64,000 nt of DNA. It comes from Bugula neritina (lineage: Eukaryota > Animalia > Bryozoa). The translations under genes were made by a program, and so were the position numbers. Shown here in pieces: positions 1 through 64,000 of the stretch. Position 1 is the first letter of the stretch. The number at the start of each line of letters is the position of its first letter. Where the stretch lies: the NCBI GenBank assembly GCA_964035545.1, contig OZ037770.1, positions 6,210,729 through 6,274,728 on the forward strand, in the 5' to 3' direction. The notes beneath the pieces were generated by a model. That model was given only the letters and a program-made list of their open reading frames with translations. It was not told the DNA's origin and searched no databases.

Positions 1-391
1 CACTGTTATTATGTGTGGGTCAACTTAAACAAAGCCACTGCACCAGGTTGTTTACGCTAAGATAACTTTATTATTTACACAAATACAGGAAGGTTATTTA
101 CTGCTAGCATGAATAGAAAACGATTACATAATTAGTGAGCCTAATACACAACTACTCTAAATGAAGTCCCAAGCTGCTCTGCCGGCTAGCTACTCAACGC
201 ACTGCAACTACGAGTAGCTAGCTCCACCTGCTATCAATTAGTGTGACTGTCCTGATTGGTGGTTACTAGTGGTGCCACTGCTGTCCATAGCTACAATCCG
301 ACAGGGTCGAACTCACAATATAATAAACATATAGAGTGAACCTTTTCGAATAATACAATAATAATTGCACTACTAAAATCCATCATAACAC
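1..391 (-). repeat. 3' LTR of element A, left part (continues at 13778-13809)
   Basis: About 96-97% identical by eye to 20566-20956; interrupted at CATCATA-A[C/T]AC by element B. Confidence 0.92.
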
Positions 392-418
392 TGTTATGTT
401 TTTCAGATTTAGGGTTGA

Positions 419-932
419 TGTAACGTCTACCCCAGTTTATTGATAACAGGTTGCACTGCTGGAGTTTTGCTTATTTTTATTGAACTAACTGGTAACCAAC
501 GTGAAACTGCAATAATACAATAATACGATTTAACAATAAAGACATTATTGAAAGAAAAATGAAACATACAAAAAATACATAATTGTTGCAAAGCAATGTT
601 TAACATACCTCTATTACCCTTCCTGGGGAGAGTTAGAATGAAGTATATAAAATTGTGATGGTGAGAGGTTAATCAAATAAAGAATGACTAGTTAGAACTG
701 CAACAGTTAGTAGAGAAATGAAGGCATAAAACACCTTAGCTATTATAACTTTGCTAAAAGCTATAAAAAGCTGACAGCTATTCTGTTAGCAAACTCATTG
801 CATTGAAATAATGAAAACAAAGCTATTTGTGGTTTAAGAAAAAGCTGTGGCTATGTGAGTAGCTAAGTGAATATAAGGGTGAATGGTATGCAGTAGTGAG
901 TACTATAATAAAAAAATGATCAAAACGCTACA
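419..932 (-). repeat. BEL/Pao 3' LTR
   Basis: Direct repeat of 5119-5632; TG...CA ends; purine-rich AGGTGGGAG precedes it on the minus strand. Confidence 0.95.
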
Positions 933-1207
933 CTCCCACCTAAAATTTAGGATGAAATTTTACTTGGTGCTTTTACTAAAACTACTAATTTACTCAATGG
1001 CCCGACGAGCCGACGGGCCTTCACTCCAGGGCATCCACGTACACCCAGTAGCAGTGTCACGGATTTCACTACTCATTTCAAGACGTTAGACTTGGCATTG
1101 ACTAGTCAAAAACCATGAGATCAATTGTGATCTAGTGTAGGTCCTAGACCTTGGTGAGCAGGAAGTGAGTGATGATGGCTAATTAGTAGCGCGGTCATCT
1201 GTGCAGA

Positions 1208-2090
1208 TTAGGGTAAGATGATAGGGTGCTTCTTATTATGTGACAGGGTGATACATTCTTGAAATCTCCCACCAATACGAAGTAGAGCTTTTGAGTCTAA
1301 TAATGGATCTAGCGTTGTCAGACAACTAGATTTTTTTTTTTTTTTCAGAGTCTGAGATGCCTTGAGCACGGAGATCTCATTTAAAAAATTACGCTGCATG
1401 AATGAGTTGAAGGATAGTTTGTTTGGCATTTTGAAAATTGAACGGGGCATTTTTGCTTAAGTGCTTTTTTATTGTGGCAGTTGCTCTGACTGCTCTGTTT
1501 CAGTCAGAAAACTTTTCCAAGCATTCATCGAGTGAAAAGTGAACTGTTTGTGAGATGAATGACAATGATGACTGTTTTACCTCCACATGTTTAGGGTTTA
1601 CGTACACCAATGGCTGTGTGGGTAAGATATTAGGTTCGGTCCTGGGAAATTGTTTCTACTCTCTTTGCAACACATGTGTGAAAATGATCAGCAATATTAC
1701 TTATATGGTCAAGAACAACAGTGGAGTCAGAATAGAAGTGTGTGCTGATGTTTGAAATGTCAAGTTCTTTGATATATTTTGTGATCGAGCTGACAGCACT
1801 TGCTGCTGCCTGAAGTTTGAGTCATGAAACTTGTCTCATTGGTGCGACTTGGGCTTTACCTGAAAGCAGTGCAACATGCACTCGCCTTGCCGAGTTAACT
1901 AGTCGAAGGTATGTGCAGTGATCACAGCCCACTGTACTGGCGTCAGCAAAAGTGTGGTTAAGCAGTTTCCTATGAATCAAAGTCATGAGGAGTGAGACAT
2001 CGAGGTATGGTGATATGATTGACAGGCGTCAAGTCTGATTTCCAAGCAGACCATCTGAGTCTGTGAGTGATGCATTCTAATCAAGGTTAT
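1208..2090 (-). pseudogene. BEL/Pao pol remnants (RNase H region and pre-integrase segment)
   Basis: Minus-strand peptides ITIPRCLTPHDF, HTFADASTVG..C.YLR and LDPLLDSKALLRIGGR...HPIILP, broken by stops and frameshifts. Confidence 0.75.
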
Positions 2091-2488
2091 TAGAACACGT
2101 CTCTTGTAAACTAGTTTTGCCCTAGAGAACAAAGAGAGCTATCAGACACAGGGGTTTAAACACTAAAGCTACTGTGGATAAGACACTTTTCCTAGTGTCC
2201 GGTTTGATAATGGGCGATGCTGGTATGTGAATTGATCTTGCGCAGTATCTTAAAGGACACGAAGTGATCGTTCTTGAAGTAATGAATCGAAGGTGAGATC
2301 TAGGGTGGCAAGTGTGTTTGCACACTCACTCCTTGGTAACTGTGATATGACAGACTTACTGTTAGAGGCTATTTCGTGGAGCCACAATTGACTGGTTTGA
2401 CAAATGGACTAAGTTTGTTTGGTGAGGGTTATTTGTGTTGTTTATCTGATGCATTTTGTTGAGAGCTTTGTCCTTCTGGGTTTTATCG

Positions 2489-4438
2489 TTAATCTGGTTT
2501 TATGGTGGGTTGCTTGTTTGAATCATTAGATTTCGTTAGGTTTTTGGGATATTTACGCATTTTGTGAAGAGAAGTTGGGTGCCTTTCTTTGCAGATATTG
2601 CAAACAGCAGGAGATCCACATTCCTTGGCAATGTGGTTACCATCTAAACAGGCATAGCAAAGGCGTTTGTCTCTTATGAACTCATGAACTTCTGAAAATG
2701 GCAAGAGGTTTAGCTTGCCACAAACAGCAGTTTTGTGATTGTCCATTTTGCAAAATATACATGCATGAATGTGTGTTTCAGATTGCTGTGGAGCGACTTC
2801 AGTTTTCTGTGTAGCAAATGTCCTCTTTGGTAATATAGGTTTTTTTATGATGATGTCTTGGGTTTTTTTCTTTGCTTGTGTGTTTGATTCATGGAGAGCT
2901 TTTGACAATGAATTCCGAGCTATATCACAGTGGTGTGATAAAAATGTTATAAATGTTTTTAGAGGAGGAAATCTTCCAGTTTCTCTTTCTAATCTGGTAG
3001 ACTCGTCAGCCCACCTTTCTCCGATTTGATGTGGAATTTTCACTATTAACTTTTTATTGGCTGCTTTCGTATTGAGATTGATGTCTGCATCGAGACCATC
3101 AATGGATTCCAGTAAATCAATAAAATCTTCTAAAGCTTCTGCATCTCTTTGGTTTATTTTTGGCCAGTTTTGGAGTTTCTCTAAGTATGCCTCTGTTATT
3201 TTTTCTCCTTTCCCGTATCTGTCATCTAATTTAGCCCAGGCTGCCTCATATGAGTGTTCTGTCTTTTGTCTGTAAAGACCTTGGATGGCTTTGTAAGCTC
3301 TGCCGTCTACAAACTGTCTTAATTTTAACCATTTTTGTCCGGCTGAGCTTTTTGAGAGGTTAAAAGCCTCATTGAAGGCCACCTTCCAATCTTGGTATTC
3401 CAGTGGATCGCCTGAAAACATGGGGGGTTCTGATGGACGTTGCCTAACTAGGTTGATAGCTTCAGCGTAATCGTCAGGTGTGAAGGCAGTTTGCTGTTGG
3501 TAGCTGGGGTTAGTAATAGGACTTTGATGAGCAAACTGGGGAACATTGCTTGAGAGCTCATTGGACTGTAAAAAAGGGTTTGTGGATGTTAGAGGCATTG
3601 TGAACTGTAAGAAAGGGTTTGTAGATGCTACAGGTGTGGTTGGAAGAATGCGAGGTTGCATGATATTTTTAGTCAGACGCTGAGGTGTGTGAATGATTGG
3701 TTGAGGTGGAATAGCTGGTATGATTGATGGCAACTGATTTAGAAGGGAAGAAGAGCTGTCCTTCTCTTCCTCTTCTTCAATGGCTTGGGCTATGACTTGC
3801 TCTTCAGCCTCCGCTGCGTGTATTTCAGCCTGAAGTTCTTGCTGTTTGATAGCGTTTGTAAGTTGACTGGCTTGCTGTCGTAACTCATGAACTATATTAG
3901 CAGATTCTAATTTTATTCTTAGTGCGGCTGCCTTAGCTTTGGATTGCACCTGCATTAATCTGAGCTGTGACTGTGAGCTAGCACAAGATGAGTGACAGGA
4001 TGAAGCTGGTTTTGAACTATGGTGACTAGCAGATCCTAAGATCTCGAAGCGCTGATTTTCTTGTGCTGGCTCAAAGCCAGCAGCTTTTGTTTTAGTTGAA
4101 AGTTTACTCATTCGATCTATGGCATCACCAATCAATGTTTCACAATCGGAATGCAATCTATCCATTTGATTTCGGACCCGAAGGTCTGGCTCATGGTCTC
4201 CTAGCATCTGGCGCCACTCATCATAGGTTCCCTCTAAGTTGTGTTTAACTTGAGATAGTCGGTTTTTATAACTTTCCAATGAGTCATACGAAATATCCTG
4301 TTTTGATGCAAAGTGTGAAAATATAGATTTGTGTAACTCGGCACAGTTTTTGATTTCATTGTCTAGTTTTGCAGCTTTCTGATTAATTTTTGTTCTTGAA
4401 AATATATGAGGTTTTGAGGCGTTTGATTTAGACATCAC
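2489..4438 (-). CDS. BEL/Pao Gag (DUF1759-like region plus three Cys/His knuckles)
   Basis: 649-aa ORF with PPMFSGDPLEYQDWK and knuckles CIFCKMDNHKTAVC, CYACLDGNHIAKEC, CNICKERHPTSLH. Confidence 0.9.
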   Translation of the reverse strand: MMSKSNASKPHIFSRTKINQKAAKLDNEIKNCAELHKSIFSHFASKQDISYDSLESYKNRLSQVKHNLEGTYDEWRQMLGDHEPDLRVRNQMDRLHSDCETLIGDAIDRMSKLSTKTKAAGFEPAQENQRFEILGSASHHSSKPASSCHSSCASSQSQLRLMQVQSKAKAAALRIKLESANIVHELRQQASQLTNAIKQQELQAEIHAAEAEEQVIAQAIEEEEEKDSSSSLLNQLPSIIPAIPPQPIIHTPQRLTKNIMQPRILPTTPVASTNPFLQFTMPLTSTNPFLQSNELSSNVPQFAHQSPITNPSYQQQTAFTPDDYAEAINLVRQRPSEPPMFSGDPLEYQDWKVAFNEAFNLSKSSAGQKWLKLRQFVDGRAYKAIQGLYRQKTEHSYEAAWAKLDDRYGKGEKITEAYLEKLQNWPKINQRDAEALEDFIDLLESIDGLDADINLNTKAANKKLIVKIPHQIGERWADESTRLERETGRFPPLKTFITFLSHHCDIARNSLSKALHESNTQAKKKTQDIIIKKPILPKRTFATQKTEVAPQQSETHIHACIFCKMDNHKTAVCGKLNLLPFSEVHEFIRDKRLCYACLDGNHIAKECGSPAVCNICKERHPTSLHKMRKYPKNLTKSNDSNKQPTIKPD

Positions 4439-5118
4439 CTATTTAGGTATGAGAGCGTTAGTTATTATTTACAAAGAAATTTTGTGAAATATTTGCTCAC
4501 TAATTTGCTACAGGGACAGGACAAAAGTGACAGGTGATGAGGGATGATTGAAGAAACCTATTATTTGATGAGCAGATTATGATGAATGATGTCAGCCAAT
4601 ATCAAAATATTTGATAATGTTCCAAATTAATCCACTAGCTTTGTGATTTCACTATTACAAGTACTAATGTTACAGTATTTCAAAAGATGAACACTAATTC
4701 AGCCTAGTTATATTAAGCTTAACATAATCAAGATTATAAAAAGAAGTGTTGATGTGCTATTACTTAATTTAAGTGATTATAGTAGGTAAGAAACTCAAGT
4801 GTTGTAGATTTAAACCACAATGATACATTGAACAACTTATCGGTTGAGTTAGTTGTCTGTTGACCTCTGGCTCCGTCTGTGTAGTTCTGATGCGTCTGAT
4901 GTTGTGCTAGCTGCCGAAATGACGTACTGGTAATATTGGTTGAAACTGAGTGCAGACAGAAACTGAATATTGAACTTTACTGGCTTTATGGTTTGTTTTC
5001 TGGGTTGATTCTTTGAGTACTCCACTTCAAGGCAATGAGTTGCAGCAGGGTTTGTGTCTTCTTGGTTTTGGCAGCAACTGCACAGAACTGGTCTTTTCGA
5101 TAGTAGGTAGAGTTTCAC

Positions 5119-5632
5119 TGTAACATCTACCCCAGTTTATTGATAACAGGTTGCACTGCTAGAGTTTTGCTTATTTTTATTGAACTAACTGGTAACCAAC
5201 GTGAAACTGCAATAATACAATAATACGATTTAACAATAAAGACATTATTGAAAGAAAAATGAAACATACAAAAAATACATAATTGTTGCAAAGCAATGTT
5301 TAACATACCTCTATTACCCTTCCTGGGGAGAGTTAGAATGAAGTATATAAAATTGTGATGGTGAAAGGTTAATCAAATAAAGAATGACTAGTTAGAACTG
5401 CAACAGTTAGTAGAGAAATGAAGGCATAAAACACCTTAGCTATTATAACTTTGCTAAAAGCTATAAAAAGCTGACAGCTATTCTGTTAGCAAAATCATTG
5501 CATTGAAATAATGAAAACAAAGCTATTTGTGGTTTAAGAAAAAGCTGTGGCTATGTGAGTAGCTAAGTGAATATAAGGGTGAATGGTATGCAGTAGTGAG
5601 TACTATAATAAAAAAATGAGCAAAACGCTACA
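5119..5632 (-). repeat. BEL/Pao 5' LTR
   Basis: Direct repeat of 419-932. Confidence 0.95.
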
Positions 5633-5660
5633 GTTGATATGCTATCCAGAGAGTCTAATT

Positions 5661-6344
5661 GGCGATCAACTTTGAAGTTACGTAATTTTAAGCCTCGTTT
5701 GAGTTTATCGCGAAATTTGCTAACAAATTTTGCATAACTTTCAATTTCATTATTAAAAAGTTACACTTGATTTTGGCTTTAAATAAACTGGGTATTATAA
5801 TTTTAAGAGTATCTTCTTTTATAAAAAGCTTCTTAAAGTGACGGGAGACCTCAATTCTAACTAAAATAAGTCATTTTAATTTGACCTCTCAAAACCGCCA
5901 TTTTAAAATTGAAAATTCAAAATGATAAAATTAATTTATAATATGATTCAAAATATAGTGACTTTAACATTTCTGTTTATTTAAATGTTCTTTTAAATGT
6001 AATCTGAATAAAATAAACTGGCTCTCTATGATTTGACAGCAGTTTCATGCATTTAAAAGTAGCGTTAAAATTTACCGACAATTCTGAAATTTAGAGATTA
6101 AATTGAAAAGCAACTAGCTGGCTTGGTAGCTATTAATTTAATCAGATTTAATGGCTCTAACTATCCCAAAATTACTAAGCTGCCCTATCAACATCAATTA
6201 CAAAAACTTTTAGGCTTTTTGGTTGAAAACTGGAAGTTTAAAGTAAGCGCTATCGTTTATTTACCTAAAAGACCATATATGGTCCATTGATCTGTGGATA
6301 GTGTCGCTTTCAGGGACATATATGGTCCATTGATCGCGTAAGGG
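5661..6344. mobile_element. piggyBac-like non-autonomous DNA element fragment inside LTR B
   Basis: Absent from the intact B LTR; ends in ...TAAGGG|TTAA at the TTAA present in the intact LTR; duplicated subterminal motif CATATATGGTCCATTGATC (about 6274 and 6317); left terminus and about 23 bp of LTR are missing. Confidence 0.65.
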
Positions 6345-6868
6345 TTAAGTCGAGTGAACGCGTATATATTTTAAACACAATAATACATTATAAAAACGAT
6401 ACAAATACATCTGACAATTTACACATCTAGTCTATTCAGCACTCTAACTTCGACTGAGTTAGCAGCGGGAAACTATAATTGCTGCTAACTGTTAAACACG
6501 CTAATTGGCTATCCATTGTTCCGGGTCAATTACGCGACCCTACATGTTGTGCTGCTGGTAGCTCCACGAGCCACCACACCGCCCCCACCAGCAGAAAGCC
6601 CTCTTTCTGATATATAAAAAAACGTTCATTATTAACCACATACACCAGTAGACCAAAATAATACATAACACATATAAAGATACATAATAACAGACAGAGT
6701 CATTATAACAGCCGGTTACATACAATTGACCAGCTATAGAGGAGGAATACCGGCTAGCTGTGGTGTTAGACAAGGAGTAGGCCTGTCGAGCAGTCAAGCA
6801 TTTGCAGGACCTTCTTGGGTCTCCCAAGAGGACAAAGTTGTGGATTATTCCGGGTAGCAGAACTAGAG

Positions 6869-7690
6869 TCATTGTTGGGCACGCCGGTGCTTGGCTTGGC
6901 ATGTACGCAGTTTCCGTTTCATCCGGCCTACTGATCCTTTTAGTTGGAAGAGCCCCGTCGTAGTATTAAGTAAATCCGGTGCTAACTGGGTGAATTCTTC
7001 TTGTAGTCGGAGGAGGCGTTCCTCTACTGTGGCCAGACAAACTGGGTCTGGGGACGGTGTCCGTCTGCGGCGCAAAGGGGGACTGGGAGACCTGGTTCGT
7101 CTCTTCATCGGGGCAGGGGAGACCTCTCCTTTTTCTGGATAAGCAAACTCCCCGGGGGTGTACACCATCTGAGGGCGGTCAGATATCAATGGGGATTGTT
7201 GTCTGGCATAGTCTAATACGCGTTGGAAACCCGAGGTCAGGACGGCCAACAACATTGCCTTCTTTACTAGGGGTCGTATCAGGGTGAGGAATTTCGGATA
7301 GAGCTTGACGTCGACCACATAATTCTCTCCAGAGAAACAGCCCGCCGCTTGATGTCTGGTGACAGGGTAGGGGTAAACATCATTGTATCCGCAGGGGCAG
7401 AATGTGAGTAGGAGATGGGCGTTGACATGTAGCTTCAAGGAGCGGTGAGAGGCACATTCTTCGCCACAAATCTGGCATCTCGTCCGTCCTCTGGACCCCC
7501 AGGCCGTTTCTATTTCTTCCGCTGTTTCTGGAGACACCCACCGCCAACGGCGGCGTAGTGGCTCGGGCTGGTCACCATTGGCATACTCCTCAGGATGCGG
7601 AGCGGGAAGTGCTCTATCCCGCACCCTGGTTGTAGCGGGTCGAGTGTAATCTGAAAAAGTTTCAACAGTGTTAATACAGTACACTGCCAT
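6869..7690 (-). CDS. Accessory ORF3 of element B: C2H2-type zinc finger + CxC-H-C finger + C-terminal coiled coil
   Basis: 273-aa ORF between pol and the 3' LTR; CQIC-x12-H-x3-H then TFCPCG...RHQ...C; homologous to 27205-28266. Confidence 0.8.
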   Translation of the reverse strand: MAVYCINTVETFSDYTRPATTRVRDRALPAPHPEEYANGDQPEPLRRRWRWVSPETAEEIETAWGSRGRTRCQICGEECASHRSLKLHVNAHLLLTFCPCGYNDVYPYPVTRHQAAGCFSGENYVVDVKLYPKFLTLIRPLVKKAMLLAVLTSGFQRVLDYARQQSPLISDRPQMVYTPGEFAYPEKGEVSPAPMKRRTRSPSPPLRRRRTPSPDPVCLATVEERLLRLQEEFTQLAPDLLNTTTGLFQLKGSVGRMKRKLRTCQAKHRRAQQ

Positions 7691-8248
7691 GTTGTCAGCT
7701 TGAATAGCTTGGCAACTCCTAATTCAGTTACCTCGTAGAGATTTATGGTAGTGAATAGTCAGATAGAACACGTATTGCAATGAGATTATAAAAATCTCTA
7801 AGTCAAACTGAGTTCTTACTACGGTATTTCACTAACCTATCTCCAGCTCGATTGACTCAGTGAGTCGGAGCTGAGTGATGCAATCTAGTTTCATATTAAG
7901 ATATAGTTAACTCACCCCACGATCTGTTGTCGTAAGACATACTGAATGTGTGAAATGGTTTGAACTACTGCTTAGAAACACGTCTACTCCTGACTGCATC
8001 AGCGTATAAAAAGATCGAGCAACGTGGTTGGGGTGCGTGATTAAGACTTTGTGCACCCGGCGGATGAATTTTGTTTCTATTTCCGCCGATACAAAAGTTG
8101 ATATTTTCGTGGTGTTGACAACTCCCACATTTGCTCGATACTTTTCTCGTACGGTTTTCCCCTAGACTTTCATACGCGCCGCTTCTATCGCAGTCGCATA
8201 CGAAGTCCTTCAAGTATGCGGGGGGTTGCCTCGTACGCTGTCCCCTTT

Positions 8249-11200
8249 CTAGGGGGGGGGTGACACGCTCGCCGGTTCGTTAGTAGGGGCCTCTAATGGC
8301 GTCTTTACTTCACCGTTAGCGGTCACCTCTTCTTGTTCTCCGGATGGAACCCCTCCCTCCGTGGGGTTTTGCACTTCCGGAACCGGCTCGGTTTTTGGAA
8401 GTGATGGAAATAAACTTGGCGGTGGCGGACACGCTTCCGTTGGCAAAAGCTGTCGCTCCTCTCTCACCAAGTTTTCCTCCCGCGGTATGACCACTTCGTA
8501 TTCAGGTCCATGCCGCCGTCGCCCGCGCGTTGTTGTCTGCCTCCTGGGTTCCAACAACGGGGGGGCTTCGCCCACTGCATTGGGGCTAGCCCATTACGGT
8601 TTCAAGCGAGATTCATTCTGCATAGACACCTGTCCTGAGCGCTCAATCTTGTACGTATGATTGGGCATAGCCTCGACGATCACGTAGCGTCCTACGAACT
8701 TAGGCTTTAGTTTATCAGCCTGTCCGCGACGCCTACGGTAACTGACCATCCACACCTTATCTCCCGTTTGATAGAGAGGTGGTTCATCGGAATCTTCGTG
8801 CTGCACCTTCCACTGCTGTTTGCGCAGTATATCGTGTGCGGCCTTCATCCGTTCCACTAGTTCACTGGCATACTCGTGAACCGAGTTGTCTTGCTCTGGA
8901 ACGTGGTAGGTGATATGGTCAGGGACACGAGTCTCTCTCCCGAGCATCAAGAGGTTTGGGGTCTCACCAGTACTGGTGTGTGGGGTGCTACGGTATGCAC
9001 GCATGACTTGCGGCAACACCGTATCCCATTCCTCTTGCCCTCCTCCAAGGAGGAGACTCCGGAGCGCATCACCTAGCATCCGGTTGTTGTGCTCCACCAC
9101 CCCATTACCTTGAGGGTGGTAGGGGGTGGTCCGGCTCTGATTTACTCCCAGAGGTGGCAAAAGTCGCTCATTAGTTGAGACTGGAATTGAGCGCCTTGAT
9201 CAGAGTGTATCTGTTCGGGGAGACCAAAATAACAGAATACATGTTGGTCTAGTGCCCTGGCCACTGTTGGGGCTGACGCATCTGGGATAGCCAGAGCATC
9301 CACCCACCTAGTAAAGTGGTCGGTTAGTACTAAGAGCCAACTATTGCCTCTGGGGGTCAGGGGCATGGGTCCGACCAGGTCTACAGCGACTACTTGCCAG
9401 GGCCTACCAGCATATAGCCTCCGCCGTCCTGCTTCACCAGGGGGACGGCTATGCTTACTGGCCTGACAGATCTCACACTGTTTGACTCTGAGCCGGACGT
9501 CACGCTCCATTTGTGGCCAATACCACCGGAGTCGCAATTTGGATATCACTCTCTTGACCCCTGCGTGGGCCTGTTTGTGAGTATCCCAAATCAACTCACG
9601 GCGGATGGCAGTGGGGCAGACTACCCTCTTCCTCTCCGGGTGTATGCCGCTGGCGGCTAGAGAGATGGTTAGTAAACCATCCTGCCCGATCCGCAGCGAG
9701 TCCCAACGCTGACAGTATAGCCAAAACTCGGCGCATCCCTGTCGTATGCGTTCCTCGATGGGTCGTCGCCCTTCCCTTTTGGCCCGATATATGTCTGCCA
9801 CGACTCCAGGCAGCTCTTCTTGGAGCTTCTTTAGCTCTCGAACATTACCGGCCAGTACAGGGTTGGCGCGGAGGTTTTGTACACCCTCCGGGGACTCATC
9901 AACTTCCTGTCTGAGTTAACCCTGGTCCCAGTCAAACGGTGCTCCGTGGTGAGCCAGCGTCTCCAACTCGCATCGCGGGGGACCTCCATCCCTCCTCTCG
10001 ATGTTGAGACACTGTATGCAACCTCCGTCAGGTCGGCGACTCAACCCATCCGCATTGCTGTGTCTCTTGCCCGGTCGATGTTCGATCCGGTATGAGAATT
10101 CAGCTAGGATTTCGAGCCACCGGGCGACCTGACTAGAGGGCTCTGCTCTCTTGCACAACCAGATCAGCGAGGCATGATCCGTACGCAGCCGGAACTTCCT
10201 GCCATATAGGTATGGTCTGAAGTGCTTCACTGACTTGATTACTGCCAGCAGCTCCTTGCGGGTAGTGCAGTAATTTCGTTCAGCGGGTGAGAGAGACTTG
10301 CTGTAGTAGGCTACTACTACTTCTCGGCCTTCCTGCACTTGCGACAGCACAGCGCCAACATTTTGGTTACTGGCGTCAGTGTGGAGGATGTACTCCAGAG
10401 TGGGGTCTGGGTAGGCCAAGATGGGCGCCGTTAGTAGGCAGCCCTTGAGGCGGTCGAACACTCCTTGTTCGACTGGGGTCCACTGCCACGTCACTCCCAT
10501 TGCGGTGAGCCGGTTTAACGGCTGTGCTATGCCCGCAAAGTCTGGTATGTATTGTCTGTAATACCCTACCAGCCCCAAGAAAGCCCGGAGTCCGGTCAAG
10601 TCTTGGGGGGTGACCCAGTCTTCTATTGCCCGCACCTTCTCGGGATCCGTTGCCACGCCGTTTCGACCGACAACATGCCCCAGGTACTTAACATCTGGCT
10701 GCAATAGAGCGCACTTAGAAGGTTTGAGCTTAAGACCGGCACCTCGGAGTCTCTCGAAAATCTCCTGCAGACGACTGACATGTGTCTCGAAGTCTGGGGA
10801 GATCACGATGACATCATCGAGGTAGATCAGCAGTGTCTTCCAATAGAGCCTGCTGAGGACTTGCTCCATCAGCCTCTGAAAGGTGGCTGGGGCGGAGGTC
10901 AACCCGAAAGGCAACACCTTCCACTTCCACAACCCGTCCCGCGTGATAAATGCCGCCTTTTCCTGGGCGTCGGGACTTAGAGGAACTTGCCAATAGCCAC
11001 TCAGCAAGTCTAACGTACTGAAGTACTTGTTGCCGGCTAGGGCGTCCAACGACTCGTCAATACGAGGTAGAGGGTAGGCGTCCTGTGTGGTTACGCTATT
11101 GAGTTTGCGGTAATCCACACAGAACCGCCAACTGCCGTCTTTCTTCCGGACCAGCGCGACTGGCGAGCTCCACGCACTATGGGCGGGCTCTATCAGTCCC

Positions 11201-12587
11201 CGGTCCAGAAGATCCCGTACTTGTCGGCTAACCTCCTTCATTTTCTCCGGCCCCAGTCTGCGTGTGGGCTTCCGGACAGGGACTGTCCCCGCAGTCAGCG
11301 GTATTTCGTGTTTGACAATTCCAGTCAGTCCCACGTCATGATCTCCGCTGCTGAACACACACCGTAGTTGCGCAGTAACTTCGCCATAACTTGGCGTTCT
11401 CTGTTACTCGCGCAGCCGCTACAGGCTGTGTCATACAACTCCCGGAGATGTGCTGGGACTGTTCCTCGCCCTTGAGTAGGGCACTGAGGGAGTACTTCTG
11501 TCGCATCACCCAGCGACGGGCCTACGTCCTCCTCCTGAACAGAGTAAAAACGGCCCAGCATCGACCCAGTCGGAAGCTTGACAGACTCGGTAAAGGGGTT
11601 GACGCACTGCACTAAGATCTCCCCTTGTTCAGTCAGCTGATTCAGACTGCTGGCAAGTTGGATCTTTTCGTGCGCGCCTTCAACTACCCCGAGTCCAGAG
11701 ATCCGGCTATTGTTCACCCTGCAGTGAATGGTAGCCCGAGAGCGGCCTGGTATGGTATGGTTGCGTACCACTTGCACACCTCCCACTAAATTGCGGCCGA
11801 ACTTGTCGACGCAGGCGAGTTCTCGCCCGGACATCATCATCGCAGATTTGCTAAAGTCGATGTGACATCCGTGCCGTTTTAGGAATGGCATCCCGAGGAT
11901 GGCGTCCTCCTTGAGCTGACTGACGATGAACGTCTCTTGGATCGTTTGATCACGGACTCCTCCCGTCAGTTCAATTATACCATAGAAGGGAAGGCACGAC
12001 CCGTCAGCTAGGGTGCCGTACTCCCCTTCGTATGATTCCATCTCGCCCCATACCCTAGCACTGAGGGTGTCGAAGAGTTGGCGGCTCAAGAGGTTCGTGG
12101 TACAGCCCGAATCAATGAGGAAAGTAACAGCTTTGCCTTCCAGTTTACCGGGCAAGAAATAGCTGTTCCCATGGGGCTGCACCTGAACTCTCCCTTCAGG
12201 CCTTACTCTCGCAGGGAGTACCTCCCTCGCTTTGGGTCGCGAAGGAGGTCTCTTGGGGCGGTGGTAAGTAGGCCTCGAGGGTGCCGAGGCTAGATTCCCG
12301 GCTACCTTTGTGGCCTCCCATCCAGATTTTAGAGCTTGTAGCCCTGCGAATCTGTTGTGAAGGGGCATGGAAAAGGTAGCGGCGGGGCGGAGCCCCTTGC
12401 TGGTCCGTCGTGGCTGTTGCCACGGTTGGTTACCAGTACGCGGTACCCGTCTGGGTGACCTGCGTTTCTTCTTCCCTGGAGGTTTCATCGTCGGCCCGCA
12501 GGAGGTGGGAACATCTGCGGGCCGCGGTAGTTTAACCCCTGATTTAGGAAGGGACAGTATCGGCGGAAATGTCCTTGATTTCCGCAC
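8249..12587 (-). pseudogene. Element B pol: protease, RT, RNase H and integrase, frameshifted
   Basis: ORFs 11325-12587 (LIDSG), 9916-11358 (YLDD, RNase H), 9142-9801 and 8594-9160 (HHCC, DDE, GPY/F-like region). Confidence 0.92.
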
Positions 12588-13435
12588 TCCCAGGAAAAAC
12601 TGACTGTTTCCCCCTGTGGCGGCGCCGGTGGCCGCACGGGCTCAGTGGCGGTACTTACTGGGGTTTGGGGTGTCAGTGTTGCTATCAGTTTGGCCAGCAT
12701 GTCTGTCAGTTGAGTGACTTTTGATGCCGTCGCCAGCTGGGACACGGCAGCCGCGGCGGTTTCCTCCCCTTGTCCCGCGGCTGTGTCCGCGCGGTTTACC
12801 TCCACTTAACGGGAGCTCCCGCGACTTTTATGCATTTGATTAGCTAGGAGGTAAGCTTCCCCCTCAGTCAGAGCATCTTCAACGGTGGTGACTCCCCTAG
12901 CTAGAAACTGGTGGTGGAGACCCAAATCGTCGACAGATGCTATGAAAGCGTCGAGGGTATACCTCTCGCGGTTGACTGGGGTCAAGACGATGTACGCGAT
13001 CTGTGCCAGCTTCATGACCGCGGCGGCGTGCTCCCGCAGCGGAGTGCGGGGATCACGCCGCAACCTCTGCAATCGGGCCCTGGGATCTGTAGCAGAGAGG
13101 CCGAAGCGGGCCCGCAGAGAAGCAAAGATATTATCAATGTCTACGCCCAGCCCATAAGGCTTGGCTTTGTCCATCAATGCTATTCTAAGCTTCAGCAAGG
13201 CCACCCTAGGGGGCCACTGGGCGACGTCCATTACGTCGCTAAACTCTTGGATAATTTGTTCCACCTCCTCTTCACCCGTGAAGGTGGGCGCCTTTAACCG
13301 GTAGCGGTCTTCAGTTAGTTCTCGCGGAACCCTTCGCTCTTCTACTATATAGTTAACAGGCATTGTCTCTACAGCATTGTCTCTACGCTCACCTTCTACT
13401 GCCGGTGGTTGCGTTCCAGAATTTTCAGTCTCCAT
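12485..13435 (-). pseudogene. Element B gag with one in-frame TAA at 12806-12808
   Basis: Two abutting same-frame ORFs; LKAPTFTGEEEVEQ motif; degenerate knuckle SWECGNQGHFRRYC. Confidence 0.85.
12493..12536 (-). promoter_or_regulatory. Putative -1 ribosomal frameshift signal (G_UUA_AAC + 6 nt + 9-bp hairpin), element B
   Basis: GTTAAAC in gag frame; stem GGCCCGCAG/CTGCGGGCC with 13-nt loop; the protease ORF is in the -1 frame. Confidence 0.8.
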
Positions 13436-13447
13436 CTTGGATGCACT

Positions 13448-13465
13448 ATCCCACCGCTGCCACCA
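13448..13465 (-). promoter_or_regulatory. Primer binding site of element B, tRNA-Leu
   Basis: + strand reads ATCCCACCGCTGCCACCA, the 3' end of eukaryotic tRNA-Leu(AAG-type) plus CCA, 1 nt from the LTR. Confidence 0.9.
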
Positions 13466-13466
13466 C

Positions 13467-13773
13467 TGTTATGTTTTTCAGATTTAGGATTGATATGCTA
13501 TCCAGAGAGTCTAATTACTTGCTATAGAACTGCACCAGGTTAAGTCGAGTGAACGAGTATATATTTTACACACAATAATACATTATAAAAACGATACAAA
13601 TACATCTGACAATTTACACATCTAGTCTATTCAGCACTCTAACTTCGACTGAGTTAGCAGCGGGAAACTATAATTGCTGCTATTTGTTAAACACGCGAAT
13701 TGGCTATCCATTGTTCCGGGTCAATTACGCGACCCTACATGTTGTGCTGCTGGTAGCTCCACGAGCCACCACA
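13467..13773 (-). repeat. 5' LTR of element B
   Basis: TGT...ACA, 307 bp; about 98% identical to the reassembled left LTR. Confidence 0.93.
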
Positions 13774-15085
13774 ATACAATAAAGAATTGCACTATTAAAA
13801 TCCATCACACTCGCCACACCTATCGAAAAGTACACTCTACGATTGATACTTGCATGACGACATCATTTTGAAAAATAAAAGGAAATGAAAATAAAACAAA
13901 ATAAAAGATCAAAACAACAACAGGAATGAGAGAACACAAAATATGTATTCAAAATGATTTCCACATTGTAACGAGATCGATCCGGGTCTGTCACAGGGTA
14001 GAGCGTCTCTCACCAAATAATGTAGGGTAGCATGAACTTAGTGGGAAAGGGAGGTACTGCTTCACACTCATCTAGTCGAAACCAAGCGATGGGGGTCGAG
14101 GAGTCCCCAGAAGAATCAAGCGTGGCAAGGAATCTCTCCAAAGGGGGAGAGAAGGAAAGGGGGTCGGAGAGTACAAAGGAATCTCCCCAAAAGAGGGGAG
14201 ATGGAGGGGGTTGACTGGTCTCTTTAATACGAACATCCACACTCATCGTCGTCGAATTCCCAAAAAGGAGGAAAGGAAAGGCTTCTTCATCTTGACTTCT
14301 ATTTTTACTTTTTACTTCATGCAGGAATCTTTAATATTACTTCTTCTTCTTGTTATTCTTTTATACGGCTTTATTATTAGAGTGTAGCCACAGGAGAGAA
14401 AAGAGAGGAGCTACTCTGTCTATACCGGAACGTAGTCGCCAGGAGAGGAGAGGAGAGGAGAGGAACTACTGTGTCAGTTGTCTCTGGCACTTCTGTTATG
14501 ACGATCATCAGCACTGCTGTCATGTCTCTACAAGAGTCTAGTCAAGCAGCCAGCATCTAGTCGACAAATGAGATGAATGATGTGACTGCGCTATACGCCA
14601 GGAGAAGGAAATTGGCCCCACCATTACAGTCTCACCTGCAACAGAATGTCAGCAACTGTTGAAGGGGTTTGCACCTGTCAGTACGACACCTCGACTGAGT
14701 CTCGCAATCACTAACCACTGATTAATATTTAAATCATGTGGTCGACCGCCCCACTCAAGTCGTCAGTGAATCACCTGACTTGGGAAATCAGCTTTATCGT
14801 CATGATAAAGCGAGACTGATTTAGGCTACCAGCTTGAATTCTACTTAAATAATAGAATTATACTAGTAGACTTACCATAAGACAGCCCTGACTTTAGTCT
14901 GCTGCCCACTTAGGCTACGTAGTGCGCCAGCCTGCCAAGTACGTGCGTGCACGTTGGCAGTTGAATCAGAGAAGAACGCTTTTCGCAGTGAAAGTGATTG
15001 TATAATACCCCTTTCACTAGCGAGCTGACTTCGCTCTTTTCTTACCCCCGGTGGTGTTTTGTATTACACCACTGGGGTAGGCAAC

Positions 15086-18000
15086 TCACAATTGCGTCTC
15101 CTTATATCTTGGAAATGCAACTCTCAATTGCTCGTCCCCCAAGATTTCTTTTATGATAGCTGATGGATGTTTTTCCACTGCATCACACAAGAAATCTTTT
15201 AAATAAGATGGAGGCGCCCTAGTGCATTGTCTACGCTCCAACTGCACTGGGGAATTTGCTACGACTGGTGACTCTTCCACCACAGGTGGTGTCGCCAGTA
15301 CGGGGGGGTCCACCAGTACGGGTGGTCCTCCCCTAGCTGCCTCTTCCTCATGATTTTGAGGAATTTCCATCTGATCCGGGACGATGGGCCTGTCGACCGG
15401 CTCCACAGGTGGTGGGGTCGGCTCTGACAGGTCTTCAGGTGTGTCGACCTCCTCTTCCTGGGGTGGAGGAGGTTGGGGCTGGTCGGCTGACGCATCAGCC
15501 ACCCCGTCCTGGTCTGGCAGTATCTCCTCGATCTCTCGGTACGCCATGGGTCGCCCCCTCATAGGAGGGCGCCTAGCTGGCTCTAAGAGAGGAGGTGCTT
15601 GACCTGCCGCGTCAGGACTTGCCCAGTGAGGTTTCAGCCGTGCCTCGTTCTGGATCGACACTTGTCCAGACCGTTCCACTTTATAGGTGTGATTTGGCAT
15701 CACCTCAATTACGCAGTAGGGACCTACGAACTTCGGCTGCAACTTGGCTGCCTGTCCGCGCCTGCGGCGATGACTGGTCATCCAGACCCAGTCCCCCACC
15801 TTGTATAAAGGTGGGTCGTCAGAGTCACCACTTCTGACCTGCCACTGCTGCTCACGTAGCACCTCGTGAGCCGTCCCCATGCGTTTTACGAGCTTGTCCA
15901 CGTAGTCGTGGACATTGCTCTCGGAAGTCGGAACATGATAGGTTACGTGCTCAGGAACCCTTGTTTCTCTCCCCAGCATGAGAAAATTAGGGGTCTCTAG
16001 TGTACTGGAGTGAGGGGTACTGCGGTACGCTCGCATGATCTGCGGCAACACCAAGTCCTACTCTTCCTGGCTCCTACCGATAAGCAGGCTTCTCAGAGAG
16101 TCCCCTAGCATTCGGTTGTTCCGCTCCACAACCCCGTTCCCTTGCGGGTGATATGGGGTCGTCCGACTCTGGTTTACCCCCCACACTTTACAGAGATCGC
16201 TCATGAGTTGCGACTGAAACTGGGCGCCTTGGTCAGAGTGTATCTGCTCCGGCAAGCCGAAATAGCAGAACACCTGCTGATCCAAGGCTCTGGCCAGCGA
16301 GGGGGCCGATGCATCTGGAATGGCCAGTGCATCAGCCCACCGCGTGAAATGGTCAGTTAATACCAGTATCCAGTTATTACCTCTCGCTGTTGTGGGCATG
16401 CGGCCTACCACATCGACAGCAACCACCTGCCATGGACGACCGGCATGGAGGCGGCGCCTCCCTGCGGTCTCAGTGGGGCGGCCATGCTAGCTAGCTTGGC
16501 AAACCTCGCACTTCCGCACCCGGAGTCGGACATCCCGGGTCATACCGGGCCAAAACTACTGGAGTTGAAGACACCTGGTCACCCGGCTAGCTCCTGCGTG
16601 AGCTTGCTTATGGGTGTCCCAGATCAACTCCCGCCTCAGAGCTGACGGGCAGACTACCCTCTCTCGTTCACTGCGATTGGTGCCGGCTGCCAACGTAATC
16701 GTAAGCAGCCCATCGCTGTTGAACCTGAGGGAGTCCCAGCGGTCACAGAAGTACTTAAACTCAGTACTCTTCACTTGCTGTTCCGCCTCACTCGGCCGCC
16801 GTCCCTCCTTCTTGGCCCGGACTAGGTCAGCTACCACTCCTGGTAGCGTAGCCTTGAGCCGACATAGCTCCCTGACGTTCCGAAGCAACGTGGGGTTTGC
16901 GTGAAGGTTGTTAACAGCTTTGTTAGGAGATTCGGACAGGAGTTGCCCTTCTTCCCAGCTGTACACACCCGCTTTCCCCAACTGCGCTTCGACGTCCGAG
17001 CGAGGGGGTCCACCGTCCCTGCGCTCGATATTCTGGTACTGCTTACACCCATCTGCCTGGCGACGGCTGAGTCCATTTGCATTACCGTGTTTCTTACCGG
17101 GTCGATGTTCGATTCGATAAGAAAACTCTGCCAGGATCTTTAGCCAGCGCGCTACTTGGCTTGATGGTTCTGCCCGTCGACACAGCCATATCAGGGACGC
17201 ATGATCCGTCCGAAGCCGGAATGTGCGCCCATATAGATATGGTCTAAAGTGTTTGACCGCCTTGACTACTGCCAAGGCGGTCAAACACTGGTTGTACAGT
17301 AGTTCTTCTCAGGCGCCGGCAGGGCCTTGCTATAGTAAGCCACCACCACCTCGCGACCATCTTGGACCTGCGATAGCACAGCCCCCACATTATGGTTACT
17401 GGCATCAGTATCCAAGATGTACTCCTTCGCAGGGTCAGGATACGCCAAGATGGGTGCTTCCACTAAGCAATCCTTCAGGTGATCAAATGCCTTCTGCTCA
17501 GCCTGCGTCCACTGCCATCGCACCGCCTTTGCAGTCAGCCGATTTAACGGCTGTGCAATTCCGGAGAAGTCTGGTATGTACTGACGATAGTACCCTACCA
17601 GCTCCAGGAATGCCCGCAATTCAGAGAGGTTGACAGGGACGGCCCAGTCCCTCACAGCCCGTACCTTCTCGGGGTCGGTGGCGACTCCGTCTCGACCAAC
17701 TACATGGCCCAGGTACTTAACCTCGCATTGCAGTAATGCACACTTCGAGGGCTTTAGCTTCAGGCTCGCAGCTCGGAGTCTGTCGAACACCTCCCTGAGT
17801 CGACTGACATGTCTGTCAAAGTTGGGGGAGATGATGATGACATCATCGAGATAGATGAGCAAGGTCTTCCAGTGCAGTCGACTCAGGACCTGCTCCATGA
17901 GTTGCTGGAAGGTGGCTGGTGCGGACGTAAGTCCGAATGGCAACACCTTCGATTTCCAGAGCCCATCCCGCGTTATAAACGCGGCCTTGTCCTGTGCTTC

Positions 18001-19683
18001 AGGACTCAGGGGCACCTGCCAACACCCGCTTAACAAGTCCAACGTGCTGAAGAACTTGCTACCAGCTAAGGCATCGAGCGACTCATCGATCCTCGGGAGA
18101 GGGTAAGCGTCCTGGATGGTCACGCTGTTCAGCCTGCGATAGTCAACGCAAAACCTCCAGCTACCATCCTTTTTCCGAACCAGGACGACTGGAGAACTCC
18201 AGGCCCCATGGCCAGGCTCAATCAGGTCCCGGTTCAGAAGGTCTTGCACCTGACGGCTCACTTCTCTCTCCTTCTCAGGACCTAACCGGCGGGTCGGCTG
18301 CCGAATAGGCGCCGTCCCCGCCGCCAGGGGTATCTCATGACAGACAGTTTTAGTCAGACCCATGTCATGGTCGCCGCAACTAAACACGTCCTTGTACTCA
18401 GAGAGTAGCCGCGCCATCACCAGGCGTTCTTGCTTGCTCTCACAGCCATCACAGGCATCCTCGTACAACTCTGCTACGTGTTCAGGCACCGGCCCCCTGC
18501 CGTCTCTAGTGGGTACTCCCCGGGCGTCGTCCGCTGTTTCCAGCGCGGGCCCTACATCCTCCTCTTGCACGGAGTGGAACTTCCCTACTAGAGACCCGGC
18601 CGGTAATTCTACCGGCTCCGTGAAAGGGTTTACGCACTGGACCAGGAACTCCCCCCACTCATCCAGTCTATTCAGACTGTTAGCGAGCTGGACGCCCCCC
18701 AGTGCACCTTCCACCACTCCGAGCTCAGAGATTTCCCTACAGTTCACTCTGCAGCGAACTGTAGCCCGGGAGCGCCCAGGTACAGTACAGCGCTGTACCA
18801 CCTGCACTCCCCCCCCCACCAAGGGTCGACCAAATCGGTCGACACAGGCCAGCTCACGCCCCGCCATCACTACTGCCGACTTACTAAAGTCTTTGTAGCA
18901 CCTGTGTCGTTTCAGAAATGGCATGCCCAAGATGGCATCCTCCTTGAGTTGACTGACGATGAAGGTCTCACTGATCGTCTGATCACGGACTCTACCAGTC
19001 AACTGGATTACCCCATAGAAGGGAATACACGACCCGTCCGCCAACGTGCCGTGCTCCCCTTCATATGGTTCTAGGCTAGACCTATCCCTGGCACTGAGAG
19101 TGTCGAATAGACGTTGACTCAGTATATTTGTGGTGCACCCAGTATCCAAGAGGAATGTGACAGCTTTGCCAGCAAGGTTGCCGGGAAGGAAACAGCTGCT
19201 TCCATATGGCTGAGCGCTCACTGAGCGATTTGTCTCTTGAGGCGACACCTCATGTGCATGGAGTTGGGGATGCACCTGTGCTTTTCGGTTGCGAGGGGGT
19301 CATCGACGTTGCATCGGCGGGCAGGGTACGTCTCGGTCTCGCTCACACACGGGCGGCCGAGTGAATTCTCGGACTGATGCTCGTGTGGGCAACCGAGAAA
19401 AATCCCTGTTGTGCTTCCACTCGTCGATCACTCCCTCATCAAGCAAACCTTCAAAGCGGTTTTTGAGTGCCCAAGCCGGAGGTATTGGTGGGCCTTGCGG
19501 CCGACTCACTCTCTTTGAGGCTTGCCACTCTGGCGAAGGCGGCCTCCTCACCCGGTGGGGTGTGGGCCTTAGCCTCTGCCTTGGGGGGTTAAACTGGGGC
19601 CCACGGTAGGCGGAAGTTACCGTGGGCCGTCGCTGTTTAACCGCCTCCCACTGCTGCGGGGGCAACTTCGTATGAAGTGCCAA
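15086..19683 (-). pseudogene. Element A pol: protease, RT, RNase H and integrase, disrupted
   Basis: ORFs 19300-19683, 17281-19275 (LLDTG, YLDD), 16556-17284, 16058-16426 and 15086-16054 (KFVGPY). Confidence 0.92.
19598..19641 (-). promoter_or_regulatory. Putative -1 frameshift signal, element A
   Basis: GTTAAAC + 6 nt + stem GGCCCACGG/CCGTGGGCC with 13-nt loop; next ORF is in the -1 frame. Confidence 0.8.
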
Positions 19684-20489
19684 CCACTACCATAGCCCCA
19701 GCATACGGGGCCGCGCCTGTTGTCGACAGCTCCCGACGACCTCCTGGGTCTCTCGGCTGTTGCCTGCTGGCGCAGTTGCCTGATCTCGGCTAACAGTTCT
19801 CGAATCAAGCTCGTGGTCAAGCTAGTAGATTCGTCTGCTGTTGCCGCTGCGACCTGTACAGCTGTCTTGGCCGGCGACGTCGACACGTCGTCTGCCCCGA
19901 CCTGCTGTACTGTCGCACCAGGTCGACTTGCACTGTCGGCTTGGAAATAGGCATTCCCATGCCTTAGAGCTCTCTCCATAATCTCAACTTCGGCCACCAG
20001 CAGATGCTGTTTCAGACCGAGGTTGTTAATAGACTGGAGCAATGCATCCAGTGCTAGGCTCTGTCGACTGTCGACAGGCAAGTCGCTGTAAGCAACTTGT
20101 GCCAGTCAATCGACTACGGTAGCATGCTCTCGCAGATTGGTCTTAGGATTTCTCCTAAGACTCTGCAGTTGCACGCGAGCATCTTGAGCGGTTAATCCAA
20201 ACCGAGCTCATAGTGCTTCAAATATGTCACCGACATTCTGGCTTATCCCATAGAGTTTAGCCGGCCCTGTCAGACACAACCGCAGCTGGATCAGAGTAAC
20301 CCTGTTCGGCCATCCGCAGATGTCCGCCGCATCACTAAACTCAGTGATGAATTGCTCCACATCTTCTTTCCCTGAGAAGATGGGAGCCCGCAAGTGGTAC
20401 CTGTCCATAGGCAGCGCTGGGCCGCCTATGTGATCCTCCTCTACTGCTGCTGGCTCCTGTCTGGGCGCGTCGTCGACTTCGTTGGCCAT
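19617..20489 (-). pseudogene. Element A gag, disrupted
   Basis: LRAPIFSGKEDVEQFI motif shared with B and C gag; degenerate knuckle CWGYGSGWHFIRSC; internal stops. Confidence 0.85.
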
Positions 20490-20544
20490 CTTACTCCCTG
20501 GCTAGGAGCATTTGTATTAAATGGAATGCCACTGCTGCCACCAC

Positions 20545-20988
20545 TGTGGTGAATTTTGCCAGTTCACAATTATTATGTGTGGGTCAACTTAAACAAAGCC
20601 ACTGCACCAGGTTGTTTACGCTAAGATAACTTTATTATTTACACAAATACAAGAAGGTTATTTACTGCTAACATGAATAGAAAACGATTACATAATTAGT
20701 GAGCTTTAATACACAACTACTCCAAATGAAGTCCCAAGCTGCTCTGCCGGCTAGCTACTCAGCGCACTGCAACTACGAGTAGCTAGCTCCACCTGCTATC
20801 AATTAGTGTGACTGTCCTGATTGGTGGTTACTAGTGGTGCCACTGCTGTCCATAGCTACAATCCGACAGGGTCGAACTCACACTATAATAACCACATAGA
20901 GTGATCCTTTTCGATTAATACAATAATAATTGCACTACTAAAATCCATCATAATACAATAAAGAATTGCACCACTAAAATCCATCACA
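20545..20988 (-). repeat. 5' LTR of element A
   Basis: TGT...ACA; adjacent tRNA-Leu-type PBS CCACTGCTGCCACCA; about 35-bp tandem duplication at the right end. Confidence 0.92.
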
Positions 20989-21240
20989 CTAGCACTAAAA
21001 TAAAGAAATTCGGCTCGCTGAATAACTACCAGCTAATCAAGTGACAACGACAGAGGCGATTCACACTTGCGTTCAGAATGCTGAGCGACAAGTGCGAATG
21101 TTTTTTCAACGCGCTACAGTGGACACCTTTGCTACTTGTGACTTCAATTTTCGCATGCGAAAATACGCACAGTGTGGCCCTAGGCTTAGTTTTGTCAATA
21201 TTAAGATTTGGTAGTAAAACCTGGGTGAGGAAAGGTTCAG

Positions 21241-24200
21241 CTGCTACCACTACTGCACCAACCACTTCAGTTACATCTGGTAAGAGTTGAATGTGTTGCT
21301 ACAATTCCGGTCATACATTCTCACGTTTAAACAATCTGAAATATTTTAGAATAAAAAATTACAATAGAAAATATTTTCTGAAAAGATAACTTTTGCAATC
21401 CGTTCAACTTGTTCACTTTTATAGTCAAGCATTCTCATGTTTTTGATAGATATTAAATCGAACAACTTGTATATATAATTGTGTCTGGTAAAACTGGCAC
21501 CTGTAGGTAATAATTACACAAATGGCAAAGTTGGTGAAAATGGCACATTTCCAATATTAGGGTTCAGAGTAGGGTTGAGGGTATGAGTTTGAGGTCATAG
21601 AACAAGTTAACAACAGTGTGCCATTTGTTCCTGCTTTCTCATTTGTGCCCTTCTTACCAGTGCCATTATTATCTGTGCCATTTTTGCCAGCGCCATTTTT
21701 ATCTAAAATTATTTTTGATATAGCTCCATTCCTGTGTTTTGTAAAGCACCTGCTTTTACATGTCACAAATGTTAAACTAGACTGTCAGGTGCTGTCATGG
21801 TGAGTGAATATCTTGATTTTTATGTTGACAGCTCCTAGTGTGGAGGACCAGCTGAGACTAGCTGTAGCCAGAAGACGAACTTTTCTAGAGAGATAAGAAC
21901 CCAGCTCTGAGAGTGAGAAGAGCAGCTCAGTGACTCCGGGTGAGTGACTAGTATTGTTACTCTGGTTGAGTGATTAGTGCGGTGACTAGGAGTGAGTGAC
22001 TAGTACTGTGACTCTGGTTGAGCGATTAGTACGGTGACTATGAGTGAGTGACTAATACTGTAACTACAAGTGAGTAATTAACTCTGGGTGAGACATCATG
22101 CTTTCTGATAGAGACAGTGAAGGTGACATTTGCTTGCTCTTGTAGAGCTGATAATTTCTCCCACCATCAACTCTGCTGGGAAATCAGACAACAAAAACTT
22201 CAGAAAACTTGCTGAGCAGAAGAGACTTGAGTTCTTAAAGAAGAAGTCAGATTCCAGGTGAGTCACACGCTTCAAGAGCAGTCACACAGTATGACACATT
22301 ATAGTCAAACAGTATGACAAATTATAGTCACACAGTATGACACATTATAGTCACACAGTGTGACACATTATAGGCACACAGTACGACACATTATAGTCAC
22401 ACAGTATGACACATTATAGTCATACCTTGCTGCTATTTTAAAGCATCAGATTATTTGATTCCAAAATATTTGCTGCTTTTAATTTATTTTAAACAACGGC
22501 AATACTATTTTTACAGAGAAAAATTACTTCCTCCATCTCCTGTAATTAGCCAATCAAAAAGCTTGAAAGCAAATGAAAGTTTGGAAGCAGGAGACGAAGA
22601 AGATAATAGCATGAGTGAACTGCAAAAAATAATGAGTAGATTGTCGGTGGCTAAGGGTGAAGAGCCAAACAACAACGTTAAAAAGGTAAGGCTAAAAAGT
22701 GTTTCCTGTTTGCCAGCTTCGCCTGAATGCTACATTTGCAATCTCCGTGAATTATGCTTGTAACAGTTGCCTTCTGCTAGTCTAAGCTTCCAAGTAATCC
22801 AGCATTTTTGGAGTTGTCATCACCTTTAGGGCAATGCTTTGACTGTTTTGCCAGAAGCCTCCTCCATTAGTTATGATGAAGCCAAGTAAAGTACAGCAAC
22901 CAACATCCACCCAGGATCATCTCTCCCCTGTTGAGGAGTTCTCTCCCCTTCCCCCACCGCATGGCTTTAGTTCCACAGCTAATGACATTCTTATACCACC
23001 TCCAACCTTTGAGATACCTCCACAGATAGCAGCCCTGTCTCCTCCCATAGCCTCAGTATCATCTAATAGCAAGAACGAGGGGTCACACAGCCACCCTTCC
23101 CAGCACGGCCTGCATACTACCCATCAAAACCATGTAAGTAGCTGATGGAATACTGAATTAACACCTATCAGTTTGCCCCACACTGCGAATGCCTTTTCAG
23201 TGTAGATTATAACTCAATAATTGTTTGATAAACACTGGTGTAAATACAGTCCTTTGGTTTTGAAAAAAGTTATTTAGTTAACGGTTTTTTTTAGTATTTC
23301 TAATTGGGTTTCAGGCAATGACAGGACTAGCCTTGCTGTTAGATTACTCACATTTTAAAAGAAGAATTAATGTTGGAATACTTGATAAACGATAAATTAT
23401 GTACTATATGTATACCTTGTAATACTGACATGCTAACATACACACGTGTCGTATGCACTGGAAGCAAATGAGTCCTAAGGACTCTGTTTTTTTTGTCAGG
23501 GTGTGGACATCACAGTGTGACATCAAGTGTAGGAAGTGACACAATTTTCTCCGTGTCACAAGATGGCAACCGACTGTCTGTCGCTACCTCCGGATACAGC
23601 TCAGACCCGTCTCTCTTTAATAAAATCTCCATATCAGGTGAGCGCCTGCAAGTTTATGTCAGGGTTTCAGGCGGGCACCTGTTATTTCCTGTCAGGGTGT
23701 CAGGTGAGCACCTGTTTTTTTCTGTCAGGATGTCAGGTGAGCACCTGCAAGTTCCTGTCAGGGTGTCAAGGAACTGGATTGGTAAAACCGTCTCCTGTTC
23801 AAGTTTCGATACAGTTTTCAATGCACCATTTTTACCACAAAATACTTTATGACTGTGTCATTTTTCAATCTCTGTTGAACTCTTTCAAAAGAAGCATAAA
23901 ATTCAAACAAGGCTGTAAAAGGAAGGTGTATTGGCATATCACATGATATCGTATGTTATACATACATTCTTGAAATTAGTGTACCAGATATGCATTTTCT
24001 GTCCTATAGTACTAATTGTGTATGCTGCAGGTAAGAATGCTGAGTTATGGAGTACAGGAGAAGTGGGAGTGTGGCTGGATGCTATTGGACTCGGAGAATA
24101 CAAAGCAGTGTTTGCTGAAAACTGCATAGAAGGCGAAACATTGATTAGCTTTAGTAAAGCAGATGTGAAAGAACTGGGGGTGGAGAAAGTAAGGCGCCGG

Positions 24201-24251
24201 GTTAAACTCGATAAGGAAATTAGAAAACTGATTGCCGAAAGCAATGCCTAA
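21241..24251 (+). CDS. 3' exons of a Shank/ProSAP-like scaffold gene (Pro-rich region + C-terminal SAM), possibly pseudogenised
   Basis: AG/GT-bounded exons at about 21241-21279, 21832-21939, 22146-22257, 22517-22685, 22855-23133, 23500-23637 and 24031-24251; SAM WSTGEVGVWLDAIGLGEY...IEG...KADVKELGV resembles the Shank SAM; PPxxF motifs (PPHGF, PPPTF) and KPPP..KP; in-frame TAA at 21894. Confidence 0.65.
21485..21700. repeat. Short foldback repeat (AATGGCAC arrays vs GTGCCATT arrays), MITE-like
   Basis: Left arm repeats AAA(C/A)TGGCAC, right arm repeats GTGCCATT, around a central TAGGGT-rich spacer. Confidence 0.5.
21930..22075. repeat. Minisatellite, about 22-bp unit, derived from the exon/donor junction
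   Basis: Repeated GTGAGTGACTAGTACTGTGACT-like units. Confidence 0.7.
22280..22422. repeat. Minisatellite, 23-bp unit AGTCACACAGTATGACACATTAT
   Basis: About 6 tandem copies visible. Confidence 0.85.
23632..23770. repeat. Minisatellite with GTCAGGTGAGCACCTG-like units
   Basis: About 4 degenerate copies starting at the exon donor site. Confidence 0.7.
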
Positions 24252-26092
24252 AGAGATTAAAACCCATAATAATTTTAAAGATATAATATATTGAACTATC
24301 CTTACTTATTAGCAATATTATTTTTAGCATAAAACTTAACTGCTTATATTTTTATACTGTGGAGTTAGCATTATTCCATTTTATATATGATATTCTCTAT
24401 GTATTGTAATTAGTCTATTTTGCCGGCTTTCCCAATATGGTCTTATTCTAGTAATTGGGTGCAGATAGATGAGACTGCTTACTATAACATTATTATTCCC
24501 TAGACCACAGCTTATGGTATTGTGTTAAAGCTTTTCCAGAACTGCAGCACATTTTCTGTTAACAGAACTGAGCTGGACTAAGCTGAGAATGGAATATATT
24601 TTAGTTTGCATCACGTTATGTTCAAATAGTGATGAGATATTTTCTACTGATTATAAACACTATTTTCATGTTGAAACTTTCTACAAAAATGAAAGATAGT
24701 TTCACCTCTTCCAGTTAATAAGTAAATATAAAACTTGTTTATCCATGGTATAATCTATTTGTTTACAAAATAGTGCAACATTGATCAGCCTTCTGCCTAA
24801 TTTTAGCTGTTTCCTGCGTTTCTTCCTAATGCAAGGTCACTTATTTATTAAGTTTTAAACTCTATAGAAGACTACATAATAATACAATGATATATCATCA
24901 CTCAGCTATGTAAGAGGGGTTGTTGTATTTCTATTAAGTTGTTTCTATTATTATTGTCTGCAGAACTTGTTATTGAGGGTGGAGTAGAAATTTTAATCCA
25001 TATATTGTAATTAATTTGAAACACAATGCTCATATTCGGTCAAATGCAAGTTGAAGCAGAATAAAATATATAGTTATCAATGATAATTAATTTGATTGTT
25101 TTTATGACAATAATATAGGAACATTCTGTTCAACAATTGGATATATAAAGCAAAAGTTTAATATTTGTGTGACTTTCAAATGTATGCAGAATCTGAAAAT
25201 GTCCAACAATTAAATATTAACCAAACTTTATATGTTTTGACTTTCAAAATGCAGATCTTAGACAAGTTGGCTGCCTTTAGTGTCTTGCTATGTGCTCAGC
25301 TAGTTTCCAGGTGAGTGAAATCTTTCAACTGACACACTATAATATTAAACAAAAAGAGAGAAATTTCGTTGATGTCAAAATTAGCACTAAATCATTGATT
25401 TGGGCTTACTTTATATAGTAGAATATAACCGGCAATCTCAAATCAATGAAATGTGTCTTTTTTCTTTTACTGTTGAATTTCCATACTTTGAGTTCCTAGA
25501 CTTGAAAATATACAATAGTTAGCAAAGATGCGGGTCGTTGCAAACGTCTCTCAAACCAACATAATGAGTTCAGTGTGCAACCAATTTTATGGTTTCTTAG
25601 CTTACGTAAACTCTACCTGCAGAGATGCAGTGACATGAAAATTTTACCACAGAATCCTTACAACCAATTCCATCAGCTAACTTGATTTCCTTGACTGTAG
25701 AGGTTAGTTACACCATCTATTATAATTGTATTTGTACTACATTTAAACTATGTGTGAGAGATGCTACATAAAGCATATTTGAATGATAGATTTATTGAGT
25801 AAGTTATTTGTCTCCTATGTAATGAGAAAAATCTATTAGTTACAGCAGAAGAAACTTATACAGCTAAGATAGTTTATTAGTGCCGCTGTTATTTAGTTCA
25901 TGCGTATGCAATTTATTGCCATTCTGTATGAAGGTGAACACTGTACTTGATCCAAAGATTGCTATAAAACCCCACTATTCTGTTAGCAGATTACTTTAGT
26001 CTAAAAAGTAGCTAACAATACAAATCTATAAATATCAACTAATTTTCATAAATTGTGTACCTTTTCAATTCATTTCATTTGTGATAAACATG

Positions 26093-26567
<475 letters not shown>

Positions 26568-26628
26568 TTTATTGTAGTATATATTGTAGTATATATTGTA
26601 ATACATATTGTAGTATATGTTGTAGTAT

Positions 26629-26934
26629 TGTTAAGATTTTCAGATTTAGGGTTGATGTGCCACCAAGAGAGTCTATTTATCACTAGAGAAACTTCACCGA
26701 GCTAAGTCGAGTAGATATCTTTATATTTTAATACAAGAATACATAATAAAATCTAATGTACAACAGTAATGATACGCACGTCTATTTAATTTACAGCACT
26801 ATCCTCAACTGAGCTAGTAGCGCGAAGCTGCTACTATTACTCATAAAACAACCTAGCTAATTGGCTAATACATTGTTCCGGGTCAATACGCAACCTTGCG
26901 TATTGTGTTGCTGGTAGCTCCACGAGCCACCACA
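26629..26934 (-). repeat. 3' LTR of element C
   Basis: Direct repeat of 33703-34008. Confidence 0.96.
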
Positions 26935-27204
26935 CTGCCCCCTCCAGCAGAAAGCCCTCTTTTTGATAAAAATAAAATTCACATAAAAAAAACGTATACT
27001 TCGTTGTGGGGGGGGTAAGAGAACAGTATAAAAGTATATACAAAAAAACAACAACTGATAAAATATACAGGTATATATAACGTGCACAATATGTAATAAG
27101 TAAGAGAAGGTCCTATCTACATGTAGAAAACGTGCCACCATAACGGTAGAAAATGCCACAGAGAGGTAGGGGAAAAGTAGTATGGAGTTGGAGATAGACT
27201 CAAG

Positions 27205-28266
27205 TTAACTGCGGGCCGCACGCTTCATGCGTTTAATAGACTCCTGTAAATATTTGAGTTCACTGGATGCAGCCTGCACCCGTGGGGCCAGTCTGTACAC
27301 TTCTTGCTCCAAGTCTTGTGCCCTAGCTTCTACTTCACGTAGGTTGCGGGCCCAGGGGAACGAGCGAGAGGAAGTCGGCTGTCTGTGTCTTTTCCGCTCT
27401 GAGGAAGGAAGGGGAGGAGGGAGTGTATACGCATTTGTGTCTACCCTCTGTAGTACGACACGAGGAAAGGTATGCGGTATGCGTAGAGGACTGTGAGGTG
27501 GAGAGTTAGTAGACTGTGTAGGTTTATCTGCGGCTCCAGAGATGATGGGTCGCGGGGAAGGGAAGCCTTGCTCCAGGCGAGATAGCCGAGCTGAGTCAGT
27601 GATGAGTGGTTTGATGGCGTTGAGAAAGGCAGGATAGGATGATTCGTCTACTTCATAGACATGCCCTTGATAACACTGCATAGTACGTTGGTGCCGCAGT
27701 AGGTAATCACGATTGTAGCTATATTCTCCGCAAGGGCAGAAAGTGGTGATGTAGTGTTGCGGCAAGTGTACTTTCAGTCTGCGGTGGGTTGTGAATCGCT
27801 GCTGGCAGAGGTTGCATTCACGATTACTCTCACCTCCTTGATGGGTCCTAATCTCTCTCTCTGTGGCAGGGGTAATCCAGTTGGAGGTTGCTTCCAACTG
27901 GGGTGGCAGTTGCCTGGTTGTAGAAGTTGTTGGGGCCGGCTCTGGGTCCCACGCCATCTCTAGAGAAGGCATGCCCGGAGAGACGGGCGCGAGTGTGTCT
28001 ACAAAAGTAGAATTATTGTTAGATCGCGGTGGATCTTTACAACATAATTCTAGTGACTGTCGGCCGTTGCTAGCCTGAGAGTCACAGCTTTTGGAATGCA
28101 CTCGAGGAACCGATGAATCATGTGTGGACTGACCAAGAACAGTGTCTAGCTCCAGGTCTAACAGACCGTCGGCCATTACAGTGTCTTCATCGTCATTCAC
28201 ATAAAACGTGGTTCCCAGTAATTCTGATTCAATCTGCTGAATTAGTTCAGAATTTACTGTTTCCAT
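27205..28266 (-). CDS. Accessory ORF3 of element C: C2H2-type zinc finger + CxC-H-C finger + coiled coil
   Basis: 353-aa ORF; CNLC-x12-H-x3-H, TFCPCG...RHQ...C; C-terminal heptads LREVEARAQDLEQEVYRLAP; homologous to 6869-7690. Confidence 0.82.
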   Translation of the reverse strand: METVNSELIQQIESELLGTTFYVNDDEDTVMADGLLDLELDTVLGQSTHDSSVPRVHSKSCDSQASNGRQSLELCCKDPPRSNNNSTFVDTLAPVSPGMPSLEMAWDPEPAPTTSTTRQLPPQLEATSNWITPATEREIRTHQGGESNRECNLCQQRFTTHRRLKVHLPQHYITTFCPCGEYSYNRDYLLRHQRTMQCYQGHVYEVDESSYPAFLNAIKPLITDSARLSRLEQGFPSPRPIISGAADKPTQSTNSPPHSPLRIPHTFPRVVLQRVDTNAYTLPPPLPSSERKRHRQPTSSRSFPWARNLREVEARAQDLEQEVYRLAPRVQAASSELKYLQESIKRMKRAARS

Positions 28267-28690
28267 GAATAGGAATACAAGACTTATACTGGCTTACCTG
28301 GGAACTCGGTATTAATGTCTATACTCAACGTTCTTGGTAAGATTGGAGCTGGTTGTGAGATACGTCTGCCTTTGGCGATGTCAGCATAAGAAAAGGCTGA
28401 GCATCGTTTCTGAGGCACGAGGTCGGGACTATTTGCTTTACGCGCATTAATTCCTCCCACTATTCCGCCCTCGCAAAAGTTGATATTTGCGTGGGGTTCA
28501 CAACTCCAACATTTTATCGTACGGTTTTCCCCTAGACTTTCATGTGCGCCGCTTCTAATGCAGTCACATACGGAGTCTTTTAAATATGGTGGGGGTTTCC
28601 TCGTACGTTGTCCCCTTTCTAGGGGGGGTGACACGCTTGCCGGTTCGTTAGTAGGGGCCTCTAATGGCGTCTCTACTTCACCGTTAGCGG

Positions 28691-31600
28691 TCACCTCTTC
28701 TTGTTCTCCTGATGGAGCCCCTCCCTCCGTGGGGTTTGCACTTCCGGAACCGGCTCGGTTTCTGGAAGTGATGGAATTAGACTTGGCGGTGGCGGACACG
28801 CTTCTGTTGACAAAAGCTGCCGCTCCTCTCTCACCAAGTTTTCTTCCCGCGGTATGACCACTTTGTATTCAGGTCCATGCCGCCGTCGCCCGCGCGTCGT
28901 TGTCTGCCTCCTGGGCTCTAACAACGGGGGGGCTTCTCCCACTCCGTCGGGGCTAGCCCAATACGGTTTCAAGCGAGACTCATTCTGGATAGACACCTGT
29001 CCTGAGCGCTCGATCTTGTACGTATGATTGGGCATAGCCTCGACGACCACGTAGGGGCCTACGAACTTAGGCTTCAGTTTATCAGCCTGTCCGCGACGCC
29101 TACGGTAATTGACCATCCACACCTTATCTCCCGTTTGATAGAGAGGTGGTTCATCGGAACCTTCGTGCCGCACCTTCCACTGCTGTTGGCGCAGTATATC
29201 GTGTGCGGCCTTCATCCGTTCCACTAGTTCACTGGCATACTCGTGAACCGAGTTGTCTTGCTCTGGAACGTGGTATGTGAGATGGTCAGGGACACGAGTC
29301 TCTCTCCCGAGCATCAAGAGGTTTGGGGTCTCACCAGTACTGGTGTGTGGGGTGCTACGGTATGCAAGCATGACCTGCGGCAACACCGTATCCCATTCCT
29401 CTTGACCTCGTCCAAGGAGGAGACTCCGGAGTGCATCACCTAGCATCCGGTTGTTGCGCTCCACCACCCCGTTACCTTGAGGGTGGTAGGGGGTGGTCCT
29501 GCTCTGATTTACTCCCCAGAGGTGGCAAAGGTCGCTCATCAGTTGAGACTGGAATTGAGCGCCTTGATCAGAGTGTATCTGTTCGGGAAGCCCAAAATAA
29601 CAGAATACATGTTGGTCTAGTGCCCTGGCCACTAGTAAAGTGGTCGGTTAGTACTAGGATCCAGTTATTGCCTCTGGGGGTCAGGGGCATGGGTCCGACC
29701 AGGTCTACAGCGACTACTTGCCAGGGCCTACCAGCGTATAGCCTCCGCCGTCCTGCTTCACCAGGGGGGCGGCTATGCTTACTGGCCTGGCAGATCTCAC
29801 ACTGTTTGACTCTGGCCAATACCACCGGAGTCATAATTTGGATATCACTCTCTTGACCCCTGCGTGGGCCTGTTTGTGAGTATCCCAAATCAACTCACGG
29901 CGTATGGCCGTGGGGCAGACTACCCTCTTCCTCTCCGGGTCTTCCTCTCCGGGTGTCTGCCGCTGGCAGCTAAGGAGATGGTTAGTAACCCATCCTGCCC
30001 GATCCGCAGCGAGTCCCAACGCTGACAGTATAGCCGGAACTCGGCGCATCCCTGTCGTATGCGTTCCTCGCTGGGTCGTCGCCCTTCCTTTTTGGCCCGG
30101 TATATGTCTGCCACGACTCCAGGCAGCTCTTCTTGGAGCTTCCTCAGCTCGCGAACATTACCGGCCAGTACACGGTTGGCGCGGAGGTTTTTCACATCCT
30201 CCGGGGACTCATCAACTCCCTGCCTGAGTTGACCCTGGTCCCAGTCAAACGGTGCTCCGTGGTGAGCCAGCGTCTCCAACTCGCATCGCGGGGGACCTCC
30301 ATCCCTCCTCTCGATGTTGAGACACTGTTTGCAACCCCCGTCAGGTCGGCGACTCAACCCATCCGCGTTGCTGTGTCTCTTGCCCGGTCGATGTTCGATC
30401 CGGTATGAGAATTCAGCTAGGATTTCGAGCCACCGGGCGACCTGACTAGAGGGCTCTGCTCTCCTGCACAACCAGATCAGCGAGGCATGATCCGTACGCA
30501 GCCGGAACTTCCTGCCGTATAGGTATGGTCTGAAGTGCTTCACTGACTTGATTACTGCCAGCAGCTCCTTGCGGGTAGTGCAGTAATTCCGTTCAGCGGG
30601 TGAGAGAGACTTGCTGTAGTAGGCTACTACTACCTCTCGGCCTTCCTGCACTTGTGACAGCACAGCGCCAACATTTTGGTCACTGGCGTCCGTGTCGAGG
30701 ATGTACTCCAGAGTGGGGTCTGGGTAGGCCAAGATGGGCGCCGTTAGTAGGCAGCCCTTGAGGCGGTCGAACGCTTCTTGCTCGACTGGGGTCCACTGCC
30801 ACGTCACTCCCTTTGCGGTGAGCCGGTTTAATGGCTGGGCTATACCCGCAAAGTCTGGTATGTATTGCCTGTAATACCCTACCAGCCTCAAGAAAGCCCG
30901 GAGTCCGGTCAAGTCTTGGGGGGCGACCCAGTCTTCTACCGCCCGTACCTTTTCGGGATCCGTTGCCACGCCATTTCGACCGACAACGTGCCCCAGGTAC
31001 TTGACCTCCGGCTGCAATAGAGCGCACTTGGAAGGTTTGAGCTTGAGACCGGCACCTCGGAGTCTCTCGAAAACCTCCTGCAGACGACTGACATGTGTCT
31101 CGAAGTCTGGAGAGATTTTGATGACATTATCGAGGTAGACCAGCAGTGTCTTCTAATGGAGTCCACTAAGGACTTGTTCCATCAGCCTCTGGAAGGTGGC
31201 TGGGGCGGAGGTTAACCCGAAGGGCAGCACCTTCCACTTCCACAAACCGTCCCGTGTGATAAACGCCGCTTTCTCTTGGGCGTCGGGACTCAGAGGAACC
31301 TGTCAATAGCCGCTTAGCAAGTCTAACGTACTGAAGTACTTGCTGCCGGCTAGGGCGTCCAATGACTCGTCAATACGAGGTAGAGGGTAGGCGTCCTGTA
31401 TGGTTACGCTATTGAGTTTGCGGTAGTCCACACAGAACCGCCAACTGCCGTCTTTCTTCCGGACCAGTACGACTGGCGAGCTCCACGCACTATGAGCGGG
31501 CTCTATCAGTCCCCGGTCCAGAAGATCCCGTACTTGTCGGCTAACCTCCTTCTCTTTCTCCGGCCCCAGCCTGCGTGTGGGCTGCCGGACAGGGACTGTC

Positions 31601-32853
31601 CCTGCAGTCAGCGGTATTTCGTGTCTGACAATTCCAGTCAGTCCCACGTCATGCTCTCCGCTGCTGAACACATCACCGTAGTCGCGTAGTAACTTAGCCA
31701 TAACTTGGCGTTTTCTGTTACTCGCGCAGCCGCCACTGGCCGTTTCGTATAAATCCCGGAGATGTGTTGGGACTGCCCCTCGTCCCTGAATAGGGTGTCG
31801 AGGGGGTGCCTCCATCGCGTCACCCAGCGACGGGCCCACGTCCTCTTCCTGGGCGGAGTGGAACCAGCCCAGCATTGACCCAGCTGGGAGCTCAATGGGC
31901 TCGGTAAAGGGGTTGACACACTGCACTAAGACCTCCCCTCGCTCAGTTAGTCGGTTTAAACTACTGGTGAGTTGGATCCTTTCGTGCGCGCCTTCAACGA
32001 CCCCGAGCCTGGCTATCCGGTTGCTGTTCACTCCGCAGTGGATAGTAGCTCTGGAGCGTCCGGGTACGGTGCAGTTTCGAACTACCTGAACACCGCCCAC
32101 CAGAGGACGCCCAAACTTATCCACACAGGTGAGTTCTCGCCCGCCCATCAGCACCACCGACTTACTAAAATCTATTCGGCACTGGTGTTGCTTCAAGAAG
32201 GGCATTCCGAGGATAGCATCTTCCTCCAGTTGACCTATGATAAAGGTCTCCTGTACAGCCTGATCTCGGACACGCCCAGGGAGCTCGATAATACCATAAA
32301 AGGGAATACATGACCCGTCTGCCAGGGTGCCATGTTTCCCAGTATACGGTCGTACTCTATCCCTGTCCCGGCGGGGCAGTGCCTCAAAGACTCTACGACT
32401 GAGAAGGTTGGTAGTACAACCGGAGTCGAGCAGGAAAGTGACGGCGTTGCCGGCCACCTTTCCGGGTAGGAAATAGCTCTCTCCATGTGGTTGTACTTTC
32501 ACCCCCCCCGCATGTGCTGTCCTGGATTGACAGGACGGCGGGGGTTTCACCCGTGGTTTACGGGGCTTCCGGCGGCGAGGTTGGTGCCGGCGGGGTTTGG
32601 GGCTCTCCACTGGGCCTTCTGGCTCCATTTCAGTGGCGGGCTCCTCTTCCCGAGGTAACCGGTGAAACCGGTTAGCGAGCGGCAGGGAGAAGGTACTTGG
32701 CCGTTGTGCGGGCCTACTAGTCCTGCGTGGTACCTGCCACTCGGGTGGAGTGTTCCGTCGTGTCCGTATGGACAGACGACGGCGTGTTCCACCATACTCC
32801 TTCAGTTGCGGCCCGCGGGGAGGGAGAGTGTCCGCGGGCCGTGACAGTTTAAC
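28691..32853 (-). pseudogene. Element C pol: protease, RT, RNase H and integrase, disrupted
   Basis: ORFs 31303-32628 (LLDSG), 29920-31017 and 28691-29632; premature stops in RT, small deletions and a 14-bp duplication in the integrase region. Confidence 0.92.
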
Positions 32854-33683
32854 GCCCCCTGGTATTGGGGTCGTCCTTTCTGTCCCCGGTCCTGATCAGC
32901 GCTACTCCAGCCCTGCCCCACAGGCGTTGGTGGCATGCGCAGGGCCTGACCGGGGCCAGCACCGGCCAGAATGGTTACCAGTTGTCCCAGCATCTCTACC
33001 ATACGGTCCACTTCGGCTTCCAGCGGGAGGGCTTCGGGACCTGTCGTAGCCCTGGCAGCGCTGACTCCAACTACTGGTGGGTTCCGTTGTGCTCGATGCA
33101 TTTGGGTAGCCAACAGGTAAGCTTCTCCAGCCTTCAGGGCATCCTCTATTCTGGTTATCCCTTTAGCTCGTAGTTGATGGTGTAGGCCCAGGTCGTTTAG
33201 TGACTGGACAAAGGCGTCATAGGTGTAACGCTCTTGGTGTTGTGCTGGCAGATCGCTATATGCAATCTGCGCCAGCTTCTTCACCGTCGCGGCATCTTCT
33301 TGCAGCGAGGTCCGCGGGTTGCGGCACAATCTCTCTAGTTTGGTCCTAGCGTCTATTACGGAGATGCCAAAACGGGCCCGCAGCGCAGCCAGTATTCCGT
33401 CTACATCCGTTTCCACTCCGTACGGCTTGGCTTGCTCCGTCACCGCTCTCCACAATTGAATAAGGGCCACTCTATGCGGCCATTGAGCAACCTCCATTAC
33501 CTCTCTAAATTCTTGTATAAGTTGTTCGACATCCTCCGACCCAGTAAAGGTGGGAGCTTTCAAGCAATGTCTATAAGCTTCTTCTCCCTCACGATTCACA
33601 GGATTAACAGCATTTCTACGCTCACTTTCTACTGGGGGTGGTTGCATTCTAGCATTTTCAGTCTCCATCTTTGATGTACACAA
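32802..33683 (-). CDS. Element C gag (open, no recognisable zinc knuckle)
   Basis: 293-aa ORF with LKAPTFTGSEDVEQ, homologous to A and B gag. Confidence 0.85.
   Translation of the reverse strand: MCTSKMETENARMQPPPVESERRNAVNPVNREGEEAYRHCLKAPTFTGSEDVEQLIQEFREVMEVAQWPHRVALIQLWRAVTEQAKPYGVETDVDGILAALRARFGISVIDARTKLERLCRNPRTSLQEDAATVKKLAQIAYSDLPAQHQERYTYDAFVQSLNDLGLHHQLRAKGITRIEDALKAGEAYLLATQMHRAQRNPPVVGVSAARATTGPEALPLEAEVDRMVEMLGQLVTILAGAGPGQALRMPPTPVGQGWSSADQDRGQKGRPQYQGALNCHGPRTLSLPAGRN
32810..32853 (-). promoter_or_regulatory. Putative -1 frameshift signal, element C
   Basis: GTTAAAC + 6 nt + stem GGCCCGCGG/CCGCGGGCC with 13-nt loop; the -1 frame reads without a stop into the protease ORF. 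Confidence 0.82.
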
Positions 33684-33701
33684 ATCCCACTGCTGCCACC
33701 A
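33684..33701 (-). promoter_or_regulatory. Primer binding site of element C, tRNA-Leu
   Basis: ATCCCACTGCTGCCACCA on the + strand, 1 nt from the LTR. Confidence 0.88.
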
Positions 33702-33702
33702 C

Positions 33703-34008
33703 TGTTAGGATTTTCAGATTTAGGGTTGATGTGCCACCAAGAGAGTCTATTTATCACTAGAGAAACTTCACCGAGTTAAGTCGAGTAGATATCTTTATAT
33801 TTTAATACAAGAATACATAATAAAATCTAATGTACAACAGTAATGATACGCACGTCTATTTAATTTACAGCACTATCCTCAACTGAGCTAGTAGCGCGAA
33901 GCTGCTACTATTACTCATAAAACAACCTAGCTAATTGGCTAATACATTGTTCCGGGTCAATACGCAACCTTGCGTATTGTGTTGCTGGTAGCTCCACGAG
34001 CCACCACA
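33703..34008 (-). repeat. 5' LTR of element C
   Basis: Direct repeat of 26629-26934. Confidence 0.96.
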
Positions 34009-36004
34009 GTATACTGAATGTAGGATAGTGAGATAGTTGTCTCCCCCAATGCATTTTCCTGCAATCACCAGCTAGAAAATTTGGAACAAGATATACAACT
34101 CAATGATTATTACAATGTGAATATATTATCATTATTACTATCATTAACTGACCCAGAAATGAAATCCAAAAACTAATTTTAGATGTGAGAAGAAAACTCT
34201 ACAGCTCAAGCAATAGACAGCGCATGACTTCTTGGCAACGCGAGTATTCCCTTTTCTTTTGCGTTTCCGGCTCACTTCCTAGCTTGAGCAGATCGTTACA
34301 AAATTGCTAACTTGTTACACCCACCATTCCTCATTATCGTAATTTCATTAAAGTTTTGCTAAGTTACTAGCTATAGTAACATGTAATAAAACAATTAGGC
34401 TACATAATTATTTCTAAATTGTGATCATATCTAGCGCCACGTACTCGTTTTGATTGTCAGTCAATGTTTTCTTTAAGTTAAAATTCAACTTAAAGTTTTA
34501 TGACTATCGGTATCACTATCACTATGCGTTTATCATTATCCATTATGATTATGGGTTCTGACTATAACTATAAGTATATCAATATGATTATGATTGTCAC
34601 TATAGTTTAGATTGCCATCATAATGACAATCATTTTCGTTATGATAATCACTTTTACCTTGTCAATATATCTATGAATATTAATATGGCATTATCATTGA
34701 GATGCACATAATTTTAAATGTAATGATAACCATTAACTTTAAGTTAAGGTCATATACCTATAGTTATAGTGATATCTATCAAATGATAGTGATAATATGT
34801 TTTTTTATTATCATAACGTGTCAATAGCAGAACCATCAATGATTTCCATTAAAGTATTTATCTGTTTAATAATTAGTGCTGCTATAACTATAAATTAGTA
34901 GTACTAATCGTAAATTTAATGATAATTTCATGCAAATTTCAATACGAATATGGGCGTATAGTAATTTTATGTTAATCCTAATCCTTATCATAAATCCATG
35001 ATTGTAATTATAATGTAATACACAATTTAAATATAATTGTGAATTATCAAAAGCAATATGAATATGATATTTTGTGATATTTTGATGTGATCTCTGTAGT
35101 AGTATGCATTGCAATAGTATTTTTTGATGCTGATAATGATTAATGACTATTGCTATGCCAATGATTAGCTTTACTATTTATATATTTTATATATAATCAC
35201 TATGCTAATTACTTTATAGTTGATCTGCACAACTGCAGTAATAACAGTGACAGCCATTATCAAATATGATTAATAGTTGTGACGAAGTTACACCATGGCA
35301 TTAACAATCAATTTGATATTATTGTTAAATAGACTTTTGGCTAACTTGAAAGTTTGGATTAAAGTCCTCTAGGGCAATCTCTTTACATTCCTCCTAGTAG
35401 TCAAGCCTTACAAGTAGTTGAATGTTTTTAAGGCATTCAGCAAACCACATCTGGTTAACTAGCCGCTAGCCTATGAAATACTACAAATCACCCCATTTTA
35501 CAAATAGCAAATTATAAATAATCTGATAATTTTCTAGCATGATGTAATGCTGCTGAAAGTAAACTTTTTGGTTTTTAAACAGTGTTTACAATATTACTTT
35601 GTTTACTTCTAATGTGGAAAATATTACTTCATTAATAGCTAATTTGTAAAATATTGTCCTTTTATATAATATACTGAAGGGAATGCTCAATCCACATGTT
35701 TGTTTAAACTGTATGTATCTGTCACAGAAAAATTCAATTTAAATAGGTTCTATTTGCATAAATTAATTACTAGTCAGCTATATTTGCTAGGCTCACTCAT
35801 TACATACTTGGACTGTTTTTGTGTTCATGTTTCGCTTTTTTCAGAGATAATCCTGTTATTTTTATAGATGAATGTATGTGTTTGGATGTGAAATAAGATG
35901 TCAAATCTGCTGCTTTAGCTTCCAACTGGTGGATCTCTGGGTAAGTGTATTTAAACTATTTATTCAACTACTGACTTGACTGATTATCACTGTGAATAGT
36001 TAGT

Positions 36005-36200
36005 ACTAATAGTCTACCTTGCATTAATAGTCTACCTTACACTAATATTCTACCTTACACTAATATTCTACCTTACACTAATATTCTACCTTGCACTAAT
36101 AGTCTACCTTACACTAATATTCTACCTTACACTAATAGTCTACCTTACACTAATATTCTACCTTGCACTAATATTCTACCTTACACTAATAATCTACTTT
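36005..36200. repeat. Minisatellite, 18-bp unit ACTAATA(T/G)TCTACCTT(A/G)C
   Basis: About 10 tandem copies. Confidence 0.88.
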
Positions 36201-37634
36201 GCATTGGTTTAGGTGACTGGAAAACACAGGTATTCCAGTAGTTGTGTAGGTATCTTCACCTCACTGTCATCACTCTAAACCCTCTTTTAGTAATCGTCTC
36301 TTCCCAGCAGTGAACATATATTAAGAGTAGAAATAGTAAAACTAGGTAAGTCTCTAATCAATACTACAGAATAGGGGATACAGACTACAAGTCTCTGTGT
36401 ATGTAACCTTGTTATATAATGATTCAAATTAGGTATAGCAGTGCATAAGTATGCTGAAGGGTATCATCTTTTATAGTTGGTTTAGCATGGGACAATGGCA
36501 GACCAACTGTGATAGTTTCTGTAGCTTTTCTTTCTTCATAATCAGTATGAGTGATGATCTCAAACTCCACGCTATTGGCTCTCTACAATTATTTCTCTAC
36601 AACAGAGTTTCTATAAATAGCTAATTCATGTTTGGTGTCATTCCACACAAGTCGCTATGCTAGCTTGACAAAACAGGAAAAATGCTTCTACCTATATGAA
36701 AAAAATAAAGAGTGTAGCTATAAATTGTATGTTTTATTGAGCTCAAATAAATGCAAAATATTTAATTTGAAAAAAGTGAACATAAGCTACTAGGCCACAT
36801 GTTTCAATAGCACTGCAGCTAGTAGAGGTCAGTAATCTTGTAGAGTTAGTCATGAGTGGTGGGATTTCTGCTTTTTAATTGTTTTTCACATCTCCTTAGA
36901 CTGCATAGCCTGTTTTATAGTCATGTTGTAGTGTTTGGTTTATTTATATAAGAGTTTGTAAATTGCTGGATGATATTATTTAATATAGCTTTGCTGCGTA
37001 ATAATTCTGCCTCTGAAGAATTGTTGAATGCAGTTTTTGATTCTGCTGTTACATTATTATAACTATCTGGCTTGTGGGAAGATAAATATTTTAAGAAGTC
37101 CTTTGAGATGAGTTCGTCTCATACCCCAAACTGTGTCAAGTTGAATGAAAACTGTTATTATAGTCAGCTTAAGTAAAAAACTATTCAATTTTTAAGCATT
37201 TGAATTAAAAGAATACCTTTATTAGCATTGATTATATACTCATATGTCATAAAATTTATAAGTATTTGAGAAAGTTGTCAAATGTTCTGATTCAAATTTG
37301 TTCACCTGGTGTGCTGTTTAGCCAGATCTGGACTCTTTTATGGGAATATCAGTTGAGTTTACAAAGGGTGAAAATAGCAATTAATCATATTCTACTACTT
37401 TATATTTAATAGCTGCGTACACCTATTTCAGGAAGTTGTGAAACATTTGATGATCTGGTGTATTGCTTATCCAGATATTCAATACATTTAGAAATATTAA
37501 TGTACTCTAAGAATATAATGAAGTTGATGAGTAATCATATTATTTTACTTCATATTTAATATCTGTTTTAGATGGAACTGCTACATTTTAGCTAAAACTT
37601 ATTACCAAGAAAGACAATCCACCATTTGGTAACT

Positions 37635-40600
37635 ATGGCTACTGGTGGTGAGTGAATTCAACAACTACTTTATTCAATTGTTTCTGGACAATAAAAATAT
37701 TCCAATACTGATAATAGGATGTAAATTATTATAATTGTATAATTGTGATTATTATATTTAGTCAACACTGCACAGGCTTCTCATATATGAGTAATACATC
37801 AAACTGTAGTTTTAGATGTAAAACTAATGTAAGATTATTATTTTGTAAGTTTTGGATTTTACATCAAATACTAATGTGAAGAACATGCATATGTTTGGTT
37901 GTATCCATCACTATTCATTGTTATCTTCATATGTATGTAATGTTTGTATGTCCAAATCTTTACTAAATGTATGTGAACCTTACAGTATGAAAGATACAGA
38001 TAAGTAAATGTAGATGTTATGTCAATACAATTTAAAGGATACTGATTAACACATTATCACTACATCCTATAGGCTACTTGTTAAGTCAACAAACAAACTA
38101 ATGCTTTGAAAAATTATATAAGATGTAAAATAATGCAAGCAGCTTGGTTAGATTTGTCTTATTGCAAAGTGATCAACACTGCTCTAGAAATTATACATAA
38201 AATGACTGATTATGAAGAGTCTAAAGCTACTCATTAAAATATGTGTAATTTAGTTATAGATATGAATATACACATCAACCATGTAATAAATATATTCAAA
38301 CCGTTGATGACAGGTGTCAGAATGATAGACACCACCTGCTAGCACTGTGTAATAATCACACTATCACTGTATTATGTTACAGAGAATATGAGAATCTTGT
38401 TTAGACATTCTGGACAGCCTCCTGTGAACTGGTGGAACATACAGTCTGCTAATACCAAATTGTATACTACTGCTGAGGTGAAATGTGAAGTTGGGAGTTA
38501 TGATATCACAGATCTGAAACTGGTAGGGAAACTTCCAAGTAACATTGGAGAGATTGCTGGTAAAGCCCTCTCTCTACGTGTTTATAACCTGACTGACAGG
38601 GCAAGTCTAGACAAGTGAGTGTCTATTAAAATAGCTGTGTGAATGTTAAATGAGTTTAGTTGTTTATTAAATAATAACCTATAATAGATGCTGAAGCTGT
38701 AGCATCCTTTTGCTGATAACATATTTATACAATATAATATACATAAAAATAAGGACATGTGCAACATTGTAACTATATACCAAGTAAGCTGGTTGTAGTA
38801 ATTAGAGGGTTTAAAGCTGCCTGTATACTGCTAGTTGATAGCATTAAATAAATCATGTTTTATGTAGCTGAAAACTGAAGTAATTCACAGTTTATAGTAG
38901 TATAGAAAAGGCTACTTTATGTCATAAACTACAAATATATTACATTAGAATTTAGTCATCAGATTAACTTACTTAGCGTGCAGAATGGGGCCTCATGTAC
39001 TGTAAGCTAACAGCTAACCTTGCATAATGAAGCTTTCTCTCCTCACCTACGACATAACTACAAAAACTCTTTGCTGTTCTATGCAACAATAAGTGTGTTT
39101 CTTGCATGTTTTACCTGGTTTGAATACACAAGAAATATATACAGTATATAATATATATTATCCTTATGCAGTAGACTAGATGTATCACACACTTTATATT
39201 ACAGTCTATGTAAGCTGACTCAGTTAGAGAAACTAGTCATAGGAGGAAATCCTCTCAACACAGTACCAGAAGTTGTGTCATCACTCACATCACTTAAAGA
39301 GTTGAATATGTGGAACTGTAGATTATCTACTCTACCTGAGAGGTTTGTGTGTCACAGTTTCAGTATTGTTTCAATCACTCAATAATTTACATATGTATAT
39401 GTGACCTCCCACCACAAAACAGGGAACGTTGGTCAGTTTTTCAAAATTGAGTTATTAATATAAAGTTAAAGAGCAGATCTTTGCAATCATTTTGCAATTT
39501 ATTTGAAGTCTCTAGTGCAGATAGAACTCGAGATATTGATATTCAAAAGCCTTGGCGTTTTTAAAACAATCAATTTACGTTTTTGAGAAATTCGCTTTTA
39601 AAGTAAGGAGGTCTGGAATAATTTATGGATTATTTGTTTACATTTGTCAAGCCTTAACAACGGGCCTTTTTATTCTAGCAAACTGGACAAATTTGGTATC
39701 AAAACATTTGTTCAAGTATGGGCTTTCAGCTCAACCAGTTTTTACGTTTCCCAAACAAAAAATTAGGTCAAAGATGGCCGCCAAACTTGTTGTAACTTTA
39801 TTTTCCCCGAATAGCTATTAAATTGTGATAACAGTTGAAAATTTTGCTACTTTCAGCACATATAAGGACCTTTAAGCACTTTTTTGCACCGACATTCATT
39901 TGAACCAACTATGCTAACTAGGTGTCGTATGAAACAAAATGGCAGCCATTTCCTGTTTTACGTTTGCTATTTCCCTCATTATTAATATCTCATGTAACAT
40001 GTCCAACTGTAGCTATTGAGCCATGCCATTCGATAGTATCAATTGTTTCATGCGTAAAAATCATATGAGAGAATCATTCAACTATTATGATATTATACAA
40101 AATTTATTCAGTCATACAGTTACAATGTAGAGTGATCAAAAGTTACACATAGGGAATCAGTTGAGATATTGAGTATCCATACAAGAAAATAAAGTATAAT
40201 TTATTTTTAATCTTCAAATCAATTATTATAAACAGATAAAAGTGTAGAAATTCAGCATAAATGAAACTTAAATTAATTCATATAGCAGAAAGACTGCTTA
40301 GGCCTCAGGTGATTCTTATGGTCTCTGAATCTTTGTCCTTGTTCTTCATAGCGTGAGTTTACAGAGTATAAGCACATAACCAAGAGTTTAATTGCTGCTA
40401 CAAACGATATTCCAGTAGTCAAAGTTAATAGATGCTGCTACTATAAATCTACCCTGTTCATCTATAGCCACTTAGACCTGCAATTATAATATTAAACTTA
40501 TTTTTAGATAATAAAAGAGAACAACAGTGCATTAGAAATTAAATCTGGCTATAAAATGTAATTGTTTTAACACCATTTAACTACTATATTACAGCAGCTA

Positions 40601-43600
40601 ATAATTATTGAGCAATTTCTCAACATTTAAGTTTATAGCGAGTTTGAAGGCACATTTGCAAACTAGTTATTTATAAAATTTTTGAGCATAATGAAATACT
40701 AGACACCTTTTTTCGAGTAAAGTTAGCAGAAGCTATAAGCTTGCAAGCGGTAGCTCTCCAAATGCAGGGAGTCCGGATCACAAGTGTAAGAATGATAGGT
40801 TATATGCAGCATGCTCTTGAGCTGTATAGGCGACATACCAAACAGCACCTCATCGACAAGTTCCATCATGTTGCCCTCACATCTTCACTTTCCTAAAATG
40901 AAAATAATGTTATATTCTTGAATAATAATCATGATGTAGTAATAATAATATTTTCTTTTCCTATTGCCATCAAAAATTAAGTCATTTGAATATTTAGCAT
41001 GTTTGAATCTGCAGTACTAAAGCAATGAGCTTGTATTTGAAAAATAAAACAACTAACTAATCAATATACTATTTAACATTCAATTCAAAGTGAGTAGACA
41101 GAGCTAGCCAAGTAGCAACAAAACCTACTAAATATAGCTACTGCAAAACCAATTTCAATTCAATTATTTACTTAAATATAAATAAATATAATAAATAAAT
41201 CAGCATAAGTAGTTGTAGTACTCCAATTCTATTTTGAAACTGGAAAGTCTTGCATGATAAAAGTGATGTATTCTAATAGTCATAGATAACTATAAGATTT
41301 AAACTAAGGGTAGCTGTAAGTGTTAGGCTGACAGTGACTAACAACAAGTGACTTGACTTTGACATCATTATTATTGTTTCACTCTTAAGGATCTTAATCA
41401 CTGTTATTATGAATATTATTATTATACTTGAACTTATTCAAATTGAATCACATTCGATATTTCAGTATGAGTATAGATTATGTTAAATATTCATATTCAA
41501 TATAAAAGTGGCGCTCCGCTGACTGTGGACCACTTAACATGCCCAGACTTAAAATTTCTATAAATAATCAATATGAAAATGAACATTTAATACTATGAAC
41601 TTCAAGTTAATGATAATAATAATATAATATTCAATAAGATTATCACAAGAACTAACTGAAAGAATTACTAATTGTATTAGTGTAATACTGAACCCTATTT
41701 AATAGTATTATCAATGTAAGTATGAGCATTTAATTTTGAATAAAAATAAAACACTCAATACTAAAAATTTCTAGTTAAAAATATCATTTTTTTAGCACCA
41801 GCTGTTAAAAATGAAAGTCAAGAAAGCATTTGACCTACATAGGCTAGAGTAAATCACTAAATCAAAATGAAAATGTAATACTATTATTATTTATTAATAC
41901 AAATAACGTAATAAGTATATAACTCGGATTGATTGATATTTTAATCATGATTATTAATATTATTATTAAATTCAAAAACTACAGCATTAGAAGTAGAAGT
42001 ATAACTTTAACTATAAGTATAAGTTAATAACTACTAGTAAATTATATAATTATTTAGTAGCGTAAATGAGCTATTTTCAGTATAATTACCTGCTTTGTAG
42101 TGATTTAATCATAAAGTCCAAAGATAAAGATCAATATTAAACTACAGCTAAGGAAATTAGTTGCGTTAAAAGCTAACTTAATCTTTGCAGCCAGCGCCAA
42201 AAATAGCTAATACTAAACTTAGTTTCAGAAGTAGGCTTCCTATCATGCGAGGAGAATGCAAGAGCTACCTTTATTAAACAAAGAATTATTTGTAGGATTC
42301 CGCGCTATGAAATGTTTTAATTTCATTTTCGTAATAGTAATGATAACTCCGAGTCAACTTGACTACGATCCGCCATTTCGAAGAAATATTTAATGCATAG
42401 TTACCAACTTTAGAGTTGATTTTGAGGCTGAAGGAATTAGCAATTGCTTGCGAAAATATGATATTTGAAATCCTTGAGTTTTTCTGTATAAGAAAATTTT
42501 AAAATTTGAAAACTGGCAAAAAATTTCAATTTTTGGTTTTTCAAAATTTAACCTTCATTTACTACACTTCATGAATGCCGCCAAGTTTCCGGTTTTGTCG
42601 CGAGGGGTCACATATGCTCACTGAATGGTGTTTATTAAACTTTTGCTCCAACTGGGATTTGAACCCAAGACCTCCAGCTTGCAAGCAGGCACACTAATCA
42701 TTACACCATGGGGCACTGGGTAAACTCAACACTACAGTGTTGATGTATCCTAACATATGTTGCCTTGCTAAAAACCATATTTTTGAGGTTATCTATAGTA
42801 GTTATAAGTCATAATCTGTAAATGACATAATTTGATGGCATGTCACAGCATATTATTATGCTTTAAAAAATTATGGTAATTATTGAAACAGTCTTTTAAT
42901 AGTAAAACTAGCTATTGCATGCTTCATAGCTTTATGCCTTGATTGCTTTAACTATCTGTTGCCCAACCAAATTGGTTTTTATAAAATATTTGGTTGAATA
43001 CACAAGCAATGTGTACAATATATTATATTATTATGATGCAGTAGACTAGATATATCACACACTTTATATTACAGTCTATGTCAGCTGACTCAGTTAGAGA
43101 CACTAGACATAGGATATAATCCCCTCAACACAGTACCAGAAGTTGTGTCATCACTCACATCACTCAAAGAGTTGCATATGTGGAACTGTGAATTATCTAC
43201 TCTACCTGAGAGGTTTGTGTGTCACAGGTTTTGTATTGTTTCTAGCATTCAATAATTTACATCTTCAAAATAACTTGGTTACAACAAAACTCTTTAAGCT
43301 GATTGTTCTGTATTCAGTTCCTTTTTTTCTGGGTGGCTTTTATAGTGTATGTGAAAGTTTAATGGTTTATTGAAAAATGATTGGAGTTCTAAATTATATT
43401 TAGTAGTTTTGTAAGTGTACTAGTGTCATGGTATGCTTTCCTTGTTTCAAAAACTCAGACATTCTTATATTTATATGCTTAAAAAGTAATATTAAAGTAT
43501 ATTATATTATATATTGCTGCGGTTAAAAATATAAAGTAAATTTTTCAAAGCCATGTAATAGTTTGTTATATCCTTGAGTAACACAGCTGTAAGCTATGGT

Positions 43601-46600
43601 ATTATATAGCATTCTATAGTAAACAGTTTTGTATTTAATAATGAAACGACCTCTTGTGGTGTCTTGTAACAGTAAGTGGATTACTTGAATTTTTTACCTG
43701 GTTTGAATACACAAAAAATGTATACAGTGTATATATTATCCTGATACAGTGGATTGCATATATCACACACTTTATATTACAGTCTGTGTCAGCTGACTCA
43801 GTTAGAGAAACTAGTCATAGGATGGAATCCTCTCAAAACTGTACCAGAAGTTTTGTCATCACTCACATCACTTAGAGAGTTGAATATGGGGAGCTGTGAA
43901 TTATCTACTCTGCCTGAGAGGTTTGTGTTTCTCAGACTTTGTATTGTTTAAAAATTCAGTAATTCACATATTTATGTGCATGCTAAATAATTTCAAATAG
44001 TACCCCATTATATATTACTAGGTTAAAATATAAAGGTATATAATCTGAAGTTTTTTTGAAGTTACATGTGTATTATAATCTCTCACATCTTGAAAATAAC
44101 ATAGTTTTAGAATTTGTCATAAAATATATATGAAAACCTTCATAATTTATAATAAAGCAGCCATTTATAGTGTATTAGTATTTATTTACTGTTGAATCCT
44201 CATTAGCTCTCTTGATTTATTAGCTCTGCATTTGAAATTTGCATTGCTGCCTAAACTTTATTCCTTGTTTGAATGCACAAGCAGCATATATATACAGTAT
44301 ATATTATTATAATACAGTAGACTACATTGTGCTAGTATTCACTACAAGTCAATGCAAAGGTTTGACAACACTGATTCTCTTTATTGATGACATGAAACAA
44401 GTACCCTGTTGAATAAAACATAAATTTTAATACTCAGGGTCACATGATCTATGATAAACTATAATATAAAAAAGTTGCAGTAACAGAAAGCAGGCACACA
44501 GAGTAATAATATTGTTTTTATGTATTATGTAATGACTATAATAATATTTACTTACAAATTTATTACCCTCTATTATAGTGTTACTAGCATGTAAATTATA
44601 TTATTTAAACCTGCAGGTACAAAAAAGACATATATAAATGAATTATATAATGTAGTCATATTATTACATCAACACTGTATATAAGATAAAATGACAAAAT
44701 CAATTATACCCATCATATTATATGTGGTACAAAACATGGTAACATACAGTTATGTTGAGATATGTCAGACTTTGCCTTTCATTACTAATGGCTAAAGAGT
44801 TGTGGGCTAAGGAACTTGTTGACTATCTGCTGTGTACACTCCTACTGACTGGCTTAGGTTAACAATATATTTTGTGATCAGTTACAGTATATTTGTCAAC
44901 TAATCCAAAGGTCAATTAACCAGTGTATAATGATACATAAATATATCACACAATTAATATGACAGTACCCTCACCTATTGCCTTTATGACTTGCTTGGGT
45001 AGTGGGTGGCTGCCAGAGGCCTACCTTAAATAAACTTTTCTACATAACTCTATCCTGAGGGTCTTCTTCATTGAAAAAACAGAATTGGTTATCTTTCCTG
45101 ATTGCGTCCTGCTGACTATGCTATGAGCATCTCGATTTCTCTTTACTCTAACTCTCATCACATGTACTCTTCTCAGGTCATCTCTCTTCTATATATATAT
45201 GTGTAAATACTGCCTAATTCTCTCGCTGGTTTTGCCATCTTTAAGACTGGTTCTCGCCTACGCTATGCTAAATCTTTCAGCAAGGTAATCGGTCAATGGC
45301 CATGTTTACACTCTATACAGTAGAACTAGTCATATTACTGTCTTGTGTATATATAAGCATCTTTACTTTCTTTCAAACTTAATTGTCAGCTCTCTTCATT
45401 TCTCCTTTATTGTCACATATTACCCCAGTCAGTTCTCTCCATTTATCCTAGGTGTTGCCAATGCGCACCTGTACCTCTACATTCTGCTTCCTGGTGAATT
45501 GTATTCTCCAGGTATTTGAATGTGGTATTTTGAATCAAAGTTGAATGTTCAAGTCTATCATATTCCATTATTTTGATATCATCGCTGCTTTTTCTGGTGA
45601 TAGGTACACAGTTTTATACCTGCTGACTTTTAGGCCGGCATCCTCTAATATCCTTTTCCAGTCTTCCAACACTTATTCTGCGATTTCTCTTCTCCCATCA
45701 CACAACACCAATTTACATACAGTATATATAATATGATGATTGTGGCTTATATCTGCTTGTTTTCTGTAGCTACCATAAGGCTGATTGCTAGATAATTGAA
45801 AGTGTTTCATATGAGCTTACTATAGTCACTATCACACAATACTATTTTGCTTAATTATTGTATACCAACTACCTCTAGTTTATGCTGGTAATAGAAATAT
45901 AATATTTTATTAGGATGCAGAGTCTACAGGAGCTACAGACACTAGACATAAATGGAAATAACTTCTCCAGATTACCATCTTCAGTGTGCAGATTGAGTAA
46001 TCTGCACACACTGGATATATCCAACAACAAATTCATGACAGCCTTGAACCCTGAGATACTACAGCTAACACGTCTTCACAGACTGAATACAGATAGTTGC
46101 AATGCTCTTACATCTCCTCCACTAGAAGTTCGTTGGAGAGGATTAGATGCTGTGCGACAATACTACACAGATTTGGCTAAGGGCACTGGTAGAAACTTGC
46201 CATTTGCTACAATAGCAGTGTTAGGGAACACCATGGCAGGTAAAACCAGTCTGATCAGAACATTACAGAGCACTGACAGGAAGAGAGTTCTGACTAAGAG
46301 AAGTTCGAATGCAGAGTATGATGAGACTACAAAGGTGTTTAATGTGGAAGAGGTGGAGGTGGATGGTACAACTCTTTGTCTCATAGATATGGGAGGCCAG
46401 GAGGTCTACCATATTACATACCATTTGACACTGAGACAAAATTGTGTACCGGTAATTGTAGTCAACATGGAGCAGTATGATCAGATTTCGAAAGCGTCTA
46501 CAGACAGAGAGGCTGTGAGAGAGTTGGCCTTTGACTTCGTCTCTCACCTCTATCTCGCTCATCCATCTCTTGGCCCACCTAAACTTGTCTTCACACACAA

Positions 46601-49600
46601 AGATAAGTTTCAAAATGAGAAGTGTCAACAAATAAAAGACGACTTTCTTAGAGTATCTGATGAACTGTGCAAAGAAATTCTTGATGAAGAGAAAGGCTCA
46701 GATGGGGAATTTGTGAAAATTCAGCATTTCAATTCATCGAATGGAAAGGTTTTTGCCAGTGAAGATATATATCAGATCGGAAAGGAAGACGACTATGCTG
46801 AGTACGACTTGATAAAGAGCTCCCTTCTAGAGAGCAGTCAGCATTTTGTTAAGCCTTTGCCTTTGATATGGGAAAAAGTGAATGAAAAAGTTTTGTCTTT
46901 ACCTGGAGCATTTTGCTCCTTTTGGTTTATTCTGCTTGTGTTAAAAAAAGACAGCTTTGAACTGAAGCCAAGCCAGCTAGATACTATTCTCACATACATG
47001 CATGACTGCGGCAAAGTATTGTGGTACAAGAAAATTGATGCACTCAGGCCATACATCTTTCACAAGATTTCTGAAGTAACCAAACTGTTGTGTGTTTTGT
47101 ATCACCATGACCCAAAAATTTGGCAGAGTCGGGTTGATCAGTTCAAATCATATCATTCCATAGAAGGAGTCAGGATTGAAAAGCAAGACTTTGAAAAATC
47201 TGTCAATTGCTTCAAGACTAGTGGCATGATGATGCAACCTCTTCTAACATATTTGATTGCGGACGAAACTTCCTTCAATAGTTCTGGTGATGTTGAAATT
47301 GCTGTTTCATTGCTCAGAACATTTCGTTTGCTGTATGGTCCTTTGGAAAATGATGCTAAGGTATCATACTACATTGTTCCACAGTTTGCCAAGGAGCTAT
47401 ATTGTACTCCCTACACATCATCGAAAGACCTGTTACTTGTTGCTGAGACACAGTTTAATGGTCTGGCATTACCACAGCATGTCTACCACCAAATGACTGT
47501 GGGTTTGCTAGAACTGTTTCCAGAAGAGTTTGCTGTGAGAAGGGTAAAGAATAATGGCGTTAATGTTTACCAAGATCAAATATACACACAGCTGATACAT
47601 GACTGCAAAGCAAGAAGAGTCTTACTCTATGTGTCATCTGATGCTGCTCACATTTCCAGGATGTGGGAGAAACTCATTTCAACCAACAACAACATCCTCA
47701 GACATGTGATGGAAACTTGGACTGCTAGTCGACCAGTCACTGCCTGCTTCTGTGCTCACTGCGTCACGCTTGGGGTTTCTTGCCCTGAAAAAATAATTCG
47801 TCCTAATTGGTGTTTTCGCTCCTTAAGCAACCCATCACCAGATGTAAAGAAGTGTAGTGGATCTTCAACAACATTGTGTAACAATGAGGAAGTGCCCAGT
47901 GCTTTAATCTACCCATGTATGTTAATTCAGAAATATTTTTACTCATACTTTTTTTTCATAAAACATCAATGCAGTTTTAAATGTTGAAAGTATACAAGGC
48001 CAATTAGAGAAGTTAGTTTAAATTATGCACTCCTAATTCGAGTTCATCAAAACTATACTAAACAACAAACATTGCCTAATAACGTTTACAAATATTTTAA
48101 CAGTTTAAACTATTCATTTAAAACCTGGATTTCTAAAATATATATATATGTCATATCCTTTAGTTGAGTCAATATTAAGATTTGGTAGTAAAACCTATCT
48201 AGTTATAGTTAAAGTGAAGGTTGTGAGGTAATTTATCTAATCAGTTTTATTCAGGTGAGGCGTTGTCAGAAACAGAAATTCAGAAGTTGGAGACGCTGTT
48301 GGTAAAGCTCAAACTACGCAGAATAGAGCAGAAACACTTTACTGGTAAACTTCTACAGTAGTTAATTCTTAGCTTCTTTTTTCTGGATAGAGTTTTGTTT
48401 GAGAAAAAAACAAATGACTTGAAGAAACTGTTTATTAAATTCAAACGACTGCATGAATAGTATAGAAAGTTTGATCATGTAAACTTCTTCGACGAGCTTT
48501 GCAAAGCCATTTCTGACAAAATCTAATGTTTATTTGTATGCAATGAACAAATTTCTTGTGTTTGTCAAATATTGACAATAAAATCTTGTGACTGCAGAGG
48601 TTGATGATCTAAGTGATCTCTCTGATGACGATGAAGTTTTACAGACTGGTGAAGAGAAGGACAAGGATATGAAGTTGATAAAACTCAAGTTAAAGCCAAC
48701 CAGCAACCTAAAGATTAAACAACTCTTTCCAAATACTGTCAAGGTTGTTATATCAGTTAATAACCGTTTTAGCCATGATGGTTTGGCCACTCAATACACT
48801 ATAGTGGTATAATTATTCCTTTATTCCCACAGCTTGATAATAAGAATACCTGAATGTAGAATACGTGCTTTCTTTACAAAGTATAAGTTTTATTGTAATA
48901 TAATTTGATAATTTTGTGCTTTGGAGAAATTGGCTCATAACATTTATTTAGTGAAATTTCATGTCACCACTGTACATGGTATTCTAAACATTCTTGCCTC
49001 CAGGTGTTCAATATGACCAGAAACAGAGGAAAAGCTCTGATCATAAACAACAAGAATTTTGTTGAAAGACCAGACTTATGCAGGGAAGGTTCAGATGCTG
49101 ATGTTGAGAACATGTCTGTCATGTTGAAATCTCTCAAGTTTGATGTTGAGACACACACAGACCTAAAGGCAGAGGTATAATATTTTAGAATGACAGCAAT
49201 AGTAGTGAACTATATACATGGTAGCATGCTATTTCTTTAAAGAAGTAAAAATGCTTTTTGTGTGAAACTGTATTCAAACTTTTAGGGTCAAGCTTTTTCT
49301 TCAGTATTTGCTTAACTTACACACTGTCCTAATATTACTTAAGGTTTGCTAAAATGGGTGCACATTTTGGCATACTTGCTTGTGAGTCAATATTTATAGT
49401 TATCAATAGTCATACTAATAGAAGTGAATGCTCTCATTTACCTGTATGGTTATTATTACTTACACAGCTCAACTTGGCTGACGTATTAGCTTTTCAACTG
49501 AAAATACCTATTACTATTGAAACAAGATTTAGCAACCTCCTAATATTGTCAAGTTGCAGTTATGCTATAAATGGCTGATGGGCCAGGATTATATAAAAAA

Positions 49601-50999
49601 AATGCAGCACTTCTTAGAGATATAATAACATTTTATAAAATAAATGTAGGAAATGCTGTCTGCTGTGAAGTCCGAGATAAAAAATGAAAGAAACAACGGC
49701 TTGGGCTGTCACATGCTGGTAGTCATGAGTCACGGTGAAGAAGATAACTGCATCTATGGAACTGACCTTGAGAAGGTCAATCTTACAGACTTGTATGATT
49801 TACTCGCTCCTCTAAGTCTAAAGCGTAAACCTACAGTTGTCATCCTAGAAGCTTGCAGTGGAGGTAATTACAGCGTTTTATAGAAAATGTTCATTTTTAG
49901 TTGAGTTGTGGAAGTAAGACAAAGATCCTTGAAAAGCGCTCTCTGTACTGATTGAATTCCTTTTTTGCTCAAGATGCAAGCCTAAAAAAATTTTTGTTGC
50001 AGCAAACATTGAGGTGAATCCAGACAGATCTGGTCTTGCAGCAGCTCAAGAAGAAGAAACTGAATCTGTCTCTTCTACACATTCTGAATCTGATGATGAT
50101 ATTGTATATCCTGAAACACCCAGTGTAATAAGACCCATCAGACCTGTCTTACCACCAGCACCTAGAATAGAAGAGCGGTGGACCAGACTGGATGTTGATA
50201 ATCTTCTTGTTCTAAAGAGTAGCGTCTGCTGTACGTATACTAAATAGTGATTAGCTAGTTTTACATGTGCACAGTTGCAGTTATTTAGAAAATTGTCTCT
50301 CCTTAATCCAATCTTGTAAACTTGTCTTTAAAAAGTATATCAAACAAAGACTTTTAAAATATACTGAGCTTGCTTTCATTACACCATAATTTTGGCTGCA
50401 TTTAATTTTATTGTAGCATCAAAGAGACATCCTGAATATGGATCTCCTATGATTAGAGCTCTCGTATCTTCAATCTACAAACATGCCTGTCACCGTGATC
50501 TCTACACCATCTTCATGCAGGTAAGTCTAGAATGATAATTTTGCTGATTTCTGGTTTCATACAAAAATATTTCTTTTATTTCAGCTGTTTATTATTCATA
50601 TTTTTTGATTGACATTTTTCTATCAGCCTGTTGTGAAGGTTTACAGACTGTCTTAGTCTCACTGCAATGATATACCTTATATTTTTAACTGTAGCAGACA
50701 ACTCTCAAGATTTTGCTGCTTAGATTTGATACAAATAAGACGGTATATTCCAGCAGCTTAGAGTTGTAAATATTTATCTCATCTGGAAGTATATTCGTAC
50801 ACAATCTTACTAGTCATTACTTGCTCTACAGGTACAGACTAAACTAGTGAAGAAACTATATGCAGATGAAGATTCAGAGAGAAGCAGAAATTTGGTTGTA
50901 ATCTGGAAGACTCTTCCTCCCCGTAAAAGACTTTACCTGTTTCCTGGCTTTGATGGGTTTGGTGAAGAGGAAAAACCCAGTAGAGAGGATCATTCCTAA
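37635..50999 (+). CDS. LRR-Roc-COR-like-caspase fusion protein (Roco family GTPase with C-terminal peptidase C14), about 1260 aa
   Basis: Exons 37635-37647, 38383-38614, 39205-39342, 43075-43212, 43783-43920, 45914-47916, 48255-48344, 48598-48743, 49004-49174, 49650-49863, 50003-50230, 50417-50520 and 50832-50999; all GT-AG with compatible phases, total 3783 nt. Roc motifs GNTMAGKTS, DMGGQ, FTHKD; caspase motifs RGKALIINNKNF, REGSDAD, MSHG, LEACSG, SKRH...GS, KRLYLFPG. Confidence 0.88.
39205..39342 (+). repeat. LRR exon cassette 1 (138 nt, two 23-aa LRRs, phase 2-2)
   Basis: LCKLTQLEKLVIGGNPLNTVPEVVSSLTSLKELNMWNCRLSTLPE; AG/GT bounded. Confidence 0.92.
39397..42615. mobile_element. Putative non-autonomous DNA transposon with imperfect TIRs, in an LRR intron
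   Basis: Left end ATATGTGACCTCCCACCACAAAACAGGGAAC vs reverse complement of the right end ATATGTGACCCCTCGCGACAAAACCGGAAAC; no intact ORF. Confidence 0.65.
42644..42714 (-). other. tRNA-derived SINE head or tRNA pseudogene
   Basis: Minus strand has A-box-like TGGTGTAATGA and B-box GGTTCAAATCC; the anticodon arm is non-canonical. Confidence 0.6.
43075..43212 (+). repeat. LRR exon cassette 2 (138 nt, phase 2-2)
   Basis: LCQLTQLETLDIGYNPLNTVPEVVSSLTSLKELHMWNCELSTLPE. Confidence 0.92.
43783..43920 (+). repeat. LRR exon cassette 3 (138 nt, phase 2-2)
   Basis: LCQLTQLEKLVIGWNPLKTVPEVLSSLTSLRELNMGSCELSTLPE. Confidence 0.92.
44985..45715 (-). mobile_element. Degenerate 5'-truncated RTE-clade LINE fragment
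   Basis: Minus-strand peptides FKYL.., VQVRI...KWRELTGVICD and KTVI..VLLY...TWPL, typical of the region after the RTE reverse transcriptase. Confidence 0.65.
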
Positions 51000-52971
51000 G
51001 ATTTATCACATAATCTAACTCATAGGATTTGCCCTCTTTGGGTATCCAGCATGATCTGCTGAATTGAACAAACAATTAGTTTAAGTTAATGGATCACGAA
51101 TAGTCATTCTATTAGTTTAATTGACAAAGGATTTTCACTCTTATACATACTTCTCTATAATTATATGTTTATGTTAATCTGACAGTTGGTAAGGCTGTCT
51201 ATCTGGTGGATTCTTTATCTACTATTTATATATCTTATAATGTTGTGAACTAGTATATCATACTGATTTATATATTGGCTGATTTATTGTTGAGTGTGCT
51301 TCAATTACTTTGTACTGGATGTTTTTTCACTGCTTCTCTTATGCCCTATGAAGCTTTGACAATGCTTAGCTTTGCACTTACTTTATTCAATTAAAATTTA
51401 TAATAATAATGTTTACATGCATTATTATTAGATAATTATTTTGCTGACTTTTTATTCAAGTTTTATATCATATTTCTTCAATAAATTTCATTGAACTACA
51501 CATTTTGAAAGTCAATTTTTGTATGAGTTTAAGTAGTTTCACTCAAAGGAAATGAAAGTTTTGTCTAGGTTTTGGTGTTAAAACTAGAATCTGGTAGTAA
51601 ATGTGACACGATGATGGAAGATTTTTCAGCTGTAAAACATACTTTTAAGTTGTACCTAAAAACAAACAGAGTTAATCTGAAAAGAATTAATCTCACATAG
51701 TAAACTGTATTTTATGTAACCTAGATTAAACTATTTGGTAATACTTTATTTGAATTAGCCCTTGAGTCAAAATAACATAATTAGCAAATACATTCAACAT
51801 TTCCAACACATAAAAATACCCCAAATAGTAGAGGAATATAAACCTTGATCCTTGCAATTGTTTTATCTCAATTTGTTGGTGCATGAGTACTAAATAAAGA
51901 GAAAACTATTCAACTGCCACTCCTCAAGCGTGTAGCCTCCTAGCTAATTGTCACTAGCTCTCATCCCAATACATTACTAGTCGTAGCCTGTAGTGTAAAA
52001 GATACTGGCTCAGCTGATTAGCTATTGCAGTTATCAATATTGCAACAGTCGATCTGCTGCAAGCATATGCATTGTGCTATAATTTGTAATCAGGTAGAAG
52101 AAAGATGGAGTTGTCTTCTCTCGACATTGAGTTGTCCTTTCGATATACACGATGGGGGGAGGAGGGCACAACGCTTACAATATCATACCCACAGTGTTAT
52201 AAACCATAGCTTTAACATGTCTACCTCTTGTAGATGCAATTTTATAAACGCATGTTTGCTTTTATTTGAAATCAACTCTTACACTTTTTAGATAGGTTCA
52301 TTAGAGTTTTTGACATTTAATATTTTGAATTCCTGCATATGTTTGATTAAGAATGATATTTATGTACTTGTGCTAAACTTTATAATTTATCCATCGGAAT
52401 TATTGGCTTACAAAATGTATAACTTTGCTAACATCAGATGCAATGGTAGGCCACAAGCTGAAGAGTTGAATTGTAACCTTCATACTGGCTTCTTGTTATA
52501 TGAATGCTCAGCGCAAACATGAAACTTATTTCTTGCTGGCTGCTAGAAGACTGAAGAGCTCATGAATACTGGTATATGACATTACTATGTTGTCACAGCT
52601 GAAGAAGTGGGAAATTGTATCAACTTATTTATTAACCAATCAAGTTCATAACGCAGCTATGTCATTGAACTGATAGAAGGAATGAAAGTGAGGGTATATT
52701 TCAAATTAGTTTTATTAAAATAGGATACAAAAAACAAGGAAGAATTAATGCAACGGATATACATACTTTTAACTATCAGGTGAAAGTCAACTAGTTTTAA
52801 AACTATCAGATAGTTTTACAAAAAAAACTTCTAACTACAAACTAAGAGCTAATGCTGTAGTGGACGGTGTAAAGGTGATGTCAACAATACTTGGTGTCTG
52901 TCATATGATGTATATATGTTACAAGAGTGTCAAACTGTGTGTTATATAACATTTTATATTATGTAACTCCA

Positions 52972-55900
52972 TCAGTCACCTTCCAGAGATACTTCTACAA
53001 CAGAGTATGAGTATATATTACAGTGTGAGATGTACTTTACAATATGATATGTATATTATATAGATAGTGTATACTTAGTATCATATATACTGTATACTTA
53101 GTATCATATATACTATATACTTAGTATTATATATACTGTATACTTAGTATTATATATACTGTATACTTAGTATCATATATACTGTATACTTAGTATCATA
53201 TATATACTGTATACTTAGTATCATATATATACTGTATACTTAGTATCATATATACTGTATACTTAGTATCATATATACTGTATACTTAGTATCATATATA
53301 CTATATACATAGTATCATATATACTGTATACTTAGTATCATATATACTGTATACTTAGTATCATATATACTGTATACTTAGTGTCATATATACTGTATAC
53401 ACAGTAACATATATACTATATACATAGTATCATATATACTGTATACATAGCATTACATCAGAGGCTGATATATATCTTACCATACCTGAAACTTGAGGCG
53501 GATAATGTAGTCCAAGGTCTAATTGAACACCTTCAGTAGGAAGGGCAGGCTCATGAACCTCCTCCATTTTACTAAATTCAGCTGGAGAGATGTGGGCTAC
53601 GCTGCCATCTAAAGTATTAATACATAAATATTTCCTAGTTCATGATCTACTAATAAGAGTTGTGTCCCTTCAGCAGTTACATACGTCAACCTCAATATCA
53701 GGGAGCAGTCTCACTAAAAGCCTGGCCTCACCATTGTGAGAATCACATGAAATCGTCTACTTGACACAAAAACATCCGTACGAGAAAATCTGAGGGAATT
53801 CAAACGAAATCGTCCTCGTTGGCTGTACACACCGATGACTATGGACAAAAAATCACAATAGAGGATAAGTACCACTTGATTGTTCAATAGAATTTTAGCA
53901 ACAATAATTATTTCATTTCTACAACTTTTCTCTATTTGGTAATTTCCTGCTGTTTTTACCTTGCGCAAAACTCATTCACGGACTATTTATTATGTGTTTT
54001 GTCTGACGAGAGTGCGGCTCGTCATAACGAGAGGATAACTCACAAAAAACGTCACCTGATTTCGTTTGATTCTCCGTTCGCAAGGCCAGGCTTTAAAACT
54101 TTTACAGTTTTACTGCAATGTGAAATTGCAACTACACTATAGACTTGTTCTTTTAGTGAATAACGGGATTTATATCCTAGCTGCCACTTTGGCATTGCTC
54201 AGTAGCCAAAACCACAAATATATGCTTTGAGGTTTATTTTTCGAATGTTATCCTGAACCAGTAGTTTTTTGAAATGCTAATTTAAGCTTGGCATCAGCAA
54301 TATGTCTATCACCAAATTGAAAAGGTGTATAGCATTGTTGCATATTGCATGTAAAGCAGTCAAACTGTAAATTTCAGTTGAAGCATGTACCTGCTAATGG
54401 GGCACAACTCTTGATTGTAAATTGACATCGCAAACATACATTGTAGGAAAGGAGTATATCATATATAAATACTTTCTTGACTGTTAAATGGATAAGTTGA
54501 TGAATGTGTTATATATATATTCAAATAACTGATAGAGTTGTGAAGATATAAACAGTAGGAAGAAGAAGTAAAATTAGACCAGCAGGTAATGTAATGCAGT
54601 AAACCAAAAAATAATTCTGAACATATTCTCTAAGATAATTACCAGATACTTGTTGGGAGGTTTCCTCCACATCCCCGCCTTCTGACTTCTCAATTGCAAC
54701 CTCAACTACAGTGTCCTGTATGCTGTTGTGTAACATATTAGAGTTGAGTCTGGCTAACAGAGCTGCTGTCTCGGGAGTAAGAGCTGAGCTGGTGTGGATG
54801 CTGCCATCTGACAGCTGTGTCTTCACCCTTGAGATCATGTGACCTGGGAGAGAAATCATGCGACCTGGTAGAGAGAGATCATGTGACTTCATAGAGAGCA
54901 ATCATGTGATCTGGGAAAGAGAGATCATGTGACTGATTGATACTAACCTGACTCTTGACCTTCATGAGCGAGTGTAACTGTCACAGTCTCTAGATGGGGG
55001 CCTATATGTGACGCCCAGTCTTCAGTCCATACTCGATCCTGCTCTAATGCTAAAGTATCCACACTGCCCTACGAAGTAATTTATATACATAGTTACTATG
55101 TGTGCACATAAAAATAACTTCAAAAAACAGACATGCTTTTTAGTGCTAATTTGCCAGCAAGTGCAGATTGCTGAAGTCACATGCTGTCTAAAACAGTAGC
55201 GCTGACACGGCACCACCAGCCAACCACGAGAAATCTTCTAACCTAATTACCAATCGCAGTAGGTTTATCATTTAAGTTCCAATCGCAGAAAAAAAAATAA
55301 TGACGGCACAAGGTGAACATAGTCTCATAGCTGTCAATGCGACATGCATGAAATAGTATAAAGGCGTAGCCAATCATGAGAAATCATATTATCTACTTGC
55401 CCATCACAGAAACTGTTACAATTTCACAAACAACACCACATGTATAGCAGTACCTCTTTGAGAGGCAGCACGCCACTATCAATATCACGGAGAGCTGTGT
55501 GGATGTGATTCTTCAGATCGCTGACAGTCGGGAAGAAACTCAAGTCATGTCTCACTGGAGGCTCCTCATTACTGAACAAATCTTTCTCCACGTATTTCCT
55601 GTATGAGAATATCAGGTGGTGTGAGTGTGGCTCAGTAGCTTTGATATTTTGATCTTATAGATGGTAGGCTATACAAGTGTTAAATAGCCTCTCGCTCTTT
55701 AACACTTTTAAAATACTCTAACGTCATCAGACAACTGAACGGTAAGGCAGTTTCAAAATGAAACACAACAAACATGTTTAAAACAATTGTGACAAAAACC
55801 AACAACACTCAAGTTTTTATAATACAAAATGTCCGGCAAATTATTCTACTAGAAGTATTTATGAGACAATGTTGTAGCCCTAATACTGATAGAAAGCGTT

Positions 55901-58900
55901 CATAAAGTTTACGGAGAACTTGATGGCAATATGTCATGCTGAAGTATCAGTAGTTATATTTTATCAGGTTTAGAGTCACATGACTATTCTAAGCAGTTTG
56001 AGCCGCAGTGCTGACAGTCAATCACGTAGGACAAAAACTGATACAGACTTATTTTATTGACAGACATGATTCTGTCTTGAGAACTGTTTGCTCACCTCAG
56101 CATCTTCCTAACAGTAGTCACATGGTGTATGCCAGAGGAGACAATGTCTCTAATCTTATTGGCTACAGGAGGAGCGAGTCTGGTATTTCCTCTTTCTAAA
56201 ATACAAAAGAGGAATATGAGAATATATTAGGAAACCACACCATAGGTTTACCCTCCAAGTTGCGTCTAGAGAAAGCAGCAATAAAGAGACAGCATTTCTC
56301 TACAAACTCTGAACAGTGGGAGTAGGAAGTTCTGCACCAACCTCAGCCCCACCCACATCTGATCAGTTGATGGAAACTGTTCTAAGAGGACTGCTGGAAC
56401 AGCAGAAACTTCATATTTATTACAGAACCTAATCTTATCAAACAAACACAGCCTTGAAAACTACTTAACATTACTCTCACTGTAACAATAACAATAACTG
56501 ATTCTTCAGGCATTGTATTTCCATTGCTTCAAATGGATTTGCATAGATTTGTACACATAGGTTTGTGGTTGTGATTTGCATTCATTCATGGTTGTGTTTT
56601 CATTAGATGCAAATCTTCCCATATAATGTGAAGCAATGGAAATGCAGTAACTAGCAGAGGAGAGAGTTTGACTTGGGTACATAAAGATATGTTACAGTTG
56701 AACTCACCTGGTGGAGACACATTGTACGTCCTGGTGATGAGAGGTCGCTTAGTTAAGGTGGAATCTGCAGTGTGATACTCGTGTGCCGCAGTAGTTGGTA
56801 GCTGCAGATAATGCCTGCAGTACAAATATGCTTCAGATACGTTCTAGACACACCATAGTATACAGGCAATAGTTAACTGTATACAGCACACAGATATAAT
56901 ATAAAACTGAAACTATAAACTATTCCTGAAAATGTTAAATGGAGTGCAATAGTATAATGTAAAAGATGCACCGAGCCATCGCAGTGCCAGAAAGGTAGGA
57001 ACGTACCGCTCCTCCCCGCCTTCACTGAACCCCTGTTCCCTCAGAACCTGGAACGCTCTGTCCATCAGCTGTTTGAGCACCTTTCTGTTAACATCTGTTG
57101 GAACTGAGCAGTTTGGGAATTTGCGTACTTTCTTCACATAAATACGAGCTGGACAGGCGTGTTTGTAGTCTGTAATCAGTATTATATTATTATGATTGGT
57201 TAATATTTTATATACCCAACTGTATATGTAATCTAGTATGTTTAAAATAAACCTAATGGGGGTTCGATATTAGTTTAACGCACACACAAAGCAATTCTTA
57301 GCTTATAACACTTGATGGTACCCATTTGAATGTTAAAAACTGTCTTATATTTTCAATAGCAGATAAAGATAGACAGAAAAAGTTATCATTTTTGTAACAC
57401 AAATACAGCTAAAAGCTCGTTCTAATTTCTATCACGTAAGGGTAACTGTAGGGTGCAATTATTCAGAACTTAAAACATTTAAAGCGATAAAATAGCTACT
57501 TACCCTAATCCATATTGAATTCAAAATCAGTAATTATTTTTCAAAGTGAAAATTGAAAACATGAAACTAAATGTCAGTTTGAGTGACAAACAAAATCAAA
57601 GAATATTACTTTGTATATATTTTTTTAAAATTAAAATTGAATATTTTTGGAAACACCTGATTAAACTTGAGAGCGTGCAACTTTTATTAGAGTAGCTTTC
57701 AGCTTCTCAATTCGAAAAGAATGCTAATACCTTTGCAGTCATTGCAAGGTGGATGGCATATCAAACCGTATCATCCTACTCGGCTGGTGTCACATGCACC
57801 TACGTGCCATACTTTAAGCCTCTACTGCTTAAAAAAACTCACAGAAATTTATAGTCACTATCCCTGTGTGAAACCCCTGGTGGAAAGGATTTTTGGTAGA
57901 GCGGGCTAAGGACTTATTCGAATGAGGCACAGGAGCAATAATGACTGGATGCTCTTCCTAACATCACCTTTGTCGGGGTTCGAACCCATGACTCCGTGCT
58001 TACTAGGCAAATGCTCTAATCCCTAGACCACGGCTGCTCTAAGCCTCTACTGTTTACCACAATGAAAATTAGGCTTGCTGAAGGCTACTCAAGTGAAGAG
58101 AGTTTGTTAATTTATTGAACTGGAGCATCCAAAAGTGCTCAAACTAGATGCGAAAAATCTCATAATGGAAACGGAATAGAAACTGGTTAACATATGCAAC
58201 TTTAGAAAAAGAGCTAAATAAAAAAATAAAACTGTTATTTTACCGCATAGACTTCGATTAACAAGATGATATACAGCTGATTAAAAAGCAGTGAGCTATG
58301 AAGTAAGTTTCATGAAGATTATTAGACACCAGTTGAGATAAACACTAACCCTCTCCTGTTCCTTCTCCTGTACCATCAGCCTTAGAACCTTTCCTCCTTG
58401 GTCCATATTGGCACTCCATCACAGTGGCCCGACTTCCTATATGTAGAAGTTTCGAGAAAAATTGAGTTGAGTAGATAAGTATTAAAGCTCAAGTCAACAT
58501 GCCAACAATACGTAAAAAGTCTCACCGCAGTTAATGAAAGGCACGCCGTCAAACGGCACATATTGGGACTTCCACATCATACGGGCGGTGGGCCGGTTAC
58601 CGGCTGGGCTTTGCCGTGTGCCCCAAAAACTGTGAGTTTGCTGCTTATGCAGAGTTAGTATAACATCCAGTTCCTGCTCTGTGTGCACCCAGCCCCGGTA
58701 GTAGTGACCAACTTTCTGCAAGATTATAACAGCTGCATGTTACAACATAAGTGCTCATCCCATGAATATTTCACATATACTGAAACCATTTACACATTGA
58801 TACAGGCACTTGCTATGAAAATCTGAATTAAAATTAGATTAAAAAATTGGATTGAAGTCCAATAGCATAACTATAATGCAGGGAGTAGATACATTGATTA

Positions 58901-59947
58901 TATTCTAAATATCAACACTTGAATGTCAGGCTGTAAATTAATCGAATAGGCTCTGACATCATAACGGTTTATACTAGCCTCACAATCCTGAATCAGTGTT
59001 GCCCAGCGAGGGGCGTCTGCTAGCGTAGCCTTAGCTTGGGTGGTATTGACCAAGGTGAACTGGGTTTGACTTGATGATGCCCCGACATTAGTAATATGCT
59101 GGTTTGGATCCCCAACTATGACAACCGAGTTGGCAGTGATGTTCAAGTTACTTGGCACAATCTGCCACACCTTGTCACCTGTAAAAACTTTGAATGTTTA
59201 ATTTGAGAGCTACTGCTGCCACTTGACAGGGATAAGTCTTCAATTTGCGCATCAACATTCCTTACCTTGGCTGCTATTCAACTCGGAGATCTCCACAAGC
59301 TCCACCCCTTCCTGGCCTGAGCCGTTGGTTGCGAGAATAACATTACCTCTCTCTACGTTAAAAATAAAATAATATTAAGTGAGTCGGTTATTGATCTGAC
59401 CATTGGGAATGCATAGACTGAAACTGCCACCTTGACTCACTAATGGGAAAATGATTCTTAATTAAACAGGAACTAGTTGATGAAAACTAAAATTTATCAA
59501 TCTTTGAAACAGCTGAATAATTTTAAATAATCGAAAGAAAGTCCACTTATAAAGTAGTATAAAAAACCTGTTTGCCACCATATATCATCCTTTTATAGTT
59601 TTAGATTGTGTCAGTTGTCGAACTAAAACGAAGCTTCCTCTTTAAAAAAGAAAAGTTAGGCTATAGTTTCATGAAACAAGGTGTAATGGTTTACATAATA
59701 TTATTAGTTGATTTACTTTCATATAGAAAACATGAGAGTAGAAGTAATGAATTGTACATCAACTACCTATGTTTATTGGTTGTGGTGTACTAGTGTCAGT
59801 GTTTATTGTGTTGTCAGCGTAAATTACTATTTGCTCATTACACTCTTGTTCCTCAGTATAATGGGTCTGATCTTCTATAATCAAATGAGTACTCGAGTCC
59901 AAAACTTTCCCTTCAGAGTCGCCATCTTGGTTCAGACCAGCATTCAT
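52972..59947 (-). CDS. CARF: Calcium-responsive transcription factor (CaRF) ortholog, multi-exon
   Basis: HKQQTHSFWGTRQSP...RMMWKSQYVPFDGVPFINCG|SRATVMECQYGPRRKG, CPARIYVKKVRKFP, LQLPTTAAHEYH and FFPTVSDLKNHIH match CaRF; likely ATG 59947, stop 52972, AATAAA near 52711. Terminal exons are less certain. Confidence 0.9.
53068..53450. repeat. Minisatellite, 23-bp unit TGTATACTTAGTATCATATATAC
   Basis: About 16 tandem copies in the last CARF intron. Confidence 0.92.
53718..54093. mobile_element. PIF/Harbinger-like MITE
   Basis: TIR AAGCCTGGCCT...AGGCCAGGCTT with extended imperfect inverted match; TAA TSD at 53715-53717 and 54094-54096. Confidence 0.75.
57828..58039 (-). mobile_element. tRNA-derived SINE
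   Basis: A box TGGTCTAGGGA and B box GGTTCGAACCC on the minus strand; 13-bp TSD TAAGCCTCTACTG at 57815-57827 and 58040-58052. Confidence 0.82.
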
Positions 59948-60679
59948 AGTATTTTAGTCTAAAAGTTATTTATATGTATCAAGAGTATTACTAATAAATA
60001 TAAGGAATGATAGAACCACAGCTATAAATAAAGTAAATCACACTGACTATAGAATAGACATTTGATCTAAAATCATGAAAACGAAGCCTAATTATAAGCA
60101 TAATTAAAATAAAACAAGTTTAAGTTGCAATTTATAATATTAGTCAAATTGAAAAAAAAACTAGACAAGTATAGTATAATCTATTTTGGCTAAACAAAAT
60201 ATCTACTATAAATTATCATATTAAATAGTGTAACTAGTGTTATTTTTATAATAATAAACATAACCACAAGGTTCTAGTACTACTACTACTAATAATAATA
60301 AGCTATCGAGTTCAACATTACTATTACTAGACAGTAGACTAGTATAACTACTAACTAATAATAGTACTACTACTAGTACTAGTAACACTAGCTACAAATA
60401 TTCTTATTAATATTAGCATTACATTTATTCATAGTATTACTATAACTATTACTGTATTAGTAGACATTAGACATTAGTATTAGTATTAGTATCATTATTT
60501 ATTAATATTAGTATAAGATTAAGTGTTACCATTAATATTACTAATAGTATTAGTATTACTATTAGAGTATTAGAATTAGTAATACTAATACTAATAGTAA
60601 TAGTAATAGTAATACTAATACTAATAGTAATATAAATATCAATAGTTTAAAATTAAATATATTATCAATGTAGGTTACC

Positions 60680-61115
60680 GTTTAAAGAGTAAAAAATGCC
60701 AAATTCCCGGCATCTCTGTCTCCATTTAATCTAAACAAGCAATTACTGGGTATACACGTATCTAATAGCAACTTACGCGGTACTATCGTTTAAATTGGTA
60801 GAAAATATGATAACGAGACAGAAACCTCGACTGCAGTGTTTTAACCTCGTTTCAATATGGCTGACCCTTTATACGTCGTGAGTGATTCGATTTTGAATAC
60901 ATGAACTTGTTCATCAAGGCTTAGTTCGGCTTCAATTCGGTTTCAACTTCAAAACTTGTTGGTAAAGGTTTCAATTCGTAGCGAGTCCATACACACTCTC
61001 GAGAAGGGTCCTTCCCTAAAATGTTTTAAGGTACGGTCATAACACCCCCAATAATAACTAATCATTAACAGATTCTCATAAACTACGCAAGTTTACGAGA
61101 GGCATAGTTCCTACC
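60680..61115. promoter_or_regulatory. Probable bidirectional promoter between CARF and RPGR
   Basis: CpG-containing stretch between AT-rich low-complexity introns, between divergently oriented genes; X-box-like GTATCTAATAGCAAC at 60758-60772. Confidence 0.5.
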
Positions 61116-63867
61116 ATGGCGACCGAGCAAGATGACCGCGACATTCCAGGTCTGTCATTATGATTATTTTCAGTCTGAAACTTTCATGTGTGAACCTTTG
61201 CATTAAAAACTGTTTAGGCATTATTTTATGACATTAGCTTTATTAGCTGGTTTAAAACAATTTTCGTTTCATATTGATGACCGTTATATTTAATCATAAT
61301 GATAATCAGTATCAACTATCACATTGACATTCACATTGATGATTGATGATTCAACTTCAGATTAATGATTGATTATCATATTGATATTGATATTGTTACA
61401 GTTATGATGAAGTAATTATGGTTTACTTTTAAAAATATGTTGGTAATAAATTTAGTTCATCATAATGATTTTTATTATCATGATGATTATCATTATCATT
61501 TTGATTATTTTAATGATACTGTTAGTGTTACTGTTAGTGTTACTTCTAGTTTGAGCTTTACTATCACTATTACTATTAGTATTAGTATCACTATTAGTTT
61601 TACTATTAAGTATTAGTATTACTTTTACTTTTTATTTGTCTCTACTCTCTAATCATGTAAACAGTGATGACATTCTCAGTTTGAAATTTGTCTTTGACTT
61701 CAAGTTTGACTTGTATTCTGAGTTTTTTTCGTTTCGTCTTAATAATGAATATAACAATATAACTAACAGTAACTCATTTCGTTTAATGGTTAGTCATGAT
61801 GATTATGATAATAATAAGTGGTTGAAATTTAGCTTGCATTTGAGGTATCGGTATCACTATGGCTATGTGAGTTACTGTGTCTGTAAGTCGATGTGCGGTG
61901 TAGCTCCAACTCTATTTGTATTACTGTAGGTGTAGGTATTAGTATAACTATAGTTATAGTCATTTTGATTATTTTTTATTTTCAATGTAAATTTTGTGAA
62001 AAATTAAGTAAAAACCTAATTTTGAGATGTTTTTACGAATACCAAAAACACTTGATGACTTTATATCCTTGTCAAATTTGAAAAATGCATGTTCTTAAGC
62101 ATGGTGAATGAGAAGCACTAATGACAGTGATTGGTCTAATTAGCGTTAGTGTTAATTACGTAATAAACATAATTAGCATTGTGTGATAATCACTATCACT
62201 ATGATTATCATGTTCACGTAGAAATGCATTGCTATTGGATAGTTTGTAATGCTATTATAATTATATTGCTGAGTTAAACATATACTTTAGTTTAGTTTTT
62301 ATGATTAGCAAACCTTCATTGTGATTATACATAATATTTGACAGTATTCTGGTTTTGGTTCATTTGTTTTTTCTAGTTCATTTGTTGCTAGAATCAATGA
62401 TATTTTAACTAAGTTCTAGTTGAATTTTTAGATCTGGTATATTCATGTTTTTACTATCTCTAAGTTAATGCGGGAAAGAAATAAGATGTACTGAATCTTT
62501 ATCAAAATCTTTTGCACTCATCGTTCTTATAAACTTTTTTCAGTCTATTCTTTTTTGAAATTTGATGTTTTTCGTTCAACATAATACATTTTATGTGAGC
62601 CGAAAAATATCGGATTTTTTGACTGTGCTTTGAACAGTTGCTGGAAAGAAACATGAAACCTAGTAGCTTGCGAGTTTGCAAGTTTTGAAATCTTATGAAA
62701 TATGATTAAATAATATTTAGTATATAAATTGTTTGCTTGAATCTCCGATTCTACTAAAGCTTTTCCTGATTTTATTATTCATCTGCCAGTTTGTATTTTA
62801 AGTTTTACTTTAAAGTCAAGAGTTGTCTATTTTGTATCTTCTTGTGTCGTGTTTGTATTGCACTTGTTACTGTATTGTAGGTAGTTGGGAATTAACTGTT
62901 CAATACCTGTAGTATTATAGTAACTAAGTACAGTGTTATATTCAAACAATATGTTGATTTATTGATTATCTATACACCCACAATAATACTAACTCAAATA
63001 CTAGTAACTAGTAATCATGTCTTTTATCTATGACTATTATCATTTACTGCTACAAATTTCACAAATTATATAGTTTTTATTTTGGAATTGGCTAAAAGAT
63101 TGAATGAAAAAATTGAGTTTGTAAAAGTATGTTAAATATAGTATATTTCTATTATAAGTAATTTTATATATGTAATAAAATTTTAGCTTAGTTTGATACT
63201 TTAATTCTTTGAAAAAAGAATTTAATACCAGTTAGTAATTAGCTGGGAAATATTTTAAAGTTATAAAACAAATTGAAATTAAATTTTGTTTTTATCATAT
63301 TTATGTTGATTTTGTCCGTGATTTAATGTGCTGTCATCTGGTGGTTGTACTTATTTATCAAGTTCTTCCGCTGCTAAAATTAGTGTATCCATATAATTAT
63401 TATGTACTAGTACTCTAAGTATAAACAACAGTCATAAAGTGGTTCAAGTTTTTTTTATTTCATATTAAGCAGATTAATATTCATCAGTTTGCGCATTGTT
63501 GGTAAAAAAATCTGTCTTTAATTTGATAACTTAAACACATGTCATTCATTCAGTGCGATGCAATAAGCTAGAAATTAGTTGCAGTTTTTATGAAGGCTAT
63601 GTGTCATTATATTATTTTGATTGATGTGTCTAATTCAGTGCAATTTCATCAAAGTAAGTTAGTTTATGTATAAAGTTATCTCCACCTAACAAAAGATGAA
63701 TAGGGTGAGTTTCCTAACGCAACTTTACACTATAATTTCAGAATCTGGTGGAGTGTTCACATTTGGTAAAAGCAAGTTTGCTGAAAACTTACCTAATAAA
63801 TTCTGGATCTGGAATGATGAAGTTACACAGGTGGCCTGTGGGGACCAACATACTGTACTCTATGCTG
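61116..63867 (+). CDS. RPGR: Retinitis pigmentosa GTPase regulator ortholog (RCC1-like), first two coding exons; continues past the window
   Basis: Exons 61116-61149 and 63742-63867 splice to MATEQDDRDIPESGGVFTFGKSKFAENLPNKFWIWNDEVTQVACGDQHTVLYA, matching the RPGR N-terminus (SGAVFTFGKSKFAEN.P.KFW...CGD.H). Confidence 0.9.
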
Positions 63868-64000
63868 GTAAGTATGTATACTGTATATATAACTCCATCT
63901 GTATACAACACTCCCAAGGTTTTCTCTCTCGTCAACACACAGCAGTCATGTAATCATGTATTTGTTCACTTTTCCTATTATAAGCAATCATCTCGAATAA

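Follow-up and report, generated by a model that had tools for sequence, protein, structure and literature searches.

In the NLR inflammasome and the Apaf-1 apoptosome, a repeat sensor, a nucleotide switch and a caspase activated by proximity act together, and initiator caspases are activated by dimerisation. The bryozoan gene described here resembles these systems in logic alone, since those systems spread a STAND ATPase and their death-fold adaptors over separate chains, whereas it fuses a Roc GTPase to a caspase. The MFHAS1/MASL1 Rocos have the LRR-Roc-COR core in common with it and lack a kinase, and the named proteins to which it is most closely related bear the label of MFHAS1 homologues. 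Unlike MFHAS1/MASL1, which carry no catalytic effector after COR, it has a full C-terminal caspase, ~110 copies and cassette LRR exons. The ROCO candidate immune receptors of brown algae are also expanded LRR-Roc-COR proteins with phase-2 symmetric LRR exons under diversifying selection, but their exons are of 72 nt with one repeat instead of 138 nt with two, the caspase is absent, and a few carry a different peptidase, IPR009003 (PMC11378527). Bacterial proteins combining LRR, AP-GTPase, COR and caspase (e.g., OQX07365.1) have been listed as part of a predicted counter-invader system (Kaur 2021; PMC8195603). Such systems likewise join fast-evolving LRRs, AP-GTPase and COR to a variable effector slot, but they are prokaryotic and known from prediction only, whereas the present gene is neither prokaryotic nor descended from the bacterial clade. 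In amphioxus, LRRs-caspase hybrids were proposed as direct links from recognition to apoptosis (Zhang 2008; PMC2575513); passages of that paper concerned with them make no mention of Roc-COR, and their identity with the amphioxus database models considered below is tentative. Literature searches, in which the 2008 amphioxus immune-repertoire literature was incompletely covered, returned no paper on an animal Roc-COR-caspase, no experimental study of an LRR-Roc-COR-caspase protein and no paper on bryozoan caspase expansions.

In the current study, we analyzed a 64,000-nt stretch of the Bugula neritina genome (hereafter the window; contig OZ037770.1, positions 6,210,729 to 6,274,728) and a gene within it. 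With a probability of roughly 0.6, we consider its product a putative cytosolic, adaptor-free immune receptor-protease, one of ~110 paralogues in this bryozoan.

Gene structure and domain content

The gene consists of 13 exons (Table 1) separated by 12 introns, all of them GT-AG and in agreeing phases, and the joined exons give 3783 nt that encode 1260 aa and a stop with no internal stops. The product runs from an N-terminal cap through ~9 LRRs, Roc, COR and a linker to a caspase p20/p10, with GNTMAGKTS at aa 324, DMGGQ at 378, THKD at 447, SHG at 1050 and EACSG at 1090. A preliminary description of this DNA had claimed 13 GT-AG exons in a single open frame of ~1260 aa and had read the same Roc and caspase motifs; the frame and phase check bears out the former, and the motifs lie where they were placed. 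The Pfam searches that it proposed matched LRR (exons 3-6), Roc (E 7e-7) and Peptidase_C14, and COR-A weakly (E 0.03). Profile and fold searches were run exon by exon, and the joined 1260-aa model served the frame check, alignments and trees only. No death-fold prodomain (CARD/DED) was matched by Pfam in the exon stretches scanned, as the preliminary description had also held, and a hidden death fold was rejected on this ground. The 1260-aa protein has no hydrophobic segment above KD 1.9 and no transmembrane or signal segment; it is predicted to be cytosolic, and a membrane receptor was rejected.

Table 1. Exons and mapped sites of the gene (window coordinates).
Feature	Position	Strand	Description
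Exon 1	37635..37647	+	13 nt, phase 1; in frame with exon 2, GT donor; putative start MATG; least certain exon
Exon 2	38383..38614	+	77-aa conserved N-terminal module
Exon 3	39205..39342	+	138-nt phase 2-2 cassette, two LRRs; Pfam LRR_4 E 3e-8
Exon 4	43075..43212	+	Second 138-nt LRR cassette; Pfam LRR_4 E 1e-9
Exon 5	43783..43920	+	Third 138-nt LRR cassette; Pfam LRR_4 E 2e-5
Exon 6	45914..47916	+	2003 nt; three LRRs, Roc, COR-A, COR-B; phase-1 GT donor
Exon 6, G1	46224-46250
Exon 6, G3	46386-46400
Exon 6, G4	46593-46604
Exon 6, CxxC...C motif	47751-47762		At COR-B end
Exon 7	48255..48344	+	Short post-COR linker; detected in 27/30 loci
Exon 8	48598..48743	+	Acidic linker and start of caspase region; detected in 28/30 loci
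Exon 9	49004..49174	+	First part of caspase p20, R993; Peptidase_C14 E 5e-10
Exon 10	49650..49863	+	Catalytic His 49731-49733, Cys 49854-49856 in EACSG; Peptidase_C14 E 4e-7
Exon 11	50003..50230	+	Acidic inter-subunit linker (Asp aa 1102, 1125-1127, 1158, 1160), p10 start; from translation and contig junctions
Exon 12	50417..50520	+	p10 with R1174, S1180; from alignment with named caspases and contig junctions
Exon 13	50832..50999	+	p10 end, stop TAA; from translation and contigs

The Roc G1, G3 and G4 motifs are intact in the window gene, and G3 and G4 are invariant in 27 paralogues. The predicted model of exon 6 (pLDDT 92) had LRRK1/2 and C. tepidum Roco as its top Foldseek matches, aligned over its full length with LRRK1 and with LRRK2 1241-1857 (Z 23.9 for the latter), and also matched COR of C. 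tepidum (3dpt; Z 15.5, 274 residues, residues 316-667). At the level of the modeled structure, a COR directly after Roc is confirmed, and the segment earlier termed a COR-like region proves to be a true COR by these alignments. Roc with G1, G3 and G4 followed immediately by COR is the arrangement of a Roco protein, and the nucleotide-binding domain is this Ras-like Roc rather than the NACHT or NB-ARC ATPase of NLR/STAND proteins. Across the genome there are 111 Roc matches (~110 Roc cores) and 130 matches to caspase exon 10. When Roc and caspase exons were paired by coordinates and matched by eye, a caspase catalytic exon lay downstream on the same strand in 66/66 fully scored Roc-COR exons, 63 of them within 8 kb.

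LRR cassettes and diversifying selection

The module encoded by exon 2 matched no Pfam family and has 59 genome matches of 33-80% identity, many of which lie upstream of Roc-COR exons; it is probably an LRR cap with a degenerate repeat. Exons 3 and 4 are 91% identical over 239 nt including intron flanks, and the exon 5 cassette is 82% identical with its flanks, the cassettes having been duplicated together with their intron flanks. Genome-wide, 723 candidate LRR cassettes occur in tandem arrays, with 3 (window gene) to >12 per gene; as in brown algae, these exons are symmetric in phase 2 and their number varies between paralogues. At 15 concave LRR positions chosen a priori, dN/dS was 1.50 (bootstrap 0.99-2.53) vs. 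0.34 at other LRR positions, and 1.92 (1.26-2.72) if dS was taken from the first 100 codons, so that the lower bound touches 1 in one version. The cassette exons gave 1.78 vs. 0.46. Roc-COR had values of 0.22-0.26, and caspase exon 9 a value of 0.28 (11 paralogues). All of these are pooled pairwise estimates among related paralogues. These comparisons support an LRR face that is sensor-like and under diversifying selection.

In the reading that we prefer, the ligand of this face would be a molecule from a microbe or else a host protein that a pathogen has modified. It is unlikely, in our judgment, that the same machine instead takes its input from non-self colonies (allorecognition) or from a cue of development or stress, polypide regression being one example. 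Bryozoans are colonial and their zooids are recycled through programmed degeneration, habits that fit such inputs, and diversifying LRR faces with tandem expansion are compatible with any recognition arms race. However, a predicted cytosolic protein is better suited to intracellular invaders than to contact at the cell surface, the alternative effectors of its relatives (GT4-conflict, TIR, CHAT) are conflict effectors, and a dN/dS above 1 is not expected from a developmental cue.

Caspase region

By Pfam C14 and alignment with named caspases, the C-terminal region has the p20, linker and p10 layout with a catalytic dyad (H1051 and C1092). Three S1-pocket residues are kept, R993, R1174 and S1180 aligning with Arg179 (caspase-1 numbering), Arg341 and Ser347, and PDB matches of exon 10 were CED-3 and caspases. 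In place of QACxG the window gene has EACSG; the Glu at the Gln283 site, a position that is Q in 59/59 other caspases of the alignment, could lower or alter activity. Paralogues carry EAC, QAC, HAC (in a C1/C3 subclade), EVC or ETC; a loose motif pattern, which was at chance level (368 vs. 306 in the control), was read only at known exon-10 positions. This variation would fit a reading in which the window copy and the EAC subclade are weak or retargeted (non-Asp) caspases that serve as scaffolds, decoys or cFLIP-like partners of QAC paralogues. We consider that quite unlikely: the catalytic His and Cys and the residues matching Arg179, Arg341 and Ser347 are all retained, every paralogue motif seen keeps Cys, exon 10 copies of the C6 cluster share 72-100% identity, and purifying selection acts on exon 9.

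Proposed activation mechanism

In the putative receptor-protease, binding of a ligand would alter both the nucleotide state and the oligomeric form of Roc-COR, and COR would then bring two caspase domains together, whereupon the acidic inter-subunit linker would be self-cleaved and substrates cut, resulting in cell death or immune signaling. The best-studied Roc-COR dimerises in its empty or GDP-bound state and is monomeric once GTP is bound (PMC5714945); the toxicity of human MASL1 is greater without GTP (PMC3995007). Since GTP is not needed for known Roco proteins to dimerise, the polarity of the switch may be the reverse of a "GTP on" scheme. Taking C. tepidum Roco and MASL1 as guides, we lean slightly toward a GTP-bound monomer as the off state and a GDP-bound or empty COR dimer as the on state. 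From the same two observations, a P-loop mutant may be hyperactive rather than dead. A COR dimer, if constitutive, would require an additional brake.

The COR-caspase linker is 79 aa long and partly acidic. In a Watersipora protein (P0025:440-1419) folded as a stand-in for the window copy (pTM 0.62), it had low pLDDT; with a flexible linker of ~80 aa, the coupling of COR to caspase is therefore not visible structurally. Prodomain-less effector caspases are activated by cleavage, and this precedent, together with a long, flexible, acidic linker containing several Asp, would suit activation without Roc-COR gating, whereby a pathogen or host protease cuts the linker or LRR, or the role of Roc-COR is confined to bringing the protein to a membrane or scaffold, and the caspase, once released, works by itself. 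Such a route appears improbable, given that Roc G1-G4 and COR evolve under strong purifying selection in all paralogues and the fusion is retained in 66/66 copies and a second bryozoan.

If the Roc-COR-gated receptor-protease is real, animals would have a pattern-recognition family whose core is Roc-COR, not NACHT/NB-ARC, and whose executioner belongs to the same polypeptide. Caspase self-cleavage or cell death would then be a direct readout for a question shared with LRRK2 and other Rocos, namely in which nucleotide state, and as which oligomer, Roc-COR signals, and for whether LRRs gate Roc-COR by ligand; ~110 diversifying genes would also offer a clear entry into bryozoan immunity. More tentatively, the ~110 single-chain Roco-caspases may form an NLR-like but GTPase-based repertoire, with specificity varied by cassettes, output retuned at the S1 pocket (Q/E/H), and ligand leading through a GDP-bound or empty dimer to the caspase with no STAND ATPase or adaptor; bryozoans, amphioxus and bacteria would each have assembled such a device on their own.

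Transcript evidence

The gene family is expressed, as seen in RNA-type contigs from four studies, which at 90% likeness represent alleles or close paralogues and each cover part of the gene from exon 6 (COR end) onward. At the three junctions singled out for checking in the preliminary description, these contigs join COR to the caspase exons: 47916/48255 is exact in contigs of two runs (X2 and X3) and a paralogue variant in three, 48344/48598 appears as paralogue variants only (48344 to 48602/48605), and 48743/49004 is present in all four runs. Each later junction, after exon 9, occurs in at least one run, and one 396-nt contig spans the COR end to the end of exon 8. The earlier suggestion that transcripts might end by read-through to the stop at 47987 is contradicted by the spliced contigs and fails because 30/30 paralogue loci checked keep the phase-1 GT donor at 47916. 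An erroneous joining of two neighboring genes (a Roco ending at 47987 and a separate caspase), as might be suggested by the exon 6 frame with its own ATG at 45915 reading through to that stop and by some Watersipora RefSeq models split into Roco-only and caspase-only proteins, is largely refuted, being contradicted by contigs spliced across 47916/48255 and onward, by a donor that is constant while the length of the tail read through differs between paralogues (4 to 28 codons), and by complete fusions in Watersipora and amphioxus models.

Relatives and origin

The preliminary description had likened the gene product to a one-protein inflammasome and knew of no characterised protein with its architecture. 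The single chain, diversifying LRRs, Roc motifs, COR, caspase dyad and lack of an adaptor stand, as does the absence of an experimental study in the literature searched; an unrecorded status does not, as the architecture is on record in bacteria, amphioxus and Watersipora. The domain-architecture search proposed there found LRR-Roc-COR-caspase in models of the two animals, so that the design is not unique. Watersipora subatra XP_067947674.1, XP_067948342.1 and others, all automatic annotations, have the same architecture at 30-39% identity but keep QACxG. Amphioxus XP_002614028.1 and ~12 more models share the domain order, but amphioxus Roc-CORs differ in that their tails interchange caspase, GT4, OTU and Death.

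Whether the tree is of Roc-COR or of the caspase, Watersipora and the window gene form one clade (SH-aLRT 100), and the amphioxus models fall in separate clades in both. The window Roc-COR groups with animal Rocos in a tree rooted on bacterial-type sequences, where MFHAS1 is represented by invertebrate "homologues" only, without vertebrate MFHAS1. Recent transfer from bacteria was rejected by this placement; the same design without recent transfer is indicated because the gene is spliced (12 spliceosomal introns), groups with animal Rocos and has an animal-type p20/p10 caspase. Caspase-bearing Roc-CORs as sole members of one clade were rejected (AU p 3e-60), while a grouping of the bryozoan with all amphioxus Rocos (AU p 0.096) and a single fused-caspase clade (p 0.22) were not. 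On these trees, an independent origin of the fusion is favored. In relatives, the slot after COR is occupied by GT4, OTU, CARD, Death, TIR or CHAT, and a chordate MFHA1 cluster was among the top structure-atlas matches of the Watersipora model.

Results and Discussion

The window gene is real: it encodes a Roco protein whose effector slot is occupied by a caspase, and its family is greatly expanded in this bryozoan. All 12 introns of the 13-exon gene are GT-AG with agreeing phases, and the 3783-nt join encodes 1260 aa with a single, terminal stop, as the preliminary description had proposed; its junctions 47916/48255, 48344/48598 and 48743/49004 are exact in the model. The joined model was handled with local scripts, and domain searches and folding were carried out per exon. 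Searched in this way, Pfam recovered LRRs in exons 3-6, Roc (E 7e-7), a weak COR-A and Peptidase_C14 in exons 9 and 10, and found no death fold, in keeping with the domains and the missing death-fold prodomain described earlier. The predicted structure of exon 6, built from 61 relatives (mean pLDDT 92), has its best matches in LRRK1, LRRK2 and the C. tepidum Roco protein, and aligns with the isolated C. tepidum COR domain (3dpt) at Z 15.5 over residues 316-667; because of these matches, the region after Roc, previously called COR-like, is a true COR. The genome contains 59 relatives of exon 2; exon 1 is the least secure of the 13, and a search of the protein for a signal or membrane segment found none.

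Within the genome (216 Mb, 321 contigs), the Roc core has 111 matches, or about 110 genes, clustered chiefly on contigs 1, 6 and 7, and there are 130 for the caspase catalytic exon. All 66 Roc-COR exons that were scored in full, which share 59-93% identity with window exon 6, are followed downstream on the same strand by a caspase catalytic exon, within 8 kb in 63 and at about 11-16 kb in three, with positions matched by eye. Stops inside exon 6 in three of the 66 (the close paralogues L015, L019 and L022) are consistent with birth-and-death turnover. Among named proteins, those of the bryozoan Watersipora subatra come closest, and several of its models show the complete domain order LRR-Roc-COR-caspase (XP_067947674.1, XP_067948342.1).

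Each of exons 3-5 is a 138-nt cassette of phase 2-2 that encodes two LRRs and has been copied together with its intron flanks; the genome holds 723 candidate cassettes, arrayed in tandem about 0.6 kb apart, and some genes carry more than 12, compared with three in the window gene. The LRR face of the family is diversifying. Among 27 intact paralogues, dN/dS (throughout, pooled pairwise estimates rather than site models) was 1.50 (bootstrap 0.99-2.53; 1.92 with wider dS) at 15 concave-face positions of exon 6 picked beforehand from the LRR pattern, 0.34 at its remaining LRR positions, and 0.22-0.26 for Roc, COR and the C-terminal Cys motif; none of 20,000 random 15-site sets reached the observed pN of the concave-face set. 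Ten cassette exons gave 1.78 versus 0.46, and caspase exon 9 gave 0.28. That the input to the protein is non-microbial is an unlikely alternative.

When the caspase domain was aligned with 59 others, the equivalents of Arg179, His237, Cys285, Arg341 and Ser347 were found to be kept (R993, H1051, C1092, R1174 and S1180); the conserved His-Cys dyad, with the Pfam matches, upholds the p20/p10 assignment. The Gln283 equivalent is Glu, versus Gln in all 59 others. The Glu marks a subclade and is no defect of a single copy, since EAC is present at about 15 paralogues and HAC at about 12, with QAC, EVC or ETC elsewhere and the catalytic Cys in every case. A caspase that is weak or retargeted is an alternative that we regard as rather improbable. 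Several Asp residues in the acidic inter-subunit linker could be self-cleavage sites. A model of a stand-in Watersipora protein (pLDDT 79, pTM 0.62) folds Roc-COR and caspase separately, with a low-confidence linker between them. The subclade with His at the Gln283 position (HACSG) lies at 34.2-35.1 Mb of contig C1 and 4.51 Mb of contig C3 of the genome (G000).

For this family we have established the fusion, family expression, intact motifs and a diversifying LRR face; that the window gene encodes a receptor-protease is probable (about 0.6). Ligand binding to the LRRs would alter the Roc-COR state, COR would then juxtapose two caspase domains, and the paired domains would self-cleave and then act. 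The C. tepidum Roco is a dimer when empty or GDP-bound and a monomer with GTP (PMC5714945), and the toxicity of human MASL1 is higher on GTP loss (PMC3995007). By analogy with both, we therefore lean slightly towards a resting protein that is monomeric and GTP-bound, in which case a P-loop mutant would be expected to be hyperactive. Release of the caspase independently of such gating is very unlikely.

Four runs, drawn from four studies (X3 recorded as RNA-Seq; X1, X2 and X9 presumed RNA), supplied the contigs that were placed on window 45300-51200 at 90% likeness, where they lie mainly over exons and skip introns; those matching the gene are alleles or close paralogues, each covering part of it only. 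Junction 47916/48255 (GT..AG) is exact in X2 and X3, with paralogue variants of it in X1, X2 and X9, the exon 7-exon 8 junction is represented by paralogue variants, 48743/49004 is present in all four runs, and each later junction is found in at least one. One contig, 396 nt long, extends from where COR ends through the whole of exon 8. The phase-1 GT donor equivalent to 47916 is present in 30 of 30 paralogous loci on hand, with a read-through tail to the next stop that varies from 4 to 28 codons. On the strength of the spliced contigs, the donor kept at all 30 loci and the variable tail, a Roco gene followed by a separate caspase gene is rejected, and the proposed fusion stands.

About a dozen amphioxus models have the LRR-Roc-COR-caspase order (XP_002614028.1 and others), and amphioxus Roc-CORs also bear GT4, OTU or Death tails, sometimes stacked on LRR-Roc-COR (P0172, caspase-Death-GT4; P0117, OTU-GT4; P0070, OTU). 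A different fusion, in a 916-aa protein from an ENA metagenome contig (P0175), joins an N-terminal membrane-type region (PF12534), which we take to be LRRC8/pannexin-like, to LRRs and a caspase without Roc. Bacterial LRR-AP-GTPase-COR proteins, predicted counter-invader systems, carry at least 24 effector types including caspase, and the LRR+AP-GTPase+COR+CASPASE entries listed share the domain order of the window gene (Kaur et al., 2021; PMC8195603). Brown algal ROCOs use the same LRR-exon strategy but lack a caspase (PMC11378527). Amphioxus "LRRs-caspase" hybrids were named as possible direct recognition-to-apoptosis links, with Roc unmentioned alongside them in the accessible part of that paper (Zhang et al., 2008; PMC2575513), and the accessible parts of two Roco reviews give no caspase-fused Roco. 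A literature search, with many subscription papers outside its coverage, turned up no work on animal Roc-COR-caspases or on the expansion in this bryozoan. The preliminary description knew of no characterized protein with this architecture, and no experimental study was found here; the order itself is shared with bacterial entries and with Watersipora and amphioxus models.

In quick Roc-COR and caspase trees with long branches, the bryozoan genes form one clade (SH-aLRT 100) separate from the amphioxus fusions, and their Roc-CORs fall nearer Lingula Rocos (support 93, not starred), none of which showed a caspase in the comparison. An exclusive clade of caspase-bearing Roc-CORs was rejected by the AU test; a clade of bryozoan and all amphioxus Rocos (p 0.096) and a single clade of fused caspases (p 0.22) were not. 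These sequence comparisons favor, but do not prove, separate origins of the bryozoan and amphioxus fusions.

Features of the window
Feature	Position (nt)	Strand	Remark
LTR retrotransposons	1-34010
Ty3/gypsy-like pol remains	about 9-12.6 kb, 15-19.3 kb, 28.7-32.6 kb
DUF1759 gag-like ORF	2489-4438
Near-identical direct repeats	419-932/5119-5632, 6343-6578/13538-13773, 26629-26934/33703-34008, 6-388/20570-20953
ORF, 273 aa	6869-7690	-	no Pfam match; 3' end of gypsy-like element
ORF, 353 aa	27205-28266	-	no Pfam match; 3' end of gypsy-like element
Minisatellite, 18 nt	35969-36239		upstream of gene
LRR-Roc-COR-caspase gene	37635-50999	+	13 exons
3.2-kb insertion	39397-42615		intron 3
tRNA-like sequence	about 42640-42715	-	adjoins insertion
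Cassette upstream intron flank remnants	44273-44330, 44938-44966		intron 5
Minisatellite, 23 nt	52985-53507		downstream of gene

The 3.2-kb insertion interrupts the LRR cassette array and, with imperfect terminal inverted repeats (27/36 nt) and a longest open frame of at most 93 aa, looks like a non-autonomous DNA transposon. The adjoining sequence has the look of A and B boxes by eye and is probably a SINE head; ARAGORN called no tRNA there. No LRR exon follows the intron 5 remnants, which suggests that copies of the cassette have been lost.

Follow-up and report, generated by a model that had tools for sequence, protein, structure and literature searches.

How does an animal gene come to carry a row of interchangeable exons, and what might that row do? 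In the window, the whole 64,000-nt stretch of Bugula neritina DNA that we analysed, three LRR cassette exons lie on the + strand: A (39205-39342; flank type G, a first-position type), B (43075-43212; type K) and C (43783-43920; type J, a last-position type). Each is 138 nt long and in phase 2 at both ends, its base 1 closing one codon and its final two bases opening the next, and each encodes two LRRs of 23 residues. A and B are identical at 127/138 positions, A and C at 125/138, and B and C at 123/138 (89-92%). These coordinates, phases and identities confirm the sequence-only reading, which had described three 138-nt, phase 2-2 exons about 90% identical. That reading had also held that cassettes could be skipped or duplicated in frame, and the neighbouring exons agree with it: because the upstream exon ends (38614) and the next exon starts (45914) in phase 2, any cassette count is frame-neutral. 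In Pfam, cassette A matched LRR_4 (PF12799) at 29.7 bits (cutoff 27).

The similarity extends into the introns. Each of the three cassettes is preceded by a sequence ending in ...TATATTACAG and followed by GTTTGTGT, and when exon and flank of window cassettes are aligned together, identity is 89.7% across 273 nt (E 2e-102) in one alignment and 85.6% across 298 nt (E 6e-96) in another. For A, the upstream flank common to all cassettes spans 39085-39204 (+) and the downstream flank, placed by sequence alignment, 39343-39397 (+). The shared upstream flank, first put at about 90 nt, is thus real but slightly longer (about -120 to -1), and is joined by a downstream part from +1 to +55. At 44263-44411 (+) are the decayed remains of a fourth cassette: a recognisable upstream flank (78% identical over 68 nt), then an exon relic with an in-frame stop.

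The introns of the array also carry insertions. The 3870-nt spacing of A and B is due to a ~3.2 kb insertion (39398-42614, no strand assigned) with imperfect inverted ends and possibly a TA duplication; it is missing from the homologous intron of the paralog P5a. The K-type intron body and upstream flank of B (42612-43074, +) are 93% identical to one P5a intron; for two others in P5a the identity is 86-87%. Inside this intron, on the - strand, lies the tRNA-like head (42644-42714) of a dispersed SINE-like repeat with 825 first-look candidates genome-wide. We considered a genuine tRNA here and rejected it: ARAGORN calls none in the window, the Rfam tRNA match (23.9 bits, E 0.014) is under the gathering score, and the repeat is dispersed. 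The J-type intron between B and C (43213-43782, +) matches the only internal intron of the paralog P2 at 94.6% identity and the last internal one of P5a at 93.7%.

We searched the host gene exon by exon against Pfam. The first coding exon, E1 (38388-38614, +), opens with an ATG; its end is in phase 2 and is followed by GTGAGT. Downstream of the cassettes, the large exon E5 (45914-47984, +) has a phase-2 acceptor and contains the terminal LRRs, a Roc GTPase (PF08477, residues 100-192, 29.9 bits, cutoff 27) and the region where COR is expected. No Pfam COR family was found in E5 at E<=0.01; downstream of Roc, E5 encodes about 490 more residues. Further downstream, three exons on the + strand (48941-49177, 49650-49880 and 50368-50532; span 48941-50532) matched Peptidase_C14 (PF00656) at 39.9 and 30.4 bits (cutoff 21.4), and the translations of these predicted caspase exons contain SHG and ACSGG motifs (catalytic His and Cys). 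With LRR, Roc and Peptidase_C14 all above their Pfam cutoffs, the earlier proposal of a modular cassette design is supported, for an LRR-Roc-caspase gene.

Related cassettes, for which a genome search had been suggested with the sequence-only reading, proved abundant. An invariant 29-mer from the exon core had 335 matches in the 216-Mb genome, versus 0 for the reversed control. The Roc-COR exon E5 matched 64/64 scored paralogs at E<=1e-267, drawn from 168 candidates, which gives at least 64 such exons. Of 125 sampled cassettes, 121 were intact (138 nt, AG/GT, open frame), and the LxxLxLxx(N/C)xL motif was visible in 121/121 of these; damaged copies in other arrays included one frameshifted copy of 139 nt and one shortened copy. 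Cassette units always lay between E1 and the Roc-COR exons, and E1 homologues, whose match was used for position only, sat upstream of every sampled array. The family to which the cassettes belong is large and tandem, with at least 64 genes that combine LRRs, a GTPase and a caspase in the structure E1-(138-nt LRR cassette)n-LRR-Roc-caspase. Members of the family are transcribed and their cassettes are spliced to each other: in RNA-type runs, coverage fell on exons only, and GT..AG cassette-to-cassette joints were present in three runs.

We compared the arrays of four recent paralogs. The window has 3 cassettes, P2 has 2, and P5a and P5b have 5 each. The introns of the window are positionally homologous to those of P2, P5a and P5b and 92-97% identical to them along their whole length. 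Flank types, which formed 44 clusters each travelling with its exon as a unit, were ordered G-K-J in the window and G-J, G-K-K-K-J and G-G-g-J-f elsewhere, and the remaining arrays differ again. Other arrays, with different unit orders, reach at least 13 cassettes, the counts being lower bounds because arrays were sampled in 10-kb genome pieces and many end at a piece edge. The tandem units have a period of about 560-710 nt. Some duplicate units within an array are identical or less than 2% different, and for 75/120 cassettes the nearest relative sits in another array at a non-colinear position. Both the number and the order of cassettes, then, differ between paralogs. Because the counts are 2, 3, 5 and 5 despite introns that are 92-97% identical, the data support variation of the arrays through germline unequal recombination or tandem duplication, as judged from genomic sequence. 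The sequence-only reading had offered splicing or unequal recombination as the mechanism; the recombination part agrees with these counts, but alternative splicing is not supported (see below).

What differs between cassettes is concentrated in a few codons. At the x positions of LxxLxLxx(N/C)xL, fixed beforehand from the LRR motif, dN/dS was 1.38 (bootstrap 1.22-1.53), versus 0.43 for the other codons, in pairwise counts that ignore recombination and shared ancestry. Among 120 cassettes, we found 105 distinct hypervariable 7-residue strings. Orthologous cassettes of the window and P2 differ by 11.6%, their introns by 4.5% (Fisher p 1e-5). Over whole exons, dN/dS of orthologous cassettes exceeded 1 in most pairs and in the pooled values, but the pooled tests were not significant. 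The variable positions correspond to the predicted concave face, the solvent-exposed beta-strand sites of each LRR. Codons chosen as hypervariable by their entropy had given pN/pS of 1.7-1.8; that choice is circular and was replaced by the a-priori motif positions. Diversification of the predicted concave face most likely reflects selection for new binding specificities.

Taken together, these results make it probable that the cassettes are the building blocks of a fast-evolving, germline-encoded LRR array in a large tandem Bugula neritina family, shaped by tandem duplication, unequal recombination and diversification of the concave face. The duplicating unit would be an exon with its intron. 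Arrays would grow, shrink and reorder through tandem duplication and unequal homologous recombination between near-identical units, and since all units share a length of 138 nt and phase 2-2, each such event would stay in frame. The scaffold residues, even their synonymous sites, would stay near invariant while the exposed beta-strand positions diversify. The flanks would be the remnant of a short ancestral intron of ~190-205 nt, from which longer introns would have arisen by insertions (SINEs, a DNA element). Cassettes are presumed to be included constitutively, and the proteins may be receptors that act through the caspase in immunity or allorecognition.

We measured how divergence is distributed around the exons. 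The flanks diverge by 0.19-0.39 (0.19-0.27 near the exon, 0.33-0.39 farther away), versus a framework pS of 0.12, and are thus 1.5-3 times more diverged than framework synonymous sites. Because framework synonymous sites diverge less than the adjacent intron, simple recent duplication would be insufficient, and gene conversion or selection on exon nucleotides would be needed in addition. One could go further and attribute the similarity of exons and near flanks mainly to ongoing, exon-centred gene conversion within and between genes rather than to recent duplication, a reading that we regard as possible though somewhat unlikely. It would account for the gradient of divergence from exon (pS 0.12) to near flank (0.2) and outer flank (0.35), and for divergence that is equal within arrays (0.119) and between them (0.123). 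The differences between orthologous cassettes also come in clusters, as multi-nucleotide patches found again in other cassettes, and nearest neighbours often sit in other genes. However, the hypervariable codons are still diverse, with 105 strings in 120 cassettes, and the flank types remain discrete and linked to their exons. Moreover, much of the pattern already follows from block duplicates and from whole introns being homologous by position.

The flanks themselves had been read as conserved. Their divergence, 1.5-3 times that of framework synonymous sites, shows that they are not a special conserved element. The shortest introns (187-205 nt) consist of two flanks joined, and because the flanks together equal these introns, they are better seen as the remains of an ancestral short intron. 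That selection instead keeps them as splicing-control elements, of a selector type or for exon definition, seems unlikely to us. The consensus among 120 units does climb toward the exon, reaching 80-99% in the last 50 nt upstream, at +1..+8 and at +25..+45, and a long array whose splice sites are nearly identical may depend on strong exon definition. Yet a control role fits poorly with flanks that diverge more than framework synonymous sites, that together make up the shortest whole introns, and that move with their exon as a unit in all 44 flank-type clusters. We also looked for docking/selector complementarity and found none between flanks or between flanks and the E1-A intron: duplex energies were no better than those of shuffled sequence (z -1.2 to +0.3).

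Could one gene yield many LRR arms by alternative or combinatorial splicing of its cassettes, as in NLRP3 skipping or the isoforms of brown-alga ROCO genes? All cassettes are symmetric (phase 2-2), so skipping would be frame-neutral, and NLRP3 (PMC6642158) and Ectocarpus (PMC11378527) offer precedents. The RNA-type runs contained GT..AG joints of E1 to B, E1 to C (three runs) and A to C (two runs), with no E1-to-A joint listed. These skipping-like joints, however, rest on short contigs (45-100 nt) whose shorter side spans only 18-28 nt, and 208/569 fit two places. Inserted letters at joints reveal E1 ends and cassettes of paralogs. At the end of E1, 1 nt in 25 differs between paralogs and the window, and cassette C shares its exact opening sequence with the first cassettes of P2 and P5a. 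Because of this, a normal paralog junction from E1 to the first cassette would map to the window as skipping. After this comparison of paralog exon ends, we rejected the skipping joints as evidence of alternative splicing, since paralog contigs demonstrably map onto the window. The failure to find complementarity between flanks likewise speaks against alternative or combinatorial splicing, which we consider quite improbable. A bolder version, in which combinatorial use (stochastic or regulated skipping, or somatic change of the array) gives each cell, zooid or colony its own receptor set in a Dscam- or VLR-like manner, possibly as a determinant of self/non-self (fusion or rejection) or symbiont control wired to the caspase, would be highly improbable.

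Finally, the tandem arrays with their period of ~560-710 nt and some identical copies might suggest a non-coding tandem repeat, a mobile element or an assembly artefact, but we dismiss this as virtually impossible, since 121/125 copies keep exact length, frame and AG/GT, the exon matches a Pfam LRR, the units always lie between E1 and the Roc-COR exons, the joints between units in RNA contigs fall at the predicted sites, and their substitution patterns are codon-aware.

The preferred reading, a germline-encoded array evolving by duplication, recombination and concave-face diversification, would if true reveal a lophotrochozoan repertoire of receptors that comprises 64 or more genes and 335 or more cassettes. 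It would offer a tractable case for how modular exon design promotes receptor evolution, and a candidate family for bryozoan immunity, symbiont control or allorecognition. A literature search found no paper describing such a family, which is not proof that none exists.

Several known systems share parts of this design. In lampreys and hagfish, the germline VLR gene is incomplete, and LRR cassettes without splice sites are copied into it somatically. The Bugula arrays resemble VLRs in their invariant LRR scaffold, hypervariable concave-face residues and many genomic cassettes; unlike VLR cassettes, theirs are ordinary AG/GT exons, in frame, inside complete genes. Arthropod Dscam also uses tandem duplicated cassette exons of the same phase to diversify a recognition surface. 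There, exactly one exon per cluster is included, through pairing of docking and selector RNA sequences, whereas RNA from Bugula shows cassette joined to cassette and no docking/selector pairing was found. Plant NLR and receptor-like R genes hold their LRR repeats mostly within large exons. Their clusters are similar in birth-and-death evolution, in changing LRR number through unequal crossing-over and in diversifying selection at xxLxLxx; they differ in that Bugula has one cassette exon per repeat pair and different signalling domains.

The closest precedents are the LRR exons of brown-alga ROCO genes and of vertebrate NLRP3. The NLRP3/NLR and ribonuclease-inhibitor LRR exons of vertebrates (PMC6642158) likewise have an exact constant length, two LRRs and a border at one fixed point of every repeat, and can therefore be dropped in frame. 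Unlike the Bugula exons, those of the NLRP3 type are 171 bp long, encode 28/29-residue repeats and accompany NACHT rather than Roc (PMC6642158); their copy number is largely fixed, without a comparable hypervariable pattern or family-wide turnover of arrays. The shuffling of LRR exons in brown-alga ROCO genes, which the sequence-only reading had cited, is a genuine precedent: these genes have 72-bp, phase-2 LRR exons with one LRR each (PMC3341825, PMC11378527). The ROCO genes of Ectocarpus and Saccharina are LRR-Roc-COR genes; like the Bugula genes, in which COR is expected after Roc, they have phase-2 LRR exons of constant length (PMC3341825, PMC11378527). In both, repeat number varies among paralogs, inactivated LRR exons lie inside introns and the concave face is under positive selection, most likely so in Bugula; the brown-alga genes have been proposed to be immune receptors. 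The Bugula family differs in its 138-nt exons with two LRRs, its animal lineage and its downstream caspase, and alternative splicing of LRR exons has been documented for the brown-alga genes. If the preferred reading is true, both the architecture (an LRR sensor, a Roc GTPase switch and a caspase output) and the mode of diversification (cassette exons with two LRRs, turnover of arrays and a hypervariable concave face) would have counterparts in plant R genes, brown-alga ROCOs and vertebrate NLRs, although they were probably assembled independently of those systems.

The gene in the window opens with a coding exon, E1 (ATG at 38388, donor after 38614), that ends in phase 2, and its large Roc-bearing exon E5 (45914-47984; also called the Roc-COR exon) begins in phase 2. 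Between them lie three exons of 138 nt, A (39205-39342), B (43075-43212) and C (43783-43920), each encoding two 23-residue LRRs (Pfam LRR_4 scored 29.7 bits on cassette A, cutoff 27). The sequence as read shows ...TATATTACAG 5' and GTTTGTGT 3' of every cassette. Base 1 of a cassette ends a codon and its last two bases open one; thus, the introns on both sides are of phase 2. Pairwise exon identities were 92.0% (A-B), 90.6% (A-C) and 89.1% (B-C), confirming the positions, length, phase and roughly 90% identity given by the sequence-only reading. The conserved upstream flank, put there at about 90 nt, measured ∼120 nt, with ∼55 nt more downstream (E 2e-102 and 6e-96). Because E1 ends and E5 starts in phase 2, any cassette number keeps the frame, as had been claimed. 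A decayed fourth unit (44263-44411) retains a recognisable flank and carries an in-frame stop.

Pfam domains were called on each exon separately. Besides additional LRRs, E5 contains a Roc domain (29.9 bits for PF08477, cutoff 27). Peptidase_C14 (39.9 and 30.4 bits, cutoff 21.4) is matched by the exons at 48941-49177, 49650-49880 and 50368-50532, with SHG and ACSGG motifs visible in their translations. This exon-by-exon search listed no Pfam COR match and so did not confirm the COR domain expected in E5.

We searched the 216,009,554-base assembly with cassette plus flank and obtained 372 first-look candidates, of which all 42 that were scored matched in tandem at 79–91% identity over ∼300 nt. 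The invariant core of the exon (29 nt, up to 3 mismatches allowed) gave 335 matches, concentrated on C6 (the contig of the window, which spans C6:6210729-6274728), C1 and C7, versus 0 for the reversed control; related cassettes thus exist elsewhere in the genome, as predicted. The Roc-bearing exon had 168 candidates (64 of 64 scored at E<=1e-267, 59–92% identity). In ∼250 kb of genome sampled as 10-kb pieces we found 127 cassettes, 125 of them uncut by piece ends. Among the latter, 121 were intact (138 nt, AG/GT, open frame); the exceptions were a 129-nt in-frame variant, a 139-nt frameshifted copy, a GC donor and a truncated copy. Arrays held 2, 3, 5, 5, 6, 7, 7, 8, 10 and at least 11–14 cassettes, counts that are lower bounds for the several arrays running past piece ends; most spacings between cassettes are 558–600 nt. 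A second big cluster, at C1:32.78-33.07 Mb, has a core one base off (CCAGATGTT versus CCAGAAGTT) and is a distinct subfamily, because its Roc-bearing exons are ∼65% identical to that of the window. The nearest paralogs of E5 (91–92% identity; C6:5541224-5543275, C6:5478739-5480790 and C6:6175125-6177188) have 1–2 stop codons within the match, which may mark some recent copies as pseudogenes or may fall at the ends of exons.

Whole introns of the window gene could be matched position by position in three recent C6 paralogs, P2 (C6:5482358-5486385), P5a (C6:5543314-5549315) and P5b (C6:5406961-5413443). Intron E1-A (589 nt) is 96.6% identical to the first intron of P2. Intron B-C (570 nt) is 94.6% identical to the sole internal intron of P2 and 93.7% to the last internal intron of P5a, and intron C-E5 is 95.8% identical to P5a over ∼1 kb. 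The 3' part of intron A-B matched one P5a intron at 93.3% and two more at 86–87%. Despite these shared introns, the four genes carry 3, 2, 5 and 5 cassettes. With unit types assigned from flanks alone, the orders are G-K-J in the window, G-J in P2, G-K-K-K-J in P5a and G-G-g-J-f in P5b; examples from other arrays are HEBEBDI, HCBAAACBLBE, MRANMAANMRANI and SOSOPTOPTj. First and last units are conserved in position, and middle units vary in number and order. Identical or near-identical duplicates occur inside arrays, including a ∼5-kb block repeated at C6:5034555, and 75 of 120 cassettes have their nearest relative in another array, often at a differing position. The pattern bears the footprints of units, each an exon with its intron, that duplicated in tandem and recombined unequally; unequal recombination had been proposed as a source of variety, and that part of the proposal is supported. 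In two sampled pieces, adjoining units are identical over 318 nt (C6:4850000-4859999, piece positions 5286-5991) and the ∼5-kb block with several cassettes is repeated (C6:5034000-5043999, 556-8991); such identity points either to very recent duplication or to an effect of assembling long repeats.

Along the consensus cassette peptide, LCQLTQLEKLxIxxNPLNTVPEVVSSLTSLKELxMxxCxLSTLPE, entropy is highest at codons 11, 13, 14, 34, 36, 37 and 39. All seven are x positions of LxxLxLxx(N/C)xL, which face the concave binding surface in known LRR structures; 120 cassettes carry 105 different 7-residue strings at these codons. To avoid circularity, we set 12 x positions from the LRR motif alone: dN/dS was 1.38 there (bootstrap 1.22–1.53) versus 0.43 at the remaining 33 codons. 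In recent paralogs, cassettes that are orthologous by position differed at 9:1, 9:2, 6:2 and 7:0 nonsynonymous:synonymous codons, and pooled whole-exon tests on such cassettes were not significant. Cassettes diverged more than introns between window and P2 (11.6% versus 4.5%, Fisher p 1e-5); between window and P5a (6.9% versus 5.3%) the excess was not significant. To us the pattern indicates diversifying selection on the predicted binding face, though it comes from pairwise counts that ignore recombination.

Could splicing also vary the arrays? We mapped Logan contigs from runs guessed to be RNA onto 38350-44349. They cover E1, A, B, C and little besides, and their GT..AG joints fall exactly at predicted splice sites; therefore, family cassettes are transcribed and spliced to one another. 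Further joints map as E1-to-B, E1-to-C and A-to-C. We did not accept these as skipping: the contigs are 45–100 nt with a shorter side of 18–28 nt, 208 of 569 have two possible placements, and letters between some joint sides spell paralog E1 ends and paralog cassettes. Paralog E1 ends are one base in 25 off that of the window, and in both P2 and P5a the first cassette begins exactly like C. The contigs thus decide neither for nor against alternative splicing.

A special role for the flanks is not supported. Across 120 units, divergence within and between arrays was 0.119 and 0.123 at framework synonymous sites, 0.19 and 0.20 at −20..−1, 0.22 and 0.25 at −40..−21, and 0.23 and 0.27 at +9..+45, reaching 0.33–0.39 beyond −40 and +45; flanks are therefore less conserved than silent exon sites. 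No docking/selector arrangement was found, flank-flank and flank-(E1-A intron) duplexes scoring z −1.2 to +0.3 versus shuffled sequence. Judged from sequence, ordinary splice signals would suffice and the flanks need no further function. Silent sites of the framework have diverged less than the neighbouring intron, which points to gene conversion centred on the exon or to selection acting on its nucleotides.

The shortest family introns (187–205 nt) consist of a downstream flank almost directly abutting an upstream one, and longer introns have additional sequence in between. The odd 3870-nt A-B spacing is due to a ∼3.2-kb insertion (39398-42614) with imperfect inverted ends of ∼30 nt (TGTGACC...ACAAAAC.GGAAAC), probably a TA target duplication, and missing at the matching point of the homologous P5a intron. 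Parts of it are covered by RNA-type contigs whose summed depth is high, which makes transcription of other copies probable. The K-type intron preceding B also holds a tRNA-derived SINE-like repeat (42631-42736; tRNA-like head 42644-42714, minus strand, Rfam tRNA 23.9 bits, E 0.014, sub-threshold) with 825 first-look candidates on all large contigs, copied along with the K-type unit in P5a. Elsewhere in the window are three multi-kilobase repeat copies (8300-12100, 15900-19100 and 28700-32400; 61–98% identical by segment) and minisatellites at 35969-36239, 22257-22440 and 52985-53507 (periods 18 nt and 23 nt; 11, 6 and 17 copies).

Taken together, germline duplication and loss of units with a hypervariable predicted binding face is well supported by these comparisons. 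The proposed exon-cassette system is partly supported in this respect; variety through splicing is not supported, nor is a special role of the flanks. No bryozoan LRR-Roc-caspase family was described in the literature that we searched. The cassettes qualify neither as Dscam-type mutually exclusive exons nor as VLR-type donors. Brown-alga ROCO genes have a single 72-bp phase-2 exon per LRR, exon shuffling, inactivated exons within introns, concave-face positive selection and documented splice variants (PMC3341825, PMC11378527); human NLRP3 has exons of exactly 171 bp with two LRRs each, one alternatively spliced (PMC6642158). The Bugula system works like both, but its unit is 138 nt with two 23-residue LRRs, and its lineage, its caspase output and the extent of turnover in its arrays also set it apart.
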